A stretch of DNA of 64,000 bases, taken from positions 17,772 through 81,771 of the forward strand of contig CAZZJS010000001.1 in NCBI GenBank assembly GCA_964654855.1. The letters are read 5' to 3'. The DNA is from an uncultured Rickettsiales bacterium (GTDB lineage Bacteria; Pseudomonadota; Alphaproteobacteria; Rickettsiales; JALZUV01). How positions within the stretch are numbered: the first letter of the stretch is position 1; each line of letters begins with the position of its first letter. Below the pieces are notes generated by a model. It was not told the origin of the DNA. It ran no database searches and saw only the letters and a list, made by a program, of their open reading frames with translations. Both the position numbers and the translations under genes were made by a program. Positions 1-64,000 of the stretch are shown in pieces.

Positions 1-4
1 TGGG

Positions 5-478
5 CTAGGAGCAGTTGGCGCACACACCAGAAACTTCGATTGCTTCCTGACTTAGAGTAAAGCGATGTTTTCCGGCTAGCTGGTTGATAGCTGTAGCCAT
101 ATTGTTATCACAGCTTTCTTCAACGAAACCACATTCACTACAGACAAGAAGTTGACAAAGATGTTGTTCTAATGGGTGAGTGCAGCCAATGTAAGAATTT
201 TGATGATGTAACTTATGTACTAACCGGTTTTGCTGTAAAAATTCTAGCGCGCGGTAGACGGTTGGTGGTTTTGCTGAAAAATTACTGCCTTTGAGTGCTT
301 CTAGGATATCGTAAGCTTTAGCAGGTAAATGGGTTTTCCATACTAGCTCTAGTACTTTGCGACGAATCTCTGTAAATCGTAAGTTTTTATCAGCACAAAG
401 TAGCTCAGCCTTTTGGAGCGCGGTGTTTGTGCAGTGATTATGGTTAGTACAGGCTTGCATGATGTTATAAAATAACAT
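5..478 (-). CDS. zur: Zinc uptake regulator Zur (Fur family)
   Basis: The 157-aa ORF aligns by eye over its full length with enterobacterial Zur. It has the winged-helix motif KPPTVYRALEFL and Cys pairs CSECG and CANC near the C-terminus. It is divergent from a metal-type ABC operon, with a Zur-box palindrome between them. An alternative ATG at 460 (MQACT...) would put the whole palindrome upstream of the CDS. Confidence 0.85.
   Translation of the reverse strand: MLFYNIMQACTNHNHCTNTALQKAELLCADKNLRFTEIRRKVLELVWKTHLPAKAYDILEALKGSNFSAKPPTVYRALEFLQQNRLVHKLHHQNSYIGCTHPLEQHLCQLLVCSECGFVEESCDNNMATAINQLAGKHRFTLSQEAIEVSGVCANCS
462..478. promoter_or_regulatory. Candidate Zur box in the zur / ABC-operon divergent control region
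   Basis: Perfect 7-3-7 inverted repeat ATGTTAT-AAA-ATAACAT, matching the GTTAT/ATAAC core of proteobacterial Zur operators. It lies between the divergent zur gene and the ABC ATPase start (513) and abuts a CATAAT -10-like hexamer at 476-481. Confidence 0.6.
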
Positions 479-512
479 AATTTCTACTGCAAGCGCAATG
501 AGGAATTAGCAT

Positions 513-1154
513 ATGCTTGAAGTCGATAGTATCAGCTATACAATCGCAGGAAAGGCTATTCTGGGTTCAGTGTCTTTTTCTCTGAAGGAGGGTGAAACAG
601 CTCTAATATTAGGGGCCTCTGGTACTGGTAAAACGACTATGCTTGCCATTATTGCTGGGCTGCTAAAACCTAGCTCTGGTGAAGTGCATTATGCAAAGCA
701 GTCATTACATGAGTTGAGTGATGTCGAGCTTGATAAGTTTCGTGGCCAAAATTTAGGTATCATTTTTCAGAACCACCACCTCATCAAACCGCTTACGGTT
801 TTGCAAAATTTAAAACTAGGTTTGAGTTTTAATGATAAAAAAGTTGAAGAGAAAAAAATCCTGGAAACGCTTGAAAGGCTTAATCTTTCGTCCAAAGCTC
901 ATCAGAAGGCGGCAACCTTGAGTATGGGGGAAGCACAGCGCTTGGCTGTTGCGCGAGCCATCATCGGTCAACCAAAATGGGTTCTATGTGACGAACCAAC
1001 CTCTGCGCTAGATGATGCCAACGCGAAGGTAACGTTAGACTTACTACAAAGTGAAGCAAAAGCCTGTGATGCTGGGCTTATCATTGTGACCCATGATATC
1101 CGTGTAGAATCTCATTTTTCTGCCAAGAAGATTATCGAACTGGAGGCCGCATAA
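513..1154 (+). CDS. ABC transporter ATP-binding protein (MacB/LolD-like)
   Basis: Walker A GASGTGKTT, signature LSMGEAQR and Walker B VLCDEPTSALD. GAGGAA lies upstream of the ATG. The stop overlaps the next start (TAATG at 1152-1156). Confidence 0.9.
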   Translation: MLEVDSISYTIAGKAILGSVSFSLKEGETALILGASGTGKTTMLAIIAGLLKPSSGEVHYAKQSLHELSDVELDKFRGQNLGIIFQNHHLIKPLTVLQNLKLGLSFNDKKVEEKKILETLERLNLSSKAHQKAATLSMGEAQRLAVARAIIGQPKWVLCDEPTSALDDANAKVTLDLLQSEAKACDAGLIIVTHDIRVESHFSAKKIIELEAA

Positions 1155-2446
1155 TGAAGCTATCCTCGCTCGCATTAGCTTATTTGAAAGATAAGCCCTC
1201 TAGTAGTTTTTTACATATCCTGCTGATGGGACTAGGCATGATGTTGATAACGGCATTATTGCTTATTGGACATCAGTTGGAGCAAAGGCTTTATCGTGAC
1301 TCAGCGGGTATTGATTTGGTCGTCGGAGCGAAGGGTAGTCCTCTGCAGCTCATTCTTTCCAGTGTGCAGCATGTCGATATTCCCACAGGAAATATTTCGC
1401 TTGAGCAAGCACGTAAGATTCAACAACATAAACATATTAAGCGAGCAATCCCAATCGCTCTGGGGGATAGCTATAGAGGCTATCGCATTGTTGGGACTGA
1501 GCCACCTTATTTAGATCACTACAATGCAGAGCTGGCAGAAGGTAATCTGTGGGAAACGAGTATGCAGGCTGTTTTAGGCAGTCAAGTTGCTGTAAAGCTA
1601 GGCTTAAAAATAGGTGATACATTCTCTGGTAGTCACGGATTGATAGAAGGTGGTCATGCCCATGATGCACATCCATACCATGTTGTTGGTATCATCAATA
1701 AGACTGGTACGGTGTTAGATAGATTGATTGTTACTTCGCTGGAGAGCGTGTGGGATTTGCATAGAGAGGAAACGCGTAAGCCTAACAAGAAAAAGGACTC
1801 GCATGACCATGAGCATCATCACAACCATCATAGTCACGATGACCACCAAGATGTCCATGATGAGCGTAGGCATAACGAACGTGCTCACGCAGAAAAAAAA
1901 CGAGAAGTAACGGCCCTGATCGTATCCTATCGCAATCGTTCTGCCGTAATGAGTTTTCCTCGTTTTGTGAATCAGCAAACATCGATGCAAGCGGCTAGCC
2001 CCGCTTTTGAAATGGCCCGGTTGGTTGAGCTTGTGGGCTTTGGTAGTGATACATTGCTGCTATTTGGTGTGTTGTTAGTTGTCGTTTCTCTCATCAGCGT
2101 TTTTATCGCTTTGTTGAACTCTATCCGTGAACGGCGTTATGACTTGGCGGTCTTTCGTACCCTAGGTGCTTCTCACAACACACTCTTCAAATTGGTGTTA
2201 ATTGAAGGTTTGTTCATTGCTTTAATTGGTAGTTTGGTCGGACTCATCACCGGCCATATAATTGTTGAGATTATCGGTATAGCAACTGCCAAAGGTCAAG
2301 AGATGGGGTTAACTGGCTTGCTCTTTTTACCTTCCTTATTATGGCTATGGCTAGGTGTAATAATTGTTTCGGTATTCGCCTGTTTTATCCCCGCATGGCA
2401 TGCTAGTAAGGCAGAAATTTATACGCTCTTACGTGAATTGAGCTAA
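1154..2446 (+). CDS. ABC transporter permease, FtsX/MacB type, with His-rich periplasmic insert
   Basis: It has one N-terminal TM segment, a large extracytoplasmic domain and three C-terminal TM segments, which is the FtsX-like topology. It is translationally coupled to the ATPase. The insert HREETRKPNKKKDSHDHEHHHNHHSHDDHQDVHDERRHNERAH lies in the extracytoplasmic domain. Confidence 0.85.
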   Translation: MKLSSLALAYLKDKPSSSFLHILLMGLGMMLITALLLIGHQLEQRLYRDSAGIDLVVGAKGSPLQLILSSVQHVDIPTGNISLEQARKIQQHKHIKRAIPIALGDSYRGYRIVGTEPPYLDHYNAELAEGNLWETSMQAVLGSQVAVKLGLKIGDTFSGSHGLIEGGHAHDAHPYHVVGIINKTGTVLDRLIVTSLESVWDLHREETRKPNKKKDSHDHEHHHNHHSHDDHQDVHDERRHNERAHAEKKREVTALIVSYRNRSAVMSFPRFVNQQTSMQAASPAFEMARLVELVGFGSDTLLLFGVLLVVVSLISVFIALLNSIRERRYDLAVFRTLGASHNTLFKLVLIEGLFIALIGSLVGLITGHIIVEIIGIATAKGQEMGLTGLLFLPSLLWLWLGVIIVSVFACFIPAWHASKAEIYTLLRELS

Positions 2447-2451
2447 ATACG

Positions 2452-2937
2452 ATGTCGAAAAAAATACCCTGGAAAGAGGAATTAACTACTTTTTTAATTA
2501 TTCTGCCATTCATCTTCGGTAGTGTATATATTTACAAGCGCTACATTAATCCACCACTGGAAGTGACGTACGAGAACGCATTACCTTGGAGCGTACTAGA
2601 GGAATCTTTCTCAGCTCTTAATGGTAGAGAGTTTCTTTATGGTGATATACTTTCTCAGTTAAAGGAAATGGAGCAAAAAACGGTAGCCATTTATGGGTAT
2701 ATGTATCCTATCAAAATGGCTGAGAAGCATGACCATTTTTTACTGAGTAAGCAACCGCATGTATGTCAGTTTCACTTGCCCGCTCATTCTGGCAATATGG
2801 TGGAAATTATAATGCAAGATGAAGGTATACCGTATCGTCGCCAACCAGTCCTATTGACTGGTGTGTTCTCCATCCCGAACGATAAAGAATTAGGGATTAC
2901 TTTTCGCTTGAAAGAAGTAGAATTTATTGATGACTAA
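2452..2937 (+). CDS. DUF3299-like membrane-anchored periplasmic protein
   Basis: N-terminal TM anchor. The motif VAIYGYMYPIKMAEKHDHFLLSKQPHVCQFHLPAH matches the DUF3299 pattern (G-Y/F-M-x-P ... F-L-L ... C-x-H). Confidence 0.6.
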   Translation: MSKKIPWKEELTTFLIILPFIFGSVYIYKRYINPPLEVTYENALPWSVLEESFSALNGREFLYGDILSQLKEMEQKTVAIYGYMYPIKMAEKHDHFLLSKQPHVCQFHLPAHSGNMVEIIMQDEGIPYRRQPVLLTGVFSIPNDKELGITFRLKEVEFIDD

Positions 2938-3469
2938 ATATCTGCTCACATTAGCCATTATCATTGCTGCTGGTTATGCTTACTTTAATGCTTCCCCAGT
3001 AGGGAGCTTTTCTCAAGAACCGATGCCTGAGGCGCTACTGGAAGATATTGGGGAAATGCAAGAAGAGTGGAAACCATTAAAAGTTTCCGGCGATGCTATC
3101 CCATGGGAATTGTTTGCCACGACGAAAGAGGATGAATCCTGCGTGGTGGGAGATGAAGGTTATGATATTTGCCTTGTAAAGCCAGAGTATAGCGATGCGG
3201 TTAAAAAGCTGAACGGCATAGAAGTTACTTTGATGGGGTATATGTTTCCATTAGAGCAATCTGAGAGTCAGAAGAATTTTCTTGTGGGGCCTTACCCTCT
3301 TAGTTGTCCATTCCACTACCATGTTGGTCCTACGCAAATGGTAGAGGTATTTGCAGATGAACATATAGAGTTTAGTTACGAGCCTATAACCCTCAAGGGC
3401 GTTTTAGAGTTAAAGTTTAATGAGGAAACTGGAGTATTTTATTATTTGAGGCGTGGCAGTAAAGTTTAG
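2927..3469 (+). CDS. DUF3299-like membrane-anchored periplasmic protein (paralogue)
   Basis: Same architecture as the preceding gene (VTLMGYMFPLEQSESQKNFLVGPYPLSCPFHYHVGP). It overlaps the preceding gene by 11 nt. Confidence 0.6.
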   Translation: MMTKYLLTLAIIIAAGYAYFNASPVGSFSQEPMPEALLEDIGEMQEEWKPLKVSGDAIPWELFATTKEDESCVVGDEGYDICLVKPEYSDAVKKLNGIEVTLMGYMFPLEQSESQKNFLVGPYPLSCPFHYHVGPTQMVEVFADEHIEFSYEPITLKGVLELKFNEETGVFYYLRRGSKV

Positions 3470-3703
3470 TTGCGGGCATTTCTATGTATTTTGGCTTTTA
3501 TCAGGGAATTCAAATCAGAGAACTTTGCTTGTAGTACTCACAGCACCGCCACTGTTTCCTTAGTTTCCAACACCTTTAGAGAACCTATCGCCACAGGCGC
3601 CTTGTGTGCGGCGCTGAGCGATGATGTTATGATAGATATTGAATATCCTGAAAAAAGCTTCCTACTTCATCAAAACGTAACATGAAAATGTTAGTGTGAG
3701 AGC

Positions 3704-6250
3704 GTGGAAGAGCCAGAAAAACCAAAGAAAACCATATTAAAGCGCTTGCGGGACTCATCAAGCAAGGCGATTGCGATGATTCAAATTCCTCTGCAGTTAG
3801 GAATTCTTTCACCTAAAACTGCCTCTACAGCTTCTTCGACAGCCGACTTATTTCCGGAAGGAATTACGCAAGTCGATGATAGGCCGACCCGTGCTGATAG
3901 CACCGACATAAAGGAAGAATTCACTTCCGCTGCTCTGTCTGAGAAATCAAAAAAGATAAACAAAAAGATGCTTAAAGAAGGTCTCTCACTCGAAAAGTCC
4001 TCTCCTGGTGGCTATGTTTATATTGATTATAACCTCAACGACCTTGCTTTGCAGAAGAAACTAACAGGTGAAGCGCAAACCCACGATATTGATAGCCTTA
4101 TTGCTGGGCAGGAAAAGGTGTTTAACTTAAGTGAAATGGCCGCCAATGGTGAGAGTGTTACGTTAAGCAGAAAAGACGTAAGAGCCTTAAACAAGGCAGG
4201 TATTGGCTTAAATTACACATGGTATGCTGACGATCCGCATCAAGCGGACCAGGATATTATCGTCGATAATTTGAAAGGCTTTATCGCGGTTGATGGCAAG
4301 AAAGTTTTAACATGGCGTGCTAGCGGGCGTAGTGGTCCTAAAATATATGGTATGCCAACTGTCGAAGGCGAATTACGCACTGATTACCATGTTCCGCTAA
4401 GCCGTCATGCGGTAAAAGCGGATGGAATTAATAATATGGATTTCCGCAATGCCGAAGGTTTAACGGAATATTTGCGCGGGCATCATGCCATCCCTCCAGC
4501 AGGGCAACGTGTATGGGATCTTGAAAATTTCCCGAAACCGGCCAATGATTTGCGTGATATTTCCAACTTCACTCGCCAGCAAGAGTCTCGCAAATTGCTA
4601 TTGAACATGATGCGCTTTCAGCCTGAACTACCTGATGGGCATGAATATAATTTAGATAATAATTTACGCCTAATAAAGATTAGTAAGCTAGAAAGTAATC
4701 CCCCTCTACAAATTGGACCAGACCCTCATATTTATTCTTTCTACAAGAGTGAGGGTGAGAAGAGTTATCTTAAACGCCGTAAAACCGTAGATGGCCTAGA
4801 CACATTAACTTACAAAACAGGAAGTCATGGTGGAATGGCCCAGTTTAAGGTCAATAAACCTATGAAAACTGCCATTGCGGGTACTCCTTTTGTCAATAAA
4901 GAAACAGGTGAATGGACTGGGTATAAAGTGAATGGAAAAGCCATTAATAGCGCCGAAGATTTCTTAAACTCTCCTCTAGCACAAAATTATGCGCTGTTTT
5001 ATACGCAAGAAAAATATAGCAGAATAAAGCGCACAAGGGGCTCGGAGAGGGATCCGGCAGGCATTGCAGGTGTAAGTCATCTGCTTGGCTCACCCGTTGC
5101 AAGAGAAGGAGATTATTATTCAAAAAAAGACGGCAATGGAACAAAGGGAATTAAATATTACGATGCACTAAAAGGTTATCCATACCAATCATTCCCTAAG
5201 AGCCTTCGCTTGAAAAAGGATTCACTGCTTGATAATGGCATTAATCCCGAACTCGTCAAAATCACAGCTGAAGGTCAAGCTAAACTTGATGAAGAATACC
5301 GCCTAGCTTACGAGAAGACACATCCTGTTAAAACACCCCAGAATGAAAAAAATACGAATGATGTTAGTGAAGAAGGTGCAAATCAAACTGCCGCCGAAGC
5401 TGAGGAAATGCTAAATACTCCTATTCCTGAAAGTAACAATAACCCTCCCGTAGCGCCACCGGTGCCAGCCACGCCTGCTATCGTAAAGCGTCGAGCGCGT
5501 AATAAAACGGAAGAAGTAGCAGAACCACCTTACAGTGAAGAAGATTACTATGCAGGTGGAGGGAATCCATCCGATAAAGTTCTGGAAGAGCTTCCTCTTC
5601 CCAATATTGAAGTTATTGAACCTTCCATCGTTGAAGAGCCGCAGCCATTTGAACCTACTGAGCAAGAGATTCTAGAACCAGAAGAAGTTTTGGAAGAAGT
5701 AATTCCCGTAGAACTTGTCAATGAAGTTAAGAAGGAACCGATAGCGCTTCCTGAGACTATCGCCGCGAACATTACTGTCGATGTAATAGCTACTCCTACA
5801 GAAGATACTGCTGAGCCTTCCATTGCTAATGCTGATAAGCCTAATAGTTCCGTTAGTGATGAGAAGAAAGCTTCAGAACTTCCAAATAAGTCAAAAAATG
5901 AAGAGGTGGTGCGACCGAAAGAATCAAAATCTAATAAAAGTAGCACGAAGGCAAAAAAACATAAAAAGGCCGATGCTGAGCGTGCCGTTCAAGAGAGCAA
6001 GATGAGCTTTTCCTCTTCTGCCGTTGCACTGGGAAGTTTGCTTTCCATTCCGGTTGCGGTGAAATCATTCTTTCTTGGTCAGAAAGACCCTGAAACACAA
6101 AAGCGCGAGAAACCATCAATGCTAAAATTGCTTGCTGGAGCGACTTTGGTTGGCTTAGCAGGGGTAGCCTTTCACCAATCAGGAGCCACGAGTTGGATTG
6201 CGAATGAATTAAAACGGCGTTCTGGTGGTTCTCAAGGGTTAGACCGCTAA
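3704..6250 (+). CDS. Hypothetical 848-aa protein with acidic Pro/Glu-rich and Lys-rich regions and a C-terminal hydrophobic hairpin
   Basis: Long uninterrupted ORF. The start given in the track is GTG at 3704; the first ATG is at 3776. I recognise no catalytic motif. Two hydrophobic segments lie near the C-terminus (AVALGSLLSIPVAVKSFFLG and LLAGATLVGLAGVAF). Confidence 0.7.
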   Translation: MEEPEKPKKTILKRLRDSSSKAIAMIQIPLQLGILSPKTASTASSTADLFPEGITQVDDRPTRADSTDIKEEFTSAALSEKSKKINKKMLKEGLSLEKSSPGGYVYIDYNLNDLALQKKLTGEAQTHDIDSLIAGQEKVFNLSEMAANGESVTLSRKDVRALNKAGIGLNYTWYADDPHQADQDIIVDNLKGFIAVDGKKVLTWRASGRSGPKIYGMPTVEGELRTDYHVPLSRHAVKADGINNMDFRNAEGLTEYLRGHHAIPPAGQRVWDLENFPKPANDLRDISNFTRQQESRKLLLNMMRFQPELPDGHEYNLDNNLRLIKISKLESNPPLQIGPDPHIYSFYKSEGEKSYLKRRKTVDGLDTLTYKTGSHGGMAQFKVNKPMKTAIAGTPFVNKETGEWTGYKVNGKAINSAEDFLNSPLAQNYALFYTQEKYSRIKRTRGSERDPAGIAGVSHLLGSPVAREGDYYSKKDGNGTKGIKYYDALKGYPYQSFPKSLRLKKDSLLDNGINPELVKITAEGQAKLDEEYRLAYEKTHPVKTPQNEKNTNDVSEEGANQTAAEAEEMLNTPIPESNNNPPVAPPVPATPAIVKRRARNKTEEVAEPPYSEEDYYAGGGNPSDKVLEELPLPNIEVIEPSIVEEPQPFEPTEQEILEPEEVLEEVIPVELVNEVKKEPIALPETIAANITVDVIATPTEDTAEPSIANADKPNSSVSDEKKASELPNKSKNEEVVRPKESKSNKSSTKAKKHKKADAERAVQESKMSFSSSAVALGSLLSIPVAVKSFFLGQKDPETQKREKPSMLKLLAGATLVGLAGVAFHQSGATSWIANELKRRSGGSQGLDR

Positions 6251-6325
6251 TTTAAAATAGTTGAACGAAATTGTCACAAAAGATTAACATTGGTTCGGGA
6301 AGCTCATGCTATGGTTAAAGTTCTG

Positions 6326-6387
6326 TGTCGCTCGTTTTGTGCAGGGTATACGTGCCCAAAACCGGCGACATGCCAATAGTTTTTTTT
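6326..6387 (+). terminator. Candidate terminator or structured RNA downstream of 3704-6250
   Basis: Long imperfect hairpin: TGTCGC..GTTTTG pairs with CAAAAC..GCGACA, with about 15 paired positions and loop GGGTATAC. A T8 run follows at 6380-6387, but it starts 10 nt after the stem. Confidence 0.35.
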
Positions 6388-6574
6388 GATATTTATACCA
6401 TATTATCGGTATTGATCTAAACCCTTCGCTCTTGAATGAGATCAGGGTCATTTCAAATCGAAAACATTGTAAAAACGAAAGTTTTTAGATTGTAGTCGTA
6501 TGGTTAAAGATAAAGCCTCTTTTGAGGCGATGTATTGAATTTTATTTACTTCATCTTTTAAACCTTCAATAAAT

Positions 6575-7711
6575 ATGAAAAGGTTAGTTTTTATCGCGCT
6601 TACAGCGCTTTTGGCTTTAGGTTTTCTTTCTTCGTGTAACTCTGACAAAGGAATAGGTACTTATTCCACACGAGTTTCATCAAAAGTTATGCCAACCGGC
6701 ACTTCGACTTTTGCGGGTCATCAGTTTTTAACCAACAATAAGGGAGAAATCCTTAAGGTTGAGACAATGACAGAGGAAGAATGGTTACAAAGCATCATTG
6801 ATGCTGAAGTAGCTAAAAAATTGCAAAAGGATTGCCCACCAAAGGCAGTTCCATGCATTACCTCAAAGCAAGATTCAATCAATCAGGAACAGTTTGTTGA
6901 AGTCGAAAGACTTAACGATAGCCTGAGACTGGAAAATGCTTATTTTCGTGGAGCTCATGAGAGAACCAACTTGCTTATTGAGCAAGGATGGGGACCTCAG
7001 CAAAATTGCAACGACTGTTGTGAAGATGAACCCGTAGTTATTATTAATAATAATTGCTGTTCACCTTGTCCACAACAACCTTGTGAACCATGTAAGGAAG
7101 AAGTGAGGAAACAAGATCCTTGCGAAGAACCATCCAACCAAAATCAAGAAAGAAGAGGCAACTCTGAAAAACTTGAAGGAGGAGGAAGTTCTGACGATTG
7201 CGAGGAAGGTAGCAATCAGCCAAAAGAACAATTGGTTGATGAAAGCCAAAATGGTGAGAAAGAAGAGTTGAAACCTACACTTCGCCGAATAAAGCCGGAA
7301 AGTGTAAGATTTGGTGCTAGATCGAACGGAACGTCTTTTACGTTGAATTATCCAAATGGAGGAATTCAATATGATAATATCCGTCGATCAGAGTCTGATT
7401 ATCACCGTTTCGTTGCTTACAAGGCTTCAGGTAGTTCAGATATGCGTTGGCATAAAGGGCTTGCATTTAGCACCAGAAACAACCTCTCTGTTGGCCCATA
7501 CTTTGGGAGCAAACAGAGATTGAATGACTGGTTTGATTTGAATGTTGGTTTAAATCCAATGTTCAGAGCCGCAGGTGTGGGCTCTAACTTCCAATTCAAC
7601 GGTAACTTGGGGGTGGACTTCAAGTTATTCGACGACGCTACCTTTGGTGCTGATGTCGGAGTATTGGACGGTGTGGGCTACTATGGAGGCAGTTTGAATG
7701 TTAAATTATAA
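6575..7711 (+). CDS. Lipoprotein with a Cys/Pro-rich central cluster
   Basis: Signal peptide with lipobox (LGFLSS-C21). There are ten Cys between residues 145 and 209 (CNDCCEDE...NNNCCSPCPQQPCEPC...DPC...DDC). The C-terminal third is Gly/aromatic-rich and looks beta-rich. Confidence 0.75.
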   Translation: MKRLVFIALTALLALGFLSSCNSDKGIGTYSTRVSSKVMPTGTSTFAGHQFLTNNKGEILKVETMTEEEWLQSIIDAEVAKKLQKDCPPKAVPCITSKQDSINQEQFVEVERLNDSLRLENAYFRGAHERTNLLIEQGWGPQQNCNDCCEDEPVVIINNNCCSPCPQQPCEPCKEEVRKQDPCEEPSNQNQERRGNSEKLEGGGSSDDCEEGSNQPKEQLVDESQNGEKEELKPTLRRIKPESVRFGARSNGTSFTLNYPNGGIQYDNIRRSESDYHRFVAYKASGSSDMRWHKGLAFSTRNNLSVGPYFGSKQRLNDWFDLNVGLNPMFRAAGVGSNFQFNGNLGVDFKLFDDATFGADVGVLDGVGYYGGSLNVKL

Positions 7712-7750
7712 CATTCAGTCTTCATGGCGTTTCTTACTGCTTTTCATTGT

Positions 7751-7787
7751 AAAAAAGGTTCTTCTCTGTTGAGAGGGGCCTTTTTTT
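7751..7787. terminator. Bidirectional rho-independent terminator
   Basis: AAAAAA, then stem AGGTTCTTCTC, loop TGTT, stem GAGAGGGGCCT (11 bp including 3 G-U pairs), then TTTTTTT. It sits between the convergent genes 6575-7711 (+) and 7819-8487 (-). Confidence 0.7.
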
Positions 7788-7818
7788 ATTCTTATTTTCT
7801 TACTGCTTAATAGATTGT

Positions 7819-8487
7819 TTAGTTGATTGCTTTATAAGCTATTTCAGAGTGATGGTCTTGAATATGTAGTTGAGTAATGCTTTGTGTTGCGCTGTAGGAG
7901 CGTGTCATCATAGGTGCGGACTCTGGTGTGGGTTCTTGAGTGTGGTGGAAGTTGGGTAAGCTTTCTCCCGTGCCGCCCGCTTTTATATATTCATCGAATA
8001 AGGTGGTGCGTTGCTGGATGACTTCCTTCTGGTTCCAAGAAGAGGAGGTGAGGAAAAAGGCTCTATTATCTACCTCAGCATGAAAATCACTTGGCTTATA
8101 GTCGTGTCCATTCCAAACCCAAAGGCAATGTTCGGATGGGGAGCCTACCACCAACCGGAAGCTCGCATAATCGACTGCATTTATTGTTTCAGCACTGGCC
8201 ATAGGGTTCGCTTGAGCGAGTAGTTCGGTTAGAATAAGTCCTCGGCTTTTGCGCGGCGGCGGCATATTTTTATCATCGAAATAGCCGTTAAGCAAACAAC
8301 CCCAATAGCCTTTATCGTTAAAGGCTATCCATGTGCCGCCACTGGGCGGATCAAGTGGGCCATGAACCTTGTTATTTGCTTCAAGTAGTTGTGGAGGCTT
8401 CGCCTTAGCGCGCTCATGACGTTCATCACGATTCATATAGATATGATAGCCACCGGCTGGCGGCCGAAAGAGCGATAACGTACACAT
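7819..8487 (-). CDS. NRDE family protein (TANGO2-like)
   Basis: N-terminus MCTLSLF...YMNRDERHER carries the family-defining Cys2 and NRDE motif. Confidence 0.8.
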   Translation of the reverse strand: MCTLSLFRPPAGGYHIYMNRDERHERAKAKPPQLLEANNKVHGPLDPPSGGTWIAFNDKGYWGCLLNGYFDDKNMPPPRKSRGLILTELLAQANPMASAETINAVDYASFRLVVGSPSEHCLWVWNGHDYKPSDFHAEVDNRAFFLTSSSWNQKEVIQQRTTLFDEYIKAGGTGESLPNFHHTQEPTPESAPMMTRSYSATQSITQLHIQDHHSEIAYKAIN

Positions 8488-9030
8488 TTAGGCTGTTTTC
8501 TGCCGATAATCCTGTGTTGCTGCTGCTATTCCAAAATTAGAATCCAATGAGATACCCATTTGCTCTGCTAGCATTTTGATAATCGCCATATGGTGCACAG
8601 CATGTTCCATTACATAATGGAGTTCACGATAAAATGTTGTAGGAAACTCAACCATCGGCTGTCCTGCCGTGAGGACGCTCTGCATAATAAGCGGTTTATC
8701 TTCTGACGTGTATGTCTGAATATTTATCGCTATTTCTTCTAATACTCTTATAGATCCTTCGGAAGAGGTTTCGAGTTCTAGGTTCCGCTTGCGCTTATCA
8801 TAGCAAAGTTGCTCCACACTGTCCGCTTTCATGGTTCGAATAAGCTCTTGATAGAACTCAATTACATGACGAAAATGCATGCCAATGGTTCCTTTGTCTT
8901 CACCTTTTGGACGAGTCGTTAAACGTAAATCGTCTAATTGATAAAGGGCATCAGTCAACTGACTGATCACGGCGAGATTCGCCGTGATCAGCTTATGAGA
9001 AAGTAAACTTTGATTCATTATAGAAAACAA
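8488..9030 (-). CDS. DinB-like putative metal-dependent enzyme
   Basis: About 175 aa and predicted helical. His-containing motifs HFRHVIEFY and MEHAVHHMAI are spaced as in the DinB/YfiT family. The start codon is uncertain (alternative MNQS at 9018). Confidence 0.6.
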   Translation of the reverse strand: MFSIMNQSLLSHKLITANLAVISQLTDALYQLDDLRLTTRPKGEDKGTIGMHFRHVIEFYQELIRTMKADSVEQLCYDKRKRNLELETSSEGSIRVLEEIAINIQTYTSEDKPLIMQSVLTAGQPMVEFPTTFYRELHYVMEHAVHHMAIIKMLAEQMGISLDSNFGIAAATQDYRQKTA

Positions 9031-9041
9031 TGTTAGTTTTT

Positions 9042-9497
9042 TTAGCTTCCGTCAAGTTCGGCGCGATATTTTTTGTCCGCTGAGGGAATTAATTCTGCAC
9101 GGCGTGGCTCCCACTTATTGGCAATATCTTGATTATAGTTAAGATATAGTTTGCCATTCGTGATATTCCAAACTTTCGGATCACCTTTTACAAAATTATC
9201 GTGTGCAACCGCCCAAGCGCAATAACCGCCATATTGAGGGGCATATTTCTCAGGGTTTGCTTTAAATTTATTTAAGTTCGCTTGTGAAGAAAAGAGCCAA
9301 TCAGCACCTTTCCACTTTGTTTTAAATTCTTTGCTACCTTTGACAGGGCCGCCGTTACTAAAGTATGAGACGGTATCATACCCACCCACAGCCTTATTAC
9401 TAAAAGTACCTGTATAGATGGGTGATGCAGCGAAAGCCTGACCCGCAAAAGTTAAAAAGCCCAAAAGGCTCAATAGAAATGTAAATTGTTTAAGCAT
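9042..9497 (-). CDS. YHS domain-containing secreted protein
   Basis: Signal peptide ...FAGQAFA. YHS-type motifs GGYDTVSYF and YGGYCAWAVA are present. It resembles the family in which the Cys of the GGYC motif is selenocysteine in some members; here it is Cys. Confidence 0.75.
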   Translation of the reverse strand: MLKQFTFLLSLLGFLTFAGQAFAASPIYTGTFSNKAVGGYDTVSYFSNGGPVKGSKEFKTKWKGADWLFSSQANLNKFKANPEKYAPQYGGYCAWAVAHDNFVKGDPKVWNITNGKLYLNYNQDIANKWEPRRAELIPSADKKYRAELDGS

Positions 9498-9713
9498 TAG
9501 ATAGTCTCCTTGGTTAAATTGCTTACTCGGTACTTCGCAGGCAATATCAATATTATTACGCTTTATTTGGAATTTTTATCAGAAAACTCATCTATAAACA
9601 TAAGCAAACAGTTGTCTACCGCTAATCAGATCCTTCATTACTATTTTGTAATGTAATATTCTTTTAAGACCCTCGAAGAATGAATTGCTAAAACAATGAT
9701 CGAGGGTATCAAA

Positions 9714-9908
9714 ATGAACGTAACACGAGTCAATTCTATTAATTCTTATTATAACTTTTTAAACAACAGAGCGGTTCCAGCTAGAGGAGAGTCTCAGCAT
9801 TACCGAGCTTCAACAAATAGTCACCGCTTTGACACAGACATTATTACATTGTCTGCAGAAGCAATTGATTTTTTACAATCCGAGCGTACGACTATTACTA
9901 GTCTTTAG
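9714..9908 (+). CDS. Small hypothetical protein (64 aa), doubtful
   Basis: GAGGG lies 7 nt upstream of the ATG at 9714. The C-terminal DIITLSAEAIDFL resembles the FlgM core motif, but the ORF ends right after it. The 3' end overlaps the convergent NRPS stop by 11 nt. Confidence 0.3.
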   Translation: MNVTRVNSINSYYNFLNNRAVPARGESQHYRASTNSHRFDTDIITLSAEAIDFLQSERTTITSL

Positions 9909-12900
9909 AGGCAATCAGCTGGGTTAAGTAAGAAATATAATGTCGGCTGAGTTCTTCTATTGTTTCCGTATTGAAGCGACTATTACTGTAAGTAAAGTGC
10001 AGCTTTAGGCACTTATTGACAATCGCTGCTTCGATATAGAGTCCATAACATAGAGGATTACTCGGCGCTGATGAAACTATCCCAGCTGGTTCGCCTTGAG
10101 GAGTAATAGATAAGCCTTCAGGTAATAATGCGTCAATTTGACTCACATAGTTAAAGAAGAGTTGCGGTGTTGGGTGCTGGGTAATAGCTGAGTCTCTCGC
10201 AGTATAACGCAATAAATTGTAAGCTTCATTTCGTGCAGGAATTTGTTCGAGCTGCTGTTTGATAGCATCAACATCACCCACTTCCAGATAGGCTGGGTAG
10301 ACTGTATTCACCCATCCCACAGTACGCGATAGATTAATGCCATCAGATCCATTACGTCCATGCCCACAGAGGTTGACCAGCATTTCTGATTTGCCTGTCC
10401 ATTCTCGAATAGTCTGACTTAGGGCAGTGAGCAAAGTATCTTGAATTTGCCACCCTTTCTCTGCAGGTAAATCTTTCAGCAGCGCGCCAGTGAGAGATTC
10501 GTCCAGTGTGGTTTTATGTGTATGAGCAGAAGCTTCATCAGCTGTATCATCCACTCTATCGTAAGGTAGCTCCGGTACGGGGTGCATTTTTGCGCTACCC
10601 CAATAGGCCAGCTCTTGCGTGAAATCATCTGTTTCAATTTGCTGCCGTTGCGCTTCGGTCAATTGTTGTATTGAGGTGGTTTTAGCCGCTAATTCCATTT
10701 CTATACCCAACCGAGCGCCTTCATAGCTTTTGAGGAAGTCTTCAAAAATAAGGCGCGAAGAGACCATATCCAGCAGCAAGTGATGCGCGATAATGGCGAG
10801 TTTTCCGCTTTCCTCTCCGGTTTTAAAATGGATAATTCGCAATAATGGCGCAGTCGATAAATCGAGAGATGCTTGCTGTTTATTGATGGTCTCTACCATC
10901 TGAGGTTCTTGCTGCTCGGATGCTAGCGCCGCAATATCGTAAGTGAAGAAATAGGTCACTTGCGGTAGGGTCGAAAGGCATTCTTGCTGCCATTCTCCAT
11001 TCGCATTTTGCGTCAATCGTACCCGCAAATTATCGTGATGCATCAAGACGGTATCAAATGCGGATTTAAGCTGTTCAGGATTGGCGTTATGATCAATATC
11101 AAACCAGAAAAAACGATTCCAGTGATGAGGCTCAACCATACCATCTGCAAAGAATTTTGTTTGGCGTGGTAAGAGTGGATAAGTGCCCTCAATCGCTTCT
11201 TGCGTTGCTTCATTCGCTGCTGCAAAAGGTTGGTCTTGCGCCACGGTTGCTAATTCTGCAATGGTGCGGTGGGTGAAGAGGCTATTGGTTTCTACATAAA
11301 TCCCTTGCTCTTCGGCTGCACATACAAGCTGAATCGCCATGAGCGAGTCGCCGCCCAATTCAAAGAAGCTATCATCCACGCCAATTTTATCTGCTGGCAG
11401 GGTTAGAATCTCTGACCATAATGCGACCAGCTTTGTTTCTGTATCATTACTTGCCGCGCGATAGGCCTTGCGTTTTTGCTGTTTTTGTTCCGGTTTTGGT
11501 AGGGCGTTCCGGTTGATTTTCGCACTGGCGAGTCGTGGGATTTCATCCGCCTCCACATAAAAAGCGGGAGCCATATAAGATGGTAAATTCGCGCAGATAT
11601 GTTTGCGTAACGTTTCTAGCTCGAAGCCTTCTTCAACAACATAATAAGCGGCGAGACGTTTATGTTCGCTACCAATATCAATCACGGCGGTATCTTTAAC
11701 ACCCGCTACTTGTGCCATAACGGCTTCAATCTCTGCCAACTCAATACGGAAGCCGCGAATCTTCACCTGACTATCGATACGCTCTAGATATTCAATTTCG
11801 CCTTGCGAATTAAAACGCGCCAGATCACCGGTTTTATAAAGCCGTGCATTCGTATCTTGCGTGAATGGATCGGCAATAAAACGTTCTGCCGTTAAGTCTG
11901 GCAGATTGACATAACCTTGTGCGACACCAATGCCGCCAATATGCAATTCGCCCGCCACACCCATGGGCATAGGGCGCAATGTTTCATCTAAAATGTAAAG
12001 CGATGTTGCACCTAATGGCCGGCCAATCGGAATAATGGAAGAAGTCGTACTATTCTCACACTTTGTGAAGGCGGAATAAATCGTGCCTTCCGTTGGGCCA
12101 TATACATTATAGAGCGTGCCAGAACATTGCTGATAATAGCGCGTAACCAGGCTTGGCGGCAAGGCTTCCCCTGCTGCAAGCATGTGTTTTAAGCTGCTTA
12201 GCTTACGGTCTTTCAAAACTGCCAGCAAGCTGGTGAGCAGTGAAGGAACCATACAGCTAGTCGTAATCTGATGGGTTTCAATCAGGTCAATCAGATAAGA
12301 CGGATCTTTATAAGATTCGCTATCGGTTAGCACCAAACTTGCCCCAGCACTTAATGGCCAGAAAATCTCCGCAACGGAGACATCAAAGGTAGTATCGGTA
12401 TTTTGCAATATTTTATCAGCTTTAGAGAGAGGGATTTCTTGCTGTAGCCACTTTAGGCGCGGCACTACATTTTCATGCGTTAGGCGTACACCTTTAGGGT
12501 TTCCGGTAGAGCCAGACGTGTAAATAAGATAAGAATCTGCATCTTGCGTTACGGAGGGTAAGTTCTTTGTAGATTGCGATTGCCAACGTTGCTCCTCTAT
12601 CAATAAAGTGGCCACCTCTTCGGCGGGGAGCTTCTCCTTCAAGTTCGTTTGCGTGATGACATGATCACATCCAGAATCTTGCAAAATATAGGCGATGCGC
12701 TTAGCCGGATAATCAGGCGAAAGTGGAACATAAGCCGCGCCGGCTTTCATAATAGCCAGCAAGCTAGTGATAAGATTTGCCCCGCGCTCTAATAGTATGG
12801 CGACTTTATCGCCTTTTTTAACGTCCTCTGCTTGAAGTTGACGCGCCAACTGATTGGCTTGCTCATTGAGTGTTTGATAGGAAAATTGTTTACCGTCTTC

Positions 12901-14379
12901 AATTAGAGCGATGGCATTTGGCTGTTTCGCAGCGGCTTGTTCAAATAAGTCGGTGATTGATGATTTAGCATTGATGTCTAACGCTTTATCAGCTTGCCCC
13001 CATTGGTTTAATAACTTCTTTTCTTGCGTAAGAGACAGCAATAAAAACTCATTTATGCCTCTCTCAGGGTTTTCGATGATTTGTTCAAAAAGACTCTGCA
13101 TTTGCTCGATAAGCTGACTGATAAATTCAGGCTCAAACAAGGCTTGGCGATATTCAAACCATAGGCCAATACAGCCATCTTCCAGATTCTCGTAAGAAAG
13201 AGAGAGGTCATCATTTACATCATTATAGGTCACTTCTAATGGTTCCGACTCAATGCCCTCGATACGCAAATTCACCAGACGTGAGATCGTTTGCGCCATT
13301 GAAAGATTAAACACACGCCCATCAAATTCAGAATTTTCACGGCGAATGCCTCGGACAATCTCTAGCGCGGGAAATTCTTGATGCTGCTTATCGGCCTTGC
13401 GCGAGGCGGAGATACGGTCCACCAGCGCATTGAAAGTAGGGTTGCCCGAACTATCAATGCGTAATGGCACGATATTGACGAAGAAGCCAAAAAGGTGCTT
13501 ATAGCCAGGCGGGCGGATATTGACGGGATAGCCAATGGTCAGATCATCTTGCCCATAGAGCCTGTTTACCATGGTGGCGAGTGCAGCACTTAACACATTA
13601 AAGAAGGTCGTGCGCTGGCTGCGTGCATAGCGTTTAAGTTTGCCAGAGAGTTCTTCCTCTAAATTGAAATAAACACGCTTTCCGCTCTTACTCTCGCTTT
13701 GGGGTGCAATGCCGTGATTGAAATTAACCGTATGCTGCGCTCCTTTGAGACGCTCTTGCCAATAGGTCGCCGCCTCGGGAGTTTCTTTGGGGGGGTGTTC
13801 GGTGAAATATTCATCCCAGCTTTTCTGCGTAGCACCATAGGCTTCTACCAAACCATCGAATCCTTTTTCATAAGCAATCGAAGCTGCCTCTAAAAATAGA
13901 ACCGCAGAAGCGCCATCGGAAATCATATGTGGTACCATACCAATGAAATAATGTACTTCAGGTGCCGTTTTAATAAGCCCCGCATGCACGATAGGAAATT
14001 GCTTTAAGTCAACGGGAGTGGCCACTTTGCGTGCGAGGAAATCAATCGCCTGTTGGTGCTGCTGCGGCGTTTCGTCTGATTGTCCAGGAATCGAAATATC
14101 TTCAAATTCCATCGCGAAAACAGCTTCGGGCTTTTCGCATTGAAAAGGTACGCCTTTTTCTTCCGCGAAATAAATACGCAATGAGCTGAAGAAATTCACC
14201 GCATCATAAAGGGCTTTTTCAAAACGCTCTTTATCAAGTGGCCCCGTCAAACGAAGATTCACGCATGTATTGTAAGAAGTGTTTTTAGGGTGCAGCTTCC
14301 ACTCCACCCACAAGCCTTCTTGCTGCTTGGTGAGCGGATAGCGCTTTTCTTCTAATACGGTATTTTTAAGCGCTGTCAT
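9898..14379 (-). CDS. Non-ribosomal peptide synthetase, single module C-A-T-C
   Basis: N-terminal condensation domain (PHMISDG variant of HHxxxDG). Adenylation cores are LKAGAAYVPL, YTSGSTGNPKG, FDVSV, NVYGPTE, GELHIGG, YKTGD, GRIDSQVKIRGFRIE and the A10 Lys in SAKINR. The thiolation motif is FFELGGDSL. The C-terminal second condensation domain has HHLLLDM. There is no TE domain. Confidence 0.95.
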   Translation of the reverse strand: MTALKNTVLEEKRYPLTKQQEGLWVEWKLHPKNTSYNTCVNLRLTGPLDKERFEKALYDAVNFFSSLRIYFAEEKGVPFQCEKPEAVFAMEFEDISIPGQSDETPQQHQQAIDFLARKVATPVDLKQFPIVHAGLIKTAPEVHYFIGMVPHMISDGASAVLFLEAASIAYEKGFDGLVEAYGATQKSWDEYFTEHPPKETPEAATYWQERLKGAQHTVNFNHGIAPQSESKSGKRVYFNLEEELSGKLKRYARSQRTTFFNVLSAALATMVNRLYGQDDLTIGYPVNIRPPGYKHLFGFFVNIVPLRIDSSGNPTFNALVDRISASRKADKQHQEFPALEIVRGIRRENSEFDGRVFNLSMAQTISRLVNLRIEGIESEPLEVTYNDVNDDLSLSYENLEDGCIGLWFEYRQALFEPEFISQLIEQMQSLFEQIIENPERGINEFLLLSLTQEKKLLNQWGQADKALDINAKSSITDLFEQAAAKQPNAIALIEDGKQFSYQTLNEQANQLARQLQAEDVKKGDKVAILLERGANLITSLLAIMKAGAAYVPLSPDYPAKRIAYILQDSGCDHVITQTNLKEKLPAEEVATLLIEEQRWQSQSTKNLPSVTQDADSYLIYTSGSTGNPKGVRLTHENVVPRLKWLQQEIPLSKADKILQNTDTTFDVSVAEIFWPLSAGASLVLTDSESYKDPSYLIDLIETHQITTSCMVPSLLTSLLAVLKDRKLSSLKHMLAAGEALPPSLVTRYYQQCSGTLYNVYGPTEGTIYSAFTKCENSTTSSIIPIGRPLGATSLYILDETLRPMPMGVAGELHIGGIGVAQGYVNLPDLTAERFIADPFTQDTNARLYKTGDLARFNSQGEIEYLERIDSQVKIRGFRIELAEIEAVMAQVAGVKDTAVIDIGSEHKRLAAYYVVEEGFELETLRKHICANLPSYMAPAFYVEADEIPRLASAKINRNALPKPEQKQQKRKAYRAASNDTETKLVALWSEILTLPADKIGVDDSFFELGGDSLMAIQLVCAAEEQGIYVETNSLFTHRTIAELATVAQDQPFAAANEATQEAIEGTYPLLPRQTKFFADGMVEPHHWNRFFWFDIDHNANPEQLKSAFDTVLMHHDNLRVRLTQNANGEWQQECLSTLPQVTYFFTYDIAALASEQQEPQMVETINKQQASLDLSTAPLLRIIHFKTGEESGKLAIIAHHLLLDMVSSRLIFEDFLKSYEGARLGIEMELAAKTTSIQQLTEAQRQQIETDDFTQELAYWGSAKMHPVPELPYDRVDDTADEASAHTHKTTLDESLTGALLKDLPAEKGWQIQDTLLTALSQTIREWTGKSEMLVNLCGHGRNGSDGINLSRTVGWVNTVYPAYLEVGDVDAIKQQLEQIPARNEAYNLLRYTARDSAITQHPTPQLFFNYVSQIDALLPEGLSITPQGEPAGIVSSAPSNPLCYGLYIEAAIVNKCLKLHFTYSNSRFNTETIEELSRHYISYLTQLIASKD

Positions 14380-14439
14380 GCTCTGATTTCTTTCATGGCT
14401 TTGTGTGTTCTTAGAGTATTATAGTGTGCTGCTTATATC

Positions 14440-15078
14440 TTAAAAACAATCCATCTGATAGATCGCTTCTGCTCTCTTACCCGTTTGATCGCTATCAGTA
14501 AAGAGCATGAGGGCGCGTAAAGGGTAGGGTGGTCTCTCGCCAAATAGTTTGATGAGATCATTTTGCACGTTGCGTGATTCAGTCTGCCATTGCTGCAAAG
14601 GACTTTGTTTATTTTGCAGTAAGATGCGTTTTTGCGTGCCGTGACGATTTTTTGGAGTGTTAAGCACCGCCCCTATCGGATCATTTTGCGCTGCCCATAC
14701 ATAGGATAACATATGAAAATCATTTTTGAAAAAGTCAGAACCTTCATGCTCGCTATAAATTAAATGCACAGAAGCGGCGAAATCTTCATGTTCTTTGCTT
14801 TCAATATCCACTTTAGGGTGCGCCTTTAGAACCTTCCAGCGCCAGTTTAATATGCCGTCATTGAGGCATTTTTGAGGGGTCATTTTCACAAGGCCGCTTG
14901 CAGTTGCTTCACCTGTAATAGCATGAACTCTTTTTTCATCACCTTCTGATTTTAATAGGTATTGAGTGGGCTCGCTTGTGAAGGTAATGACGTCACCCAA
15001 TGGGTGCTTGGTTTGTTCGGGGCCAAAAAACGCACTCAACATGATGAATGAAGCAATTAAGAGAGAGTGTCGCCACAT
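14440..15078 (-). CDS. DUF3047-like secreted protein
   Basis: Signal-like N-terminus MWRHSLLIASFIMLSAFF. The motif LNWRWKVL...EDFAASVHLIY fits the DUF3047 pattern. The start chosen at 15078 lies 1 nt after the arsC stop. Confidence 0.5.
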   Translation of the reverse strand: MWRHSLLIASFIMLSAFFGPEQTKHPLGDVITFTSEPTQYLLKSEGDEKRVHAITGEATASGLVKMTPQKCLNDGILNWRWKVLKAHPKVDIESKEHEDFAASVHLIYSEHEGSDFFKNDFHMLSYVWAAQNDPIGAVLNTPKNRHGTQKRILLQNKQSPLQQWQTESRNVQNDLIKLFGERPPYPLRALMLFTDSDQTGKRAEAIYQMDCF

Positions 15079-15079
15079 A

Positions 15080-15550
15080 TTACAAACTTCCAATCTTCGT
15101 GAGTGCGGCTAAATGTAATCTCTCTGCTTCATCCAAATCCAGAAAGGCTAAGATTCTTTTTTCTAAAATCTTGAAAACACGTAGAAACTCCGCGTGCTTT
15201 TCTTCCTCTGTCCCTTCAAAATAGGCGGGATCTTCGACATCCCAGTGAGTTTTGAGAGCAGAGTTTAGAAAAACAGGGCAGTTTTCATTTGCGGCGGAGC
15301 CACATACCGTCACCACTAAATCAACAGGCTGGGTAATGTTATCCCACGACTTGCTGTGAAAGCCTTGCGTTGAAATTGAATTCGCTTCTAGTGTTTTTAA
15401 AGCTAATGGGTGCACCTTACCAGTCGGTTGGCTACCCGCACTAAAGGCTTTTAATGTCTTAGCGCCATGATGATTCAGCAATGCTTCTGCCATAATGCTA
15501 CGGCATGAATTACCGGTGCATAAAACAAGAATAGAGAGCGGTTGATTCAT
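15080..15550 (-). CDS. arsC: Arsenate reductase, LMW-PTP/thioredoxin-coupled type
   Basis: P-loop CTGNSCRS plus the downstream Cys pair CGSAANENCP reproduce the Cys10/Cys82/Cys89 triad of pI258-type ArsC. A DP motif is also present. Confidence 0.85.
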   Translation of the reverse strand: MNQPLSILVLCTGNSCRSIMAEALLNHHGAKTLKAFSAGSQPTGKVHPLALKTLEANSISTQGFHSKSWDNITQPVDLVVTVCGSAANENCPVFLNSALKTHWDVEDPAYFEGTEEEKHAEFLRVFKILEKRILAFLDLDEAERLHLAALTKIGSL

Positions 15551-15552
15551 TA

Positions 15553-16281
15553 TTACTTAGAATTGAGCTTCCAATTATATTTCAAATAGCCATCTACTTC
15601 AGCATCAGCAGGGACATTTGCATTATATTGACGTAAGAAAGCGACAAGCTCTTTCTCATTACCGAAATCTTCATCGAACCAGTCAAAGATTTTAGACAGT
15701 TTGATATCCTTACCTGTTAGCACCATGCCTTTAGTGGTGTCTTTCAGCAAGAGTTCGGTTTGCTCTTTTAACTGCGATTCCAGCTTATCGGCGCTGTAAG
15801 CTTCGGCACGCAAGTCAGGGCACGAAAGAGACGCACAGTTAATCGCCATATGGATGCGTGGTTCATTCATTTTACGCAAAATTTTATGTTCAATTGCATC
15901 AAGCGTGTATTCTTTGCCATGGAGCGCCCATTTAAACTTTTTCCAGGGATTTTTTAAAACACTCCCAAGATTGCGGATACTATCGGTTTCTTTCTCACGC
16001 GTGATAAGATCAATCGTAAGGAAATTATAAGCATTCATCCAATAGACAAGTTTCTCGCTGCGAGAGGCTGGCACTTTTAAAGTTTGCAGTGCGCTCAGTG
16101 CTTTATTGTGGCGAGCATCATTGCCCCATGCTTGGTAATTTACCAAATTGGCGTTGATACTTTGCTTCTTTCCGGTACTGACATAGTCTTTCAATAAACC
16201 ATCATAAAGCGTTGCAAAATTCTCCGCGGCGTTAGCTGGCAGAGAGAATAGAAGAAAAATAATAAATAAAAATTGTTTCAT
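15553..16281 (-). CDS. DUF547 domain protein (secreted)
   Basis: Signal peptide. Characteristic DUF547 motifs YWMNAYNFLTI and HMAINCASLSCPDL are present. Confidence 0.75.
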   Translation of the reverse strand: MKQFLFIIFLLFSLPANAAENFATLYDGLLKDYVSTGKKQSINANLVNYQAWGNDARHNKALSALQTLKVPASRSEKLVYWMNAYNFLTIDLITREKETDSIRNLGSVLKNPWKKFKWALHGKEYTLDAIEHKILRKMNEPRIHMAINCASLSCPDLRAEAYSADKLESQLKEQTELLLKDTTKGMVLTGKDIKLSKIFDWFDEDFGNEKELVAFLRQYNANVPADAEVDGYLKYNWKLNSK

Positions 16282-16359
16282 GCTCTATCATTCGTTGGTA
16301 ACGAGAAGAACATTACAAGTTTTTGTAATATTTTGAAAGTGGAGAACGAAGCAGCTGGT

Positions 16360-17052
16360 ATGAAACAAAATATTCTTAAAATTGGGTTGGTGCTCGTTGC
16401 GTTAGCAGCGATTATTGGCTTTTTCGCATTTGATTTGCATCAGCATTTTACATTGGAAAATATTAAAGCACAGCGTGAGGGGTGGGGAGCTTTTTACCAA
16501 GAGCATACGTTACTAACCCTCGCTATTTTTGGAGCGATATATGTGACGGTTACGGCTCTATCGTTACCTGCAGCGAGTATTTTAACATTGCTCGCAGGGG
16601 CGTTATTCGGCTTTATCACAGGTTTGATTATGGTGAGCTTTGCAAGCTCGATTGGCGCTACACTTGCTTTTTTAATGGCACGGTTCGTTCTGCGTGATTC
16701 TATCCAGAGTAAATACGGAAAGTATCTCACCAAAATTAATGACGGATTTGAAAAAGAAGGTGCGTTCTATCTATTCGCTTTACGTTTAGTGCCCGCGATG
16801 CCGTTTTTCGTGGTGAATATTTTGATGGGGCTATTGCCAATTAAAACCTTCACTTTTTATTGGGTAAGCCAAATAGGCATGCTCGCAGGTACGGCGGTTT
16901 ATGTTTATGCAGGTACCGAGTTAGGGAAAATTGAAAGCTTGGCCGATATTGCCTCTCCCACTCTAATTGCTGCTTTTATCGCATTGGGAGTTTTCCCTAT
17001 CATCGCAAAGAAACTCCTCGGATTATTACGAAAAGGAAAAACAGATGCCTAA
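16360..17052 (+). CDS. TVP38/TMEM64 (DedA-related) family membrane protein
   Basis: Polytopic membrane protein with the family motif region FGAIYVTVTALSLPAASILTLLAGALFG. The ATG at 16360 is chosen over the longer ORF. The 3' end overlaps the next gene by 8 nt. Confidence 0.85.
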   Translation: MKQNILKIGLVLVALAAIIGFFAFDLHQHFTLENIKAQREGWGAFYQEHTLLTLAIFGAIYVTVTALSLPAASILTLLAGALFGFITGLIMVSFASSIGATLAFLMARFVLRDSIQSKYGKYLTKINDGFEKEGAFYLFALRLVPAMPFFVVNILMGLLPIKTFTFYWVSQIGMLAGTAVYVYAGTELGKIESLADIASPTLIAAFIALGVFPIIAKKLLGLLRKGKTDA

Positions 17053-18472
17053 ATATGATTATAATTTAATTGCCATTGGTGCCGGTGCTGGTGGATTAGT
17101 TTCCACTTATATTGGCGCAGCGGTGAAAGCCAAAGTTGCCCTGATTGAACGCCATAAAATGGGCGGTGATTGCCTCAATACGGGCTGTGTGCCAAGTAAG
17201 GCTTTGCTGCGTTCAGCTAAGATGATGTCTTATGCCAAGCGTGCTGAAGAGTTTGGCTTTAAAAGCACAAAGATCGAGTTTGATTTTGCGGATGTTATGG
17301 CGCGTGTGCAAGATGTCGTTAAAGCGATTGAGCCGCATGATTCGGTTGAGCGTTACGAAGGCCTCGGCGTGAATTGTTATACGGGTGAAGCCAAAATTCT
17401 CGACCCGCATACGGTGGAGGTAAATGGTGAGAAACTTACCGCGCGCGCGATTATTGTTTCTACAGGCGCGCGTCCACTCGTGCCGCCTATTCCGGGTTTA
17501 GCCGATATTGATTATCTCACGAGTGATAATTTATGGAACTTGAAGAAACTTCCTAAGCGCTTGACTGTATTAGGCGGTGGGCCTATCGGCTCCGAAATGG
17601 CGCAAGCTTTTGCACGTTTAGGATCGCGGGTGACAATTGTTGAAATGGCACCGCAAATTTTGATTCGAGAAGATGAAGAGGTGATTGATCTGGCCGTTGA
17701 GCAATTTGAAGCGGATGGCATTACTATTTTGACAGGCCATAAGGCCAAAGCCTTTGAAAAAGGTAAAGTCATTTGTGAGCATGAAGGCAAAGATGTTGAA
17801 GTCGAGTTTGACGAAGTGATTGTAGCGCTTGGTCGTCGCGCCAATGTCAAAGGTTTCGGGCTAGAAGAACTGGGCGTGAAGCTGAGTGATCGCGGTACAA
17901 TTGAAGCGAACCCTTATTTGCAAACCAACATCCCAAGCATTTATGTGTGCGGCGATGTGACAGGCCCTTATCAATTCACCCATACGGCAGCGCATCAAGC
18001 ATGGTATGCTAGCGTAAATGCCTTATTCTCTCCATTTAAGAAGTTCAAAGTTGATTACTCGGTCATCCCTTGGGCGACTTTTACTGACCCTGAAGTGGCG
18101 CGTGTTGGTTTAAATGAGAAAGATGCTAAAGCGCAGAACATTCCTTATGAGGTGACAAAATATGGCATTGATGATTTAGACCGTGCCATTGCCGATAGTA
18201 GCGCTCATGGTTTCGTCAAAGTGTTGACCGTTCCGGGTAAAGATAAGATTCTCGGTGCGACCATCGTTGGGCATCATGCGGGTGATATTATCGCCGAATA
18301 TGTGATGGCGATGAAACATGGGCTTGGCATGAATAAGATTCTCGGTACGATTCATATTTATCCGACCCTTGCCGAAGCCAATAAGTTCGCCGCGGGCGAA
18401 TGGAAAAAAGCTAATGCACCAGAATGGTTGTTAGGATGGGTTGAAAAATTCCATGCATGGCGCCGTAAATAG
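17045..18472 (+). CDS. FAD-dependent pyridine nucleotide-disulfide oxidoreductase (mercuric reductase / lipoamide dehydrogenase-like)
   Basis: GxGxxG motif IAIGAGAGG, redox-active disulfide GGDCLNTGCVPSK, a second NAD(P) fold VLGGGPIGSE, and a C-terminal His...Glu dimer-interface motif HIYPTLAE. Confidence 0.9.
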   Translation: MPKYDYNLIAIGAGAGGLVSTYIGAAVKAKVALIERHKMGGDCLNTGCVPSKALLRSAKMMSYAKRAEEFGFKSTKIEFDFADVMARVQDVVKAIEPHDSVERYEGLGVNCYTGEAKILDPHTVEVNGEKLTARAIIVSTGARPLVPPIPGLADIDYLTSDNLWNLKKLPKRLTVLGGGPIGSEMAQAFARLGSRVTIVEMAPQILIREDEEVIDLAVEQFEADGITILTGHKAKAFEKGKVICEHEGKDVEVEFDEVIVALGRRANVKGFGLEELGVKLSDRGTIEANPYLQTNIPSIYVCGDVTGPYQFTHTAAHQAWYASVNALFSPFKKFKVDYSVIPWATFTDPEVARVGLNEKDAKAQNIPYEVTKYGIDDLDRAIADSSAHGFVKVLTVPGKDKILGATIVGHHAGDIIAEYVMAMKHGLGMNKILGTIHIYPTLAEANKFAAGEWKKANAPEWLLGWVEKFHAWRRK

Positions 18473-18496
18473 AAAAGATCAAACAAAAGGAATATC

Positions 18497-19528
18497 ATGA
18501 CCATTACCCAAAGCGTGAAAGATTATTACGGCGAAGTGCTGAAAACGAAGGAAGATTTACTCACCAGCGCGTGTTGCCCTATTGATGCGATGCCCGCACA
18601 TTTGCGCCCGCTCATGGCTAATATTCATGAAGAAGTGCAAGCAAAATTTTATGGTTGTGGCTCGCCTATCCCGCATGCCTTGGAGGGGCTGACGGTGCTT
18701 GATCTTGGCTGCGGCACAGGGCGCGATGTTTACACCCTTTCGCAATGCGTCGGCGAATCGGGCAAAGTCATCGGCATTGATATGACGGAAAACCAGCTGG
18801 AAGTCGCACGTCGCACCCTAGGCTGGCATATGGATAAATTTGGCTATAAAAAGCCCAATGTCGAGTTCCATCAGGGCTATATCGAACAACTTAGCATGAT
18901 TGAAGATAGCTCGATTGATGTGGTGACTTCCAATTGCGTCATTAATCTTTCGCCCGATAAACCTGCCGTGTTTAAAGAAATTTTCCGCATCTTAAAACCG
19001 GGTGGAGAGCTGTACTTCTCGGATGTCTTTACTGGTCGCCGCGTGCCAGAGGATTTAACCCATGATCCCGTTCTATTTGGCGAATGCCTAAGCGGGGCGC
19101 TCTATGTTGAAGATTTCCGCCGCATGTTGCGTGAAGTCGGTTGTGTCGATTATCGTGTTGTCAGCAGCGGGCCAATTGAATTGCACGATCCAGAAGTGGT
19201 GCGTAAAGCGGGGATGATTGATTTTTACTCCCTTACCATCCGCAGTTTCAAATGCGATTTTGAAGATATTTGCGAAGATTACGGCCAAGTGGCTTATTAC
19301 CAAGGAACCATAGAAAATGCGCCGCATGCCTTCATGCTAGACGATCATCATCTGTTCAAAACAGGCCAACCCGTACCCGTTTGCGGCAATACCGCGCAGA
19401 TGTTGAGCGAGACGCATTACGGTAAACATTTCCGTGTCGAGGGAGATCGTTCCACTCATTACGGTGCGTTTGATTGCTCGCCTGCATTAGCCGGAACCGA
19501 AGCTGCAACTAGCGGAGCTTGCTGCTAA
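18497..19528 (+). CDS. arsM: Arsenite S-adenosylmethionine methyltransferase
   Basis: SAM motif VLDLGCGTGRDV. Conserved ArsM cysteines occur in their typical contexts (TSACCP, FYGCGSP, SNCVINLS, FGECLSGA). The tail is Cys-rich (SGACC). Confidence 0.85.
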   Translation: MTITQSVKDYYGEVLKTKEDLLTSACCPIDAMPAHLRPLMANIHEEVQAKFYGCGSPIPHALEGLTVLDLGCGTGRDVYTLSQCVGESGKVIGIDMTENQLEVARRTLGWHMDKFGYKKPNVEFHQGYIEQLSMIEDSSIDVVTSNCVINLSPDKPAVFKEIFRILKPGGELYFSDVFTGRRVPEDLTHDPVLFGECLSGALYVEDFRRMLREVGCVDYRVVSSGPIELHDPEVVRKAGMIDFYSLTIRSFKCDFEDICEDYGQVAYYQGTIENAPHAFMLDDHHLFKTGQPVPVCGNTAQMLSETHYGKHFRVEGDRSTHYGAFDCSPALAGTEAATSGACC

Positions 19529-19561
19529 TGTTCGTTAGGGTTCTACACAATTAGGTGACTG

Positions 19562-20350
19562 ATGTTGGAGAATGAATCCGCTCTACGCCTAACTGTTTTT
19601 CTGATCGTGCTCATATTAATATGTGCATGGGAGTGGAAATATCCGAAACGTCACTTAGTATTGGCGCGCACTAAGCGCTGGCCGCGCAATTTGGCTATGG
19701 TCGGGATGGTAACGCTGCTGTTGCGCGTGCTGATTCCCTTCACCGGCGTGATGGCCGCACTGTTTGCTCAACAGCATCAAATAGGATTATTCCACTGGTT
19801 AAAATTGCCTGAGTTTCTGGAGATTCTTCTATCAATTATTTTGCTAGATTTTCTGATTTACGCACAACATTTTGCGTTACACTATATTCCGTTCTTCTGG
19901 CGTTTTCATAAGGTGCATCATACGGATCAAGACGTGGATGTAACGACTGCCCTTCGTTTTCATCCGATTGAGATTATCTTTTCGCTCTTTATCAAGGCGG
20001 CAGCGGTGATTGCTTTAGGGGTACCGCTTATCGCCGTGATTTTGTTTGAAATGATTCTCAGTAGTATGGCAATGTTTAATCATGGCAATATCGCTTTGCC
20101 GCATAAATGGGATAAATGGCTACGCAAAGTAATTGTCACACCCGATATGCATCGCGTACATCATTCCATCTATAGCCGCGAAACCAATAGCAATTTCGGT
20201 TTCAACCTCGCTCTATGGGATAGATTATTTAGAACCTATCAAGCGCAACCTAAAGACGGGCATTTAAAAATGTTCATTGGTTTGAATGAATATCGTCATC
20301 AAGATGGCATTAGTTTTCTGGGCTTGCTATCTATGCCATTCAAGAAATAA
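19562..20350 (+). CDS. Fatty acid hydroxylase / sterol desaturase family membrane di-iron enzyme
   Basis: Three His boxes (HFALH, HKVHH, HRVHH) in a polytopic membrane protein. Confidence 0.85.
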   Translation: MLENESALRLTVFLIVLILICAWEWKYPKRHLVLARTKRWPRNLAMVGMVTLLLRVLIPFTGVMAALFAQQHQIGLFHWLKLPEFLEILLSIILLDFLIYAQHFALHYIPFFWRFHKVHHTDQDVDVTTALRFHPIEIIFSLFIKAAAVIALGVPLIAVILFEMILSSMAMFNHGNIALPHKWDKWLRKVIVTPDMHRVHHSIYSRETNSNFGFNLALWDRLFRTYQAQPKDGHLKMFIGLNEYRHQDGISFLGLLSMPFKK

Positions 20351-20363
20351 GGAGAGTATCACC

Positions 20364-21209
20364 ATGTTAGCCATTATCGGAGGCACGGGCCTTTACCAAA
20401 TTGAAGGATTGCAGGTGCAAGATGAAGTGGTGGTTGAAACGCCATTTGGCGAGCCATCAGCGCCGATTTTCAAAGCCACTTATGGTGAGCATGAGCTGCT
20501 GTTTTTACCCCGCCATGGACAGAATCATCAGTTTTTGCCACATGAGGTGAATTACCGCGCGAATATCTTTGCGCTCAAAGAACTGGGCGCAAAACAATTG
20601 CTCGGCTTTTCGGCGGTAGGTAGTTTGCGTGAAGAAATTCATCCGGGTGATTTTGCCATTCCCTCGCAATATTTCGACTTTGTTAAAGGCAATCGCGAAC
20701 GAACTTTCTTTGGAAATGGTATTGCGGCGCATGTTTCTACGGCAGAACCGGTTTGCGCGAATCTGACTGCATGGGTGGCTGCTAAAGCCGCGCAGATGCA
20801 GCTAAAAATTCATACTGACAAAACCTATGCAGGGGTGGATGGTCCAAGACTTGGCACTAAAGCGGAGAGTCATTTTCTACGCGACGCAGGGTGCGATTTA
20901 GTGGGTATGACCAATGTGCCAGAAGCTTTCCTCGCGCGTGAGGCACAGCTTTGCTATGCGACTATCGGCATCGCAACCGATTATGATTGCTGGATGGATG
21001 ATCCTGCTCAGCATGTAAGTGTGGCTGATGTTATTGCCCGCTATGGCGGAAGCCTCGCCAAAGCGAAGGAGCTTTTACTGGCGTTGTTAGAAACTCCGTT
21101 GCCTGCCATTGATGCGGATTATCGCGAGAGTCTCAAAACATCGCTCCTGACTCCGCTTGGGGCTATCCCCGCTGATAAGCGCGAATGGTTGTCGGTATTG
21201 CAAGCTTAA
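20364..21209 (+). CDS. mtnP: S-methyl-5'-thioadenosine phosphorylase family (purine nucleoside phosphorylase fold)
   Basis: MLAIIGGTGLY..., FLPRHGQNHQFLPHEVNYRANIFALKELG and VGMTNVPE match MTAP. AGGAGA RBS lies upstream at 20350-20355. The physiological substrate here may differ (see findings). Confidence 0.8.
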   Translation: MLAIIGGTGLYQIEGLQVQDEVVVETPFGEPSAPIFKATYGEHELLFLPRHGQNHQFLPHEVNYRANIFALKELGAKQLLGFSAVGSLREEIHPGDFAIPSQYFDFVKGNRERTFFGNGIAAHVSTAEPVCANLTAWVAAKAAQMQLKIHTDKTYAGVDGPRLGTKAESHFLRDAGCDLVGMTNVPEAFLAREAQLCYATIGIATDYDCWMDDPAQHVSVADVIARYGGSLAKAKELLLALLETPLPAIDADYRESLKTSLLTPLGAIPADKREWLSVLQA

Positions 21210-21796
21210 TGGCTTCTATTTCCGTCATCATTCCTCTCGCGCCAGGTGAGCCAAGGCCAGAGGTGTTGCTCGCTTGTTTGCCGCAAGAGGCTGAAATTAT
21301 CCTCTCGCAAGAAGGGGGGCGAGCGTCAAGCCTCAATCAAGGCGCGGCCAAAGCGAGTGGGGAGTATCTATGGTTCCTTCATGCGGATTCAGAGTTGACC
21401 GATGATGGCTGGCATAAGCTGCAGATTGCCATCAAACAAGTGCCGAACGCATTGCATTATTTTGATTTAGCCTTTGCGGGTGGTTCATTTTTTATGCGAT
21501 TAAATGCATGGGGTGCTAATTTTCGTTCGCGTATTTTGGGATGCCCCTTTGGCGATCAAGGCTTTTGCCTTAACCGTTCTGTCTTTGAAGAGCTAGGCGG
21601 ATATCCTAAAGATGTCGCTTATGGCGAAGATCATCTCTTTGTGTGGAAAGCGCGTAAAGCGGGGGTGCAGTTGAACCCTATTGGCGCAACATTAACCACC
21701 AGCCCGCGCAAATATGAAAAATACGGTTGGCTGAGAGTCACGATTCTGCATCAATATTTATGGCTTAAACAAGTGGTCGCGGCGCAATGGAAATAG
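21209..21796 (+). CDS. GT-A fold glycosyltransferase of the 'rSAM/selenodomain-associated transferase 2' type
   Basis: N-terminus SVIIPLAPGE and FLHADSEL (DxD-like), about 195 aa. The start overlaps the MTAP stop (TAATG). It shares gene context with the radical SAM/Cys-rich protein. Confidence 0.7.
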   Translation: MASISVIIPLAPGEPRPEVLLACLPQEAEIILSQEGGRASSLNQGAAKASGEYLWFLHADSELTDDGWHKLQIAIKQVPNALHYFDLAFAGGSFFMRLNAWGANFRSRILGCPFGDQGFCLNRSVFEELGGYPKDVAYGEDHLFVWKARKAGVQLNPIGATLTTSPRKYEKYGWLRVTILHQYLWLKQVVAAQWK

Positions 21797-22449
21797 GCCT
21801 CGGAATATTTGCGAAAACGGCCAGTTTATCGCTCGTTAAAACACGGTTGGCCGCAACGATTGGTGAAGCGAAAGCGCATGAGTTTTATGTGCTCAGCTTG
21901 AAAGCGATTGAACAAATGGCGCAGTCGCTACCTGCCTCTATCCACCCTCATTGGGCGATAGCAGAAGAAGAAGGCTTGTCCGCCGAGCAATGGCAAAATC
22001 TATCTGCATTTTGGACAGGAGAAGGTGATTTAGGCCAGCGTTTGCATCAAGTTTATTTGCGTTTGCAGCAGCAATATGGTGCCGCCATGCTGATTGGCAC
22101 CGATAGTCCGCAGCTGACTCCTACATTATTGGTTGAGGCGCAAAAGCGGCTAGCGGAAAGCCCGCAATCTATTGTTATCTCGCCTTGCGATGATGGCGGC
22201 TTTACCCTCTTCGCCGCAGCCACTGAGATTCCCGCGACTATTTGGCAATCGGTCGAATATAGTCAATCCACCACCTTACAGCAGCTCGCCAATGCATTGG
22301 AAAGTAAGGGAAAGAGTATTTCCTATCTTCCCTCGCAGCAGGATGTCGATGTCGCAGCGGATTTAGAAAAATTACAGCGCCACCTTGCAGAACAGGATGG
22401 AATCCCTTCTGCACAACAGGCGCTATTAGCGTGGTTGAAGAAGCTTTAA
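21787..22449 (+). CDS. DUF2064 / 'rSAM/selenodomain-associated transferase 1' type protein
   Basis: The N-terminal GIFAKTASLSLVKTRLA matches the FAK-x-P-x-x-G-x-VKTRL signature of DUF2064. It overlaps the previous gene by 10 nt. Confidence 0.7.
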   Translation: MEIGLGIFAKTASLSLVKTRLAATIGEAKAHEFYVLSLKAIEQMAQSLPASIHPHWAIAEEEGLSAEQWQNLSAFWTGEGDLGQRLHQVYLRLQQQYGAAMLIGTDSPQLTPTLLVEAQKRLAESPQSIVISPCDDGGFTLFAAATEIPATIWQSVEYSQSTTLQQLANALESKGKSISYLPSQQDVDVAADLEKLQRHLAEQDGIPSAQQALLAWLKKL

Positions 22450-23378
22450 GCCGAACAACTTCCGCCGCCAAGTACGCAGAATTTGGCGCAATGCGGGTGG
22501 TTGAGATAAACTGAATCACTTGCCTCTTTTAAGGTGTTTCCCATCTCAAATTCATCCTCATAGGGCAAGAGAGTACAGGCCAGAACCGTTGGCTTATCGG
22601 CTCCTTTGCGTTTTACGACCATGCGTGAATTTGCGCACATCATATTGTCAGGATGGACGTTTAGAATATCCCAGCAATCGGTCGTAATTTCGGGTACTTC
22701 GGCCTTTTCATCCATTTCGGGAAATAGCATCAGTTCTTTCGGGCTGTTTGCATCGACTTTAACGCCTAGCTCTTTAAATAATGCTGCAAACCCAGCGCGC
22801 AATTCGGCTTCATCTTCGCCCCAGCGGGTGCGCCCTGCAATATCAATCGGGAAGCCTTGGGATGCCAGCCATTGTAGGCCTTTGACCATTGGCTGCCATG
22901 TGCCTAGGCCGCGTTCTTCCTCATGCATGGCTTGCGTGAAATGATCGACAGAAATACGCAGCACCATCTGCTCGCCGTAACGTGCTAGTAAACCCAACAG
23001 CGCCTCTTGCTTATGCTGCATAGGTTTCATCGCATTGGTCAGTACTAGCAATTTAAACCCGCGCTCTAAAATAAGCTCCATCATGGGTAGAATATAGGGG
23101 TTCATAAAGGGCTCGCCGCCCGTAATAGCAATTTCGCGCGTGCCGAGATTATCGCGTTGAATCTCATCCAGATACTCTCGCGTTTCTGCTAATGTCAGAT
23201 AGACTAGCCGATCATTCTTGGGGCTGGATTCAATATAGCAATTTTCGCATTCAATATTGCAAAGCGTGCCCGTATTGAGCCACAAGGTCTCCAGTTTTGG
23301 CAAATCCACCCAAGCGCGCTGCTCGCCTTTGGCGGTCACTTTCGGATTCAAAAATTTTTCTAAATTGGGTTGGCTCAT
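22446..23378 (-). CDS. arsS: Radical SAM / Cys-rich domain protein (arsenosugar biosynthesis ArsS type)
   Basis: CNIECENCY radical-SAM cluster motif near the N-terminus. The C-terminal Cys-rich tail is HCAKFCVLGGGSCSA. The gene is clustered with arsM. Confidence 0.8.
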   Translation of the reverse strand: MSQPNLEKFLNPKVTAKGEQRAWVDLPKLETLWLNTGTLCNIECENCYIESSPKNDRLVYLTLAETREYLDEIQRDNLGTREIAITGGEPFMNPYILPMMELILERGFKLLVLTNAMKPMQHKQEALLGLLARYGEQMVLRISVDHFTQAMHEEERGLGTWQPMVKGLQWLASQGFPIDIAGRTRWGEDEAELRAGFAALFKELGVKVDANSPKELMLFPEMDEKAEVPEITTDCWDILNVHPDNMMCANSRMVVKRKGADKPTVLACTLLPYEDEFEMGNTLKEASDSVYLNHPHCAKFCVLGGGSCSA

Positions 23379-23397
23379 TTTCGCGTTCCTTTATTGC

Positions 23398-24792
23398 TTA
23401 AAACTTCGTGACAAGTTGGCTGAAACCATAAAGCGTTCGGCTTTTCTCAGGCCCGTTAGGAACATTATCGAGAAAATTACCATGAAATAAAGCAGAACCA
23501 CCAATATCCCACCGAACCCTTTTAGGTACGATCCAATGGCGCACTCTAGCATCAATCGTATGGCCAATGAAACGCCCAGAATTGCCCGTCACATCTCGCA
23601 AATTGGCAGCATCTAGCTCATCTGTATCACTATCCAAATAGGCGACCTGATAAGTGATAAAGCCATCGGTACGCTTATTCGGCTGAAACTCAAAGTCGAT
23701 GCCAGGAAGGATGAGGTTGTTTCTGACCAAAGGCCCGTGAATAGAGGTGAAACCAACATCGCCACGTCTTGCACCAAAGAGGCGATCATAGGAGCCGAAA
23801 CGATTATCATTGGGGTTATCATCACCCGTCGCATAATCAAATTCAAAGGCTAAACGAGGCGTCCACGGGGCATCAAATTGATATCCAATTTCTGCATGAA
23901 GTGTTTGCGCCCTTACGTTAATGTCATTGGTATCTGTGGAGGCTGTTGTGGCGCGTCTTTCACCAAATTGATAGCCATATTCGACTTCATAATCCCATTC
24001 GGTGGTTTTAGGCTTTTTGAGTGTACGAAAGCCGAGCGTATAGAGCTCGCGATTGGCGGTATTACGATCATTCGTATCTCTTTCATGCAGGCCATAGGTA
24101 AATAGTTCTAGCTTCGTATCGGGAATGAGGTTCTTTTCATCCGTATAAACCACTCCCCAAAAACCTCGCGAATCATCTCTCTTGTCGAAAGCTTGTCGAT
24201 TATCGGATAAATTTTCGAAATTGCGAGGCTGCGCTCTGACAGGAACGACAAAGAAACTTTCAAATTGATTTCCACTATCAAAATGAGTGCGTAAATGCGC
24301 ACCATCATAGCTATTGATCGTGTTGCGATAGCCATTTCGTTCAATAAAGCGTTCACTGCCGATATCAACTGTTTGGCGGCCTAGTTTTAGCTTTGTGTTT
24401 GTATGTTCGCCAAAAGTTTTACCCAAATGGAAATCGAGATTGGCATTGATAAATTCAAAGCTATTCACAAAGCTGGTTGAAAGAGGTGTTCCTGCATCAT
24501 CCAAATAGCCGCGAGAATCTTGGAGCTCTAAATTCACATCAAACGGTTGAAGTTTGGCTTTTGCGCGAATCAGCGTGCGAATGGCAAGCAACTGGTCGCT
24601 TCCGTTACGCCCAGCACGAAACTGGCCGTCCAATGATTCATAGCGCACCCGGTTTTCACCCTCAAGATGCAGCCAATCGGGAGGGTCCAACGCACTATCG
24701 AGCGTCGGGAGTTTAAATTTTTCATCCGCAGCTTGAGCCTGCATGGCTAGCAGGCTCAGCGCGGTTATCATAAAAACGAAAAATTTATGCGG
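23398..24792 (-). CDS. Outer-membrane beta-barrel, alginate-export (AlgE)-like porin
   Basis: Signal peptide ...LLAMQAQA and N-terminal GENRVRYE motif. The sequence shows an alternating beta-strand pattern and ends in a C-terminal Phe (QLVTKF). The start is uncertain (24792 or 24771). Confidence 0.55.
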   Translation of the reverse strand, partial: PHKFFVFMITALSLLAMQAQAADEKFKLPTLDSALDPPDWLHLEGENRVRYESLDGQFRAGRNGSDQLLAIRTLIRAKAKLQPFDVNLELQDSRGYLDDAGTPLSTSFVNSFEFINANLDFHLGKTFGEHTNTKLKLGRQTVDIGSERFIERNGYRNTINSYDGAHLRTHFDSGNQFESFFVVPVRAQPRNFENLSDNRQAFDKRDDSRGFWGVVYTDEKNLIPDTKLELFTYGLHERDTNDRNTANRELYTLGFRTLKKPKTTEWDYEVEYGYQFGERRATTASTDTNDINVRAQTLHAEIGYQFDAPWTPRLAFEFDYATGDDNPNDNRFGSYDRLFGARRGDVGFTSIHGPLVRNNLILPGIDFEFQPNKRTDGFITYQVAYLDSDTDELDAANLRDVTGNSGRFIGHTIDARVRHWIVPKRVRWDIGGSALFHGNFLDNVPNGPEKSRTLYGFSQLVTKF

Positions 24793-25351
24793 CATTCGCA
24801 GAATCAGCACTCCAACGGTTAGGTAAGAACGCCTCATCTAAAGGCGTTTGTACGATGTGATTAGTGTAGTTTGACATGGTTTTCAATGCCGTTGCTAACA
24901 CAATTTCCAATACATGCTGCTGCGTATAACCCGCACCAAAGAAAGCCTGCATTTGCTCTGCACTTGGTGTACCGCGCGTCTCATTTACGATTTTTGCGAA
25001 TTCACGCAATGCTTCGAATTTTGCATTTGGTAGTGCTGTTTGGTTACGCAAAGCATCCACCACTTCCGCCTCTACGCCTTTCATTTGCGAAATCGTCGTA
25101 TGCGCTGCCATACAATAAGTGCAGCCATTTTGAATATTATTGGTCATTAATACAATCTGGCGCTCAGTCTCGGTAAAGCTGGTTTTATCAACAAAACCAG
25201 AGAGGGCTAAATAACCTTCTAATAAAGCCGGAGCTTCTGCCATTTTGGCGAAAATATTGGGCACAAACCCCATAGAGCCTTGAACATTCTCTAATGTTGC
25301 TTTTGCCTCTTGTGGTGCTGTCTCTACTGTGTGCGTGGTGAATGATGTCAT
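24785..25351 (-). CDS. Carboxymuconolactone decarboxylase / AhpD-like family protein
   Basis: AhpD-core CxxC motif in NGCTYCMAAHT, about 188 aa. Confidence 0.85.
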   Translation of the reverse strand: MTSFTTHTVETAPQEAKATLENVQGSMGFVPNIFAKMAEAPALLEGYLALSGFVDKTSFTETERQIVLMTNNIQNGCTYCMAAHTTISQMKGVEAEVVDALRNQTALPNAKFEALREFAKIVNETRGTPSAEQMQAFFGAGYTQQHVLEIVLATALKTMSNYTNHIVQTPLDEAFLPNRWSADSANAA

Positions 25352-25512
25352 GATATAATCCTTTTTAATGGTGATAAGCAGGTACTACTTCGTTGGAAAA
25401 CGAAAAAGATTACATTTTTTCAGAAAATATTATTTTTTTATTGGGAGAGCTGATTGGAAAGCTTAAGCTGTTATTAAATGGGATTCTAAAAGTGCTAATT
25501 GCAACGAGCTTG

Positions 25513-27537
25513 TTATTTTAAAACAGATAAAATGCTGGAACGATGATCAGTCCAAAGGGGTGAGTCAGGCGCTGCTTTGAGAGACGTAAAATTCATTTTA
25601 GTAAATTGTTCATCCCAGTGCGAATTAGGCTTTGCCATAAAGATCCACTCTGCGGTGCCATCATAAGAGAATTCAGGGTTATATTCAAAGCGCTTATGGT
25701 AAACGGCCATATTATATTCTTTTGCTAAACGAGCGAGTATGGGGCGCAAATCTGTATGGCGCGCGATAATATTAAATGCGAGTAGACCGTTTTGAGGGTT
25801 TAGCTTGCTAAGATAAATGCCGAGTGCCTCTTTGGTGAGTAAGTGCATAGGGATGGCACTTGAATTAAAAGCATCCAGCACAATTAAATTATATTTCTCA
25901 TTAGATTGCTTCCTGATTTCCAAACGACCATCTCCAAGAATGAGGTTTGGTTTGCCAGGGCAATCACGCAAATAGGTGAAATAGTCAGAGTTTTGTGCAA
26001 TCTCTGCGACGAGCGGATCAATCTCGTAAAAATCGATAATTTGATTTTCTGAAGCCATGCAGGTAAGCATTCCCGTGCCTAAACCAATGACTGCAAAAGG
26101 TTGTTCAAAGAAGCCAGAAGGTGTGTTTTCCATCAAGTTTCGGAGGTTGTGGTTGAGGTATAATTCGTGCCCAGGGAAAGTTGGTTGGTATCCTTGCTTA
26201 GTGCTGCCAATTTCGAGAATGCGCACAAAGAAGGGGGAGGCCTTTTCAGCGACTTTTTTAACACCAAAGAAGTTTCTCGCTTGATATTGCGCTTGGTAAT
26301 CATCGCTTTCTGTCCAAGTGATGATCAGTGCTAAAACAATGCATGAGGTGCTGCCAGCAAAGGCTGCTTTGCGTAGGGTGCTAAATTGGTGATGGTTCTT
26401 GAACCAATAGGTAAATGGAACGCTGAGCGAGAGTATTAGAATGATCGGGTATTCATAAATATCGTTGAATAAATAAGGCGCAATATTGGCGAATAAAGCT
26501 CCCAGAGCACCGCCTAGTGCAAGCCAAAAGTAATAGGAAGTAAGAGCCTCTGGTGCAGGTTTCTCTTTTGCTATTTGGCCATGACAACTAAGTGAAATGA
26601 TGAAGAGACATAGTAGGTGCAGTGCCACTTGCTCCATATAATAATTCTTGGCATAAAAATGCGAAAGAAATGCATAGACGTACCCTGCGAGTAAAAAGAC
26701 GAGAGCACAGATAGGTAAATGAAGGTGTTGTGCGAGGCTGATCCAGCGAGCTGCATTATTCGAAAAGGCGATAATAAAACTCAACAAATACAGTGCTAAT
26801 GGCAAAACCCATAAGAGCGGAATGGTCGCGATATCTGTCGTGATGAAGAGTGTTGTGCTTAAAAAGAGAGCGGATGGAATAAATCCCAAAAACAGGATGC
26901 GGAGGATAGACGAAGAGTTGAGAGCAAAGCTTGTATGTAAGCTCTCTGTTTGCGTTCTGATATGACGTAACTTTAAAGTGGTAAGGGTTAGTAATAGTAT
27001 CAATCCATAGAATAAATAACTCCAAGAAAGCATCTGTTCTTTTAGGGGGAAGAGCCATTCAATAAGAAGAGGATAGCTGAGCAACCCTGCTAAACTTCCA
27101 GCATTGCTAATCGAAAATAGAAAGTAGGGCGAGGTGCCGTTTGCTTGATAGTACCAGCGTTGCAAAAGTGTGGCGTTAGAAGCAAGTAGAAAATAGGGCA
27201 GGCCAACAGTGAATAAAAGGGTAACTACTATCCAATATTCTGGAATTGATTGAGGTAATTGCCCACTATATTGCAGCGATAATGGCAGCGTGAAGATAAG
27301 GGCAAGAAACAATAAGCCTAAATGAAGTTGGCTTTGCCGTTTTGCGGTTAAATAGAGGCTGCTAACGGATGCATAAGCATAGCCTGCCAATAAGAGTATT
27401 TGGAAAAATAATATAGAGGTAACCCATATAGCGGGTGCGCCGCCTACTTGTGGCAGTAAAGATTTCACCAATACCGGCTGAATAATAAAAAGCAGAAACG
27501 AGCCTAAAAATATGGCGAGTGAGAAGAGAGGTGCCAT
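25513..27537 (-). CDS. Fused polytopic membrane (MFS-like) / spermidine synthase-like protein
   Basis: About 400 aa of TM helices are followed by a class-I methyltransferase/aminopropyltransferase-like domain (VIGLGTGMLT, LIVLDAFNSSAIPMHLLTKEA). Confidence 0.75.
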   Translation of the reverse strand: MAPLFSLAIFLGSFLLFIIQPVLVKSLLPQVGGAPAIWVTSILFFQILLLAGYAYASVSSLYLTAKRQSQLHLGLLFLALIFTLPLSLQYSGQLPQSIPEYWIVVTLLFTVGLPYFLLASNATLLQRWYYQANGTSPYFLFSISNAGSLAGLLSYPLLIEWLFPLKEQMLSWSYLFYGLILLLTLTTLKLRHIRTQTESLHTSFALNSSSILRILFLGFIPSALFLSTTLFITTDIATIPLLWVLPLALYLLSFIIAFSNNAARWISLAQHLHLPICALVFLLAGYVYAFLSHFYAKNYYMEQVALHLLCLFIISLSCHGQIAKEKPAPEALTSYYFWLALGGALGALFANIAPYLFNDIYEYPIILILSLSVPFTYWFKNHHQFSTLRKAAFAGSTSCIVLALIITWTESDDYQAQYQARNFFGVKKVAEKASPFFVRILEIGSTKQGYQPTFPGHELYLNHNLRNLMENTPSGFFEQPFAVIGLGTGMLTCMASENQIIDFYEIDPLVAEIAQNSDYFTYLRDCPGKPNLILGDGRLEIRKQSNEKYNLIVLDAFNSSAIPMHLLTKEALGIYLSKLNPQNGLLAFNIIARHTDLRPILARLAKEYNMAVYHKRFEYNPEFSYDGTAEWIFMAKPNSHWDEQFTKMNFTSLKAAPDSPLWTDHRSSILSVLK

Positions 27538-27553
27538 GAAAAATCAAGCGACT

Positions 27554-27829
27554 TTACGGGCAAAAAGGAGGAGGATTCGGAGGGACGCAATTATCGGATA
27601 GAAAACCCATACTTAACGCTTGTTTAGAGGAGAGTACGACCATGGCAGCTCCTCCAGCAGCGGAGTATTTCGTTAGAGCTTTAATGGCTTCACGACGATC
27701 AATCTCATCATCATCGTCAATACCATGCTCTGCCTCAAAATCTGTAGACTCAACCTCGTCATGAAGTGTTTCTTCTATCGGCTCTTCTGCCGATTCAGAA
27801 TCTGAGATGTTATCGTTCATATTGGTCAT
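27554..27829 (-). CDS. Small acidic protein with internal Tat-like RR motif and Cys/Pro-rich C-terminus
   Basis: 91-aa ORF with GAGGA 10 nt upstream of the ATG. It ends 16 nt upstream of the next gene in the same orientation. The sequence reads ...DRREAIKALTKYSAAGGAAMVVLSSKQALS-MGFLSDNCVPPNPPPFCP. Confidence 0.5.
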   Translation of the reverse strand: MTNMNDNISDSESAEEPIEETLHDEVESTDFEAEHGIDDDDEIDRREAIKALTKYSAAGGAAMVVLSSKQALSMGFLSDNCVPPNPPPFCP

Positions 27830-27911
27830 GTGGATGGAATCCTCAAAATAGCCTTACCTTGATACTAGTTTAGCAGCTTCGGGGGTAATGCGTCAAATTG
27901 CAAAAAAGAGA

Positions 27912-30650
27912 CTATAAGGGTTGAGAAAACTTAAGATATTGATTGGGGGTAATAGATTCTATCGTTTGCGGCATTGCTTCGCCACACCAATGAAGATCCA
28001 GTGTAATATCATGCGGTTCTTCAGCGCCTAATCCAAAGAAAAGTCGAGGGTCATTCTGTGCGTTTAACCCATTTGAAGCAAGCCTGTAGCGAGTTTGTAT
28101 TTTTGGCGCCCCATTCACTCGATAAGATAGGGTTGCCTTGGTACCTATAGCATCACGGTTGCATGTTTTTCCATCACCTTTCAAATCCAAGCTCAACCAG
28201 TAAGAATCGCTAACAGATTCATTTTGGTAGAATGATGGGGGGGCGGTCATGCGAGTAACGATCGTATCTAAATCACCATCATTATCAAAATCAGCGAGAG
28301 CTACGGCTTTCGTATTATCTAGCTTCTCCCAGCCGGTGGAATCCGCAACATCCTCAAATTGCGCCTGCCCATTATTCAGCCAGACGCGCTTACGTTCTTG
28401 CGGATAAAGGCACTCGCCGCGCATATCCGGCCAATTATTTGCATAGCCATGCGTATCAGCGGGGGTGAACTCTATCTGAAACATTTTATACACATAATCT
28501 TCACATGCTTTGCTAGGGCTTTGGTCATAGGATTGGTCAATCCAGCCATTCATTTGTAGCAGATCCAAGGTGCCGTCGCGGTTAACATCACCTACCGCAG
28601 CGCCCCAGCCGAAACGATCATGGTTGAAAAGGTTGGAAGCAAAGGCTTGATCAACAAAATTTGCAGCATCGGGGGTAAGGTTTCCTTGGTTCATCCAGAG
28701 CATAGAGCCTTCAGGCACTTCTTTTTTATGCATGTTAGAAACGTAGATATCTTCAAACCCATCGGCATTAAAGTCAGCAAAGGAGGCATTCATTCCACGA
28801 TAAGTATCGTTGCCCAGTTGATGTTTTTTCCATCCGCTAACTTCTGAAAACCGTTCGCCTTTAATATTTAAGAGTAACTTATCAGGGCCGGCTGTATTGG
28901 CAAAATAAAGATCCATCCAGCCATCATTGTTCACATCACCTGCGCCAATATCCAAGGTCCAGCGGGTTTCATCTTCGATACCCCACGGTGCATTATTTTG
29001 TATTTCGTAGCGATCACCTTGGTTAATGAAAATACGATTTTCGCCGCCATTGCGGGCATCAAATGGATTGCGGCGCATAATATTAAGTGGGCGGTTATCT
29101 TCTGCATTTTCAGCTTTGGGAAGGTTAAATAAATTAAGCGGGGTAGGTTCCTCATAACTTGCATGATGGCGAGCGAGTGTGCCGCCCATAATGATATCCA
29201 ACTTACCATCGCGGTTGATATCAAGCACGTTTGCCGTCGCGCTATTCATATAATGATCTAGCCCTTTGGCTTTGGTGATATCAATAAAATCGAGCTGGCC
29301 AGTTTCTGATAGAGTATTTTGTAACAGCAATGGTGTGCCGCCATAACGGGTGAGAAGGAGGTCTTGGTCGCCATCATTATCTTCATCAAACCAGAGTACA
29401 TCCATCGCGACTCCTTCTGACTTTGCGTGATTTCGTAATCTATTGAGTGTACGAATTGGGTGTTTCGTAAATTTGAAATTCCCTTGATTTAAATAAAGTT
29501 GAGTACGATCCTCAGCGCGTTTAAGCGGTAAAGTAAGGAAGATATCAGGTAAACCATCTTGGTTCACGTCACTCACCGCTACTGCATCTCCCATGGAGAA
29601 AAACCATTTTGCGACATGCTGAATCCGTTGATCTGCTTGTTCTAATGTATCGCCTTTTTGAGCGCTAATGCCAGCCGATTGAGCCGTTATTTCTTTCAAA
29701 TGAAAATCAGATTTAGGAAGGAAGGTGTTTGATGAGCTATTGGCAAGTAACTGGTAAAAAGCGATGCTCAATAATGTTATTAACCCAATAGTAAGTGCAG
29801 GTTTTGTTTTGGTTGAAAGGCGTTCGGGAATGGTTTTCAAATCCATCTTCTGCTGCAACCAAATCCAGCGCAGAGCGAAATAAGTAATGCCTGCGTAAAA
29901 GAGGGTGAAGGTGAGTTGCGCCAAATGGAACAGAAAGTCGAAACCGACAATGGCGGCGGCCATACCGACTTGCCCTTTCCAATGTGATGGAGAAGTTTTT
30001 GGGTCAGTCAGCATGAAGTAGGTGAACAGATAAAAGGCAGGATTGCGCAATACGCCATCAATCAGCGCGAGCGGCGGGATGGCGGTATCTAGCACAAAAG
30101 TGCGTAAGTAAAGCTGTATGCCGTAAAAGATCAAGAAGCTGCAGGTGAGCACTAAGCGTGAAACATTGAAGAGGAATACGCTTAAAGCGGTGATGGTGAA
30201 AAAAAATGCCATGACCGCTTGTCCACCCCATTGTGCAGCAGAGGCCGGGCTAATTAATCCATCGGTGATGAGTAAGCATGCAACCAGTCCAAACATACCG
30301 GGGTTGAAGATATGTTTGTCATTCGCGGTGATAAGATATTTAGAGCAAATAGCGATAAAAATGGGAATAGCACCGAGCAAAATAGTATGTGCAAAGTTGG
30401 TTAGAATTGAAAGACCAAGGCAGGTAATAACGGCACTCATCGGAAAGAGAATGCCTTGCCCCGGTCGTAAGATGCGATGCAAGATCATATCAGTGCTGAT
30501 GCCCACCAATAGGATGAAAAAAACCTGTTCAGGTGTTTTGTTAATGCCCAGTAGGCTGATGCCGATAATAAGGAAAATAGCGAGCAACCCAGCGACACGA
30601 ATACGCGGATCGTTCCAGCCATGATAATTATTCCAAGTGAGGTTAGCCAT
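27912..30650 (-). CDS. Fusion protein: RnfD/NqrB-like polytopic membrane domain + FG-GAP/VCBS beta-propeller + ASPIC/UnbV domain (CRTAC1 family)
   Basis: The N-terminal ~330 aa contain KHIFNPGMFG and MLTDPKTSP, which are RnfD/NqrB hallmarks. Seven D-x-N/D-x-D-G-x-x-D repeats follow (DVNQDGLPD, DEDNDGDQD, DINRDGKLD, DVNNDGWMD, DFNADGFED, DVNRDGTLD, DFDNDGDLD). The C-terminal NRDAIGTKATL...DPRLFFGLG is the ASPIC/UnbV motif. The ATG at 30650 is 1 nt after the lnt stop. Confidence 0.85.
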   Translation of the reverse strand: MANLTWNNYHGWNDPRIRVAGLLAIFLIIGISLLGINKTPEQVFFILLVGISTDMILHRILRPGQGILFPMSAVITCLGLSILTNFAHTILLGAIPIFIAICSKYLITANDKHIFNPGMFGLVACLLITDGLISPASAAQWGGQAVMAFFFTITALSVFLFNVSRLVLTCSFLIFYGIQLYLRTFVLDTAIPPLALIDGVLRNPAFYLFTYFMLTDPKTSPSHWKGQVGMAAAIVGFDFLFHLAQLTFTLFYAGITYFALRWIWLQQKMDLKTIPERLSTKTKPALTIGLITLLSIAFYQLLANSSSNTFLPKSDFHLKEITAQSAGISAQKGDTLEQADQRIQHVAKWFFSMGDAVAVSDVNQDGLPDIFLTLPLKRAEDRTQLYLNQGNFKFTKHPIRTLNRLRNHAKSEGVAMDVLWFDEDNDGDQDLLLTRYGGTPLLLQNTLSETGQLDFIDITKAKGLDHYMNSATANVLDINRDGKLDIIMGGTLARHHASYEEPTPLNLFNLPKAENAEDNRPLNIMRRNPFDARNGGENRIFINQGDRYEIQNNAPWGIEDETRWTLDIGAGDVNNDGWMDLYFANTAGPDKLLLNIKGERFSEVSGWKKHQLGNDTYRGMNASFADFNADGFEDIYVSNMHKKEVPEGSMLWMNQGNLTPDAANFVDQAFASNLFNHDRFGWGAAVGDVNRDGTLDLLQMNGWIDQSYDQSPSKACEDYVYKMFQIEFTPADTHGYANNWPDMRGECLYPQERKRVWLNNGQAQFEDVADSTGWEKLDNTKAVALADFDNDGDLDTIVTRMTAPPSFYQNESVSDSYWLSLDLKGDGKTCNRDAIGTKATLSYRVNGAPKIQTRYRLASNGLNAQNDPRLFFGLGAEEPHDITLDLHWCGEAMPQTIESITPNQYLKFSQPL

Positions 30651-30651
30651 G

Positions 30652-32223
30652 CTAGAAATGCTCGTTTTTGTGCAAAATAAAAGCAAACCCTAACAGTAAG
30701 AGCGCAAAGCTGAAGAAGCTAAAGAGTCCGTAGCGGCTATAGAAGGTTTGTTCATTTTGCACGATAGGAATGGCGATATCTTGAAAGCCCTTTTCATGCA
30801 GTCCGATAGAGGTGAGTAATGTGCCATAGCGATCATAAGCAGCGCTGATACCGCTATTTGCAGCACGAATGATGGGCACGCCTTGCTCCACGCCGCGCAT
30901 ACGCGCCATATGTAAATGCTGATAAGGGCCAGCACTTTTGGCAAACCAACCATCATTGGTAATATTGACGAGTAGGTCGATAGGTTGATCAAAAAACGCA
31001 TGACGGCTGAAAATTGCCTCATAACAAATGAGCGAACCAATGTTTAACGAACTATCATCTAATGTAAGGAGCTTCTTTCCTTCGGCAGGCGTAAAATCTA
31101 ACTTTCCGGGGATCACTTTGCGAATGGGCAGAATGCTGCGAAAGGGTACATATTCGCCAAAAGGAACCAAATGGTGTTTATCGTAATATTGAACCTGCGC
31201 TTGGGAGGTAATAGCGGCAAGGCTATTCCATGCCTTATAGTTATCGCGGCTAGAGCCTTCGCCACGAATGGCACCTGTTAGGAGGGTTGTGTTAGGAGAT
31301 AGAAAGCTTGCCAACTTTGCAATCCACTCACTGTCTTTATCTAAATAGTAAGGGAAACTGGATTCTGGCCAGATGACAAGATTTAGTGGTTGCTCACTCG
31401 GCATTTGTGTCATGCTTGTGTAGTCGGTGAATGCCTGTTTTTTGTTCCAATTGCGTTCTTTGGCGACATTACCCTGAACCAATCTGGCTTGCAGATGTTT
31501 TGAATTTTGAGGGAGATCAGAAATGCGCAGGTGGCTCCAACCGCAAATCGCTAGAAGAAGGCAGATGCTGACGCCCACTAAAGCATAACGATACTTCGTT
31601 TGATAGGCTAAGAGAGCGGGTAGGGTGGCGAATAAAACGGTGAGTAAGTTTAGCCCGTAAATGCCAATAAGCGATGCAGGTTGCAGGAATATCTGATTGA
31701 TGGAAAGGCTGTAGCCGATGGCATTCCAAGGAAAGCCTGTGAAAAGATAACTACGTGCGACTTCCCATAAGGCAAAAAGAATCGCAAATAAAAGGATGCG
31801 TGAGCTGATTGCAGAGAAGCGGAATCGTTGCTTAATCAGATGGTAGGTTAGGCTAACTAAACCCCAATAGATGGATAAAATGGAAGAGAGGCCGAGCGTA
31901 GCAAAAGGGATCATCCAAGCGAATCGGGTGGAATCAACGAGGAGAGATAAAGCGATCCAATAAGTGCTGGAAAGGAAAAACCCTAGCCCGAAAAACCAAC
32001 CTGTAAGGAATGCTACCTTCTTCTGTTTCGTATGGTCAGCTAAGATGAATAAAATACCAAAGACTGGGATAAGCAATAGGGTGAAGAAAAAAGGGGCGAG
32101 CGTAAGCATAGCGCCGACACCTATCAATAATAAAAGCAAATAGCGCTTCCAGCTAGATAGGTTAGCGAGCCATTTCAACTTTTGGTTAAGCGGCATCTTC
32201 TCCGTAGCTACCATAATAGCCAT
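30652..32223 (-). CDS. lnt: Apolipoprotein N-acyltransferase
   Basis: Multi-TM N-terminal half plus a CN-hydrolase domain with the Glu/Lys/Cys triad contexts WPESSFPY, YDKHHLVPFGEYVP and SLICYEAIF. The start is uncertain (32223 or 32196); both overlap the wzc 3' end. Confidence 0.85.
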   Translation of the reverse strand: MAIMVATEKMPLNQKLKWLANLSSWKRYLLLLLIGVGAMLTLAPFFFTLLLIPVFGILFILADHTKQKKVAFLTGWFFGLGFFLSSTYWIALSLLVDSTRFAWMIPFATLGLSSILSIYWGLVSLTYHLIKQRFRFSAISSRILLFAILFALWEVARSYLFTGFPWNAIGYSLSINQIFLQPASLIGIYGLNLLTVLFATLPALLAYQTKYRYALVGVSICLLLAICGWSHLRISDLPQNSKHLQARLVQGNVAKERNWNKKQAFTDYTSMTQMPSEQPLNLVIWPESSFPYYLDKDSEWIAKLASFLSPNTTLLTGAIRGEGSSRDNYKAWNSLAAITSQAQVQYYDKHHLVPFGEYVPFRSILPIRKVIPGKLDFTPAEGKKLLTLDDSSLNIGSLICYEAIFSRHAFFDQPIDLLVNITNDGWFAKSAGPYQHLHMARMRGVEQGVPIIRAANSGISAAYDRYGTLLTSIGLHEKGFQDIAIPIVQNEQTFYSRYGLFSFFSFALLLLGFAFILHKNEHF

Positions 32224-34435
32224 AATAACCGTAAAGATTGAGCGCTTCCAGATCGACTTGAGTTAATAAAGAGCCTGCGATTTTATCGGCCACTTCGGGC
32301 GATCGTGTGAGCGCATTATTGATCATATTTTGGTTTGTTTTGCCCCAGTGAGCGAGGAAAATGAAACTATCAATCGAGTCAGCCATCGCGCGTGCATCTG
32401 CAATATTCATAATAGCAGGTAGATCGATGAGAATGATGTCAAAATTAGGCCGAAGCTTAGCGATTAATTCGCCCATTTGGCCAGAACCGATAAGGTTTAG
32501 GTTCGTTGTCGGAGTTTTGCTACCTTTAGCTGGAATAAAAGAAAGGTTTGGCGTGCCGGTTTTATGGCAAATATTATCGATTGCGCTCTCACACTCTTTT
32601 GGACTCAAGCCTTCCATTTCGTAAGCTAGTTCGTAAAAGCCTGTTTCAGCCTTTGGGTAGAGCAATTGAGTTAAGCTTGGGCGACGAAAATCGCAATCAA
32701 TCAATGCCACTTTTGCTCCCGTTTTCGCAAGATGCTTTGCGAGGAAACAAGAGGTGGTTGATTTACCTTCTCCAGGGTTTGCAGAAACAAGCGAAACAGA
32801 TTTGTGTGTTTCATTGGGTGCGCTGAACTTAATGGCCAATTGTGTTGTCCGCATGACTTCAGAGAGAGAGCTAGTCTGCTGGCCTAGCATTTCAGTTATT
32901 TTCTCAAATACGTCTTCCTGAAAGCCTTTCGTAGTCTTTTTATCGCGTGATTTTTTTTTCTTATTGGCTTGTTCTGTTAAGAAATCGACTTGAGTAATCA
33001 TTCCAAGGCAGGTGCGATTTGTTGCTTCTTCAAGCTCCTCTGCTTTACGAATATAGCTATCAAGGCGTTCGCGTAAAAAGACAAGCCCCACACCCAGTAA
33101 AGCACCAAAGACTGAAGATAAAATGAGAATAAGTGGTTTATTTGGCCAACTCGCATCCATAGGCAAGGTCGCATAACTAATTACTCGTCCTTGTATAAAA
33201 GGTGCAGATTGTCGTTGAACTTGCTCGTTCAAGTTATTGAGAAGATTTGTATAGAGATCTTGTAAAGAATTGGCTCCACGCTGTAACTCGCGCAGTTCAA
33301 TTTGATCATGTTGGTCGGTGAAGGAGTTGTCGCTGACAGCTGACAACTCCTCTTGCAATTTCTTCTGTTTTGAAAGTGCAATTTTATACTCATTCTCAAA
33401 CCCTTGAACGATGCGCGTATGTTCTTCTCTCATCAAGTTTTGAATGTCATTGATTTGTTGCTCAAGTGTCGTATAGGCTTGGTGCTTTGTGCCTTGGCCA
33501 CGCCTAATTTTTGCAGATCGTTGTGTTAGATCAATATATTGATTTCGCAAATTATTGAGCACTTTATTCTCAGTAGAGTTGCTGATGATTTTTTCAGAGC
33601 TACCTTCATCTAGAAGACTTTTTAAGTTCTCGTAACGTGCTTTAGCTTGTGCTGTATCAGTGCGAGCAATGATTAAGTTCGTATTTAATTCAGAAAGTTG
33701 TTGTTCATTAATGCTCTCTCGGCGAGGGCTATTAACAATATTTTTAGTTGATTTATACTCGTGAACTTTTTGTTCAGCGACGTTGAGGTCCTCACGTAAT
33801 TTTTCAACTCCCTCAGAAAGCCACTGATTGATCCGTTGTGAAGCCTCATACTGCGTTACAAGCTCTTGCTCTAAATAAACGTCAGCAATAATGTTGGCGA
33901 GGTCTTTCGCTTTTTTTCTGCTATCTGCAGTATAGCTAATATCTAGCACATAGGTGCGCTTGACACGTTTAACATCTAATCCATCTCTAAATTTCTGGAA
34001 GGCCTCTTTTCGGATTGTTTCTTTTTCAAGCTGTTTTGCTTGCTCCGCATTGCCGAATAAAGCTCCTCTAAAGGAGTGTAGAAGTTCATTACGGGGTTGT
34101 TCAAGATTTTGGTATATACTCGCTTTCTCAGCTACTTTTTCGAGCATTCTGCTGGAATGCATAACTTCGATTTGGCTATCAAGGATCAAATTTTCACGAA
34201 AATTCATCATCTGCAGTAAGCGATTAGGCATGACTGCTGATTGGCGCGGATCGATGAGGAGCGAGGTGGTAGCCGTATAAAGTGGCACTGAAACGGTAAT
34301 GTAGAGGAAACCCAGCATAAAGCAGGTAACGCTGCATAAGACGATCAGTTTGCGATGGCGCTGTAAGGCAGCGACGAACTCTCTAATATAGAGCATAGCA
34401 TCGAACTGCTGCTGCGTATCCAGATTATTCTGCAT
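32186..34435 (-). CDS. wzc: Polysaccharide co-polymerase / BY-family tyrosine autokinase (Wzc/GumC-like), copy 1
   Basis: Wzz-type N-terminus with a TM segment, then a long coiled-coil periplasmic region and a second TM segment. The kinase has Walker A SANPGEGKST, CDFRRPSL and Walker B-like IILIDLP. The tail is Tyr-rich (YGYYGYYGSYG). Confidence 0.9.
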   Translation of the reverse strand: MQNNLDTQQQFDAMLYIREFVAALQRHRKLIVLCSVTCFMLGFLYITVSVPLYTATTSLLIDPRQSAVMPNRLLQMMNFRENLILDSQIEVMHSSRMLEKVAEKASIYQNLEQPRNELLHSFRGALFGNAEQAKQLEKETIRKEAFQKFRDGLDVKRVKRTYVLDISYTADSRKKAKDLANIIADVYLEQELVTQYEASQRINQWLSEGVEKLREDLNVAEQKVHEYKSTKNIVNSPRRESINEQQLSELNTNLIIARTDTAQAKARYENLKSLLDEGSSEKIISNSTENKVLNNLRNQYIDLTQRSAKIRRGQGTKHQAYTTLEQQINDIQNLMREEHTRIVQGFENEYKIALSKQKKLQEELSAVSDNSFTDQHDQIELRELQRGANSLQDLYTNLLNNLNEQVQRQSAPFIQGRVISYATLPMDASWPNKPLILILSSVFGALLGVGLVFLRERLDSYIRKAEELEEATNRTCLGMITQVDFLTEQANKKKKSRDKKTTKGFQEDVFEKITEMLGQQTSSLSEVMRTTQLAIKFSAPNETHKSVSLVSANPGEGKSTTSCFLAKHLAKTGAKVALIDCDFRRPSLTQLLYPKAETGFYELAYEMEGLSPKECESAIDNICHKTGTPNLSFIPAKGSKTPTTNLNLIGSGQMGELIAKLRPNFDIILIDLPAIMNIADARAMADSIDSFIFLAHWGKTNQNMINNALTRSPEVADKIAGSLLTQVDLEALNLYGYYGYYGSYGEDAA

Positions 34436-34565
34436 GAGTGGAATAGACCGCCTTATACTCTTTATTCACCTCTATCGACAATAGATGAAACTCTTAGCGA
34501 TGGAAAGGAAGCAATACAATGAAAAAGAATGGCGGGGATAAGAGTTCTGGTGCGTGGCAGAATGA

Positions 34566-35690
34566 TTACCTAAAACGCTGAATCCGGTCTTTATGAAAGG
34601 TAAAAAAATGTTGCCACCCTCTTAGGGTCGTTATTTTTTTTAGGTAATGCTTTCGTTTTTGTGGGTTGGTAAAGAACTGAATGAGGTATCTTTTAAGCCA
34701 AATAAAGCTATCAAAGTATTTTTGTTGAGTGGGGCGACCAAAATTATGTAACGCTTTTTTTGCCCATGTGTTTTTTTCAATGGCGCTTGTCTCTACAAAA
34801 AGGCTTTCTGTTAGAGTATCCAAGCTATCTAAAAGGTCATTCAAATGATGTTTTTCGAATATCTCAGCCGTTTTATTGCGAGTTTTTTGGTCTAATTTTT
34901 TATTAAAATAAAAATGATCGACGCAATGACGCAGGTTTAACAGCTTGCGTCCATAATATTGAGATTCAAGTTGGCAATGAATTAAATGATGCGTGAAGCG
35001 GTCTTGAGGAGAGGGAATAAAAATACCTTCAAAGTGAGCGGAAATTGCATTTCTAAATATATGTGCTGCAGGTAATATTGCATCAGAGTTTTGATCGCCA
35101 ATGCGTTTATGGAGTTCAATACGGAAGGGTAGTTCCCCGCCTTCAATTCCAGGGATATGGTGGTGCTGTTCGAATAATATTTGATCTTTCGTATTGAGGG
35201 ATCCTCCTCTGGCAAGTAGTAGCTCGATTGCACTGTCAATTTGGTTCTCAGGAATCAATATATCTAAATCGCTAAGGAGGCGGTGCGAAGGATCATCATA
35301 ATAAGGAGTTATCATTTCGGCAGCACCTTTGAGGGCAACCGCATTAATACTTTTTTCTTTAAATAATAATCCAAGCGTTTCTAGCTCGTGTTTCGCAGTT
35401 TGGTTGCGTTTTTTATTCTCAGAATGAATAAGTGAAAAATAAAGAAATAAATCCTCTGGAATAAATTCCTGTAACTCAGGGTATTTAGTAAAAGCGGAGC
35501 GGATTAAAGTATGGACTTGGTTGTCGTTTGCTATTTTTGCGAGATGCTGAGGGTCGCTATTTTTAAGGTCATCTTTTAAGTAAGGCGAAAATGTGCCGCC
35601 TATTGCTGCGGATGTAAGGCCAATAACTGCGCGATGAGCGGGCGAGTTGCAAAAAGAATCTAGCAGGCTTATGTGGTGAGTTTTAGGCAT
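34566..35690 (-). CDS. Nucleotidyltransferase family protein (uncharacterised NTP_transf_5 type)
   Basis: ALKGAAEMITPYYDDPSHRLLSDLDILIPE matches the LKG...R.x.DxDxLV signature of this family. It overlaps the upstream kinase gene by 22 nt. Confidence 0.7.
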   Translation of the reverse strand: MPKTHHISLLDSFCNSPAHRAVIGLTSAAIGGTFSPYLKDDLKNSDPQHLAKIANDNQVHTLIRSAFTKYPELQEFIPEDLFLYFSLIHSENKKRNQTAKHELETLGLLFKEKSINAVALKGAAEMITPYYDDPSHRLLSDLDILIPENQIDSAIELLLARGGSLNTKDQILFEQHHHIPGIEGGELPFRIELHKRIGDQNSDAILPAAHIFRNAISAHFEGIFIPSPQDRFTHHLIHCQLESQYYGRKLLNLRHCVDHFYFNKKLDQKTRNKTAEIFEKHHLNDLLDSLDTLTESLFVETSAIEKNTWAKKALHNFGRPTQQKYFDSFIWLKRYLIQFFTNPQKRKHYLKKITTLRGWQHFFTFHKDRIQRFR

Positions 35691-36775
35691 GTTTGAACTG
35701 AATAATCGGATGAAGAATAAGATAGGTTATAAGCTGGTACATGGTTCAGCAATGTTGCTATGGGGATAATAGACGGAGATTTATGATAAGTTCTGCCGCC
35801 AGCTTCAATCAATTGCTGTAAGGCTGTTTCTGGTGAAATTAGGGTTATTTCATTTCTATGCCTCTCTCCAAAATGTGGAAAAATAATCGCAGAAACGGCT
35901 GATGTTTGGCCTAATGGCACGGCATTTCTAATTTGATTATAGGTTACTCCATATCGAGGTGCAGTTGAATTTGGTTCTTCAAACCCTAGCTCCTTTGCTT
36001 CTCTTAGATTTAAAGAACCTGCTTTTAATCCAATCGGGGTTGGGAAAGAAAATACAGCTTTGCCATTGCGATGCAAAGGTAAGACATCGTCAGCCATAAA
36101 GTTAAAGCCTGCAGCAACAAGCCCCGCCGTAAGGGTTGATTTTCCGTAACCGCTTTTCTGGGTAATAAGAAGTGTTTTATTATCTTGATTGGTCGCGCAG
36201 CTCGCATGCAAAATAGCGCCGACGTTTTCCGGATTACATAAATGAGCGGCGGCCTCTCTAAATACTAAGTTACGTGCTAAGTCTATATTACAGCTCCCCC
36301 ATAAGGGTTGTTGATTCAGAAAAACTCCAAATTCATTTGCGATCGAAATAATCTCAATTACAGCAGAAGTCGAGTTGCTTATCTCATCAGAATATGCGGT
36401 AAAAACTTCCTGTATCTGTCGAAATAAATGTTCATCATCGCATCGAATATGCAGGCTGTTATGTTCTGATTTTAGCTGTAGTTGTTGGTACGGTTTGCTG
36501 ATAGGGCGGTAAGTGACGGTTGTGGGGAAGGCTGGTTTTTGGGTATCCAGCAATCCAGCTTCGTGCCATGCTTGTAATATGTCTGCATGGGCAGAGCTCG
36601 AGCGGCCTTCACGCAAATCATGATATAAATCATAGCCATCCTGATTGGATAAAATAATGGCATCCGAAAGAGGGGAGTGAAGAATATAACTGTCTCCCAA
36701 CGGCGTGCATTCCAGTGTGGAAATGCTGCTAGGTTCTAATTTCTGATGAAGGCTCAGGCTCATTAATAGAGTCAT
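35669..36775 (-). CDS. HprK-related kinase (HPr kinase C-terminal-like P-loop) with N-terminal PqqD/RRE-like region
   Basis: P-loop and flanks LITQKSGYGKSTLTAGLVAAGFNFMADDV resemble the HprK catalytic core. The first ~80 aa (YILHSPLSDAIILSNQDGYDLYHDLREGRSS..ILQAWHEAGLL) look PqqD-like by eye. Confidence 0.65.
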   Translation of the reverse strand: MTLLMSLSLHQKLEPSSISTLECTPLGDSYILHSPLSDAIILSNQDGYDLYHDLREGRSSSAHADILQAWHEAGLLDTQKPAFPTTVTYRPISKPYQQLQLKSEHNSLHIRCDDEHLFRQIQEVFTAYSDEISNSTSAVIEIISIANEFGVFLNQQPLWGSCNIDLARNLVFREAAAHLCNPENVGAILHASCATNQDNKTLLITQKSGYGKSTLTAGLVAAGFNFMADDVLPLHRNGKAVFSFPTPIGLKAGSLNLREAKELGFEEPNSTAPRYGVTYNQIRNAVPLGQTSAVSAIIFPHFGERHRNEITLISPETALQQLIEAGGRTYHKSPSIIPIATLLNHVPAYNLSYSSSDYSVQTCLKLTT

Positions 36776-37189
36776 ATCATACTCGCAAAAGACATGAAAC
36801 CATTTGCAATGACTCTTGCAAGAGGCTGTTTTTTAATGCCAGTAGAGAAGTTTACGTTCTTTTCTTATCAGAGGAGAATCCTGAAGGTGTATTTTCTAAT
36901 AGGGGTAATCACCCTTAAGTTGTCTAAACTTCTGTTAGTAAACTTGGCTATTTATTAAGAAAGTGTTTCAATATTAATACAGTTTTTGACAAAAGTAGCG
37001 CTAGTGCGGGTTAAAAATTCCATCTTCAGGCTATTTCTGTATTATGTAATTCAATGTGTTGGTAAGCTAAGTAATAGTTTTGGTACGCTTCTTGAAGATG
37101 CAGTTTCGAAAGAAGTGGAAAAGTGGGATATTAGAATTGCTATGGTTGTAAGTAAGTTGTCAAATATTGTAAGCGGCCGAGGTTTTGCT

Positions 37190-38377
37190 ATGGGGCGCAC
37201 AGCGCTGCATTTGTTGGCGGCAGGTTTTTTGTTAAATGGTTGTATGGCAGTTCCTGCCGATGGTCCATCAGCAGGTGCAGTTGCTTCTGCAGCAGGTGAA
37301 CGTATTCAAGGTAGCGTGAACGGAGAAGGCGACGGTAATTTACCGTTCGTTTTTGTTGACGCAAATGATGAGAATATTGGTATTGTTTCTGAAGCGGATG
37401 CTTATGGTCATTTCAAAGGTGAGTTTACAGATCGTCGCGATGCGGCAGATATCCGTATTGGTTTAGGTGATACGATTCGAGTGACAATATTTGAGGCTGG
37501 CTCAGGTGGTTTGTTTGTACCTGCGAGTGGTTCATTGAGCTCAGGAAACTTTGTATCCATGCCTGATCAGGAAGTGGATCGTACGGGTAGTATTACGGTT
37601 CCTTATGCAGCAAAAGGAAAAGACGGTGGTGTCATTAAAGTTTATAACCGCCGCCCAATTGAAGTGCAGGCAGATATTGAGCGCCGATTAGCTGATCGTG
37701 CGATTGAGCCGCAAGCGGTCGTGACGATTATTAACCGTACGTCAAATCTTTACTCTGTTATTGGTGATGTGAATGCTCCGGGTCGTTTCAACGTTCCGCA
37801 AGGTGGTATTCGTATACTTGATGCAATTGGTATGGCAGGCGGCTTGAACGGCACTGATTACGAAACATTAGTTACCTTGCAGCGCGATGGTAAGTCATCT
37901 ACTGCGCGTATTGTGTCTTTGTTAGATCAACCGCAGAATAATGTGTTTGTTCGCCCTAGTGATATTCTCTCGCTTAAGAAAGAAGAGCTTTATTATAATG
38001 TGTTAGGTGCGGTTACAGAAAGTGGTCGTATCTCATTGAACGAAGAAAAAGTGACACTGGCTGATGCGATATCGCGAGCAGGTGGATTAGATATTGAGCG
38101 TTCAGAGGCAAAATCGGTTCTGATCTATCGTGACGAAAGTAAGAGTACTTTGAGAGATATTGGTGCGAAAGTTGAAGGGCCTGAACTCTCAAGTCGTGAT
38201 AAAGTTCCAACCGTGTATCGTGTAAACTTACGTGATCCGAATGGTATCTTTGTCGCTCAGAAATTACAGCTGCGTCACAATGATATGGTTTATGTTGATA
38301 ACCATCCGATTGTAGGAACCAGCCGTATTCTTTCTATTATACGTGATCTTCTGGTGGTGCGCGTGATAGATGGCTAA
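37190..38377 (+). CDS. wza: Outer-membrane polysaccharide export lipoprotein (Wza/OPX family)
   Basis: Lipoprotein signal MGRTALHLLAAGFLLNG-C, Poly_export motif IGLGDTIRVTIFE and two SLBB-like repeats (GDVNAPGRF...ILDAIGMAGGL and GAVTESGRI...LADAISRAGGL). Alternative starts are at 37142 and 36986. Confidence 0.85.
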   Translation: MGRTALHLLAAGFLLNGCMAVPADGPSAGAVASAAGERIQGSVNGEGDGNLPFVFVDANDENIGIVSEADAYGHFKGEFTDRRDAADIRIGLGDTIRVTIFEAGSGGLFVPASGSLSSGNFVSMPDQEVDRTGSITVPYAAKGKDGGVIKVYNRRPIEVQADIERRLADRAIEPQAVVTIINRTSNLYSVIGDVNAPGRFNVPQGGIRILDAIGMAGGLNGTDYETLVTLQRDGKSSTARIVSLLDQPQNNVFVRPSDILSLKKEELYYNVLGAVTESGRISLNEEKVTLADAISRAGGLDIERSEAKSVLIYRDESKSTLRDIGAKVEGPELSSRDKVPTVYRVNLRDPNGIFVAQKLQLRHNDMVYVDNHPIVGTSRILSIIRDLLVVRVIDG

Positions 38378-38410
38378 GGGGTTTTCCTCTAGCCTTCGCG
38401 CGGAGCATAG

Positions 38411-39724
38411 ATGCCGCTATTGTCAAAACTTTCCCGATTGGATTACTGCGCGTTAGGGCTAGCGTTTCTATTATCTTTTGGCTGTGCCGCACGAGGGCTA
38501 GTTTATGATAGCTTTTTGGTAATAGCTCTTTGCTTTTTCGTACCGCTTATGTGGATGAGTTTTAACTCTGTTTACAAAGTTCATGCCCTTATGATGAAGG
38601 CAACAATCACGGGTGTTATTATTTTTGCGTTATGGGTATTAGGGCAGTCTTTTTTAGTTGATTCATTTAACCAAGCAGCGTGGTTGAGTTCTATCTGCAA
38701 TGTTATTTTAGTGGCTCTTGTCGCAGTGATAGCGCTTCAAGTCGGCGCTAGCTCATCGGCATCGCATTTGTTTATTTCAGGCGTGTTATTCTTCAATATT
38801 CTTCTGGTGAGCCTTACCTTCCTTGCTTATCGCTCAGGCTTATCGTTACACCCAGACTATTATTCACATGGGTTGGTGAACCCTAATAATGCTGCAAGCT
38901 ATCTAGGCGTGATGTTGATTGTTGCAATCTCGCAGTTTAGCCGAGTGACACGTCATTTCATGAAACGCAGCCGCAAAGGGTTCTTTCAACGGTTAGAGAG
39001 TTTGAAGCTGAGCAGCGCCCTACAAATCTTGCTGATATGTTTTGGTTGTTTCTTGTTTTTAGCCGGATTGTTTCTTACCGGTTCGCGAGGGGGAGTGGCG
39101 CTTTCCTTACTAGTAGTTATGGGCTTAATCATACTATTTTTTATGAAACGCGAACAAAAAGGTTTTTTGACTTTTATCATTTTCGGAGGGGTAGGCTTTT
39201 TAGTATTAGCCACCATGGTGAGTCAATTTAGTGCAGAATTAATCGAAGATTTGTCAAAACAAGGATTAGACGGAGATGTTCGGCCGGAGCTATTTGCGGC
39301 TATTATTCCAATGATTGCCGATCAACCTTTCTTTGGTCATGGATTGGGAAGTTTTTACAGTCATTTTCAATCTTATCGCTCAGCTGAAATGCCTGTGGAA
39401 GGGCTATATGATAAGGCACATAGCCACTATCTAGAGCTTGCTGCGGAAATGGGGCTATTTATTTTAGCTGTGGTACTTTTGGGCGCTTTCATTCTATTGC
39501 GGCAGTTTATTATAGGATTGAAACAACATAAGAGGCATCACGAAATTCCAGCGATGGGATTGGCAGTATTGGTGCTGATGGGCTTGCATTCTACCTTTGA
39601 TTTTCCATTACAAATACCGGGAATTTTAGTGTTAACTCTCGCGATATTGTTGGTGAGTGCAGTACAATCAGACAAGGCTTATCTGATGAGTCGCGCTAAC
39701 AAGGTTAAACCTTTAAAGAAGTGA
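38411..39724 (+). CDS. O-antigen ligase / Wzy_C family membrane protein
   Basis: About 11 TM segments with a periplasmic loop motif GHGLGSF...AHSHYLELAAEMGLF typical of Wzy_C/O-antigen ligase-like proteins. Confidence 0.75.
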   Translation: MPLLSKLSRLDYCALGLAFLLSFGCAARGLVYDSFLVIALCFFVPLMWMSFNSVYKVHALMMKATITGVIIFALWVLGQSFLVDSFNQAAWLSSICNVILVALVAVIALQVGASSSASHLFISGVLFFNILLVSLTFLAYRSGLSLHPDYYSHGLVNPNNAASYLGVMLIVAISQFSRVTRHFMKRSRKGFFQRLESLKLSSALQILLICFGCFLFLAGLFLTGSRGGVALSLLVVMGLIILFFMKREQKGFLTFIIFGGVGFLVLATMVSQFSAELIEDLSKQGLDGDVRPELFAAIIPMIADQPFFGHGLGSFYSHFQSYRSAEMPVEGLYDKAHSHYLELAAEMGLFILAVVLLGAFILLRQFIIGLKQHKRHHEIPAMGLAVLVLMGLHSTFDFPLQIPGILVLTLAILLVSAVQSDKAYLMSRANKVKPLKK

Positions 39725-40828
39725 CTTAATTTTCTCAATATAGGCATTAATTACAATATTCTGGTCGAACTCTGCTTCGGCTTTTTTGCGGCTGGCTTTG
39801 CCCATCTCCGCACGTTTCTCATCAGAAAGTTCAATAAAATGAATCATTTGTTTGGCGAGATCCTTTGAGTCTTTTAGTTTGCAGAGGAAACCGTTTTTAC
39901 CATCGTCAATTGTGTGTTTGCAGCCAGGTACATTAGTGGCAATAAGCGGAGTGCCCATTGCGAGCCCTTCAAGCAATGTGCGCGACATACCCTCGCGATA
40001 CGAAGGTAGTACAACCACATCATTGGCTGCAATCACATCACGTATTTCATCGGTTTCACCAAGATAATTCATCGTTCCTTCAGCCACCCATCGCTGAATC
40101 TCATCCGACGAAATAGCGGTTCGGTTTGCAATACCATGCGGGCCAACTAGATTGAAAGTAGCGTTAGGGTATTGCTGTTTAACAATACGGGCGGCTTCCA
40201 CATATTCGCCAATGCCTTTATCGCGCAGCATGCGGGAAATGAGCACAAAATGAATGCCGTTTTTAGAGGTTTTAGGGCGAGGTTGGTAATGGTTTAAATC
40301 AATTCCAGAACCAGGGATTATTCGTGTCTTAACTTCGTCGACTAGGTTTTCTCTAATAAAAAGTGCACGGTCTTCCCCATTCTGAAAAAATACACAGGAA
40401 GAAAAGCGGAATGCCTGCCGGTAGAGCATTTTGGCAATTAACGTTACCCAGTTACGTTTGATAAAAACGGTGCCGAGGCCTGAGACATTATTGATAATTG
40501 GAATCTTCAGTAACGCGCAGGCAAAGCTACCATAAACATTAGGCTTAATTGTATAGCCAAGCATGATGTCAGGCTTCAGCTTTTTCAATAAACGAATATA
40601 GCGGCAGAATAAGATGAAATCCTGAATTGGAGAAGAGCCAGCGTTACTCATGCTGATAGGGTGGTGGCTGGTTACCAGTGCTGCGAGACGTTCGCTATAG
40701 GCGTCATTGGGCGCCGCAGTAATGACCTCGTAGCCGTTTTGCTGTAATGCTTCAATCAGAGAGCGACGGAAATTATAAATATTCCAAGAAGCATTGATCG
40801 ATATTAAAATACGCTGCTTATCACTCAT
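39713..40828 (-). CDS. Glycosyltransferase family 4 (GT-B)
   Basis: C-terminal EX7E region LPSYREGMSRTLLEGLAMGTPLIATNVPG. The N-terminal Rossmann motif is ILISINASWNIYNFR. Confidence 0.85.
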   Translation of the reverse strand: MSDKQRILISINASWNIYNFRRSLIEALQQNGYEVITAAPNDAYSERLAALVTSHHPISMSNAGSSPIQDFILFCRYIRLLKKLKPDIMLGYTIKPNVYGSFACALLKIPIINNVSGLGTVFIKRNWVTLIAKMLYRQAFRFSSCVFFQNGEDRALFIRENLVDEVKTRIIPGSGIDLNHYQPRPKTSKNGIHFVLISRMLRDKGIGEYVEAARIVKQQYPNATFNLVGPHGIANRTAISSDEIQRWVAEGTMNYLGETDEIRDVIAANDVVVLPSYREGMSRTLLEGLAMGTPLIATNVPGCKHTIDDGKNGFLCKLKDSKDLAKQMIHFIELSDEKRAEMGKASRKKAEAEFDQNIVINAYIEKIKSLL

Positions 40829-40835
40829 GTGTACC

Positions 40836-41885
40836 TTACTTAAATATCACATTTTGATAAGGTAAGTAGGCGCTAGCATTATTAGCCAGAGAGAGCCAAC
40901 CTGCTAAAAGCAGAACGTGCAAAATCACAATGCCTAAGATAGCAATTTGCATATTACGTTTGCCCAAAATATACGTAAAAGCGGGATAAACCATCATCGG
41001 AACAAAATAGAGATAAATGGTTAAGCGGCTGGCGGCTGTAGAGGAGAAGAAATTTAACACAATAACGCCTAGTGTTGCATAAAGCCCGAAACTTAAAAGT
41101 TGTGGTTTCGAAATGTAAGGAGCGATGCGGCGGCGAAATATGAATGCTAGGAATGCGGGGATAGCAATCATAGCAATATGGAATATAGAACCTAGTGACG
41201 CGGCACCTTGGGGGTCGCTAATATAGCTTTGCTCATAGCGGCTGATATTCTCTGAAAAGATAGCCAGTTTGCTTCCAAGAAAGATAGTGATGGCTAAAAT
41301 AATACCGCCAAAGAAAAGCCTGTAAAAGAGGTGGAGTCGTAATTGAGCAATAATGAAAAGTGAGTTAACCAATGCGCTTGTATGAAAAAAAGCAGCTCCT
41401 AAAATATAAGCTCCGCGGCGTTTTAGGCTTATTTGATTCCAGTTTGCCAGCAAAATGAGAATTACCCCAGCGGCCATAATTTGGCGAATACCAGACATAC
41501 CCACTACAAAGATGAAATAAGGGCTAGCTGCTAAAAGCGATATCCAAGGGTTACAGGTGTGTTTAGAAAAACTATAAACCCCGCACATCATGATAATTGC
41601 CGCTACAATGTTGGTGAAATAAACACCCGTCCCGAATAATTCAGAAAACCAGAACAAAGTGTACGAAAAAGGTTCTGTCAGGAAGGCTATTTCACCGAGA
41701 CTAAGCTCACTTGCCATGGCGTGAAGTTGGATATATTGCCCCCAATCAGGACCCACTTCATAGCGCAAGCCAACAAACAAAACATAAATCACAAACACCA
41801 AAATCCACGAAGGATAGGAGATTCGCCGTGGGTTAAGGAATGCGAAGAATGATGGCAGCAAAATCAATATAATATAAGCCGCCAT
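40836..41885 (-). CDS. EpsG-family (Wzy-like) polysaccharide polymerase candidate
   Basis: About 10 TM segments with the N-terminal motif VGLRYEVGPDWGQY typical of the EpsG family. Confidence 0.65.
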   Translation of the reverse strand: MAAYIILILLPSFFAFLNPRRISYPSWILVFVIYVLFVGLRYEVGPDWGQYIQLHAMASELSLGEIAFLTEPFSYTLFWFSELFGTGVYFTNIVAAIIMMCGVYSFSKHTCNPWISLLAASPYFIFVVGMSGIRQIMAAGVILILLANWNQISLKRRGAYILGAAFFHTSALVNSLFIIAQLRLHLFYRLFFGGIILAITIFLGSKLAIFSENISRYEQSYISDPQGAASLGSIFHIAMIAIPAFLAFIFRRRIAPYISKPQLLSFGLYATLGVIVLNFFSSTAASRLTIYLYFVPMMVYPAFTYILGKRNMQIAILGIVILHVLLLAGWLSLANNASAYLPYQNVIFK

Positions 41886-42004
41886 AGGACTCCCTTTTTT
41901 TAATAGAAGATTCTAAAATTTATACAGTTTTTATGAGAAGTTCCAAGTGAAGAAAAATGAAAAACCAATAGTCATTCGTCTCTGATTCTGTGATACTTCA
42001 GCCC

Positions 42005-43852
42005 ATGTGCGGCATTGCTGGAATAAGGTCAAATAAACACGCGAATTTGGAAAAAGTCGCTGAACATATGGCACAACAGCTAATGCACCGTGGGCCAGAT
42101 GATCAGGGTGTATGGTCGGATCAGGACGCTGGTATCGCGTTGGCGCATCGCCGCTTATCAATTATCGATTTATCGCAGGCGGGGCATCAGCCGATGGAGT
42201 CGGCTTCGGGGCGTTATATGCTCAGCTATAATGGCGAGATTTATAATTTTCAGGCATTGCGTGAGCAGTTGAATGTTTTGTGGAAAGGAACATCCGACAC
42301 AGAAGTATTGTTAGCTGCGATTGAAGCTTGGGGAGTTAAGAAGGCACTGCAACAGGCGCAGGGTATGTTCGCCTTGGCCTTATGGGATAAGCAGGAGCGT
42401 ACCCTAACTTTAGCGCGTGATCGTATCGGGGAAAAACCGCTTTATTATGGTTGGTGGGAAGGTGATTTGCTATTTGCCTCCGAGCTGAAAGCGCTCAAAG
42501 CGGTGGATGGGTTCGCGCCGAGAATTAACCGTACTGCGCTGCTGCATTATGCGCGTTATAGCTACATTGCAGCGCCAGAATCGATTTATGAAGCCATTCA
42601 TAAACTGGAGCCAGGGCATTATGTGACGATTGCTCATGATGCGCAGAGTAGCGCACAACCGAAAGCTTATTGGTCGCTCAAAGAGCAAATGCAAAAAGCA
42701 ATGACGAATCGCTCCAGTGCTTCTGAAAAAGCGTTAATTGATGCGTTAGAGCAAACATTGAGTGAGGCCGTTGGCCGTCAGTTAATTTCTGATGTGCCGT
42801 TAGGTTCCTTCTTATCGGGGGGGATTGATTCGACAGCCATCACGCTGATGATGCAGCGCCAGTCGAGCACTCCAGTGAAAACGTTTAGCATTGGTTTTCA
42901 AGAAGGTGGGTTTGACGAGGCACCCTATGCAAAGAAGATCGCCGAGCATTTAAAAACGGAGCATACGGAGCTTTACGTTACACCAGACCAAGCGCGAGAG
43001 GTGATTCCGAATTTGCCACAGCTTTATGATGAGCCCTTTGCTGATTTCTCGCAAATACCCACTTATCTGGTTGCGCAAATGGCCAAGCAGCATGTGACAG
43101 TAGCGCTTTCAGGTGATGGCGGTGATGAGGTGTTTGGTGGCTATAATCGTCATATCCACGCGCCAAGTTTATGGAAAAAAATACAGCTGCTGCCATATCC
43201 GTTACGCAAAGCTGCCGCTCAATTGCTGAAGGGGGTGCCGCTACACTCTTCAGGGCATCGTCAAAAATTGATTCAGGCGATGAAAGCAAGGAGTGAAGCG
43301 GAGTTTTATCAATCACTCTGTTCGATTTGGCATGAGCCGGAATCTTTGGTGATTGGCGCGCAGGAGTCACTATTAAACTCGTCGGTTGATATGCCTTTTG
43401 CCCAATGGATGATGCAACAAGATATGCTTACCTATCTACCGGGAGATATCCTCACCAAAGTAGATAGGGCAGCGATGGGTGTGAGTTTGGAAACGCGTAT
43501 TCCATTTTTGGATGTGGAGCTGATGGAATTTGCTTGGGCTTTACCGCTAGAAATGAAAATTCGTGATGGTGAAGGTAAATGGCTGCTGCGCCAGTTGCTT
43601 TATCGCCATATTCCGCAAGAATTGATTGATCGTCCGAAAGCAGGTTTCGCCCTGCCATTAGGCCAATGGTTACGTGGGCCATTACGCGAATGGGCGGAGC
43701 ATCTGTTAAGCGAAACAAAGCTGCGTCAGCAAGGTTATTTCAGGCCGGAGCCTGTTTTGGCTGCATGGAAAGAGCTGCTAAAAGGTAATGATTTTATGGA
43801 AGCTCGATTGTGGAATGTGCTGATGTTTCAAAGTTGGCTAGAGCATCAATAG
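42005..43852 (+). CDS. asnB: Asparagine synthase (glutamine-hydrolysing) family amidotransferase
   Basis: Starts with MCGIAG (Ntn Cys nucleophile). The glutaminase domain includes HRGPDD and the PP-loop is SGGIDS. About 615 aa. Confidence 0.9.
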   Translation: MCGIAGIRSNKHANLEKVAEHMAQQLMHRGPDDQGVWSDQDAGIALAHRRLSIIDLSQAGHQPMESASGRYMLSYNGEIYNFQALREQLNVLWKGTSDTEVLLAAIEAWGVKKALQQAQGMFALALWDKQERTLTLARDRIGEKPLYYGWWEGDLLFASELKALKAVDGFAPRINRTALLHYARYSYIAAPESIYEAIHKLEPGHYVTIAHDAQSSAQPKAYWSLKEQMQKAMTNRSSASEKALIDALEQTLSEAVGRQLISDVPLGSFLSGGIDSTAITLMMQRQSSTPVKTFSIGFQEGGFDEAPYAKKIAEHLKTEHTELYVTPDQAREVIPNLPQLYDEPFADFSQIPTYLVAQMAKQHVTVALSGDGGDEVFGGYNRHIHAPSLWKKIQLLPYPLRKAAAQLLKGVPLHSSGHRQKLIQAMKARSEAEFYQSLCSIWHEPESLVIGAQESLLNSSVDMPFAQWMMQQDMLTYLPGDILTKVDRAAMGVSLETRIPFLDVELMEFAWALPLEMKIRDGEGKWLLRQLLYRHIPQELIDRPKAGFALPLGQWLRGPLREWAEHLLSETKLRQQGYFRPEPVLAAWKELLKGNDFMEARLWNVLMFQSWLEHQ

Positions 43853-43870
43853 TCGTTAAGGTATTCCTAT

Positions 43871-45700
43871 ATGGTTGAAATGAATAGCTGGCGCAAAGCA
43901 TGGGCGCTTTTAGATGAACGGGAAAAGCGCCTTGCATTTTGGACTTTGTTAATCGTCATTCTAGGGGCGTTATCCTCTGCTTTTATGATTAGCTCGGTCA
44001 TTCCTTTTTTAACGGTCTTAGCAGAGCCTGAGCGAATTCAGACACAGCCTCAATTAGCTTGGGCGTATGAATATTTTAGCTTCACTTCTTCATACCATTT
44101 TTTAGCCTGTTTGGCGGTTGCCTCTTTTGCAGCTATCGTGATAGCCAGTGTGGTGCAGATCATCAAAACCTATGCGGTATTTCGGTTCTCGCTCATGCGA
44201 ATGCATACGATTAGCTACCGTTTAATGCATAAATATTTAGCACAACCTTATGAGTTTTTTCTAAGTCGCCATTCTGGTGAGTTAGGGACGCGTATTTTGG
44301 CCGAAAGTCGTGAAGTGGTTTTCCAGTTTTTGCGTCCAGCGGCAGAGTTGGTGGCTGCGGTTACAACAGTGCTGGCGATCGTGATTTTATTATTATGTAT
44401 TGAGCCGATTCTGGCTCTTTCTGCCTTTATCGTATTTGGTTCTCTTTATGGCGTTACGTATGCGATTATTCGTAGTTATTTAAAACGTTTGGGGAAGGGG
44501 CGCTTATCCAGTAACAGTGAGCGATATCGTGTGGCTACGGAAGCTTTGGGAGGCGTCAAGGTAATCAAGCTTTTAGGTAGAGAAGGGTCGTATTTGAACC
44601 GATATGGTAAAGCTTCACGCAAGATGGCGAAAATTGAGGTTCTGGTGCATACACTTTCGACGATACCGCAATTTGTTTTACAAGCGATTGCCCTTGGTGG
44701 AATTTTGCTCCTCTGTGTGGTGATGGTAGAGCCTGCTGTCGATGGCGAGCGGGCTTCTCTGGATGGCATTTTGCCTTTGTTGGGGGTGCTTGCTTTTGCG
44801 GGGCAGCGCCTTATGCCGGAGCTTTCGATCATTTACCGTTCATTGGCTAAGGTTCAAGCCGGGCGTGCAGCGGTTGATGTCGTTTATAATGATCTTTATA
44901 CGACGCAAGAAGAGCAATCTTTAGATGAAGGTGAAAAGCCGATTGGTTTAAAAGAGTCGATTCAGCTGAAACAATTATCATACCACTATCCAAATGCAGA
45001 GAATGCAGGTTTGTTTGATGTAGAGCTGAATATAAAGGCAGGAGAACGTATAGGGGTTGTGGGTACGACGGGTGCTGGAAAAACGACCCTTGCAGATATT
45101 ATCCTTGGATTGCTAGAGCCACATTCAGGTGAGATAAAGGTGGATGGCAAGCCGCTTACCAATGAAAATATTCGCGATTGGCAGCGTAATGTAGGTTATG
45201 TGCCGCAAGATGTTTTCTTAACGGATTCCTCTATTGAAGAGAATATAGCTCTTGGGCTTGAGAGTGATAAGATTGATCGATCAAAAGTTAAGAATTCAGC
45301 AAAAATTGCTAAGTTAGATGGCTTCATTCGTGAAGAGCTATCGCAAGGTTATGAAACGCTTGTAGGGGAGCGAGGTGTTCGTTTGTCGGGTGGGCAAATT
45401 CAGCGTATAGGTATCGCACGTGCGCTCTATCATAATGCAGATTTAATTGTATTTGATGAAGCAACCAGTGCGCTGGATAATGTGACCGAACATGATGTGA
45501 TGAGTGCGATTGGTTCGCTGCCTGGTGATAAAACAGTTCTCCTCATTGCGCATCGCTTGAGTACGGTCAAAAGCTGTGATCGTATTATCGTGCTCGATAA
45601 AGGGCGTGTTGTTGGATGCGATACGTGGGATGTGCTGATCAAAAAGAATAAAATTTTCAAGAAACTTGCTATGACTGATTCATCGGAGAGTGGAGTATAG
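43871..45700 (+). CDS. ABC exporter, fused TMD-NBD (MsbA/PglK-like)
   Basis: Six-TM N-terminal half. Walker A GTTGAGKTT, signature LSGGQIQR and Walker B LIVFDEATSALD. Confidence 0.9.
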   Translation: MVEMNSWRKAWALLDEREKRLAFWTLLIVILGALSSAFMISSVIPFLTVLAEPERIQTQPQLAWAYEYFSFTSSYHFLACLAVASFAAIVIASVVQIIKTYAVFRFSLMRMHTISYRLMHKYLAQPYEFFLSRHSGELGTRILAESREVVFQFLRPAAELVAAVTTVLAIVILLLCIEPILALSAFIVFGSLYGVTYAIIRSYLKRLGKGRLSSNSERYRVATEALGGVKVIKLLGREGSYLNRYGKASRKMAKIEVLVHTLSTIPQFVLQAIALGGILLLCVVMVEPAVDGERASLDGILPLLGVLAFAGQRLMPELSIIYRSLAKVQAGRAAVDVVYNDLYTTQEEQSLDEGEKPIGLKESIQLKQLSYHYPNAENAGLFDVELNIKAGERIGVVGTTGAGKTTLADIILGLLEPHSGEIKVDGKPLTNENIRDWQRNVGYVPQDVFLTDSSIEENIALGLESDKIDRSKVKNSAKIAKLDGFIREELSQGYETLVGERGVRLSGGQIQRIGIARALYHNADLIVFDEATSALDNVTEHDVMSAIGSLPGDKTVLLIAHRLSTVKSCDRIIVLDKGRVVGCDTWDVLIKKNKIFKKLAMTDSSESGV

Positions 45701-45703
45701 CGA

Positions 45704-46708
45704 ATGGAGCTTTATTTGCATGCGGGGTTAAATAAAACCGGTTCGTCCTATTTGCAGGAAATGTTCTATGCAAATTCAGATTCTCTTGGCGCTGAATCGA
45801 TATCTTATTTGGGAGGCGAGCGCCCAGGTGGAAATGCTGCCGAGCTGAGTTATGCTATTCGGCGTAATGATCGTGCTGGAGCAATGAAGCTAATGCGACA
45901 GCACTTTAATCATGCTTCTCAAGCGGGTTGTAAAAAGATACTCCTTTCGACGGAAATCTTTTTTCACGATTTTGCAGTAAAGGAGCGTTTTGAGTTATTG
46001 TGCTCTATTATTCGTGAAGTGGGTGTTAAAAATATTCATATTTTATTATTTTTTCGTGAACCGGTATCTCACGCTATTTCTACCTATTGCCATCGTAATG
46101 GTTTGCAAGAGGTTGGAGAGTTTGAGGAATGGTTGGAACAAAAATATACTTACCCAAACGAACTATCTTCGTTTTTACAAGCATATGAGAGTTCTACGGA
46201 TATTAAATGGTCTCTAAAAGCCTATACAAATAGTGCTCTAAAAGCTGATACATGTGATTGGTTGGAAATTGCGGATATGGAAGAGCCGTTGAAAGATGAA
46301 GTGAATGTTTCAGTGACAGCAACCGAAGCAGTCATATTGGAAAAATTATATCAATTAAACCCTGAGCGATCGAAGGAACTTCGTGCTTCTTTTAAAGCGA
46401 TTCCACGTGCGCAAAAGGCGTCGGATAAGGTTTTACGTTCGCAATGGCAACATGTTGCGGCGAGTAATCTAGTAAAATATCAATCTGAGTTTGAGCGCCT
46501 GAGTGAGCTTGTGGGCGAACCATTAGGTGTGAAAGAACCTAGTGAAGCGAAATTAGATAATCCAGAAACGATAGACATGGTTTTCTCTTCCTCTCAGATG
46601 CAAGAGGTTATCGAGCTTTGTGGTTCTAAAACACCGAAATTTTCACCTATAGGGTTTCTGAAGTCTTTCCGTCGTAAATTGCTTAGGATTCGTCGCTTTG
46701 GGTTGTGA
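45704..46708 (+). CDS. Sulfotransferase-like protein (tentative)
   Basis: N-terminal LHAGLNKTGSSYLQ resembles the 5'-PSB loop (PKTGTT-like) and FFREPVSHAISTY resembles the 3'-PB motif of PAPS-dependent sulfotransferases. Confidence 0.45.
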   Translation: MELYLHAGLNKTGSSYLQEMFYANSDSLGAESISYLGGERPGGNAAELSYAIRRNDRAGAMKLMRQHFNHASQAGCKKILLSTEIFFHDFAVKERFELLCSIIREVGVKNIHILLFFREPVSHAISTYCHRNGLQEVGEFEEWLEQKYTYPNELSSFLQAYESSTDIKWSLKAYTNSALKADTCDWLEIADMEEPLKDEVNVSVTATEAVILEKLYQLNPERSKELRASFKAIPRAQKASDKVLRSQWQHVAASNLVKYQSEFERLSELVGEPLGVKEPSEAKLDNPETIDMVFSSSQMQEVIELCGSKTPKFSPIGFLKSFRRKLLRIRRFGL

Positions 46709-46753
46709 AAGGATAAAAAGTATGGTGTGTTTAATCGCTGAATAGAAAGAAAA

Positions 46754-47788
46754 ATGAGTATGTTTGCTGAGAAGCTAAAAGATCCAAACCAGCCGCTCAT
46801 TATTGCGGAAATTGCGCAGAATCATGATGGTTCGCTCGGCATGTGCTATGCTTATGTTGATGTGCTGGCGGATGCAGGTGTGCAGGCAGTGAAATTTCAA
46901 ACACATATTGCTTCTGAAGAGTCGACGGTGGATGAACCGTTCCGAATCAAATTTTCTCACCAAGATGAGCGTCGCTACGATTATTGGAAACGTATGGAAT
47001 TTACAGAGGAGCAATGGGTAGGTTTAAAAGCCCATGCCGATGCAAAAGGCGTTGAATTTATCAGCACGCCCTTTTCCGTTGCCGCGGTGGAGTTACTAGA
47101 TCGCGTTGGTGTTCCCGTATGGAAAGTCGGTTCGGGTGATACGCTCTCGCGTGAGTTGCTGGATAAAATGATTGCGACGAGAAAGCCAATTATTGTCAGC
47201 ACAGGTATGAGCGCTTGGACGGAAATTGATGCGGTGGTGGAGATTCTCAAATCAGCAGGAGCAGATTATACTATCATGCAATGTACCAGTATGTATCCAA
47301 CACCGTTGGAATCTACGGGTTTAAATATTTTGGATGAAATGAAGCAGCGTTATGGCTGCCGTATCGGCTTGTCGGATCATTCAGGTTCGCTTAGCCCTGC
47401 GATGACGGCTGTGGCGCGTGGACATAATCTGATCGAGCTGCATGTGACGTTTGATAAGCGTATGTTCGGGCCGGATATCAGCTCTTCTATTACGGTGGAG
47501 CAGGTGGCGCAGTTAGCTCAATTTGCTAATGAAGTGGCGAAGATGGATGCTAACCCGGTCGATAAAGATACGATGGCCGATAAGCTGAAAGAGCAAAAAG
47601 CGCTCTTTGCAAAAAGCGTCGCGCTGAAAAAGGACTTGCTGGCTGGGCATGTGTTAAGTTTAGAGGATATCACTTCCAAAAAGCCGGCAACGGGCATTCC
47701 GTGGACGAGTAAAGATCAAGTTATTGGGCGTGCATTAGCACAGAATGTGCCTGCAAATAGATTGCTGCGAGATGAGGATTTAAAATAA
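46754..47788 (+). CDS. neuB: N-acetylneuraminate (sialic acid) synthase
   Basis: IIAEIAQNHDGSL N-terminal motif, TIM-barrel NeuB core and a C-terminal SAF-like domain. Confidence 0.9.
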   Translation: MSMFAEKLKDPNQPLIIAEIAQNHDGSLGMCYAYVDVLADAGVQAVKFQTHIASEESTVDEPFRIKFSHQDERRYDYWKRMEFTEEQWVGLKAHADAKGVEFISTPFSVAAVELLDRVGVPVWKVGSGDTLSRELLDKMIATRKPIIVSTGMSAWTEIDAVVEILKSAGADYTIMQCTSMYPTPLESTGLNILDEMKQRYGCRIGLSDHSGSLSPAMTAVARGHNLIELHVTFDKRMFGPDISSSITVEQVAQLAQFANEVAKMDANPVDKDTMADKLKEQKALFAKSVALKKDLLAGHVLSLEDITSKKPATGIPWTSKDQVIGRALAQNVPANRLLRDEDLK

Positions 47789-48957
47789 TGGGTAAACGTA
47801 AAATCTGTGTCGTAGTGCATAGTCGCGCCAATTATGGGCGTATTAAGTCGGCCATGCAGGCAATTAAAGATCATCCGGATTTGATTCTTGAATTAGTGGT
47901 TGGGTCTTCTGCTTTGCTTGATAGGTATGGTGCGGTTATTAATGTCATCCGCGAAGATGGTTTTAAAGAAGATGCCGTACTTCATTCTACCTTAGAAGGA
48001 GATGCTCCTGCTATCATGGCAAAATCGACTGGCCTTTCGATTGTTGAACTTGCGACACATTTTGAAAATCTAAAACCGGATATGGTGCTAACCGTCGCCG
48101 ATAGATATGAAACATTATCGACTGCCGTTGCGGCCAGTTACATGAATATCCCTGTTGTCCACACACAGGGTGGTGAAGTGACAGGCTCCATTGATGAGGG
48201 CGTACGTCATGCTATCACCAAGCTTTCGCATGTACATTTTCCGGCGACGGAACGCGCGAAAGATTATGTAATTCGTATGGGTGAAGATCCTGCGAAAGTG
48301 TTCTTTACTGGTTGCCCCGCGATTGATTTGGTGGCAGATTTAGACCTCACCTTGCCGTCTGATCTTTTTATCCGCTATGGCGGTGTGGGGAGCGGTTTAG
48401 AAGTCGATAAAGATTATATCGTAGTGTTACAACATCCCGTGACGACGGAGTTTGGTTCGGGATTAGAGCAAATTAAAGCAACGCTAAGCGCCGTTCACAC
48501 CTTGGCGAAAGAAGGAATGCAAGTGGCATGGCTCTGGCCGAATGTCGATGCAGGATCGGATGATATTTCAAAAGGGATTCGTTCTTTCCGCGAGCATAAT
48601 GAAACACCTAATATGCATTTCTTCCTGAATTTTGAGCCAGAAGATTATGCACGTTTAATTGCAAATACGAAATGTATCGTGGGTAATTCCTCCTCTGGTT
48701 TGCGTGAAGGCGCCTTCTTGGGTGTGCCTTGTGTGAATGTAGGAACGCGTCAATCAGGCCGCGAAAAGGCTGCGAATGTAACGGATGTAGATTACAATGC
48801 TGCGGAGATTTTAGAGGCTGCGCGCAAGCAAATTGCTCATGGAAAATATGAACGTGATACGCTGGTAGGCGATGGTACGGCAGGTAAACAAATGGCCGAT
48901 GTTTTGGCAAAAGTGCCATTGGATATTCAAAAGAAAATTCATTATATCAACGATTAG
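47788..48957 (+). CDS. neuC: UDP-N-acetylglucosamine 2-epimerase (hydrolysing)
   Basis: RKICVVVHSRANYGRIKS and HTQGGEVTGSIDEGVRHAITKLSHVHF match NeuC-type epimerases. The start overlaps the neuB stop. Confidence 0.9.
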   Translation: MGKRKICVVVHSRANYGRIKSAMQAIKDHPDLILELVVGSSALLDRYGAVINVIREDGFKEDAVLHSTLEGDAPAIMAKSTGLSIVELATHFENLKPDMVLTVADRYETLSTAVAASYMNIPVVHTQGGEVTGSIDEGVRHAITKLSHVHFPATERAKDYVIRMGEDPAKVFFTGCPAIDLVADLDLTLPSDLFIRYGGVGSGLEVDKDYIVVLQHPVTTEFGSGLEQIKATLSAVHTLAKEGMQVAWLWPNVDAGSDDISKGIRSFREHNETPNMHFFLNFEPEDYARLIANTKCIVGNSSSGLREGAFLGVPCVNVGTRQSGREKAANVTDVDYNAAEILEAARKQIAHGKYERDTLVGDGTAGKQMADVLAKVPLDIQKKIHYIND

Positions 48958-48967
48958 AGTTACCCTT

Positions 48968-49660
48968 ATGCCAACTGCTTTCGCTTCTTTTTGCATTATC
49001 CCTGTTCGCGGTGGTAGTAAGGGAATCCCGCGTAAGAATCTTGCTGAATTTAACGGCATGTCGCTGCTGGAATGGACGATTGAACAAGCGAAAGAAGTCT
49101 ATAAAAACGAGCAAATACTCGTTTCAACCGAAGATGCCGAGATGGCAATGGTTGCAAAGGCAACGGGCGTTACATTGATTGATCGCCCCATTGAGTTGGC
49201 ACAAGATGAGACGACAACGAATGCTGTGGTGGATCATTTACTTGCCGAGATTGATGAAGATGGAAGCAAGTTTAACCATTTTACGATTCTGCAAGTGACG
49301 TCGCCGCTGCGTAATGCAGAGGATATTCAAAAAGCTGAAAATTTGATGCAAACTGCTGAATATGAGTCGCTGGTCAGCGCCTATTTAGAGACTGAATCGC
49401 ATCCTGCAAAAATGTATCAAATGCAAAATGGAAAGGCAGTTTCAGTCGCGCCAAAAATGGAATATATGCGCCGGCAGGATTTGCCGAAAGTATATCGTCG
49501 CAATGGAGCTATATTTTCCTGCACGCGCAGTTTTTATGATCGTACCGGCAAGTTATGGGGAGGAGGTATGGGTATTGTCGAAATGCCCAAAACCCGCTCA
49601 GTCGATGTCGATACACCGGAAGACCTAGCCCGTGCAAATCAGTTTTTCTCTGCGAGGTAA
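48968..49660 (+). CDS. neuA: Acylneuraminate cytidylyltransferase (CMP-sialic acid synthetase)
   Basis: IIPVRGGSKGIPRKN motif. About 230 aa with no esterase extension. The ATG at 48968 is chosen over the longer ORF, which overlaps neuC. Confidence 0.9.
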   Translation: MPTAFASFCIIPVRGGSKGIPRKNLAEFNGMSLLEWTIEQAKEVYKNEQILVSTEDAEMAMVAKATGVTLIDRPIELAQDETTTNAVVDHLLAEIDEDGSKFNHFTILQVTSPLRNAEDIQKAENLMQTAEYESLVSAYLETESHPAKMYQMQNGKAVSVAPKMEYMRRQDLPKVYRRNGAIFSCTRSFYDRTGKLWGGGMGIVEMPKTRSVDVDTPEDLARANQFFSAR

Positions 49661-49663
49661 GTC

Positions 49664-50599
49664 ATGTCGAATGCTGTTATTGCCATTGTTTCGTCACCTT
49701 TGCAGTTAGCGGTATTTAATGCTTCCAGTGTTGATAAGGCTCAGGCTACTATCATCGGAAATCGTGGAGTTGACGGCGATATTAGCTATGAGCAGTCGGT
49801 GTTAAATGATGGCAATTTTATTGCTAAATTGAGCGAATTGATTGGCAGTCAAGAGGTTGAGGTGTTTATCCCTAATTCACTCAACCTTGTTTATTTTTTC
49901 GCAATATCAGATAAGCGCATAAAGCGAATTTCATTTGTAGATGAAGGACGTTTGACGAAACGATTTTTGGCAAATGGGCATAAAAAGCCTATAGCAAAGC
50001 ATCATCGAATATTCTCCGCACTCATGCGTATGGTTGGAATTTTTCCGAAGCCGCTACGCCCGCTATGTTATAAGTTTATTACCTATGTAATGCGTAAATA
50101 TGTAGTGCAATTTTATGAAAGAGATACGCTGGCTTACCCTTACCGGACAATCGAACGAACGCAGAAATCTGGGGTGTTATTAAGTCATGTGCCACTTGCT
50201 GTTATGCAAAGTTGGGTGGAATTTGTTGATTTAACTGAGAAACTAGATTTTCCGCAAAATTGTATGAATCAAGCGTGTCTTTTCTTGCATCCGCGTTATG
50301 CCGAAGATCCTGCATTAATTGGTCAATTACAAAGAGAGTTAGGCGGAGAAAAACAGAAGCTATTGGTTAGGCCGCATCCAAATTTCACACGTGCGCCAGA
50401 GCTATTAGAGGAAGTGATTGCTCGCATTAAACATGCTGGAATTGAGTGCGAGATTGTAGGCGTCTCTGGTGTGCATGAGGTGGCAATTGAACTCTATGCA
50501 CGCGGAGTGCGTACTTTCTTCTGTGGCGAAACTTCCATTACCGATACAGTCGAGGCCTATCCCGGCTATTTTGAAGGGTTGAAGATTGTTAAAATCTAG
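49664..50599 (+). CDS. Candidate sialyltransferase (tentative)
   Basis: It lies immediately downstream of neuBCA. It contains a D/E-D/E-G motif (FVDEGR) and an HP motif (LVRPHPNF) in the order described for bacterial sialyltransferase families. The N-terminal VIAIVSSPLQLAVF resembles GT52-like proteins. Confidence 0.45.
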   Translation: MSNAVIAIVSSPLQLAVFNASSVDKAQATIIGNRGVDGDISYEQSVLNDGNFIAKLSELIGSQEVEVFIPNSLNLVYFFAISDKRIKRISFVDEGRLTKRFLANGHKKPIAKHHRIFSALMRMVGIFPKPLRPLCYKFITYVMRKYVVQFYERDTLAYPYRTIERTQKSGVLLSHVPLAVMQSWVEFVDLTEKLDFPQNCMNQACLFLHPRYAEDPALIGQLQRELGGEKQKLLVRPHPNFTRAPELLEEVIARIKHAGIECEIVGVSGVHEVAIELYARGVRTFFCGETSITDTVEAYPGYFEGLKIVKI

Positions 50600-50647
50600 T
50601 TTTACGCTACTCTTATTTCTAGAATCTAATAGATGGGGATAGGATAG

Positions 50648-51487
50648 ATGGACGTTAAAGAAGCATTTCAAAAATCTCCCTATCAGGTCAAAAAACATAC
50701 TAGCTATTTTGCGACCTACGAGCGCCTTTTTACACCTTATAAAGATAAGCCCATTACTTTTGTTGAAGTAGGGGTTTTAAATGGTGGTTCTTTATTTATG
50801 TGGCGGGCTTTTTGGGGAGATAATGTCCGTATTATCGGTGTTGATATGAACCCCGGTGCTAAACGTTGGGAAGATGAAGGTTTTGAAATTCATATTGGTG
50901 ATCAAAGTGACCCTAACTTTTGGAATGATTTTTTCGCACAGGTGGGTGAGGTCGATATTTTATTGGATGATGGTGGTCACACATTCGAACAACAAATTGT
51001 GACTTATGAAAGTGCTTTGCCACATATTAAAGATGATGGGCTGTTGGTTGTAGAGGATACTCATACTTCTTATATGCCAGATTTTGGCGGCCCATCACGT
51101 CGCTCGTTTGTTTCTTTCGCAAAAAATGTGGTCGATGGTATTCATTATCGTAGCGGTAATGTTGCGAAGAAGAATTTTGAAGAACAGGTGGTGGCTGTTA
51201 GCTTCTTTGAGTCGATTGTCGCTTTTATCGTCAATCGTTCCCTTGCGGAGGAGAAGGCATCGCCTGCGGTTAATGGAGGTGAGAGTTCTGGCGCGATGGA
51301 TTATCGCCATGCTGAGAGCTTTACAGGCAGTACGCTTAACAAGCTGACCCATAAATATGTGCATCTGAAACACTTACCTATCGTAGGTAAGATACTTGCG
51401 AAAACATGGAGTAAGCTACAAATTCTTTTACTTTGGCTTATATCTAAGCGAAAAACGCTAACAATGGGGAAGCACTTTAAATATTGA
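50648..51487 (+). CDS. CmcI/cephalosporin-hydroxylase-family SAM-dependent methyltransferase
   Basis: FVEVGVLNGGSLFMW and ILLDDGGHTFEQQI match the CmcI-type methyltransferase fold. Confidence 0.7.
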   Translation: MDVKEAFQKSPYQVKKHTSYFATYERLFTPYKDKPITFVEVGVLNGGSLFMWRAFWGDNVRIIGVDMNPGAKRWEDEGFEIHIGDQSDPNFWNDFFAQVGEVDILLDDGGHTFEQQIVTYESALPHIKDDGLLVVEDTHTSYMPDFGGPSRRSFVSFAKNVVDGIHYRSGNVAKKNFEEQVVAVSFFESIVAFIVNRSLAEEKASPAVNGGESSGAMDYRHAESFTGSTLNKLTHKYVHLKHLPIVGKILAKTWSKLQILLLWLISKRKTLTMGKHFKY

Positions 51488-51497
51488 ATATTGTGCA

Positions 51498-52460
51498 ATG
51501 AAGGTAGAAAATTCACAGTTCACGATTTCTGTTGTTATTCCCCTTTATAATAAAGCGGAAGCTGTGGCTCGCACCCTGAAATCAGTGTTGAACCAATCGC
51601 GCTTGCCAGATGAATTAATTATCGTTGATGATGGATCTTCTGACAGATCACCAGAGGTGGCGAAGGAGCTTTTAGAAAAGGCCGAAACGCAAATTAAATT
51701 CACAATCATTTCTCAAAAAAATGCAGGAGTATCAGTTGCTCGCAATCGAGGTGCAAATGCATCTAAAATGGATTATATTTCTTTTCTCGATGCAGATGAT
51801 GAGTGGTTGCCTGATTATGTGTTGGAGGTGGAGAAGCTTGCCCGTACATATCCAGATGCCGGTGTGTTGAGTATTCGTAGTTCTAAGGTAAATGCAGATG
51901 GTGTCATCGTGCCGGAACCGAGCCCATTGCCCGACCCATTCTTTGCTATGGTTGATAATATGTTGGATGTTTATCGCCGTGGTTACGGGGTGATGCATAC
52001 TTCCGCTGTGACGGTAAAACGCGATATTTGGGAGCGTTCAGAGGGTTTCCCGCCCGGGGCACGTAAAAGTCAAGATATGCATCTATGGTTGCAGCTTTGC
52101 CTGACGGAATCTTTCGCGCATAGTAGCCAGCCACTTAGCATTTGGCATGATGATTTTAGCGGTGTGTCACGCCGTAAGGGAGTAGTTCCTTCTCACTTTA
52201 ATTATTTTTTGGGAACAGAAGAAGGGCGAGCGCAGTTGCGTGATACTTCGCTAGTAAAGTTTTTAGGCTCGAATATGCTCATACATATTGGTGGACATCG
52301 TCTTACGGAAGATGCGGTGGTGGTCAAACAGTTACGAAAACTCTCCTCTGCTTTACCGCTGCAGTATCGTGTCAAATCAATGGTGATATCGATAGTACCG
52401 ATTTGGTGCCTAAATTTGCTCGTATGGATTCGCCAGCGTTCACGGGGGTTGAAACGATGA
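51498..52460 (+). CDS. Glycosyltransferase family 2
   Basis: ISVVIPLYNKAEAV, LIIVDDGSSD and FLDADDEW are GT-A DxD motifs. Confidence 0.85.
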   Translation: MKVENSQFTISVVIPLYNKAEAVARTLKSVLNQSRLPDELIIVDDGSSDRSPEVAKELLEKAETQIKFTIISQKNAGVSVARNRGANASKMDYISFLDADDEWLPDYVLEVEKLARTYPDAGVLSIRSSKVNADGVIVPEPSPLPDPFFAMVDNMLDVYRRGYGVMHTSAVTVKRDIWERSEGFPPGARKSQDMHLWLQLCLTESFAHSSQPLSIWHDDFSGVSRRKGVVPSHFNYFLGTEEGRAQLRDTSLVKFLGSNMLIHIGGHRLTEDAVVVKQLRKLSSALPLQYRVKSMVISIVPIWCLNLLVWIRQRSRGLKR

Positions 52461-53248
52461 CGGAAATCAAGCCAACCTGTGTGATTGCCTTTTTTGGCAT
52501 TGATCGTCGGTTGGATATTACAGCACCTTCGATCATTGAAAATATCATTCGTCCTGCACAAGAGCATTTTCAAGTGAAACTTATGGCGCATCTATGGTCG
52601 GTCACTTCCATTGATAATGACCGGTCAGGCGAGAAGGGTAAGCTTGCTGCCCCACGTCTCTCTCTATTGCCGGAAGGTGAGTATAAAATTGAGCCGCCTA
52701 TCGAAAGAGCTGGTCATCCAGATTTTCAAACTTTGTGTGAGTTTGGAGATTTTTGGGGGGATGGGTTTAAAAGTCTCTTCAATCTTTATTCGCAGTTAGT
52801 ATCGCTTACTCGAGTGACGAATATGGCGTTAGAAGAAAAACCAGATTATGTAATTTTTGTGCGTCCAGACTTGCTTTATCACGACTCGTTTGAACCATCG
52901 TTAAAGGTAGTGAAAGAGAGTGAAGCTACTAGCATAATAGGGCTGCCTAATTGGCAGCCACATGGCGGTTTTAATGATCGTTTTGCTATTTGTAAGGGGC
53001 GTTCAGCGACTGAAGCTTATGGTAAACGATTAGCCTGCGTGTTAGAGTTCTGTAATGTATCTTCTGCACCACTTCATTCGGAAAAACTTCTGAAATATGC
53101 TGTGACACAGAGTAATATTAAGGTTAAGAAAATTTCTGCACGTGCATCGCGTATCCGTATTGATGGGCGTAGCCAAGTGGAAGATTTTTCATTTTATGGT
53201 TGGAAACTATACTTGCGTGCATGGCTCGGAAAGCTGAAATTAAAATAA
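52457..53248 (+). CDS. Hypothetical protein (no recognisable motif)
   Basis: The ORF is translationally coupled on both sides (ATGA at 52457-52460, TAATG at 53246-53250). I do not recognise the family. Confidence 0.6.
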   Translation: MTEIKPTCVIAFFGIDRRLDITAPSIIENIIRPAQEHFQVKLMAHLWSVTSIDNDRSGEKGKLAAPRLSLLPEGEYKIEPPIERAGHPDFQTLCEFGDFWGDGFKSLFNLYSQLVSLTRVTNMALEEKPDYVIFVRPDLLYHDSFEPSLKVVKESEATSIIGLPNWQPHGGFNDRFAICKGRSATEAYGKRLACVLEFCNVSSAPLHSEKLLKYAVTQSNIKVKKISARASRIRIDGRSQVEDFSFYGWKLYLRAWLGKLKLK

Positions 53249-53985
53249 TGAATATTAGCCAAAATCAGATAGAAGAGGCGTTAAAAGAAGGGTTGCAGCC
53301 GGGTGATGATGTATTGATTCATGCCTCTTTAAGCACGCTTGGGCATTTTGAAGAGGGGGTGGAGGCGCTGATTGAATCTATCTGTAATGCGGTGACCAAG
53401 GCTGGCACTGTTATCATGATGGCCGATACTCGCTCTTTTGCCAAAACGGGAACCTTCTCGCTCGATCAACCGAGTGAAACAGGTTTGCTCACAGAGCGCT
53501 TTCGTTTGATGGAAGGGGTGCGACGTTCTTGCGTGCCGATGGCTTCTTTTTGTGCGTGGGGTGCGCGGGTGGAAGAATATACGCAAACCTATCACAGCCA
53601 TTTGGATGAGTCAGCGACCATCACTCGATTGTTAGAAAATGACGGTAAAATAATGCTGATGGGCATTGGATATGAGAAATGCACGCTCTATCATCTGGCA
53701 GAAGAGCGTCATGACTTGCCGTATAATTTCTATAAGAATTTTGAAGGGGTGCTGAAAACTGAAGGGCAAGAAGATAAACCGATCTCACAGCGCTATTATG
53801 TGCGTAAAGATATGAGTGTGAAAAAGAATCCATCAATTGCGGGGGAAGTGCTTGAGAAGCGCAATCAAGCGAAAGTTATTCCATTAGGTAATGAGTATTT
53901 GCGTGTTTTTCGTGCGCGTGATTTTGATAAATGCTGTATGGATGCGTTAGAAAAAGACTCAAAAGCCTTTCTAGAAAAAGCGTAA
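53248..53985 (+). CDS. AAC(3)-family (Antibiotic_NAT fold) N-acetyltransferase, probably sugar-directed
   Basis: The GDDVLIHASLSTLG motif is typical of aminoglycoside N3-acetyltransferase-fold enzymes. The gene is embedded in a polysaccharide operon. Confidence 0.7.
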   Translation: MNISQNQIEEALKEGLQPGDDVLIHASLSTLGHFEEGVEALIESICNAVTKAGTVIMMADTRSFAKTGTFSLDQPSETGLLTERFRLMEGVRRSCVPMASFCAWGARVEEYTQTYHSHLDESATITRLLENDGKIMLMGIGYEKCTLYHLAEERHDLPYNFYKNFEGVLKTEGQEDKPISQRYYVRKDMSVKKNPSIAGEVLEKRNQAKVIPLGNEYLRVFRARDFDKCCMDALEKDSKAFLEKA

Positions 53986-54000
53986 TAAGGAACCGTAATC

Positions 54001-54744
54001 ATGATGAATGTTGAAGACGTAAAAGCAAAAATTGGTGATATCCCTTATATGACCATCGAGCAGGCGCAGCGTATGAATGACTTTATTATAAAGCATGATT
54101 TACGTTCTGTTATTGAGTTAGGTTTTTTTCATGGTGCCTCTACCTGCTATATCGCCAATGCTGTTTCGCAATTAGAGGGAGGCTCTGTTGTTGCAATTGA
54201 TAAAGAGCGGGCAAAAACACTTGATCCAAATGTTGAAGGCTTATTAGAAAACATTGGTGTGCGTGAATATGTGAAAGTTCATTATGAGCCAACGTCTTAC
54301 CTCTGGCGCTTGATGAAGATGTTGGAAGAAGATCCAAGACCTCGTTTTGATCTATGTTATTTAGACGGCGCGCATAACTGGTTTGTTGATGGTTTTGCCT
54401 TTTTCCTCATTGATAAATTGATGAAACCTGGTGGTTGGATCATTATGGATGACCTCGAATTTCGTTATGACCATAGTCAGGGTTTGCGAGGCACTGATAC
54501 GCTCAAAAATATGCCTAAAGATGAACGCGAATGTCCTCAGTTACGTAAGGTTTATGAGTTGTTGATTAAAACTCAACCTGGTTATGGTAACTTTCGTGAA
54601 GAAGATAACTGGGCGTTTGCGCAAAAAATTTCTGAAGGCGGTGCAGGTCCAGCGCAGGTTACGACTGAGGTTATCGTGCAAGAAAAGCATATTGGCCTTG
54701 GGGCTGCTTTGATTAAGTTAGGTCGCCGTTTAGGTATGCGTTAA
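54001..54744 (+). CDS. Class I SAM-dependent methyltransferase (Methyltransf_24 / O-MT-like)
   Basis: [12 protein letters not shown] and [11 protein letters not shown] are SAM-binding and acidic-loop motifs. Confidence 0.65.
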
Positions 54745-55751
54745 ATTTTATAATAATCGCGATACCAGTCGATAAATTCGCGCACACCTTCCTGCACGGT
54801 GATGGAAGGCTTATAACCTGTATGTTTTACCAATTCTGATACGTCGGATAGATTATCGGCAATATCGCCGGGCTGTAACGGCAGTAACTCACGTTCTGCT
54901 TTCATGCCTAATACTTCCTCAATCGTTTCGACATATTCGATCAATTTGACGGAACGGTTATTGCCAATATTTAAAAGGCGGAAGGGGGCGAAGCTGGTTG
55001 CGACATCTGGATTTTTACTATCCCAATCGGGGTTAGGTTTGGCGATATCGTCGCTGCTGCGCAGAATGCCCTCTACAATATCGGTAATATAAGTGAAGTC
55101 GCGTGTGTGATTGCCATGATTGAACAGCTGGATAGGCTTACCTTCCAAAATATTCTTCGTGAAAATAAACAGCGCCATATCGGGGCGACCCCACGTTCCA
55201 TAAGCGGTGAAGAAGCGTAAACCCGTGGTCGGGATCTTGAACAAGTTGCTATATGCATGCGCCATCAGTTCATTTGCACGCTTAGTTGCGGCGTAAAATT
55301 GCAATGGATGGGCGGTAGTTTGATGCTCCGAAAAAGGGATGTCACTATTGGCACCATAGACACCAGAAGTAGAGGCGTAGGTAAGATGTGGCACTTGCTG
55401 ATAGCGGCAAGCTTCTAACATATTGGTGAAGGCAATGAGGTTGGATTCTACATAATCTTCCGGATGTTCCATACTATGGCGCACACCTGCTTGTGCTGCC
55501 AAATGGATAACCCGGTCAAACTTATGTTCGCTAAAGCATGTATCAATTGCGTTTTTATTTGCGAGATTTTCGCGATAGAAATGATAGTCGCCGCCTAGAT
55601 TATTGAGAATTTCAAGGCGAGCCGCTTTAAGCTTTGGGTCGTAATAGTCATTCACACTATCAAAGCCGACCACACTATGGCCACGTTCAAGCAAAGTCTT
55701 AGCAGTATGAAAGCCGATAAAACCTGCATTGCCTGTAACGAGGTATTTCAC
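54741..55751 (-). CDS. NAD-dependent nucleotide-sugar (UDP-uronate) 4-epimerase
   Basis: [11 protein letters not shown] Rossmann motif and catalytic S...YxxxK ([13 protein letters not shown]). About 336 aa, like the UDP-glucuronate/GalNAcA 4-epimerase group. Confidence 0.85.
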
Positions 55752-57025
55752 TAGAGGCGTTCCTCGCTTTTTGAGATACCAAACAGGCCCTTCACATCAT
55801 AAAGTACACCATCCGGCTTGCAGAAGTTGCGAATTTCATCGGCACCCATGGCGATAAATTGCTCATGCCCTACAGCCACGATCACCGCATCATAAGCGCC
55901 TGTTTGCGGTGAGTGAGTGAGGTTGATGTTATATTCATGCTGCGCATCTTCATCGCTTACCCAAGGATCATGCACATCAACCATTGCATGGTATGATTCC
56001 AGCTCGCGGATGACATCAATCACGCGAGAATTTCGCAAATCTGGGCAGTTTTCTTTAAAGGTAAGTCCCATAACTAAAATCTTGCTAGTCGCAACATTTA
56101 GTTTCGCCTTTAGCATAAGGCGGATGACGCGTTCGGCCAAATACTTGCCCATCGTATCATTGATACGGCGGCCTGCGAGAATCACCTCTGGGTGGTAACC
56201 AATCTGCTGGGCGCGATAGGTGAGGTAGTAAGGGTCAACTCCAATGCAGTGCCCGCCAACTAAGCCGGGTTTGAAAGGAAGGAAGTTCCATTTCGTGCTG
56301 GCAGCAGTCAATACTTCTTGTGTGTCAATGCCGAGCTTGTGGAAGATAATGGAAAGCTCATTCATAAAGGCGATGTTGAGATCACGCTGTGCATTCTCAA
56401 TCACTTTGGCTGCTTCTGCCACTTCGATGGATGAAGCTTTATGTGTGCCTGCTGTGATGATAGAGGCATAGGTTGCGTCAACTGCATCTGCCACTTCTGG
56501 TGTGGAACCACTGGTGACTTTCACAATATCGGTAATACCGCGATTTTTATCGCCGGGGTTAATGCGTTCAGGGCTATAGCCGGTGAAGAAATCTACATTA
56601 TGTTTGAGACCAGATTCACGCTCTAAAATTTCGACACCGTAATTTTGTACGCAGCCGGGGAACACGGTCGATTCATAAACCACAATCGCGCCTTTGGGCA
56701 TCACTTCCCCGACTAGCTCAGACGCTTTTTTGAACGGATGGAGGTCAGGCTGTTTAGCGGCGTTAATAGGTGTGGGAACAGTGATGATAAAGAGCTTACA
56801 GTTCTTCAAATCATCTGCATTGCTGGTGAAGGAAAGCTGTGATGCGGCAGTAAACTCGTCTGCACTCACTTCTAAGTTTTTATCGTCACCTTGCTGCAAT
56901 GCTTCAATACGTTCTTTTGCAATATCAAAGCCTATTACAGAGCGCTTTTTGCCAAATGCGACAGCAAGCGGAAGCCCAACATAGCCAAGCCCAATGATAG
57001 CAATTTTATCGGTATCGAGAATCAT
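55751..57025 (-). CDS. UDP-sugar 6-dehydrogenase (TviB/WbpO/VipA-like)
   Basis: [21 protein letters not shown] motif and catalytic Cys in [11 protein letters not shown]. About 424 aa. Confidence 0.9.
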
Positions 57026-58491
57026 GAGGTGGTGCTTCGCTTTTCGAAAGATTGTGTAGAAGGTTGAATATTTTGTACCATGCTACGGCATTGTTCAACG
57101 ACATCAAGTTTTGGTTTGGTGCCTGCGAACATCACGATTAGGGTTTTAATGGCGATGCGTATATCTAGCCACAAAGACATGTTCTGAATATACCAGAGAT
57201 CGAGCACCAGCTTTTGTTCTGGTGTTAGGTGATCTCCGCCATGAATTTGTGCCCACCCACTGACTCCAGGGCGAACACTGAGGCGCACCTCGCCACCTTT
57301 AGGTTGATCTTCCGGTAAGAGAGGGCGGGGGCCAATGAATGACATTTTCCCGCTTAAAATATGGAAAAGTTGTGGTAATTCATCCAAGCGTAAATTTCGG
57401 ATCATTTTGCCAATAATGGAGCTGCGATTCTCATCATCTGCCTTATGATCTAGACGTTCTTGGTCTAGCCTGCGACCTGTTGGTTTCATCGTACGAAATT
57501 TATAGAGTCGGAAGTTTTTATCAAAACGCCCAGGGCGCTGCTGCCAGAAGAAAGCAGGTAATCCAACGTCCAAGATAACGAAGATAAAAGTGAAGAAAAT
57601 AAGAGGTGCCAATAGGATTAAGAAAATCAAAGCGCCGCTAATATCGAGTGCTCGTTTAAGAGGTAGGTAGCCATTATTAGCTGCATCTTCAAAACTTTGT
57701 GAGGCATTGACTTTAGGTTTAACATTATCCAATGCAAGAGGGGAAGTGGGCACAATGTCCTGACCAAAATGGACAAGTTTCACGTTATAGTCTTCTTGTA
57801 GATTAGCTAGAACTTGTTGATTGCCGCGGGTTAATTCATCAAATGGATAAGACAAAATAATCTGATTGATACGAATACCGTGCACAAGAAAACGCTCAAG
57901 CAGTTCGGGGATTTGTTTAATGTTGCCCAAAATAGTGTGTTTGTGGAAAGCGCGTCCATGAAGTTGTTCATCCTCATCAATCAAACCTTCAACGATGATT
58001 GCGCCGGGTAAAATACGTTCGGAAAATGAAAGGTAAAGCTCTGACACGTGATTGACTCCGATAATCAGGATGCTCTGTCCTTTACTGTCTGTTTGCTGTT
58101 TGATGGGTCCCCAAATACGACGTACAAGCAAGCGGCTACCGCACATGCTAAGGATACAAAAGGCCCAGTGAATAGGCGGAACCGAACGCGGTATAACATC
58201 TAGGCGATCAAGCAAAAATAGCAGGCTGTTACTGCATAGAACAATGAGCGTAATGCTTAAAATGACATTGCGTAAATCTTTTTGTGAGGTGAAACGCCAT
58301 ACACTGTTATGGGTATTAAAGAAAATAAGGATAGGGGCTGATGTTAGTAAAGTGCTTGTCACGACTTTGAGTAAGTCATAAGGCTGTTGCGGTTCTTCGA
58401 TAAACGAAATACCATTACGCAAGTAAAGCGCAGTGAGTAGCGCTGCGCAGATGCAAGCCATATCAAAAAAGAAATACAGATATTTTTTCAT
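57022..58491 (-). CDS. Polyprenyl-phosphate sugar-1-phosphate transferase (large WbaP-type PGT)
   Basis: Four N-terminal TM segments, a central Rossmann-like domain, and a C-terminal bacterial sugar transferase domain (KRALDISGALIFLILLAPL, YKFRTM, DELPQLFHILSGKMSFIGPRP). Confidence 0.9.
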   Translation of the reverse strand: MKKYLYFFFDMACICAALLTALYLRNGISFIEEPQQPYDLLKVVTSTLLTSAPILIFFNTHNSVWRFTSQKDLRNVILSITLIVLCSNSLLFLLDRLDVIPRSVPPIHWAFCILSMCGSRLLVRRIWGPIKQQTDSKGQSILIIGVNHVSELYLSFSERILPGAIIVEGLIDEDEQLHGRAFHKHTILGNIKQIPELLERFLVHGIRINQIILSYPFDELTRGNQQVLANLQEDYNVKLVHFGQDIVPTSPLALDNVKPKVNASQSFEDAANNGYLPLKRALDISGALIFLILLAPLIFFTFIFVILDVGLPAFFWQQRPGRFDKNFRLYKFRTMKPTGRRLDQERLDHKADDENRSSIIGKMIRNLRLDELPQLFHILSGKMSFIGPRPLLPEDQPKGGEVRLSVRPGVSGWAQIHGGDHLTPEQKLVLDLWYIQNMSLWLDIRIAIKTLIVMFAGTKPKLDVVEQCRSMVQNIQPSTQSFEKRSTTS

Positions 58492-58617
58492 TCTTATCCC
58501 TATATACGCATCATAAATGCTGATGAAGCAAGTGCAATAAATTCGCCTGTTTCAGTCCTCTATTTTGGTCTTTTAGGAGAAAATACTTCTGAAATGATCC
58601 TTTAAGGAGAGGTAGGG

Positions 58618-59271
58618 TTAAGGGGTGTCACTGTTTTGCGCCTGTTTCATTTGCTCCAATAAACTATCAAGTGAGTCAATGTTCAGCATTGTACGTATTT
58701 TGCGTCGGCGATTAGTAGAGGCCTTGGTCAGAACCTCTATATCTTGCAGAGCAATATCTTGCGCCTCTTCATCAAAGATAGGAAAGAAATGTATGGCAAA
58801 AAGTGTGCGTTTTTCTGCAAGCCAAGCTTCCCGTGGCGCCACAAGAGCAGCTTGTTTATAAGCCTGCAAAGCATCGCTATTAAACCCACCATGCTGGATG
58901 TGAGTAACTGCTTTAGTGAACCAGCCATTTCCGTCTTTTGGTTGGCATTGAAGGTGTTTTTCCAATGTTTCAAGAATGATGTTCAGTGTTGCATCTATTT
59001 CATCAAAATTATTATGAGCCGTATGATGCGCGTATTTCGCATTATAGAGTGAGGTAAGGTCTCTATAAAAATTGCCATGGCAGAAATTATAACTAGCCAT
59101 GCGTTGATAATCTTCAATGGCAGCTTCAACATCCGAAAGGGTAATATTTTTTTCGGGATGTTTAATATCTGAAATTAAAGTTTGGTATTTTAAGCGAACA
59201 TACTCAGAGGGTAAAATGGAAACGATCCAAAGCACTGCACATAACGTTAGAAAGCTAGCCAGAATATGCAT
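58618..59271 (-). CDS. Hypothetical membrane-anchored helical protein
   Basis: N-terminal TM segment ILASFLTLCAVLWIVSIL followed by a helical (TPR-like?) region. It lies between the PGT and wzc copy 2, 3 nt after the wzc stop. Confidence 0.55.
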   Translation of the reverse strand: MHILASFLTLCAVLWIVSILPSEYVRLKYQTLISDIKHPEKNITLSDVEAAIEDYQRMASYNFCHGNFYRDLTSLYNAKYAHHTAHNNFDEIDATLNIILETLEKHLQCQPKDGNGWFTKAVTHIQHGGFNSDALQAYKQAALVAPREAWLAEKRTLFAIHFFPIFDEEAQDIALQDIEVLTKASTNRRRKIRTMLNIDSLDSLLEQMKQAQNSDTP

Positions 59272-59274
59272 TCA

Positions 59275-61551
59275 TTATCTTTCGGAATAATCTTCGTAAG
59301 TATAGTAACCATATTGGCTGGCTCTATCGCTATCAACCAAAGTTAGAAGTGATCCTACCATTTTATCATGCACCTCTGGTGACCGCTCAAGCGCACGACT
59401 AATGATTTCCCTATCTGTTTTTCCCCAGCGTGTAAGGAAGATAAAGCTATCAACGACATTAGCGATAACACGAGCATCTACGATATGCCCAATAGGGGGT
59501 AAGTCAATAATCACCACATCGAACACTTTTTGTAAATGTCCCACAAGCGCATTCATTTGCCCTGAAGCAATAAGATTTAGGTTATTGATTGAAGTAGCGC
59601 GGCCCTTCGCCGGAATAAAAAAGAGTTTTTGTTTATCTACCTTATAGCAAACGGATGACAGATCGGAGAGCACTTCTTCGCGTGTTTCCGTTCCAAGTCG
59701 AGAAGCAAGTTCATAAAAACCGAGTTCCGCTTTAGGTGTAAACCATCGAGTAAGGCTTGGGCGGCGGAAATCACAGTCAATCAAGGCTACTTTTTTGCCA
59801 GCAAGCGCGAAATGTTTGGCAAGAATACAGGAAGTAACAGATTTACCCTCACCAGAATTAGCAGAGACAAAAGAAATAACCCTATCTCCTTGGTTATCAA
59901 CTCCATCAAATTGTGTGGATAGTTGAATATTACGCATCACTTCAGCGGTTACGCTTGTTTGTGAGTCAAGCGATCGGGTGATTTCTTTAAACGTATTCAG
60001 GTTGAAAGGGATAGAGTTGTCTGCTTTTTGGGTAGATAATAGAGATGGATCGTAGAGGAGTTTTTTATCATCTAACTCTCCACGAGGTAACATACCCAAA
60101 CATGTGCGTTTAGTGGCGCTTTCTAAATCTTCAGTTTTCCAAATAAAACGATCTAGTTGTTTTAAGATCAAGATCAGCGCAATTCCTAAGGTCGTACCGA
60201 AAATTAAACCTGCGAGTAAAATAAGATTCTTTTTCGGCCAGCTGGGAGAGCTGGGCTCCATAGCAGAGTTAATGATGCGTGCATGAACCTGCGGAATGGA
60301 TTGTTGTTCTGTTTGCTCGTTAAACGTATCAAGCATTTTTGTATAAAGGGTGCGTGTGGATTGAGCGCGTCGTTGTAGTTCACGCAGTTCAATTTGGCTG
60401 CGTTGATTGACAATAGAAGTGTTACGAACTTTGTTGAGCTCTGTTTCGAGCGCTTTTGTTTTAGATTGTGCAATCTTGTAAGCGCTATGATAGCCAGAGG
60501 ATAACCGCTTATATTCATCAATAATGATGGCTCTAATATCACCCATTTGCTGAGAGAGGTTACGATAAGCTTGGTGATTTTTGCCTTGTTTACGGCCAAT
60601 TTCAGTTGCCCGACGTGCAAGTGCAATATGCTCATTACGTAACTTCGTAATAATGCCGTTTTTGAGCGTATCGCTCGTTATGATATTCGTGTTTCCTGAT
60701 GCTAAAATATTATCGATTGATTCGTGCTGAGCCTTTGCATGAGCCGCTTCCGTACGTGCTTTACTAAGGTTAATATTAAGCTCGGAGAGTTGTTGATCGG
60801 AAATTGAAATATGGTTAAATTGCTGCAGAATATTGTTTTTCTCCTTATAGGCTTCGACGGCTTTTTCAGAGGTGGTTAGTTCTTCTCTTAGCTTATCTAG
60901 TCGAACCTTTAGCCAGTCATTCGTGCGCTGAGATACTTCATAGAAAGACTCAAGTTCATCTTCTAAATAAGTTTCTGCGATTAAGTTAGCTCTGTAAGCG
61001 GCTGTTTTAGGGCTTCCAGATTGATAGCTAATTTTGAGTACAAAGGCTTGATCAACACGCTCAACTTTAAGGCCACGGCGAAATGCATGGAAGCGTGCAT
61101 TTTTAACTAATTCGAGCTGTTCTTCAGTATTTGTATTGTTTTTTCGTCCAAAAATTTTGTTTTTGATAGAGCTAACAAAATCGTTTGCTTGAGGTGCAGA
61201 AAGATTTTCATATAAATTAGCGCGTTGAGCCGCTTTCTCTAATAACTTATTGGATTTAATTACTTCGATTTGGCTATCTAGGACAAGTTTTTCTTTAAAG
61301 CCCAGATAGTTGGTGACATCAGGTAGAGCGCTTTGGAGTCTTGGATCGATTAGAATAGAGGTTGAGGCTGTGTAGCGAGGCGCTGCGACGCCGATGTAAA
61401 TAACGCTGAGGGCTACACCACCGAGAACACAAAGAAAAAGCAACTTAGAATAGCGGTGTAAAATTGCGATTGTCTCTTGGAAAGAAATGAGATTGTCGAA
61501 CTCAAAACCTTGCTCATCATGGGTCGAAATTTGTGTTTGTACGTCTGACAT
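59275..61551 (-). CDS. wzc: Polysaccharide co-polymerase / BY-family tyrosine autokinase (Wzc/GumC-like), copy 2
   Basis: Same architecture as copy 1: Walker A SANSGEGKSV, CDFRRPSL, VVIIDLPP and a Tyr-rich tail (QYGYYTYEDY). By eye it is roughly 40-50 percent identical to copy 1. Confidence 0.9.
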   Translation of the reverse strand: MSDVQTQISTHDEQGFEFDNLISFQETIAILHRYSKLLFLCVLGGVALSVIYIGVAAPRYTASTSILIDPRLQSALPDVTNYLGFKEKLVLDSQIEVIKSNKLLEKAAQRANLYENLSAPQANDFVSSIKNKIFGRKNNTNTEEQLELVKNARFHAFRRGLKVERVDQAFVLKISYQSGSPKTAAYRANLIAETYLEDELESFYEVSQRTNDWLKVRLDKLREELTTSEKAVEAYKEKNNILQQFNHISISDQQLSELNINLSKARTEAAHAKAQHESIDNILASGNTNIITSDTLKNGIITKLRNEHIALARRATEIGRKQGKNHQAYRNLSQQMGDIRAIIIDEYKRLSSGYHSAYKIAQSKTKALETELNKVRNTSIVNQRSQIELRELQRRAQSTRTLYTKMLDTFNEQTEQQSIPQVHARIINSAMEPSSPSWPKKNLILLAGLIFGTTLGIALILILKQLDRFIWKTEDLESATKRTCLGMLPRGELDDKKLLYDPSLLSTQKADNSIPFNLNTFKEITRSLDSQTSVTAEVMRNIQLSTQFDGVDNQGDRVISFVSANSGEGKSVTSCILAKHFALAGKKVALIDCDFRRPSLTRWFTPKAELGFYELASRLGTETREEVLSDLSSVCYKVDKQKLFFIPAKGRATSINNLNLIASGQMNALVGHLQKVFDVVIIDLPPIGHIVDARVIANVVDSFIFLTRWGKTDREIISRALERSPEVHDKMVGSLLTLVDSDRASQYGYYTYEDYSER

Positions 61552-61643
61552 TTTTTAAATTTTAGCACACCTTACGATTGCAAGATTTTCCTTACCTTTC
61601 GCTTGTATGGATTATTGATGCCGCTGACAACTAATTAAATCTA

Positions 61644-62519
61644 TTACGTGGTTGGACTGGTGGAACCAGGGCCGCCTGTGCCGCCACCTGTGCCCGAACT
61701 GCCGCTATCAGGCGGCGGAGGTGGAGGCGGCGGAGGTGGAGGTGGAGGTGGAGGTGGAGGTGGAGGTGGAGGAGATGGTGGAGGCGTGTTTGTTCCTGAA
61801 CCTGGCTCACTCGTTTGTGGGGGCGTGACAGCAGTGGTTTGGATGCTATTCGTGCCGTCATCTTCTATCGCGAGCGCACTGACGCCTGTCCAAGGATCGG
61901 CAAATACTGTATCATTTTGCACATAATTAACGGAAGAAAGGTCTCGGCTAATGAACCTAATTTGACGATTAGAGCCTGCAACGCCGCCTTGACTTGCAAT
62001 AGGGTTAAAGCCGCCACCCGGTGCGTAAGAAATACCAATACGAACAGGTTTCAGAACCTTGCTTGAGAATGCGCTATTAACAGGGCCGATTGCGTTATAG
62101 GTGATTTGTGTGCTCAGGCTGCCCAGACGAGTTACGCTTTCGCTCACCTCTTTGATGATTTTAGCTAATGATCCGCGAACCGCTCTTGCGAGGCCAGCGC
62201 CAATCGCACCAGCTTGATCAAAGGTAGCGCGTTGTGATGCGCGCAGAATTTTATCGACCAATGATGAATCTGCTGAAACAGCTTGGGTGACGTATCTTGC
62301 CATTTGTGGGCCGCCACGAGGGAAGCTTTCAAGCAATGAATAAGGGGCTGTTTTAATAACGGCGATTTGTGCGCGCGAAAAGATTGGAGGTTTTTGCTTT
62401 AATACAGCCCTTTGATTTGCGTTTGCAATTTCTGCGGTTACTTTTTTTTCGTTCGCCAGTGCGGGTGCCGCGAAGAGAACGGCGCATAAAAAAGTTAAGA
62501 ATGTTGCTTTATAGCTCAT
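61644..62519 (-). CDS. Secreted protein with C-terminal polyproline tract
   Basis: Signal peptide MSYKATFLTFLCAVLFAAPALA. A ~250-aa domain without motifs I recognise is followed by TPPPS, 21 consecutive Pro, and a Gly/Ser/Thr-rich tail. Confidence 0.7.
   Translation of the reverse strand: MSYKATFLTFLCAVLFAAPALANEKKVTAEIANANQRAVLKQKPPIFSRAQIAVIKTAPYSLLESFPRGGPQMARYVTQAVSADSSLVDKILRASQRATFDQAGAIGAGLARAVRGSLAKIIKEVSESVTRLGSLSTQITYNAIGPVNSAFSSKVLKPVRIGISYAPGGGFNPIASQGGVAGSNRQIRFISRDLSSVNYVQNDTVFADPWTGVSALAIEDDGTNSIQTTAVTPPQTSEPGSGTNTPPPSPPPPPPPPPPPPPPPPPPPPPDSGSSGTGGGTGGPGSTSPTT
61710..61784. repeat. Simple sequence repeat (GGN)n / (CCN)n, mostly GGTGGA hexamer units
   Basis: ggcggcggaggtggaggcggcggaggtgga followed by (ggtgga) repeats on the + strand. 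It encodes the polyproline run on the - strand and creates spurious poly-Gly and His-Leu ORFs in other frames. Confidence 0.9.
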
Positions 62520-62550
62520 TGATATATAATGACTTTTGTAGACTAAAAAG

Positions 62551-63318
62551 TCAATCATTATGCCTGTTTATGGTAAAATTAATGCGTTGATTAGATTCTA
62601 GCTTAAGGCACCCTAATTGCTCCCCAAAGGTCTCAGATAAGTCAAGATTGGCGCGATTTCTACGAATATCCAATGTGTTAACAGGGGTATGACCGTGAAT
62701 AATATATTTTGAGTGGTAATCTTCGAAATCGGTAAAATCGTCACGAATCCATATCAGATCTTCTGATGATTGCTCCTCAAAAGGCAGGTAAGGGTTAATT
62801 CCTGCATGCACAAAGAAGTAATCGCCTACAGTGTAAGAAGGATAAAGCTTTTCTAGGAAATCTTGATGCTCCTTGGGGAAAACTTGCATAAAATCATAAT
62901 GTAACTGTTCTACGTTCTCAGAGGACAGGGTTTTAGGGATAGCGAGCCCATATGATGCAAGCGTTGTAAAACCTCCAAAGTTTGACCATTTGCGAATGGT
63001 TTCAGGAGTTCGGATGAATTCCAGCAGCGTAGCTTCATGGTTGCCCAATAGGCAGATGCGCTCATGGCCTTTTGGTGGAGTTTGAGTGAGAAGGTCGATG
63101 ACTTCACGGCTATGTATGCCGCGATCAATATAGTCACCTAGAAAGATTTGAATGATACGATCACCGGTAAAGTTTTTCGCATCTTGTTCAATAGCTTGTA
63201 ACGTTTTTTCGAGTAATTCAGTTTGCCCATGAATATCACCAACCGCGTAGATTCTTGTATCCGGAGGTATCTGAAAGTCAGGTGGGGGCGTGATTGATTT
63301 TCGAAAAAAAGAGAGCAT
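62551..63318 (-). CDS. PPP-family metallophosphoesterase (PrpA/PrpE / lambda phosphatase-like Ser/Thr(/Tyr) phosphatase)
   Basis: Motifs GDIHG, GDYIDRG, GNHE, FVHAG and GHTP occur in canonical order. The ATG at 63318 is chosen (1 nt after the upstream stop). Confidence 0.85.
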   Translation of the reverse strand: MLSFFRKSITPPPDFQIPPDTRIYAVGDIHGQTELLEKTLQAIEQDAKNFTGDRIIQIFLGDYIDRGIHSREVIDLLTQTPPKGHERICLLGNHEATLLEFIRTPETIRKWSNFGGFTTLASYGLAIPKTLSSENVEQLHYDFMQVFPKEHQDFLEKLYPSYTVGDYFFVHAGINPYLPFEEQSSEDLIWIRDDFTDFEDYHSKYIIHGHTPVNTLDIRRNRANLDLSETFGEQLGCLKLESNQRINFTINRHND

Positions 63319-63319
63319 G

Positions 63320-64000
63320 CTAATTATTTTGGAAAGTCGCGTTTTTGCTCCAAGCAGAAAGTTCGGAGTCATTTAAAATACGAATGCTGTTAATGAAGCG
63401 ATCCACTTGTTGGTAGTCTTTCTGTTTAAGATGGCAGTTGGGTAAGTAAACACGCATGAGATACGCTTGTGATTCTGAAATAATAAGGAAAAATTCATCA
63501 CTAATATCAATGGCTTCGTCGTTACAATTTGCGCCAGAGAGAGAGCTAGTATCACGAATATTAACGTCTAGAAGGTCCTCCATCACATCAAAATTAATAT
63601 TATAACTGATATAGGTGATATTGAGTTTTGTATCGATCGCGTTGATTTTCAATTTGACGCCTTCTTCAAAAACGGAGAAGAGGTTGTATTGTTCAAATAA
63701 GTTATTGATAAGAAAGAGAGAGGAAAACTCAGGATCATGCTGAGAGAGACGTTTGAGGTACCCTTGCATGTTTTGGGGATCAAAATGCCTTTGTAATGAA
63801 CCAGACTTTCCGATCAGTGCCGTTTTAAGCTCTTGCGCCTGCTCTGGATCAGGAGTGTTCTGTAGGATTTGTTTGAAATAAAGTGATTTGATTGTGTCAG
63901 AATCTAACGTATCGCCTAGAATAGATCGCTCAGCTTGTGTTTCTGCTGCTGCATTATCATCAGCCGTGTCTTCTTCTTTCTGTGAATAAGCATTCCATAA
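63320..64000 (-). CDS. Hypothetical protein, 5' end outside the window
   Basis: I translated the frame upstream of the ATG listed in the track (63769) and found no stop up to position 64000. The gene is therefore probably truncated by the window edge. No recognisable motif. Confidence 0.55.
   Translation of the reverse strand, partial: LWNAYSQKEEDTADDNAAAETQAERSILGDTLDSDTIKSLYFKQILQNTPDPEQAQELKTALIGKSGSLQRHFDPQNMQGYLKRLSQHDPEFSSLFLINNLFEQYNLFSVFEEGVKLKINAIDTKLNITYISYNINFDVMEDLLDVNIRDTSSLSGANCNDEAIDISDEFFLIISESQAYLMRVYLPNCHLKQKDYQQVDRFINSIRILNDSELSAWSKNATFQNN

Follow-up and report, generated by a model that had tools for sequence, protein, structure and literature searches.

Organization of the locus

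The window analyzed in this study, a stretch of DNA of 64 kb, contains at 14440-25351 a gene cluster in which every open reading frame described in an earlier note on this DNA was found in place (Table 1). Their coordinates and strands bear out the back-to-back arrangement proposed there: unit 1 on the minus strand (DUF547, an LMWP-type ArsC and then DUF3047), unit 2 on the plus strand (16360-22449, seven genes closely packed or overlapping) and unit 3 on the minus strand, running from 25351 to 22446 through the AhpD-like, porin and radical SAM genes. For unit 1, DUF547 and ArsC had been recognized and the DUF3047 gene omitted. The likely starts are ATG codons at 15078 for DUF3047, at 21209 for GT2 and at 16360 for TVP38, whose mechanical ORF runs from TTG 16273. 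The radical SAM and DUF2064 genes converge, their 3' ends sharing 4 nt. The divergent intergenic region holds a perfect 7-bp inverted repeat (ATTACAA-n4-TTGTAAT, 16312-16329), possibly an operator; a promoter scan gave no enrichment over shuffles.

Table 1. Features of the cluster and the evidence for each.
Position	Strand	Feature	Evidence and remarks
14440-15093	-	DUF3047 protein	PF11249, 109.6 bits; hydrophobic N-terminus; last gene of unit 1
15080-15550	-	LMWP-family arsenate reductase-like (thioredoxin-type ArsC)	PF01451, 75 bits
15553-16281	-	DUF547 protein, signal peptide	PF04784, 86.5 bits; divergent from main operon
16282-16359		Divergent intergenic region, 78 bp	Read from sequence
16360-17052	+	TVP38/VTT (DedA-superfamily) membrane protein	PF09335, 76 bits; opens seven-gene operon
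17045-18472	+	Class-I FAD/NAD(P)H disulfide oxidoreductase	Pyr_redox_2 and Pyr_redox_dim
18497-19528	+	ArsM-type As(III) S-adenosylmethionine methyltransferase	PDB matches 5EVJ, 4FR0
19562-20350	+	Membrane di-iron fatty-acid hydroxylase/sterol desaturase family	PF04116, 100 bits
20364-21209	+	MTAP-family purine nucleoside phosphorylase	TIGR01694, 274.9 bits
21185-21796	+	Small GT-A (family 2) glycosyltransferase, TIGR04283-like	PF00535
21787-22449	+	DUF2064/TIGR04282-like protein	PF09837, 64.8 bits; closes operon
22446-23378	-	Radical SAM enzyme, unnamed family, ArsS position	Family tests, fold model, synteny
23398-24837	-	Alginate_exp outer-membrane beta-barrel	PF13372, 168 bits; directly upstream of radical SAM gene
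24785-25351	-	AhpD/CMD-family protein	PF02627; first gene of unit 3

Arsenic genes

Profile searches upheld the domain assignments of the earlier note (VTT/TVP38, FAD disulfide reductase, ArsM-like, FA_hydroxylase, MTAP, GT2, DUF2064, Alginate_exp and CMD/AhpD). Its arsM call is likewise sound, because the product matches the Chlamydomonas ArsM structure 5EVJ over the full length (367 bits, E 7e-109) and keeps the As-binding cysteine motifs SACC, YGCG, SNCV and GECL, its C-terminal end being GACC; CmArsM 4FR0 is also matched over the full length (315 bits). The scores lie below the curated cutoffs both for NF008823 (193.7 versus 263) and for the arsenosugar-type ArsM model NF038099 (120.8 versus 400). 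In the translated ArsC we read a CTGNSCRS P-loop and a VCGSAANENCP cysteine pair; this protein reaches 87.8 bits on TIGR02691, under the cutoff of 174, and matches 8P5N (92 bits) and B. subtilis ArsC 1JL3 (75 bits) in the PDB. ArsC-like genes occur in the window and in the related loci L084 and L142, the order DUF547-LMWPc-DUF3047 is also found in L084, and PHO4, ArsB/CitMHS and Porin_O_P genes are present in L086 and L142. As read from these sequences, the genomic context of the cluster points to arsenic.

The radical SAM enzyme

The earlier note had named the radical SAM gene arsS. In a profile search, its product scores 63.1 bits on the ArsS model TIGR04167, whose cutoff is 300, and DUF3641, the C-terminal domain of ArsS, gave no match in it even at E<=10, real ArsS proteins scoring 171-192 bits. 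A profile-profile alignment to ArsS covers only about 142 core columns at 20% identity, identity across the radical SAM core is about 27%, and the curated family with the highest score is that of Rv1681, which is uncharacterised (87.7 bits, versus 63 for ArsS). One family member is labelled by PGAP merely as 'radical SAM protein'. By these comparisons, the gene is a member of a large, conserved and unnamed family outside the ArsS family; therefore, the experimentally supported ArsM+ArsS core that had been placed here is missing from the cluster, which carries only a putative analogue of ArsS, called here the substitute enzyme.

The radical SAM motif CX3CX2C corresponds to C40/C44/C47, and six additional cysteines are conserved in the family (C235, C248, C268, C297, C301 and C308). 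The fold of the predicted model (pLDDT 85.5) matches BlsE, SuiB, SkfB, DesII and anSME, and the C-terminal half is predicted to be SPASM/twitch-like. Since this half, the presumed substrate binder, has no detectable homology to DUF3641, the substrate or the reaction could differ from that of ArsS.

Comparison with canonical ArsS clusters

ArsS adenosylates DMAs(III) to give DDMAA (Xue 2019 and Cheng 2021, as cited in PMC12159101 and PMC13598754). Counterparts of the window's TVP38, FAD reductase, DUF547, ArsM-like, MTAP, FA hydroxylase, TIGR04283 and TIGR04282 proteins, with identities of 29-59%, are present in ArsS clusters of both plasmid and genome. In the A. portensis plasmid cluster, where ArsS is annotated by PGAP, the identities are 59% for the FAD reductase, 57% for VTT (the VTT part of a fusion protein), 49% for the ArsM-like protein, 48% for the FA hydroxylase, 47% for MTAP, 38% for DUF547, 35% for GT2 and 29% for DUF2064, whereas ArsS and the window's radical SAM protein share just 21%, in the core only. 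Similar gene sets flank ArsS in B. glumae, Pseudanabaena, Marinobacterium and Microbulbifer, and the 'mercuric reductase' adjoining arsM/arsS in Pseudanabaena is 42% identical to the window's FAD reductase. ArsS was found in none of the 135 loci with the substitute enzyme, nor elsewhere in the 64-kb window, and the substitute enzyme in none of the five ArsS loci. Judging from these alignments, the radical SAM gene alone is swapped between the ArsS clusters and that of the window.

The two transferases are, as the earlier note proposed, nearest to TIGR04282 and TIGR04283, formerly 'rSAM/selenodomain-associated transferase 1 and 2', as best matches below the cutoffs: DUF2064 scores 132.8 against 134 on TIGR04282 (and 26.6 bits on CofC), and GT2 scores 154.2 against 182 on TIGR04283. 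JGI labels their relatives 'rSAM/selenodomain-associated transferase'. The DUF2064 protein has a CofC- and MobA-like nucleotide-diphospho-sugar transferase fold, its PDB match being 3CGX, a 'putative nucleotide-diphospho-sugar transferase', and GT2 adjoins DUF2064 in every cluster locus. The statement that the downstream steps lack assigned genes stands for experimental assignments, none of which we found in the literature; it does not stand for annotation. In RefSeq and NCBIfam, both TIGR04282 and TIGR04283 already bear the name 'arsenosugar biosynthesis glycosyltransferase', and on plasmids the annotated genes around canonical ArsS make up the same extended set.

The MTAP and fatty-acid hydroxylase genes proved to be conserved members of such clusters, in ArsS-type and substitute-type loci. 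MTAP scores 274.9 bits on TIGR01694 (cutoff 274.85) and matches 2A8Y (210 bits) and human MTAP (179 bits); the PNP_UDP_1 gene is kept in L001, L084, L088, L140, L141 and L142 and is also found in the ArsS clusters L136, L137 and L144. This homologue is a candidate for removing adenine from a 5'-arsenical adenosine. The hydroxylase has the His boxes HFALH, HKVHH and HRVHH (OlsE model, 87.9 versus 475) and homologues in L084, L136 (48% identity) and L145. The suggestion of a lipid-linked product gains some support from L145, a related cluster with a CDP-alcohol phosphatidyltransferase and a GT87-like membrane protein.

The FAD reductase carries the redox-active disulfide GGDCLNTGCVPSK, lacks the MerA C-terminal cysteine pair and scores 502.7 on NF004991 (cutoff 620). 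DUF547 recurs in both types of cluster, fused to VTT in L086. The AhpD-like protein, possibly a thiol-redox accessory, has a CTYC (CxxC) motif, scores 66 on TIGR01926 (cutoff 81.8) and, among the related loci examined, has a homologue (39% identity) in the B. glumae ArsS cluster only; NCBIfam includes ArsM/AhpD fusion models (NF041537). In the loci examined, neither AhpD/CMD nor a porin of the window's family lies beside close relatives of the substitute enzyme, and no other examined locus has an Alginate_exp porin beside the radical SAM gene; L142 alone has, in the equivalent place, a phosphate-selective Porin_O_P of a different family. Membership of the porin in the cluster is uncertain.

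Relatives of the substitute enzyme

The same gene set is present in at least nine independent contigs, and this clustering is well above chance expectation. Both DUF2064 and GT2 are present in all 11 loci with a radical SAM protein of at least 66% identity and enough flanking sequence. Gene arrangement varies by lineage (L141 has a co-directional rSAM-PNP-GT-DUF2064 operon), and natural DUF2064::rSAM fusion proteins exist (P0245 and P0305); L145, a DUF2064::rSAM cluster, includes a DUF3047 gene. At least seven lineages have an adjacent ArsM-type gene (the window, L084, L086, L088, L092, L140 and L142). The earlier note's description of an extended organoarsenical-type cluster is supported. Fusions of the radical SAM family to metallophosphoesterase and HD domains also occur, outside what the reading favored below explains.

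Interpretation

We consider it fairly probable that the widespread ArsS-type ('arsenosugar biosynthesis') supercluster is represented at 14440-25351 by a variant, with a substitute radical SAM enzyme in place of ArsS, the enzyme that forms the C-As bond. Several observations count against this reading. Of the relatives with 55-62% identity, about 100, most of them labelled Rhodobacteraceae, are solitary, with no partner genes within 10 kb (their neighbours are zwf, pgl, pgi and gyrA); an Iodidimonas relative (65% identity) is solitary too. The clusters L001, L090, L112, L141 and L145 have no adjacent ArsM, an absence also seen in canonical ArsS clusters. Further points against it are the C-terminal half without detectable homology to DUF3641, the higher score on the Rv1681 family than on ArsS, the GT2, DUF2064, ArsM and ArsC scores below the NCBIfam cutoffs, and the fusions to metallophosphoesterase and HD domains.

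It is unlikely, though worth weighing, that the cluster is organoarsenical and its radical SAM reaction differs from that of ArsS, yielding another arsenolipid or arsenical instead of the classical dimethylarsinoyl-riboside. The distinct C-terminal domain, with its six conserved cysteines and predicted SPASM/twitch-like fold, would fit such a difference, as would the lipid-related genes of related clusters (FA hydroxylase, CDP-alcohol phosphatidyltransferase, GT87-like), the phosphoesterase fusions and the second radical SAM gene that adjoins the substitute enzyme in Roseomonas. However, the conserved MTAP gene finds its simplest explanation in an adenosylated intermediate, the remaining genes match those that accompany ArsS, and no locus examined has both types of radical SAM enzyme. 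Another arsenic substrate, another C-As bond or the modification of a lipid-linked intermediate are the options here.

Quite unlikely is an arsenic-free function of the conserved core (radical SAM, PNP, GT2, DUF2064, TVP38, FAD reductase and DUF547), with ArsM and ArsC as occasional neighbours. Its options include a 5-deoxyribosyl or other glycoconjugate, a membrane lipid, another soft metalloid or a phosphonate. The solitary family members among housekeeping genes and the clusters without ArsM favor it, together with the rhodanese gene of L112 and the PhnD-type ABC transporter and metallophosphoesterase that adjoin the enzyme in Roseomonas. This function is opposed by the ArsM adjacency in several lineages, by the recurrence of ArsC-like and arsenate/phosphate transport genes and by the same accessory genes around the experimentally validated ArsS. 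The PhnD family also speaks against it, since some of its binding proteins, AioX for example, are known to bind arsenite.

Very improbable is that the gene is ArsS itself, giving the cluster the validated core: it sits where ArsS sits in related clusters and shares with it, besides the core identity, a Gly-rich tail with three cysteines (HCxxxC...GGGSCS in the window, HCxxC..GxGSSC in ArsS), but the short profile alignment and the plain PGAP label speak against it, and the TIGR04167 score and missing DUF3641 rule out family membership. A plain detoxification locus with unrelated neighbours is hardly credible: ArsC and ArsM suffice for reduction and methylation, but the seven plus-strand genes overlap or nearly abut, and the full set is kept across distant lineages in varied orders, a conserved synteny that contradicts it.

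For the variant of the ArsS-type supercluster we propose a pathway whose first two steps have strong homology behind them; the other five we infer. ArsC would reduce arsenate to arsenite (step 1), which ArsM would convert to dimethylarsenite (step 2). The substitute enzyme may cleave SAM reductively and add the 5'-deoxyadenosyl radical to trivalent arsenic, giving the same product as ArsS, 5'-deoxy-5'-dimethylarsinoyl-adenosine (step 3). The MTAP homologue would phosphorolyse this MTA analogue to adenine and alpha-5-deoxy-5-dimethylarsinoyl-ribose-1-phosphate (step 4), and DUF2064, with its CofC-like nucleotidyltransferase fold, would turn the sugar phosphate into an NDP-sugar (step 5). An inverting GT2 could then pass the sugar on to an acceptor (glycerol, glycerophosphate or a lipid), with the beta-riboside configuration of natural arsenosugars as the result (step 6). 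TVP38, the FAD disulfide reductase, DUF547, DUF3047, the di-iron hydroxylase and the AhpD-like protein would together serve as accessories in the membrane and in thiol redox (step 7).

The extended cluster is already named in RefSeq, and the substitute radical SAM enzyme is without a name. The swapped radical SAM gene suggests that non-photosynthetic marine bacteria may have a second route to carbon-arsenic sugar compounds.

Gene content and layout of the cluster

The ORF listing and HMM scans bore out the genes and the three-unit layout that the earlier note had described for this arsenic cluster, and one gene missing from its list, coding for a DUF3047 protein, belongs to the first unit. Units 1 and 2 are divergent, separated by a spacer of 78 bp, and the perfect 7-bp inverted repeat located there could serve as a putative operator. 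The seven genes of unit 2 probably form a single operon, since neighbouring ones overlap or have gaps of 13-33 nt. Unit 3 is convergent with unit 2, and their 3' ends share 4 nt.

Features of the cluster and of its surroundings in the window
Feature	Position	Strand	Unit	Remarks
DUF547	15553-16281	-	1	N-terminus resembles a signal peptide
LMWP-type ArsC-like protein	15080-15550	-	1	P-loop CTGNSCRS and two further cysteines
DUF3047	14440-15093	-	1	
Inverted repeat	16312-16329			ATTACAA-gttt-TTGTAAT, in the divergent DUF547/TVP38 promoter region
TVP38/VTT	likely start 16360	+	2	first gene of the unit
Class-I FAD disulfide reductase	17045-18472	+	2	active site CLNTGC
ArsM-type methyltransferase	18497-19528	+	2	
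Di-iron fatty-acid hydroxylase	19562-20350	+	2	
MTAP homologue	20364-21209	+	2	
Small GT2	21185-21796	+	2	
DUF2064	21787-22449	+	2	
Shared 3' ends	22446-22449			overlap of units 2 and 3
Radical SAM enzyme	22446-23378	-	3	
Alginate_exp porin			3	
AhpD/CMD-like protein			3	
TANGO2 family, bacterial	7819-8487	-		
NRPS module (C-A-T-C)	9898-14379	-		1493 aa; directly downstream of DUF3047
C-terminal weak match to fused MFS/spermidine synthase	25513-27537	-		674 aa; NF037959, 46.7 bits; just upstream of AhpD-like gene
FG-GAP/ASPIC repeat protein	27912-30686	-		924 aa
Lnt, then Wzz/GNVR tyrosine-kinase-type polysaccharide gene	30652-34435	-		

The convergence of the radical SAM gene with DUF2064 is also found in L001, L084, L086, L088, L140 and L145 (with GT2 instead of DUF2064 in L145), and in most lineages the two genes overlap at their 3' ends by 4 to 62 nt. 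Such an overlap leaves no space for terminators and may entail transcriptional interference or antisense coupling between both units. We found no regulator gene among the annotated window genes (annotation up to 36775) and no Rfam match in the whole window, and a promoter and terminator scan returned fewer sites than in shuffled sequence. No sign was seen that the neighbouring NRPS gene belongs to the arsenic cluster, and it is missing from L084.

The radical SAM enzyme belongs to a family other than ArsS

The earlier note took the radical SAM gene for arsS, an assignment that our searches contradict. The protein scores 63.1 bits against TIGR04167 (cutoff 300), with residues 28-177 matching positions 6-149 of the 303 in the model, and it has no match to DUF3641 (PF12345) even at E<=10. 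In contrast, the canonical ArsS proteins from the Pseudanabaena and Acinetobacter portensis plasmids reach 171 and 192 bits for DUF3641, and all 120 ArsS homologues among the matches listed (120/120) carry PF12345. BLASTP against Pseudanabaena ArsS gave 27% identity, restricted to the core (residues 28-176), and the hhalign alignment of 55 members of the family with 21 ArsS sequences was confined to 142 core columns (20% identity). There is no ArsS elsewhere in the 64-kb window. The CX3CX2C motif is present, with C40, C44 and C47 invariant, but this motif is generic to the radical SAM superfamily. The extreme C-termini (HCAKFCVLGGGSCSA in the window enzyme, HCYGCTAGQGSSCGG in the ArsS consensus) are both Gly-rich tails with three cysteines, alike in composition but not in spacing (HCxxCxxGxGSSC in ArsS); this likeness may date from a common ancestor or have arisen by convergence.

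The family that occupies the ArsS position, which we call the substitute radical SAM family, is large: it yields more than 8000 word-sharing matches at E<=1e-5, of which the best 120 are 65-85% identical, and an exhaustive search of 50%-identity clusters returned 235 representatives at E<=1e-30. Where its members are named at all, the name is generic ('radical SAM protein' only, in PGAP and NCBI). The nearest named relatives are metagenome-assembled genomes (MAGs) labelled Rickettsiales, two of the contigs most closely related to the window are of marine metagenome origin, and a Marinobacter plasmid match (32% identity) falls in an unannotated stretch with uninformative neighbours. Besides C40, C44 and C47, the family conserves C235, C248, C268, C297 and C301, with C308 nearly invariant.

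The AlphaFold model of the window enzyme (pLDDT 85.5) has its best structural matches in BlsE, SuiB, SkfB, DesII and anSME (TM 0.55-0.60), all of them generic SPASM/twitch enzymes, and the fold search found nothing closer; the PDB sequence search gave YydG alone, marginally. The window enzyme shares with these SPASM/twitch enzymes a Cys-rich C-terminal extension, which could hold auxiliary Fe-S clusters. However, it is only 12-16% identical to them, its cysteine spacing (C-x12-C ... C ... C-x3-C-x6-C) departs from the canonical SPASM motif, and their substrates are peptides or sugars. The top curated NCBIfam match is the Rv1681 family (NF049973), with 87.7 bits over residues 31-209, a score that covers only the core and is far under the cutoff of 380. 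An Rv1681-like radical SAM gene on a Mycolicibacterium vanbaalenii plasmid (L139) lies by PhnD-like, CcdA, thioredoxin-like, CMD, deiodinase-like and glutaredoxin genes, together with a second radical SAM and methyltransferase pair. This neighbourhood resembles those of ArsS clusters; CcdA and thioredoxin genes flank ArsS in A. portensis and Burkholderia glumae as well, and these cases may be instances of a more general type of redox or metalloid island.

The accessory genes match those of canonical ArsS clusters

As in the ArsM and ArsS arsenosugar pathway of Synechocystis and other cyanobacteria, an ArsM-type gene adjoins a radical SAM gene in the window, and the Pseudanabaena plasmid also has adjacent TVP38 and 'mercuric reductase'-like flavoprotein genes, the latter product being 42% identical to that of the window. 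Unlike the cyanobacterial system, the window has additional MTAP, GT2, DUF2064, hydroxylase, DUF547 and ArsC genes, and its ArsM, only 29% identical to the arsenosugar-type ArsM of cyanobacteria, is nearer to the algal ArsM structures.

The extended ArsS clusters annotated in RefSeq for heterotrophic Proteobacteria (such as A. portensis, B. glumae, and Marinobacterium and Microbulbifer, which have the same core around a canonical ArsS) carry an almost identical accessory set: TVP38, FAD reductase, DUF547, TIGR04283, TIGR04282, ArsM-like, MTAP, sterol-desaturase family and CMD. The window shows the same co-location of a radical SAM gene with TVP38, FAD disulfide reductase, TIGR04283-like and TIGR04282-like genes, although TVP38 and FAD reductase are separate in the window and fused in several of these clusters. 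Identities between the window and A. portensis proteins are 59% for FAD reductase, 57% for VTT, 49% for ArsM-like, 48% for hydroxylase, 47% for MTAP, 38% for DUF547, 35% for GT2 and 29% for DUF2064, whereas the radical SAM proteins are only 21% identical. The clusters thus match gene for gene, and the radical SAM gene alone is exchanged: canonical ArsS (Radical_SAM plus DUF3641) in the extended clusters, the substitute family in the window.

Gene neighbourhoods of the substitute radical SAM family and of canonical ArsS
Locus	Identity	Genes
L084	83%	whole window cluster repeated, DUF547-LMWPc-DUF3047 included
L001		radical SAM with PNP, GT2 and DUF2064 only
Zetaproteobacteria MAG (L086)		ArsB/CitMHS transporter, then radical SAM convergent with DUF2064, GT, methyltransferase; FAD reductase, VTT-DUF547 fusion, PHO4
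Micavibrio (L088); L140		radical SAM convergent with DUF2064, GT, PNP, methyltransferase
L141		co-directional rSAM-PNP-GT-DUF2064 operon
Bdellovibrionales MAG (L142)		Porin_O_P, then radical SAM convergent with LMWPc, DUF2064, GT, PNP, PHO4, methyltransferase
Roseomonas plasmid (L090); L110, L112	58-59% (L110, L112)	DUF547, FAD reductase, VTT, GT2, DUF2064/TIGR04282; without ArsM and PNP
P0245 locus (L145)		VTT/FAD fusion, two DUF547 genes, YdjM-DUF3047 gene, NupC-type nucleoside transporter, CDP-alcohol phosphatidyltransferase, GT2, GT87-like membrane protein, FA hydroxylase
Pseudanabaena plasmid (ArsS)		ArsR, Pst genes, then TVP38, 'mercuric reductase', ArsM, second TVP38, ArsS
A. portensis pJNE5-X3_NDM-1 (ArsS)		ArsS, TVP38/FAD-reductase fusion, DUF547, TIGR04283, TIGR04282, methyltransferase, PHO4; on the opposite strand mtnP, sterol desaturase
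B. glumae bglu_2p (ArsS)		ArsS, MTAP, TIGR04283, TIGR04282, TVP38/FAD fusion, DoxX, CMD-family gene

Linkage and fusions of the substitute family

Relatives of the substitute enzyme recur with the same partners in distant lineages, DUF2064 and GT2 being present in 11 of the 11 loci with at least 66% identity and enough flank. No locus among those examined (135 of the substitute type and 5 of the ArsS type) carries both radical SAM types. The exhaustive search also uncovered natural fusions: DUF2064::rSAM (proteins P0245 and P0305), Metallophos::rSAM and rSAM::HD. We considered whether GT2 and DUF2064 co-vary with the radical SAM type and rejected this idea, the copies in L112 and L110 being 27-31% identical to those of the window and the ArsS-cluster copies 28-35%.

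It is important to note that the genome and metagenome scans returned mostly relatives of 55-61% identity, largely labelled Rhodobacteraceae and without partner genes nearby. These solitary relatives comprise about 100 loci (L004-L083 and L093-L127; 55-62% identity, mostly labelled Rhodobacteraceae), with no partner gene within 10 kb; the genes that recur beside them are zwf, pgl, pgi and gyrA, and they retain all conserved cysteines. An Iodidimonas relative with 65% identity is likewise solitary amid housekeeping genes. The solitary relatives count mildly against a universal link to the partner genes and are uninformative on function.

In the P0245 locus, genes for a CDP-alcohol phosphatidyltransferase (L145 7387-7998) and a NupC-type transporter (6115-7383) lie immediately upstream of the DUF2064::rSAM fusion gene, the most direct hint of a phospholipid head group product. 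In P0243, P0244, P0246 and P0272, an N-terminal calcineurin-like metallophosphoesterase or a C-terminal HD_3/YfbR-like phosphohydrolase is fused to the substitute enzyme, and on the Roseomonas plasmid a separate metallophosphoesterase gene comes after the enzyme and a PhnD-type ABC transporter. The contig of the Metallophos::rSAM fusion was so short that it showed no neighbouring genes. These fusions and the separate metallophosphoesterase fall outside what the pathway proposed below explains.

Partner enzymes

Along its full length (residues 3-337), the window methyltransferase is homologous to arsenite methyltransferases of known structure (367 bits for 5EVJ from Chlamydomonas and 315 bits for 4FR0 from Cyanidioschyzon), and its SACC, YGCG, SNCV and GECL motifs align with those of the ArsM structures. 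It is a real ArsM-type enzyme despite NCBIfam scores below the cutoffs (193.7 for NF008823, cutoff 263; 120.8 for the arsenosugar-type NF038099, cutoff 400), and it represents a separate subclade of ArsM-like proteins. In A. portensis, the corresponding protein bears only the annotation 'methyltransferase domain-containing protein'.

The two transferase families that the earlier note called 'rSAM/selenodomain-associated transferase 1 and 2', now TIGR04282 and TIGR04283, were indeed the best matches, and both curated cutoffs were narrowly missed. GT2 scores 154.2 bits against TIGR04283 (cutoff 182), by far its best match (E 3.8e-45), and is a near-member or a sister subfamily. DUF2064 falls short of the TIGR04282 cutoff by 1.2 bits (132.8 against 134) and exceeds that of PF09837 (64.8 against 25.8); JGI names its relatives 'rSAM/selenodomain-associated transferase 1'. 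Glutaredoxin domains are fused to DUF2064 in P0472 (302 aa), a fusion that connects DUF2064 proteins with thiol redox chemistry. The MTAP homologue scores 274.9 bits against TIGR01694, above its cutoff of 274.85, and 179-210 bits against PDB MTAPs. The ArsC-like protein is under the TIGR02691 cutoff (87.8 against 174.3 bits) and contains the CX5R P-loop and the two cysteines further downstream (model triad Cys10/Cys82/Cys89), with ArsC structures among its top PDB matches.

Proposed pathway

The analysis shows the homology of each protein, the conserved linkage, the radical SAM swap and the fusion proteins; the enzyme steps that we propose from the substitute enzyme onwards are inferred. HpnH and HpnG, which build the bacteriohopanepolyol side chain, pair a radical SAM adenosylation with the loss of adenine, catalysed by a PNP-family enzyme. 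There, too, a 5'-deoxyadenosyl group is attached before adenine is taken off by an enzyme of the PNP/MTAP family, leaving a ribosyl unit; however, the HpnH substrate is hopene and not arsenic, there is no DUF2064 or GT2 step, and HpnH (TIGR03470) matches the window enzyme with 25 bits only. GT2 is an inverting family, and this property, with PNP chemistry, is the basis of the stereochemical argument below.

ArsM supplies methylated As(III), and ArsS converts DMAs(III) to 5'-deoxy-5'-dimethylarsinoyl-adenosine (DDMAA) by a redox-neutral adenosylation (Xue 2019 and Cheng 2021, as cited in PMC12159101 and PMC13598754). In the window, this step would be carried out by the substitute radical SAM enzyme. 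The MTAP paralogue would then treat DDMAA as a methylthioadenosine analogue, releasing adenine and an alpha-ribose-1-phosphate derivative, from which DUF2064 might form an NDP-sugar, a role suggested by its nucleotide-diphospho-sugar transferase fold (a 3CGX match, with weak CofC and NTP_transf_3 matches). Since GT2 is inverting, its transfer would yield a beta-riboside as in natural arsenosugars. Fusions among TVP38, FAD reductase and DUF547 recur in other genomes, so that the three probably work together at the membrane; they could hold arsenic trivalent or handle a lipid-linked product, and the hydroxylase, DUF3047 and AhpD-like proteins are candidates for the same roles.

What is new and what it implies

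According to the earlier note, the steps downstream of ArsS had no assigned genes. This holds for experiments, as we found no experimental work on those steps, but not for database names: in NCBIfam and PGAP, TIGR04282 and TIGR04283 bear names that refer to arsenosugar synthesis (JGI: 'rSAM/selenodomain-associated transferase'). Our literature search found no paper mentioning DUF2064 and none joining arsenosugar, glycosyltransferase and arsM. The extended cluster itself is consequently not new, being known at the level of database annotation with two genes that RefSeq names for arsenosugar synthesis. New are the substitution of an unnamed radical SAM family for ArsS and the evidence tying that family to the pathway. 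Three factors argue for this replacement. First, the synteny is conserved. Second, no examined locus combines the two radical SAM types. Third, some members of the substitute family are fused to a partner. The unnamed family may be a second, separately evolved former of the 5'-deoxyadenosyl-arsenic bond, an ArsS analogue with a different substrate-binding half, a reading that we regard as plausible and put forward tentatively.

Arsenosugars and arsenolipids rank among the main forms of arsenic in marine food webs and, to our knowledge, experimental support exists for two biosynthetic steps only (ArsM and ArsS), in cyanobacteria only. If our reading is true, the ArsS-cluster accessory set can run with another radical SAM enzyme, which would offer a natural test of the features that form C-As bonds, and the co-transcribed MTAP paralogue, DUF2064 and GT2 would be compact candidates for the later steps, the conserved trio performing adenine removal, activation and glycosyl transfer in that order. 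Many non-photosynthetic marine bacteria would then be unrecognised producers of arsenosugars or arsenosugar-lipids, the candidate lineages being MAGs that carry the labels Rickettsiales, Micavibrio, Zetaproteobacteria and Bdellovibrionales; Roseobacter-group bacteria with the solitary gene might also produce them, and the range of likely producers would widen to heterotrophic marine bacteria.

Follow-up and report, generated by a model that had tools for sequence, protein, structure and literature searches.

Among the organoarsenicals of marine food webs, arsenosugars are dominant, and a route to them has been proposed since the 1980s; to our knowledge, experiments have assigned ArsM and ArsS to it and no other enzyme. 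Two other pathways contain an adenosylating radical SAM enzyme: in hopanoid side chain formation HpnH, which is followed by the PNP-family adenosylhopane nucleosidase/phosphorylase HpnG, and in the futalosine pathway MqnE, which is followed by MqnB or MTAN. In both, as far as we know, the next step is the removal of adenine by an enzyme of the PNP/MTAN superfamily. The product of canonical ArsS is reported to be DDMAA in two articles (PMC13598754 and PMC12159101), each of which cites Cheng et al. 2021. Our literature search on arsenosugars in combination with DUF2064, MTAP, phosphorylase, nucleosidase or glycosyltransferase found no paper assigning the enzymes that act after ArsS. One genome paper only repeats PGAP names.

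We analysed a stretch of 64,000 nucleotides (the window) from an uncultured Rickettsiales bacterium, in which a seven-gene operon with an ArsM-like methyltransferase ends in genes for an MTAP-family phosphorylase, a GT2 glycosyltransferase and a DUF2064 protein (the trio). Like the ArsM/ArsS pathway of Synechocystis sp. PCC 6803, the locus combines an ArsM-like methyltransferase with a radical SAM protein that has a Cys-rich C-terminus, and it has accessory genes in common with that pathway (TIGR04283-like GT2, TIGR04282-like DUF2064, FAD oxidoreductase, VTT and DUF547). In other bacteria, the window's type of MTAP module, which we call LG-type after two residues described below, is found beside canonical ArsS. 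Unlike the Synechocystis pathway, the window has a phosphorylase within the operon, and its matches to arsenosugar families are all below cut-off.

The trio was confirmed on the plus strand at 20364-21209 (MTAP-family nucleoside phosphorylase; TIGR01694, PF01048), 21209-21796 (small soluble GT2, or GT-A, glycosyltransferase) and 21787-22449 (DUF2064/TIGR04282-like protein). An AAGGAG sequence lies 9 nt 5′ of the MTAP ATG, which is placed just past the stop codon of the preceding FA_hydroxylase gene. The TAATG junction between MTAP and the next gene, described in the earlier note, is present at 21207-21211, the final A of the TAA (21207-21209) being the first base of the ATG (21209-21211). The GT2 stop and the DUF2064 start overlap by 10 nt (ATGGAAATAG), and no terminator-like site was found within 20364-22449. 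Because the order and the tight spacing of the trio are seen again in relatives and in distant bacteria, this is not a chance arrangement.

The operon opens with a VTT/DedA-TVP38 membrane protein gene (16360-17052; PF09335, 5.6e-21), a conserved member of these clusters, followed by a MerA/Lpd-like FAD-dependent pyridine nucleotide-disulfide oxidoreductase (17045-18472; NF004991, 501.8 bits, sub-cut-off; Pyr_redox_2, Pyr_redox_dim), which is kept in canonical and variant clusters alike. The ArsM-like As(III) SAM methyltransferase (18497-19528; NF008823, 193.7 bits against a cut-off of 263; Methyltransf_31) shows the cysteine motifs ACC, YGCG, SNCV and GEC in its translation. Directly 5′ of MTAP, and on the plus strand like all of these, lies a membrane di-iron enzyme of the FA_hydroxylase family (19562-20350; PF04116, 1.8e-28), an adjacency that also occurs in four other loci (L011, L096, L122 and L123). 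Divergent from the operon on the minus strand is a DUF547 gene (15553-16281; PF04784), and beyond it, on the same strand, an ArsC-like arsenate reductase of the LMW-PTP type (15080-15550; TIGR02691, 87.8 bits against 174.3, sub-cut-off). DUF547 is found in two canonical clusters (L008 and L101), in L013 it forms a fusion with VTT, and a Bdellovibrionales cluster (L015) holds an LMWPc gene. On the other side, the radical SAM gene converges on the operon (22446-23378, minus strand), and upstream of it on the minus strand are an Alginate_exp-type outer-membrane barrel (23398-24837; PF13372, 3.2e-49), with a weak homologue near the canonical cluster in L008, and an AhpD/CMD-like peroxidase-related protein (24785-25351; TIGR01926, 66.2 bits against 81.8, sub-cut-off).

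The earlier note had taken this radical SAM neighbour for ArsS, an assignment that we had to abandon. In contrast to the Synechocystis enzyme, the protein scores 63 bits with TIGR04167 (cut-off 300), over profile positions 6-149 in its N-terminal half only, and no match to DUF3641 (PF12345) was found in it; canonical neighbours of the same trio have this domain. Its best profile match is to the Rv1681 family (87.7 against 380), and comparison of the family by sequence with solved structures returned generic radical SAM cores only. Alignment of the family with canonical ArsS by hhalign gave 98% probability in the N-terminal 144 columns only, the C-terminal half not aligning with ArsS. Within the family alignment, the cysteines of the CX3CX2C motif (C40, C44 and C47) and six further C-terminal cysteines are invariant, and homologues are 65-70% identical across phyla. 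By eye, both the variant protein and canonical ArsS show CNxxCxxC[HY][VI]E[AS]xPK and a similar C-terminal HCxxC...GxGSxC-like motif (HCxxxC..GGGxC in the variant). These comparisons place the window's radical SAM protein in a distinct, highly conserved and unnamed ArsS-like family, outside the characterised ArsS family. At least 568 species carry the variant, which is present in 90 of the 301 genomes sampled from the class, against 3 of 301 for canonical ArsS; the variant and canonical ArsS are interchangeable beside the same trio.

The window MTAP passes the TIGR01694 equivalog cut-off by 0.4 bits (275.3 against 274.85) and matches PF01048 at 1e-36; other members of its clade score 262-280 bits, some of them below the cut-off. 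It is 41-45% identical to housekeeping alphaproteobacterial MTAPs, and its E-values with solved archaeal and human MTAPs range from 4e-61 to 9e-52. The catalytic residues for phosphate, ribose and base are kept (T18, R60, H61, T93/A94, M196, T197, D220 and D222, in the human numbering of the 1CB0 sequence), the T93 position being Ser, which other MTAPs of bacteria and archaea also have. In this it resembles housekeeping MtnP (human 1CB0, S. solfataricus 2A8Y and the S. elongatus enzyme of 5dAdo salvage, PMC8102628), with which it shares the phosphate, ribose and Asp-Asp base-binding residues. Unlike housekeeping MtnP, it falls in a separate clade (support 99/99, branch length 1.63) and lies in an organoarsenical-type operon, in a genome that offers no methionine-salvage or polyamine context. 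The Phe177-Ser178 motif GP[RQ]FS, part of the wall of the base/5′-pocket, is replaced by GPRLG. This motif, with Leu and Gly at human positions 177 and 178, is found in all 18 sequences of the LG clade and in 119 of the 120 closest database homologues of the window MTAP. GPQFS or GPRFS is found in 15 of 16 unlinked MTAPs, in four linked ones of housekeeping type and in human MTAP, 2A8Y and 4GLF, the sixteenth unlinked sequence (L100) being a PNP-like outlier with Leu and Glu. The clade holds 18 of the 22 linked MTAPs and none of the 16 unlinked ones, and differs further from housekeeping MTAPs at L68, V172, H230 and Y/F240. A literature search on the roles of human Phe177 and Ser178 gave nothing relevant; a paper on S. 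mansoni MTAP describes a hydrophobic 5′ pocket and a water-anchoring Ser, positions 177 and 178 not being named. A functional meaning of the Leu-Gly pair is something we infer from sequence, where the motif behaves as a trait of the clade. We also considered it as a marker of arsenical specificity, a role weakened by a lone copy in Desulfotignum and by mutual exclusivity with housekeeping MTAPs (see below).

The GT2 protein matches PF00535 and scores 154.3 bits with TIGR04283 (cut-off 182; profile positions 49-209 of 221), where its counterpart in L125 scores 147.5 and canonical examples 196-212. A sequence search of solved structures with it returned nothing useful. Its gene adjoins a TIGR04282-type gene and is associated with an ArsS-type radical SAM gene; indeed, GT2 and DUF2064 occur together in 14 of 14 loci, beside canonical or variant radical SAM genes, and adjoin each other in every complete trio locus examined. 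The DUF2064 protein matches PF09837, has a weak CofC match and falls short of the TIGR04282 cut-off by 1.2 bits (132.8 against 134); the DUF2064 proteins linked to LG-type MTAPs in three other genomes (G056, G127 and G160) are also sub-cut-off, at 117-128 bits. Its motifs K..KTRL, GxDxP and DGG are invariant. Foldseek with its AF2 model (pLDDT 94) ranked 3cgx first (TM 0.85), then the guanylyltransferases 7p97, 6bwg/6bwh and 2i5e and, further down, KdsB, GlmU and IspD, so that the modelled fold, which resembles guanylyl-, cytidylyl- and uridylyltransferases acting on phospho-substrates, is predicted to be a nucleotidyltransferase fold of the CofC/FbiD type. With CofC/FbiD and the 3-phospho-D-glycerate guanylyltransferases (2I5E, 6BWG/6BWH and 7P97), and with the DUF2064 protein 3CGX, it shares the fold at TM 0.67-0.85 and the motifs K..K[TS]RL, GxDxP and DGG. 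It differs from them in sequence (17-23% identity) and in having no F420 genes nearby, and its partners, a phosphorylase and a GT2 enzyme, suggest a sugar-1-phosphate substrate, unlike that of CofC/FbiD. NCBIfam names TIGR04283 and TIGR04282 alike "arsenosugar biosynthesis glycosyltransferase", which for TIGR04282 probably misstates the chemistry of the family. The transferase roles are already implied by these curated names, and that part of the proposal is not new.

Among 41 genomes of the window's order, MTAP is present in 7, TIGR04282 in 7 and both in 6, and MTAP lies beside or with the cluster in 6 of the 7 MTAP-positive genomes. The distance between the two genes is below 1.5 kb in the five genomes that have both on one contig; in G003 they lie on two short contigs, with GT2 pieces at the ends of both. 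A congener (G001) has neither gene. These observations support the gain and loss of MTAP together with the cluster within the order. Beyond it, four of five diverse close MTAP homologues adjoin GT2-DUF2064 and a radical SAM gene, and LG-clade MTAPs of 56-73% identity share a single-strand operon with canonical ArsS (446-457 bits) in G127, G056, Ostreibacterium oceani and Formosimonas, the MTAP of G056 starting 12 nt after arsS. Across the class, 86 of the 90 genomes with the variant radical SAM gene have MTAP, against 60 of the 211 without it, a correlation confounded by phylogeny and genome size; since related genomes are not independent, Fisher tests on these counts were not used as evidence. 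The four variant genomes without MTAP are 71-94% complete. TIGR04282 is present in 87 of the 90 and in 120 of all 301 genomes, and MTAP was not found in two genomes with canonical clusters (G034 and G177, 91% and 89% complete). Among the 74 loci with a length of 8 kb or more, 10 have MTAP no further than 5 kb from the variant gene, where we estimate a chance expectation of about 0.3%. Of 35 metagenome loci with canonical ArsS, 3 have MTAP, against about 20-30% for GT2 and DUF2064: clusters that include MTAP are a minority. The 80 loci anchored on the radical SAM family are biased towards the variant type, for which the metagenome scan anchored on canonical ArsS compensates. The trio is a mobile module, and in many bacteria it accompanies radical SAM genes of the ArsS type.

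We propose, with a probability of about 0.6, that the trio is a relay by which the nucleoside that an ArsS-type radical SAM enzyme makes becomes a glycoside. Shown directly are the identity of the genes and the structure of the operon, together with linkage, co-occurrence and fold. The ArsM-like enzyme would methylate As(III), and the convergent radical SAM protein, as an analogue of ArsS, would add a 5′-deoxyadenosyl radical to As to give a 5′-deoxy-5′-arsinoyl-adenosine. In what is the best supported step, the LG-clade MTAP would phosphorolyse this nucleoside to adenine and an alpha-ribose-1-phosphate derivative. The CofC-like DUF2064 protein, to judge from its fold, could then couple an NMP, drawn from an NTP, to the sugar-1-phosphate, yielding an NDP-sugar, from which the GT2 enzyme, presumed from its family to be inverting, would move the arsenoribosyl group to a glycerol, glycerophosphate or lipid acceptor as a beta-riboside. 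The stereochemistry closes: with alpha-ribose-1-phosphates from MTAP and inversion by GT2 enzymes, the outcome is a beta-riboside, as arsenosugars are. As in the HpnH/HpnG and MqnE/MqnB pairs, the roles proposed here would have a radical SAM enzyme adding a 5′-deoxyadenosyl radical and a PNP/MTAN-superfamily enzyme encoded nearby removing adenine. Unlike in those pairs, the acceptor would be As, not C, the phosphorylase is of the true MTAP-family trimer type, and a nucleotidyltransferase and a GT2 enzyme follow. The idea of the earlier note, adenine removal by MTAP and transferases carrying the sugar on, is well supported by linkage, co-occurrence and fold, but has to be amended in that its radical SAM partner is not a characterised ArsS and its transferase roles had been anticipated.

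The relay could depart from this scheme after the phosphorylase has processed the adenosylated arsenical, a version that we hold unlikely: DUF2064 would act on the aglycone or some other phospho-acid, activating it in the way that CofC and FbiD activate phospholactate, PEP or 3-phosphoglycerate, or the ribose-1-phosphate derivative would be dephosphorylated, with GT2 using another donor. CofC-type enzymes act on phospho-acids, not sugar-1-phosphates, so the nucleotidyl transfer could indeed concern the aglycone, and glycerol and glycerophosphoryl groups are among the aglycones known from arsenosugars. After 3cgx, moreover, the closest characterised folds are phospho-acid guanylyltransferases, ahead of GlmU-like sugar-1-phosphate enzymes. 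In 11 of 74 loci the radical SAM gene has a metallophosphoesterase next to it or fused to it, and one also lies beside the G056 cluster. Yet a Leloir-type GT2 needs an activated sugar donor that nothing else in the trio could make, and both the tight MTAP-GT2-DUF2064 coupling and the alpha-to-beta logic fit a channelled three-step relay through an NDP-sugar. It is somewhat less likely still that the MTAP serves ordinary salvage, clearing MTA or 5′-deoxyadenosine, inhibitory by-products of SAM enzymes, and recovering adenine, its place in the operon owing to the benefit to a SAM-hungry pathway or to hitch-hiking. Its passing of the equivalog cut-off and its canonical catalytic and phosphate-binding residues agree with this, as does the known acceptance of 5′-deoxyadenosine by MTAPs (PMC8102628). 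LG-type and housekeeping-type MTAPs occur together in no genome examined and look interchangeable, which suggests that ordinary MTAP activity is enough, rather than a new specificity, and in a Desulfotignum MAG an LG-type MTAP occurs by itself, close to polyamine genes including spermidine synthase. The window MTAP is also the sole PNP-family (PNP_UDP_1) gene in its genome; a second MTAP was considered and rejected. A sole, strictly MTA-specific MTAP was what the earlier note had counted against itself, and half of this is found, but the argument is reversed: MtnN, MtnA and SpeE were not found in this 99% complete genome, so being the only MTAP does not favour a housekeeping role. Furthermore, 34 of the 41 genomes of the order have no MTAP and, one exception apart, no MtnN. 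Housekeeping radical SAM enzymes presumably operate in them all the same, so that by-products can be cleared there without an MTAP. Cocleimonas flava and G056 keep the cluster MTAP despite a true MtnN, and the absence of genomes with both MTAP types looks as if the cluster brought its own copy where the host has none. Salvage also leaves the conserved overlap with GT2-DUF2064 unexplained, and ArsS-type adenosylation does not release 5′-deoxyadenosine stoichiometrically (PMC13598754).

The identity of the substrate bears on the relay too. We had expected arsM to track the system and this was ruled out: the window-type gene is found in 7 of the 301 class genomes, against 90 for the variant radical SAM gene and 120 for TIGR04282, an ArsM-like gene is missing from three of five roseobacters that carry the system, and several LG-MTAP clusters have no methyltransferase. 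As most carriers are without arsM, "dimethylarsinoyl" may not be the description of the substrate everywhere. These counts, together with the unalignable C-terminal half of the variant protein, would also suit a module that is not for dimethylated As, or not for As at all, in which the variant enzyme adenosylates inorganic arsenite or another metalloid or chalcogen centre and the trio makes a different 5-substituted riboside. We regard this as very unlikely, given the ArsM-like gene with four cysteine motifs and the adjoining ArsC-like gene in the window, the ArsB-like, PHO4/PiT, LMWPc and phosphate-porin genes in clusters elsewhere, and the exchange of variant and canonical radical SAM genes beside the same trio with the motifs that they share. 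A broader reading, tentative and in our view improbable as a whole, retains the relay: the variant would be a second, unrecognised ArsS-type adenosylating enzyme, forming with MTAP, DUF2064 and GT2 a widespread, mostly arsM-independent pathway to 5-substituted beta-ribosides. Its substrate would be other than endogenous dimethylarsenite (scavenged methylarsenicals, inorganic arsenite or another element), and the LG MTAP would be a dedicated adenosyl-arsenical phosphorylase, not an enzyme of methionine salvage.

Under the proposed relay, this locus and its relatives name one candidate enzyme for each missing step, namely adenine removal, sugar activation and glycosyl transfer, and cultivable carriers exist (Cocleimonas flava, Aliidiomarina, Ostreibacterium oceani, Spiribacter insolitus and roseobacters). 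They also bring to light a second, unannotated radical SAM family that is ArsS-like and, in the sampled class, far outnumbers canonical ArsS. If the proposal is true, the bacterial capacity for arsenosugar-type chemistry would be far wider than arsS-based surveys suggest.

Reading of the sequence confirmed the three-gene arrangement described in the earlier note, with its coordinates and its TAATG junction. An MTAP-type phosphorylase gene (20364-21209, plus strand), preceded by an AAGGAG box, shares a single base between its stop codon and the start of a GT2 gene (21209-21796, plus strand), whose stop codon in turn overlaps by 10 nt the start of a DUF2064 gene (21787-22449, plus strand). A terminator search returned no terminator-like site inside this trio. 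Profile matches place before it, on the same strand, genes for a VTT/DedA protein (16360-17052), an FAD disulfide oxidoreductase (17045-18472), an ArsM-like methyltransferase (18497-19528) and an FA_hydroxylase (19562-20350). A radical SAM gene (22446-23378, minus strand) converges on the operon and stands, on its own strand, behind an alginate-export-type porin gene and an AhpD-like gene; its stop codon overlaps that of DUF2064 at 22446-22449, leaving no terminator space between them. The other flank of the operon carries divergent DUF547 and ArsC-like genes. Downstream of these lie two co-directional minus-strand ORFs, of 1493 aa (9898-14379) and 217 aa (14440-15093), for which no NCBIfam match was found.

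Against the family models, the MTAP scored 275.3 bits with TIGR01694 (cut-off 274.85), the GT2 protein 154.3 bits with TIGR04283 (cut-off 182), the DUF2064 protein 132.8 bits with TIGR04282 (cut-off 134) and the methyltransferase 193.7 bits with NF008823, the arsenite methyltransferase model (cut-off 263). The neighbouring radical SAM protein had been taken for ArsS, an identity that was not borne out: it reached 63 bits with TIGR04167, the canonical ArsS model (cut-off 300), the match was confined to the N-terminal half, and a domain search found no DUF3641 domain in the protein. As judged from these matches, it lies outside the characterised ArsS family. The earlier reading of the trio as acting after ArsS is partly supported: it holds in its core, loses its ArsS, and is not new in its two-transferase part, since "arsenosugar biosynthesis glycosyltransferase" is the existing NCBIfam name of both TIGR04283 and TIGR04282, these roles are curated annotation by association.

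The variant radical SAM family to which the window protein belongs is large and strongly conserved, with 65-70% identity across Alpha-, Gamma- and Zetaproteobacteria, Bdellovibrionales and Latescibacterota. Its alignment contains an invariant CX3CX2C motif, six more invariant cysteines and a C-terminal end reading LNHPHCAKFCVLGGGxCS. Comparison of its profile with that of canonical ArsS gave a probability of 98%, confined to the radical SAM core; by eye, CNxxCxxC[HY][VI]E[AS]xPK recurs in both families, as does an HCxxC...GxGSxC-like motif at the C-terminus. In Micavibrio, Bdellovibrionales, Spiribacter insolitus, Cocleimonas flava and Aliidiomarina, the MTAP-GT2-DUF2064 trio stands beside the variant, whose place is taken by canonical ArsS (446-457 bits, DUF3641 present) in Ostreibacterium oceani, Formosimonas and genomes G127 and G056. 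Because the two families swap in one slot of the same operon, they would most simply be isofunctional.

Several other arrangements were observed around these genes. A metallophosphoesterase of ~280 aa ('VFGGPYSNL'; seen, for example, at positions 2-1834 in locus L037, 10696-11532 in L017 and 13318-14088 in L097), which no NCBIfam model matches, adjoins the variant gene in seven genome loci and is fused to it in four, and is also found beside the canonical ArsS cluster of G056. Genome G017 carries the trio (locus L005, 7848-11049) with no variant radical SAM in the genome and no arsM nearby; there, the gene convergent with DUF2064 encodes a 224-aa QueE-like radical SAM protein that scores 110 bits against a cut-off of 200. 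A zetaproteobacterial cluster (L013) encodes VTT and DUF547 fused in one protein of 473 aa (8214-9635) and has PHO4 and ArsB-like genes, MTAP being absent. In a canonical ArsS cluster (L101), the TIGR04282 match (G177:C5:8516-9088) falls within a 726-aa open frame adjoining the GT2 match, which suggests a DUF2064-GT2 fusion.

Among the 301 sampled genomes of the class, TIGR04282 was present in 120, the variant radical SAM in 90, canonical ArsS in 3 and MTAP in 146. TIGR04282 accompanied the variant in 87/90 genomes and MTAP did so in 86/90, the four exceptions being 71-94% complete; MTAP was found in 60/211 genomes without the variant. Since phylogeny and genome size confound this correlation, we treat it as consistent with the reading of the trio, not decisive. 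The genes are mostly dispersed in these genomes, not clustered. Within 5 kb of the variant gene, in 74 loci of at least 8 kb, we counted MTAP at 10, GT2 at 16, DUF2064 at 14 and the metallophosphoesterase at 11; with canonical ArsS as the anchor, 35 metagenome loci that were 8 kb or longer yielded a PNP-family gene at 3, GT2 at 11 and DUF2064 at 10. On these counts MTAP linkage is real, yet it holds for a minority of loci. Counter-examples are G034 and G177, genomes of 91% and 89% completeness respectively, each with a canonical cluster but no MTAP found. At the thresholds used, 30 TIGR04282-positive genomes of the class had neither radical SAM family; these may have a third partner enzyme or put the two transferases to a different use.

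A housekeeping role for the MTAP has to be weighed against one in the pathway. The second, housekeeping mtnP that the earlier note proposed to seek elsewhere was not found: the window gene is the sole PNP_UDP_1 gene of a 1.92-Mb, 99% complete genome. MtnN, MtnA (the MTR-1-P isomerase) and spermidine synthase were not found in this genome either, so an MTAP lacks the grounds on which it is ordinarily retained. Across 41 genomes of the order, MTAP and the TIGR04282 gene are each present in 7 and both in six; the gap between them is <1.5 kb in the five genomes with both on one contig, and in G003 they lie on two short contigs, each with part of the GT2 gene. A congener has neither gene, and a true MtnN is present in 1/41. 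Though generally devoid of MTAP and MtnN, the order gains MTAP exactly where it gained the cluster. Clearance of a by-product as the purpose of the MTAP is argued against, because an order mostly without either enzyme must still run ordinary radical SAM enzymes. Cocleimonas flava and G056, which possess a genuine MtnN, keep the cluster MTAP all the same.

An alignment was made of 22 MTAPs linked to the cluster, 16 unlinked ones and human MTAP, whose residue numbering agrees with the known catalytic residues. Eighteen linked enzymes carry L/G at human positions 177/178 (GPRLG), as well as L68, V172, H230 and Y/F240, and GPQFS is found in 15/16 unlinked and four linked ones. The sixteenth unlinked sequence (L100 132-854, G156:C311; MTAP-like, 273 bits) is a PNP-like outlier with Asn replacing the first base-binding Asp, 'GPRLE' and a very long branch (5.3-5.8); its activity may resemble that of a PNP or an MTIP. 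In the tree, the 18 LG sequences form one side of a branch of length 1.63 supported at 99/99. Inside this clade, alphaproteobacterial sequences enclose those of Gamma- and Bdellovibrio type, which indicates that the LG MTAP was transferred along with the cluster. GPRLG is present in 119/120 closest database homologues of the window MTAP, and 4/5 diverse homologues examined have a radical SAM gene and the GT2-DUF2064 pair as neighbours. A Desulfotignum MAG supplied the fifth (L124 4424-5269), an LG-type MTAP (GPRLG) that stands alone; genes for spermidine synthase and AdoMet decarboxylase lie 6 kb away, so that its setting is apparently one of ordinary salvage. GPRLG is hence a clade trait and no proof of a new specificity. 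LG-type and housekeeping MTAPs occurred together in no genome examined, which fits a pathway that needs MTAP activity and a cluster that provides it to hosts lacking their own.

ArsS chemistry, with 5'-deoxy-5'-dimethylarsinoyl-adenosine as product, is described in PMC13598754, and our literature search turned up no paper in which a step beyond ArsS is attributed to an enzyme. In the window, the ArsM-like gene, with its four cysteine motifs, and the ArsC-like gene favour arsenic as the substrate. Clusters elsewhere contain ArsB-like, PHO4 and phosphate-porin genes. Window-type arsM is present in 7/301 class genomes versus 90 for the variant radical SAM; of five cultured roseobacters (G345-G349) with the radical SAM and canonical TIGR04283, two have an arsM of this type and three no ArsM-like gene, and several LG-MTAP clusters lack any methyltransferase.

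The DUF2064 alignment contains the invariant motifs K..KTRL, GxDxP and DGG, and the predicted structure (pLDDT 94) best matches 3CGX, followed by 3-phosphoglycerate guanylyltransferase, FbiD and CofC, and then by KdsB, GlmU and IspD. This fold is that of a nucleotidyltransferase, and the "glycosyltransferase" in the name of TIGR04282 is therefore probably wrong. The GT2 protein is small, soluble and of an inverting family. The trio could act as a relay from nucleoside to sugar-1-phosphate, NDP-sugar and finally beta-riboside. Such a relay is chemically coherent: the alpha configuration of the ribose-1-phosphates that MTAP yields is retained in nucleotidyl transfer and inverted by GT2, in keeping with the beta-riboside nature of arsenosugars. 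It would also resemble the two other adenosylating radical SAM routes, HpnH followed by HpnG and MqnE followed by MqnB or MTAN, in which adenine is removed by an enzyme of the PNP/MTAN superfamily. Alternatively DUF2064 might activate the aglycone, as CofC-type enzymes do on phospho-acids. What is new is the role assigned to the MTAP, its LG clade, the view of DUF2064 as a nucleotidyltransferase and a second family of ArsS-like enzymes; together they make the late arsenosugar steps directly testable.

What the first reader, a model, noticed from the sequence alone, without database searches (positions are those of the whole stretch)
25513..36775. Eleven-kb co-directional gene string joining an RRE-like kinase, a nucleotidyltransferase, Wzc, Lnt, an RnfD::CRTAC1 fusion, a tiny Tat/Cys-Pro peptide and an MFS::spermidine-synthase fusion
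Seven genes on the minus strand run from 36775 to 25513 with very tight junctions. The kinase and NTase genes overlap by 22 nt, and wzc and lnt overlap. The lnt stop is 1 nt from the next ATG, and the peptide gene ends 16 nt from the MFS/SpeE start. Only two gaps exist (130 and 82 nt), and I see no convincing terminator in either. I do not know this combination as a described system. It brings together a peptide-recognition-like domain fused to a P-loop kinase, a nucleotidyltransferase, a lipoprotein/lipid N-acyltransferase, a redox-subunit-like membrane domain fused to a Ca-binding propeller, a candidate exported mini-peptide and a polyamine-synthase-like membrane protein. All of this sits at the edge of an EPS locus. 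It could be an envelope or peptide modification module coupled to polysaccharide export. That functional reading is inference only.
Basis: partly seen in the sequence, partly recalled or inferred. Interest (0 to 1): 0.7.

Follow-up and report, generated by a model that had tools for sequence, protein, structure and literature searches.

The report
Leader-peptide tailoring cassette in EPS locus
The seven-gene string is real but is a mosaic, and its interesting core is an apparently undescribed cassette found in polysaccharide loci of several alphaproteobacteria: a tiny peptide with a twin-arginine leader and a hypervariable tail, next to a peptide-binding kinase and a nucleotidyltransferase.

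Summary
Seven minus-strand genes run from 36775 to 25513 with the stated overlaps and gaps, and almost all the domain calls are right.

- **Core cassette.** The 91-aa peptide, the PqqD/RRE–HprK-like kinase and the PF14907 nucleotidyltransferase recur together in about 8 independent alphaproteobacterial loci. The hosts include Cribrihabitans, Leisingera, Methylobacterium, Ensifer and MAGs. Where enough flanking sequence is available, the cassette usually lies inside a polysaccharide locus. The peptide belongs to an unmodelled family of 89 clusters. Members share a conserved twin-arginine leader and have hypervariable tails (Cys–Cys loops, poly-Arg/Lys, Trp-rich).
- **Locus-type partners.** MFS::SpeE and Wzc travel with the kinase and NTase in this lineage's EPS locus type.
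- **Passengers.** Lnt and RnfD::CRTAC1 form a tight pair only in close relatives. In 79 other genomes from many phyla the fusion sits with Rieske, GH3 and desaturase genes instead.

A conserved promoter-like element lies just upstream of the peptide gene, so the string is probably more than one transcript.

The closest known analogue is lasso-peptide tailoring by PsmK and PsmN. No lasso machinery is present here. The proposed mechanism (cytoplasmic phospho- and glycosyl or nucleotidyl tailoring, then Tat export) is inference.

The parts
35669..36775 (-). PqqD/RRE-like N-domain fused to an HprK-like P-loop kinase (368 aa). The RRE part carries a 19-aa internal deletion relative to homologues.
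   Evidence: TIGR04352 HprK_rel_A scores 57 bits (cutoff 200) and Hpr_kinase_C has E = 3e-4. The homologue in L089 reaches the PqqD PF05402 gathering score. In alignment A5, H190, K212 and D229-D230 are invariant. The best PDB hits of the profile are HPr kinase/phosphorylases.
34566..35690 (-). PF14907 (NTP_transf_5) nucleotidyltransferase. It overlaps the kinase gene by 22 nt.
   Evidence: Pfam E = 1e-27. It is paired with the kinase homologue in L001, L086, L089, L092, L095, L096 and L097.
32186..34435 (-). Wzc-type polysaccharide co-polymerase / tyrosine autokinase with a C-terminal Tyr cluster. It belongs to the EPS locus, not to the peptide cassette.
   Evidence: Wzz, GNVR and AAA_31 domains; TIGR01005 315 bits, below its 411.7 cutoff. 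It is absent between the NTase and Lnt genes in L001. It sits next to the kinase/NTase/MFS::SpeE genes in L086 and L097.
30652..32223 (-). Apolipoprotein N-acyltransferase (Lnt). It may be the housekeeping copy. It is tightly joined to the next gene.
   Evidence: TIGR00546 311 bits against a cutoff of 133, plus LNT_N and CN_hydrolase. The Lnt-fusion pair with 1-nt spacing is also seen in L001 and L002/L003. In L090 Lnt sits directly before the peptide gene.
27912..30650 (-). RnfD-like membrane domain fused to an FG-GAP/UnbV_ASPIC (CRTAC1-type) propeller. It is a lineage-specific passenger.
   Evidence: FG-GAP_3 E = 1.7e-35 and UnbV_ASPIC. There are 782 homologues, most of those listed carrying PF03116. 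In 79 other genomes it sits with Rieske, GH3, desaturase and three unknown genes and with none of the window's genes.
27867..27896 (-). Promoter-like element (TTGACG, 18 nt, TG-n-TAAACT) just upstream of the peptide gene.
   Evidence: Found by the scan. It is conserved at the same place in L001 and L090 although the flanks diverge and the upstream gene differs. It occurs once in the window with 0 expected by chance, and is absent from the other 96 loci.
27554..27829 (-). 91-aa precursor-like peptide. It has an acidic N-region, a conserved twin-arginine leader (DRREAIKALTKYSAAGGAAMVVLSSKQALS) and the tail MGFLSDNCVPPNPPPFCP.
   Evidence: The family has 89 clusters in 1.84 billion representatives and shows a conserved leader with hypervariable tails. 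No Pfam or NCBIfam model covers it. The homologue P0248 scores 16.2 bits on TAT_signal_seq against a cutoff of 16.7.
25513..27537 (-). Fused polytopic membrane domain and spermidine-synthase-like domain (MFS::SpeE). It starts 16 nt after the peptide gene.
   Evidence: NF037959 46.7 bits against a cutoff of 40. AF2 model has pLDDT 90.9. Foldseek matches spermidine synthases at E = 5e-7 and the profile matches PDB entries at E = 6e-5. It lies beside the peptide and/or the kinase/NTase genes in L001, L086, L090 and L097.
36986..63769 (.). The EPS locus in which the string is embedded. It contains Wza, Wzy_C, GT4, EpsG, AsnB, an ABC exporter, NeuB/NeuC/NeuA, methyltransferases, GT2, an acetyltransferase, an epimerase, UDP-sugar dehydrogenase, Bac_transf, a second Wzc and Metallophos.
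   Evidence: The locus is syntenic with L086 and L097.
23398..24837 (-). Alginate_exp-type outer-membrane porin, downstream on the same strand.
   Evidence: PF13372 E = 3e-49. A weak Alginate_exp gene also follows MFS::SpeE in L001, on the opposite strand.

Best explanation
The string is a mosaic of three layers.

**Layer 1: core cassette.** This is a conserved, apparently undescribed peptide-tailoring cassette made of three genes:
- a small precursor with a conserved twin-arginine leader and a hypervariable tail;
- a PqqD/RRE domain fused to an HprK-like kinase;
- a PF14907 nucleotidyltransferase.

**Layer 2: locus partners.** In this lineage MFS::SpeE and Wzc are fixed neighbours of the cassette, inside a Wza/Wzy/Neu-type EPS locus.

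**Layer 3: passengers.** Lnt and RnfD::CRTAC1 form a tightly coupled pair that is specific to close relatives and probably serves a separate function in envelope lipid or lipoprotein metabolism.

**Proposed mechanism (inferred, not shown).**
1. The RRE domain binds the conserved leader in the cytoplasm.
2. The kinase phosphorylates the peptide.
3. The NTase adds a sugar or nucleotide to the phosphate, as PsmK and PsmN do on a lasso precursor.
4. The tailored peptide leaves through the general Tat pathway and signal peptidase I cuts it after the A-x-A/S site.
5. It then acts in the envelope or EPS matrix.

MFS::SpeE may add a further modification or an export step for the Cys-loop (class A) tails.
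For: **Shown: co-occurrence.**
- The peptide lies within 10 kb of kinase and NTase homologues in the window, L001, L086, L089, L091/L092, L095 and L096. In L094 a Tat-like ORF that the leader model does not detect takes its place. Relevant calls: 15, 30, 33, 34, 39, 49, 73-76, 82, 83, 92.
- The link is reciprocal. The three plasmid loci examined were found through the kinase, and each had a Tat-like small ORF beside it.
- Two class-B loci carry tandem precursor genes with one leader and different tails.
- L086 and L097 keep the kinase, NTase, MFS::SpeE and Wzc genes in the same EPS locus type but have no Lnt or fusion.

**Shown: sequence features.**
- All 95 family peptides have an RR or KR motif followed by at least 14 uncharged residues, and many have an A-x-A-like site. 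Tails are hypervariable.
- The PqqD domain reaches the Pfam gathering score in the L089 homologue.
- The kinase has invariant H, K (P-loop) and DD residues, and its best PDB hits are HPr kinases.
- The NTase is PF14907.
- Class-B loci contain no recognisable dedicated transporter or protease gene, which fits export by housekeeping Tat and LepB.

**Precedent.** PsmK (HprK family) phosphorylates a ribosomal precursor, and PsmN (an uncharacterised NTase family) is required for hexose addition to the phosphate. This is reported in PMC6993621 and PMC9266682.
Against: - No chemistry has been shown.
- The phospho-acceptor is unknown. Lasso kinases use a C-terminal Ser, but class-A tails end in Cys-Pro and family C-termini vary.
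- The window kinase has a 19-aa deletion in its RRE domain and lies about 8 kb from the peptide gene.
- L090 has the peptide with Lnt and MFS::SpeE but no kinase or NTase within 10 kb.
- The kinase scores far below the TIGR04352 cutoff.
- The Tat call is borderline: 16.2 against 16.7 bits in a homologue, and no hit for the window peptide. RR sits at residue 45-46 after an unusually long acidic N-region.
- Only about 9 contexts could be examined, and all are alphaproteobacterial.
Confidence: 0.5

Rival explanations
1. One reading: all seven genes form one co-transcribed functional module that modifies the envelope or a peptide and is coupled to polysaccharide export.
For: Junctions are tight and no terminator-like site lies in the gaps. 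Six of the seven genes keep the same order in L001, at 50-74% protein identity.
Against: - Wzc is absent from the string in L001.
- Lnt and the fusion are absent from L086 and L097.
- The fusion's 79 other genomic contexts share none of the other genes.
- A conserved promoter-like element sits before the peptide gene.
Confidence: 0.08
2. The kinase and NTase act on the polysaccharide or a sugar precursor rather than on the peptide. The peptide would then be an unmodified Tat-exported mini-protein, for example a matrix-binding or antimicrobial peptide co-regulated with EPS. The PqqD domain would serve as a protein-protein contact or as a Tat-signal chaperone.
For: - The cassette sits in polysaccharide loci in the window, L086, L089, L095 and L097.
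- Polybasic tails occur in a locus with sulfotransferases, which suggests binding to an acidic polymer.
- The tails have no conserved acceptor residue.
Against: Documented PqqD/RRE domains bind peptides, and HprK-family enzymes with a known function phosphorylate proteins or peptides. The tight peptide-kinase adjacency and the tandem precursor genes are typical of substrate-enzyme pairs.
Confidence: 0.2
3. The conserved N-part is a RiPP leader rather than a Tat signal. An unidentified protease removes it, and the MFS domain of MFS::SpeE or another transporter exports the core.
For: - The leader is conserved far more strongly than ordinary Tat signals across distant taxa.
- In the window RR lies 45 residues from the N-terminus.
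- MFS::SpeE accompanies class-A peptides in all four loci that have context.
Against: All 95 members satisfy the RR + uncharged stretch + A-x-A-like architecture. Class-B loci have no recognisable transporter or protease. Weak TAT_signal and formate_TAT hits are also seen.
Confidence: 0.15
4. The string is simple synteny by descent, with no functional link among the genes. It would be a chance run of co-directional genes at the edge of an EPS locus.
For: Most of the close contexts come from one lineage of related MAGs.
Against: The peptide-kinase-NTase trio recurs in Rhodobacterales and Hyphomicrobiales with different gene orders and on plasmids. That pattern is not explained by descent alone.
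Confidence: 0.05

Closest known systems
Lasso-peptide tailoring pair PsmK/PsmN (also PadeK, ThcoK, SyanK)
   Same: An HprK-family kinase with a His-Lys-Asp-Asp motif acts on a ribosomal precursor peptide. An 'uncharacterised nucleotidyltransferase' is then needed to decorate the phosphate (PMC9266682, PMC6993621). The window has the same enzyme pair with overlapping genes, and the invariant residues are present.
   Different: - There is no lasso cyclase, B1 or B2 protease. The locus's AsnB scores 235 bits against the 525 cutoff of the cyclase model, but passes the AsnB cutoff.
- The RRE domain is fused to the kinase.
- The precursor has a twin-arginine leader and no conserved C-terminal Ser.
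- The cassette sits in EPS loci.
NCBIfam 'HprK-related kinase A' (TIGR04352), which I recall being linked to a PqqD-family protein and a PF14907 NTase
   Same: It is the best-scoring family for the kinase domain of the window protein and all homologues.
   Different: Scores are 57-66 bits against a cutoff of 200, so these proteins are not members. Here PqqD is fused to the kinase, whereas in that system it is, as I recall, a separate protein. The make-up of that system is from memory and was not verified.
Twin-arginine (Tat) signal peptides and their signal-binding proofreading chaperones (TorD/DmsD type)
   Same: The peptide has an RR motif, a moderately hydrophobic Gly/Ala-rich h-region of at least 14 residues, a basic c-region and an A-x-A-like site. 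A cytoplasmic leader-binding protein is encoded nearby.
   Different: The cargo is a peptide of 7 to about 100 residues, not a cofactor enzyme. The N-region is long and acidic. The putative binder is a PqqD domain fused to a kinase. Tat dependence has not been tested.
Bufferins (signal-peptide-bearing Cys-containing RiPPs made by MbnB/DUF692 enzymes)
   Same: They are small exported peptides with Cys pairs. MFS::SpeE homologues at 41-45% identity sit beside MbnB, HvfC and BufA1 genes in L087 and L088.
   Different: No MbnB/DUF692 or HvfC gene was found among the window genes scanned. The leader family and the tailoring enzymes are different.
Wza/Wzc/Wzy-dependent capsule or EPS loci
   Same: Wza, Wzy_C, Wzc with a Tyr cluster, Bac_transf, glycosyltransferases and Neu genes surround the cassette.
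   Different: As far as I know, and as far as four literature searches show, such loci are not described as containing a precursor peptide with an RRE-kinase and an NTase.

Membership tests
Lasso-peptide biosynthetic cluster with kinase/NTase tailoring | HprK-like kinase with a catalytic His-Lys-Asp-Asp motif | tested here: met
   H190, K212 and D229-D230 are invariant in five homologues. The best PDB hits are HPr kinases.
Lasso-peptide biosynthetic cluster with kinase/NTase tailoring | Lasso cyclase (Asn-synthetase-like C protein) and leader protease B2 in the cluster | tested here: not met
   The only Asn-synthase homologue (41990-43852) passes the AsnB cutoff (494 against 267) and fails the lasso cyclase cutoff (235 against 525). 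No B2-like gene was found among the window genes scanned, and none is recognisable in L089 or L095.
Lasso-peptide biosynthetic cluster with kinase/NTase tailoring | Precursor with a conserved C-terminal Ser as phospho-acceptor | tested here: not met
   Class-A tails end in Cys-Pro. C-termini vary across the family.
HprK-related kinase A (TIGR04352) | Score at or above the curated cutoff (200 bits) | tested here: not met
   57.2 bits for the window protein and 57-66 bits for homologues.
RRE-dependent RiPP system | PqqD-like RRE domain in a tailoring protein | tested here: inconclusive
   PF05402 reaches the gathering score in the L089 homologue (23.8 against 23.4) and is weak in L001 (E = 0.17). 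It gives no hit in the window protein, which has a 19-aa deletion there.
RRE-dependent RiPP system | Precursor with a conserved leader and a variable core, encoded beside the enzymes | tested here: met
   The conserved leader and hypervariable tails are seen in 95 sequences. Adjacency and tandem copies are seen in L086, L089, L091/92 and L095.
RRE-dependent RiPP system | Demonstrated post-translational modification of the core | not testable with these tools
   This needs mass spectrometry of co-expressed products.
Tat substrate | Twin-arginine motif, uncharged h-region of at least 13 residues, A-x-A-type cleavage site | tested here: met
   All 95 family members have RR or KR followed by at least 14 uncharged residues. 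The window has RREAIK...YSAAGGAAMVVLSS...ALS. In most members an ASA/Y-like site follows.
Tat substrate | Score on the curated Tat signal model (TIGR01409) at or above cutoff; Tat-dependent export | tested here: inconclusive
   P0248 scores 16.2 bits against a cutoff of 16.7. The window peptide gives no hit. Tat-dependent export was not tested.
Apolipoprotein N-acyltransferase (Lnt) | TIGR00546 above cutoff, LNT_N and CN_hydrolase domains, Glu-Lys-Cys triad motifs | tested here: met
   311 bits against a cutoff of 133, and both Pfam domains are present. The motifs WPE, KxHLVPFGE and ICYE can be read in the translation.
Rnf/Nqr subunit RnfD/NqrB | PF03116 membrane domain | tested here: inconclusive
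   No hit for the window protein. PF03116 is precomputed on most listed homologues but is marked faint or weak. phmmer against PDB found nothing.
Rnf/Nqr subunit RnfD/NqrB | Covalent-FMN attachment motif ([ST]-G-A-[TS]) and partner rnf/nqr genes | tested here: not met
   The family consensus at that position reads ITPAPAYQWGG, and the window reads ISPASAAQWGG. The motif definition is from my own knowledge. No rnf or nqr partner was found among the window genes scanned.
Fused MFS/spermidine synthase (NF037959) | Score above cutoff; polytopic N-domain plus spermidine-synthase fold | tested here: met
   46.7 bits against a cutoff of 40. AF2 model has pLDDT 90.9 with about 13 helices followed by an alpha/beta domain. 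Foldseek matches spermidine synthases at E = 5e-7.
Wzc / PCP-2a tyrosine autokinase | Wzz + GNVR + P-loop domain and a C-terminal Tyr cluster | tested here: met
   The Pfam domains are present. The C-terminus reads YGYYGYYGSYGEDAA. The TIGR01005 subfamily score is below its cutoff (315 against 412), so this is a divergent member.

The most novel reading that the evidence does not exclude
These peptides would be a new class of Tat-exported, phospho-glycosylated or nucleotidylated ribosomal peptides. Their modification would tie them physically to the capsule or EPS, for example as a peptide primer, anchor or cross-linker of an acidic polysaccharide. The PqqD-kinase would act both as tailoring enzyme and as a Tat-signal proofreading chaperone.
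Probability: 0.15. Interest if true: 0.85.

Novelty: new variant of a known kind. Interest (0 to 1): 0.6.

Why it matters
If the cassette works as proposed, it extends kinase/NTase peptide tailoring beyond lasso peptides, the only setting where it is known. The new setting would be a leader-dependent system without a cyclase, whose leader looks like a Tat signal.

Three consequences follow:
- Ribosomal peptide tailoring would be linked to the Tat pathway.
- A peptide component would be linked to capsule/EPS loci of Alphaproteobacteria, including roseobacters and rhizobia.
- The poly-Arg/Trp and Cys-loop tails are candidate bioactive or matrix-binding peptides.

The analysis also shows that an eye-catching gene string can be a mosaic. 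It separates a widespread, uncharacterised RnfD::CRTAC1 operon (with Rieske, GH3 and desaturase genes) as its own problem.

Tried and rejected
**Searches that gave little.**
- The genome-contig scan with the fusion alignment returned 79 loci, but none from the window's own clade. It was useful only to show the fusion's other context.
- The metagenome scan with the peptide alignment gave only 3 loci. One of them (L093) was a false positive.
- tblastn of the L089 kinase against plasmids at 1e-8 found nothing. The window kinase at 1e-3 found 10 records.
- phmmer of the RnfD-like domain against PDB gave no hit.
- Four literature searches found no description of the cassette or of the RnfD::CRTAC1 family.

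**Structure attempts.**
- The single-sequence model of the kinase was useless, with pLDDT 33.
- A positive-inside count on the MFS::SpeE loops was uninformative.

**Readings rejected.**
- Lasso peptide: no cyclase or B2 protease, and no conserved C-terminal Ser.
- Lipoprotein substrate of Lnt: the residues before the first Cys (SDN-C, SEE-C, GSQ-C) do not form a lipobox.
- Functional Rnf subunit: the FMN-attachment motif is not conserved and no partner genes were found.
- A single operon: a conserved internal promoter-like element is present.

Full report
**Observation**

- Kinase and NTase overlap by 22 nt.
- The lnt stop is 1 nt from the next ATG.
- The peptide stop is 16 nt from the MFS::SpeE ATG.
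- The only gaps are 130 nt and 82 nt.
- The wzc/lnt overlap depends on the start codon. The public call for Lnt is 485 aa and starts at Met39.

No terminator-like hairpin falls in either gap, but the 82-nt gap holds a promoter-like site. The domain calls hold up:
- PF14907 NTase, E = 1e-27.
- Wzc, with Wzz, GNVR and P-loop domains and a Tyr-rich tail.
- Lnt, TIGR00546 at 311 bits against a cutoff of 133.
- FG-GAP/UnbV_ASPIC propeller, whose homologues carry the RnfD family PF03116 at the N-terminus.
- Fused MFS/spermidine synthase, NF037959 above cutoff.

An AF2 model of MFS::SpeE has pLDDT 90.9, and its C-terminal domain matches spermidine synthases at Foldseek E = 5e-7. A family profile also hits spermidine synthases in PDB. 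The kinase gives only weak HprK-type hits, below every cutoff.

**Surroundings**

The string is one arm of a large EPS locus. Diverging from the kinase gene are Wza, Wzy_C, GT4, EpsG, AsnB and an ABC exporter. Beyond them lie NeuB/NeuC/NeuA, methyltransferases, GT2, an acetyltransferase, an epimerase, a UDP-sugar dehydrogenase, Bac_transf, a second Wzc and a Metallophos protein, out to about 63.8 kb. Downstream on the same strand is an Alginate_exp porin.

**Is the string conserved?**

Conservation is partial and comes in layers.

*Closest relative.* L001 is a MAG labelled Rickettsiales (GCA_029252805.1), with proteins 50-74% identical. It has kinase-NTase-Lnt-fusion-peptide-MFS::SpeE in the same order but no Wzc.

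*Lnt and the fusion.*
- A 50%-identical fusion in another genome keeps only Lnt upstream, again with 1-nt spacing.
- In 79 further genomes from many phyla the fusion is never near any of the other six genes.
- In those genomes it sits with a Rieske oxygenase, a GH3-family enzyme, a fatty-acid desaturase and three unknown proteins. None of these is in the window.

*MFS::SpeE, kinase, NTase and Wzc.*
- L086 and L097 have MFS::SpeE at 52-53% identity. They carry kinase, NTase, MFS::SpeE and Wzc next to the same Wza-Wzy-GT4-AsnB-ABC-NeuB genes, in different orders and without Lnt or the fusion.
- L090 has Lnt-peptide-MFS::SpeE with no fusion.
- More distant MFS::SpeE homologues (about 41-45% identity) sit in unrelated contexts.

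**The peptide is the key**

In L086 a 70-aa homologue of the peptide overlaps the start of the kinase gene. A profile of the first relatives found more members. A full HMMER scan of 1.84 billion representatives gave 89 clusters.

All 95 sequences examined share the same architecture:
- a usually acidic N-region;
- a conserved stretch, [YF][ST]RR[ED]A.xA[LM]xKYSAAVGGAAxxVV[ST]A, that often ends in ASA;
- RR or KR followed by at least 14 uncharged residues;
- a hypervariable tail.

The tails fall into several kinds: Cys-x6-12-Cys loops (NPPP[WFY]C recurs, as in the window), poly-Arg/Lys (RRWRRWRRW, KPGKPG), Trp-rich and Gly/Asn-rich. Many end in GRIxF.

No Pfam or NCBIfam model covers the family. 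The only hits are borderline Tat-signal models.

**The cassette**

Wherever context could be read, the peptide is close to kinase and NTase homologues.
- Cribrihabitans pelagius: two tandem peptide genes (one of them unannotated), then PqqD-kinase, then NTase, at the end of an EPS locus with sulfotransferases.
- Two JGI contigs: two tandem peptide genes, then kinase and NTase.

Searching plasmids with the kinase gave the reciprocal result.
- Leisingera aquaemixtae: peptide-kinase-NTase beside polysaccharide genes.
- Methylobacterium tardum: an unannotated Tat-like ORF directly upstream of a protein that PGAP calls a 'PqqD family peptide modification chaperone', with an NTase and a stand-alone PqqD-like ORF diverging from it.
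- Ensifer adhaerens: kinase, NTase and peptide, with the kinase and peptide genes frameshifted.

Further sequence evidence:
- The L089 kinase reaches the PqqD gathering score.
- The window kinase has a 19-aa deletion in that domain.
- His, P-loop Lys and Asp-Asp are invariant.
- The profile's best PDB hits are HPr kinase/phosphorylases.

**Transcription**

The element TTGAC[GT]CA-N11-CTG[CT]TAA..T lies upstream of the peptide gene in the window, L001 and L090, although the upstream gene differs in L090. It occurs once in the window, with 0 expected by chance, and nowhere in the other 96 loci. I derived the pattern from these three sequences, so the uniqueness test is not independent. The conservation in otherwise divergent spacers still points to a dedicated promoter for the peptide gene, and probably for MFS::SpeE as well.

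**Mechanism (inference)**

The nearest documented system is lasso-peptide tailoring. HprK-family kinases phosphorylate the linear precursor, and PsmN, from an uncharacterised NTase family, is required to add hexose to that phosphate (PMC9266682, PMC6993621).

By analogy I propose these steps:
1. The PqqD domain binds the conserved leader.
2. The kinase phosphorylates the peptide.
3. The NTase decorates the phosphate.
4. The product is exported by Tat and cut by signal peptidase I.

Class-B loci have no recognisable transporter or protease gene, which fits export by housekeeping machinery. MFS::SpeE accompanies only the Cys-loop class so far. It may add an aminopropyl-type or methyl-type modification, or contribute to transport.

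The following are not shown: binding, phosphorylation, the acceptor residue, Tat dependence, and any tie to the polysaccharide.

**Lnt and the fusion**

The 1-nt spacing is kept in three genomes, which suggests translational coupling. The fusion's wider partners (Rieske, GH3, desaturase) and Lnt's chemistry both point to envelope lipids. Nothing links the pair to the peptide beyond adjacency in close relatives. The RnfD-like domain lacks the FMN-attachment motif as I know it, so a redox role is doubtful.

**Verdict**

- The string is a mosaic, and the notable result is the peptide + PqqD-kinase + NTase cassette in EPS loci.
- I rate the cassette a new variant of a known kind, namely leader-dependent peptide tailoring.

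Noticed in passing
L004, L006-L085 (for example L006 4937-14625; L004 8898-18172): The RnfD::CRTAC1 fusion family spans many groups: cyanobacteria, Myxococcus, Bdellovibrio, Neisseria, Massilia, Acidobacteriota, Verrucomicrobiota. In 29-42 of 85 loci it sits with each of five partners, and in 17 with a fatty-acid desaturase. The five are a Rieske/VanA_C oxygenase, a GH3-family enzyme, and unknown proteins of about 371, 262 and 215 aa. The set looks like an uncharacterised lipid-related operon.
   Followed up: partly
L087 10001-12842 and 17917-20024; L088 8330-12067: MFS::SpeE homologues at 41-45% identity lie beside MbnB_TglH_ChrH and HvfC_N genes. L087 also has BufA1 (bufferin-type genes), MauE/DoxX, and an MFS_1 gene followed by an Acyltransferase + AMP-binding (Aas-like) gene. 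This hints that the MFS::SpeE family works with exported Cys peptides or with lysophospholipid recycling.
   Followed up: no
window 59275-61551 and 58618-63769: A second Wzc paralogue (758 aa) has neighbours (a 217-aa protein, a 304-aa protein, Metallophos and a 149-aa protein). In L086 the homologues of these neighbours lie directly upstream of the peptide-kinase pair. The window locus therefore looks like an expanded version of the L086 arrangement.
   Followed up: partly
window 16967-23378: A gene set reminiscent of arsenosugar or arsenolipid biosynthesis. It contains an ArsS-like radical SAM (TIGR04167, 63 bits, below cutoff), DUF2064, GT2, PNP_UDP_1, FA_hydroxylase, a Methyltransf_31 methyltransferase and a pyridine-nucleotide disulphide oxidoreductase.
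   Followed up: no
window 9898-14379: A stand-alone NRPS protein of 1493 aa, with two Condensation-domain matches plus adenylation and PP-binding domains. DUF3047 and DUF547 genes follow it.
   Followed up: no
L089 10339-10818; L094 8283-8567 and 7752-8105(-); L091 647-916: Several ORFs are missing from public annotation or gene calls. They are a second leader peptide in Cribrihabitans pelagius (KPGKPG-repeat tail), a Tat-like 94-aa ORF and a stand-alone PqqD-like ORF on the Methylobacterium tardum plasmid pMt-1, and a second peptide with the short tail YGHSSWWST in JGI contigs.
   Followed up: partly
L096 6411-9062 (Ensifer adhaerens pCasidaAB): The kinase homologue and the downstream leader-peptide gene each appear frameshifted. 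Either the cassette is decaying or the assembly has errors.
   Followed up: partly
window 34436-34565: The NTase-Wzc gap contains a block (TTTTTCATTGT...CATCGCTAAG) that is conserved with the corresponding gap in L097. It could be a promoter or regulatory site for wzc.
   Followed up: no
window 30145-30624 (+): A 159-aa antisense ORF inside the fusion gene appears 'conserved' in L001 and L002. This is most simply a by-product of conservation of the coding strand and not a gene.
   Followed up: no
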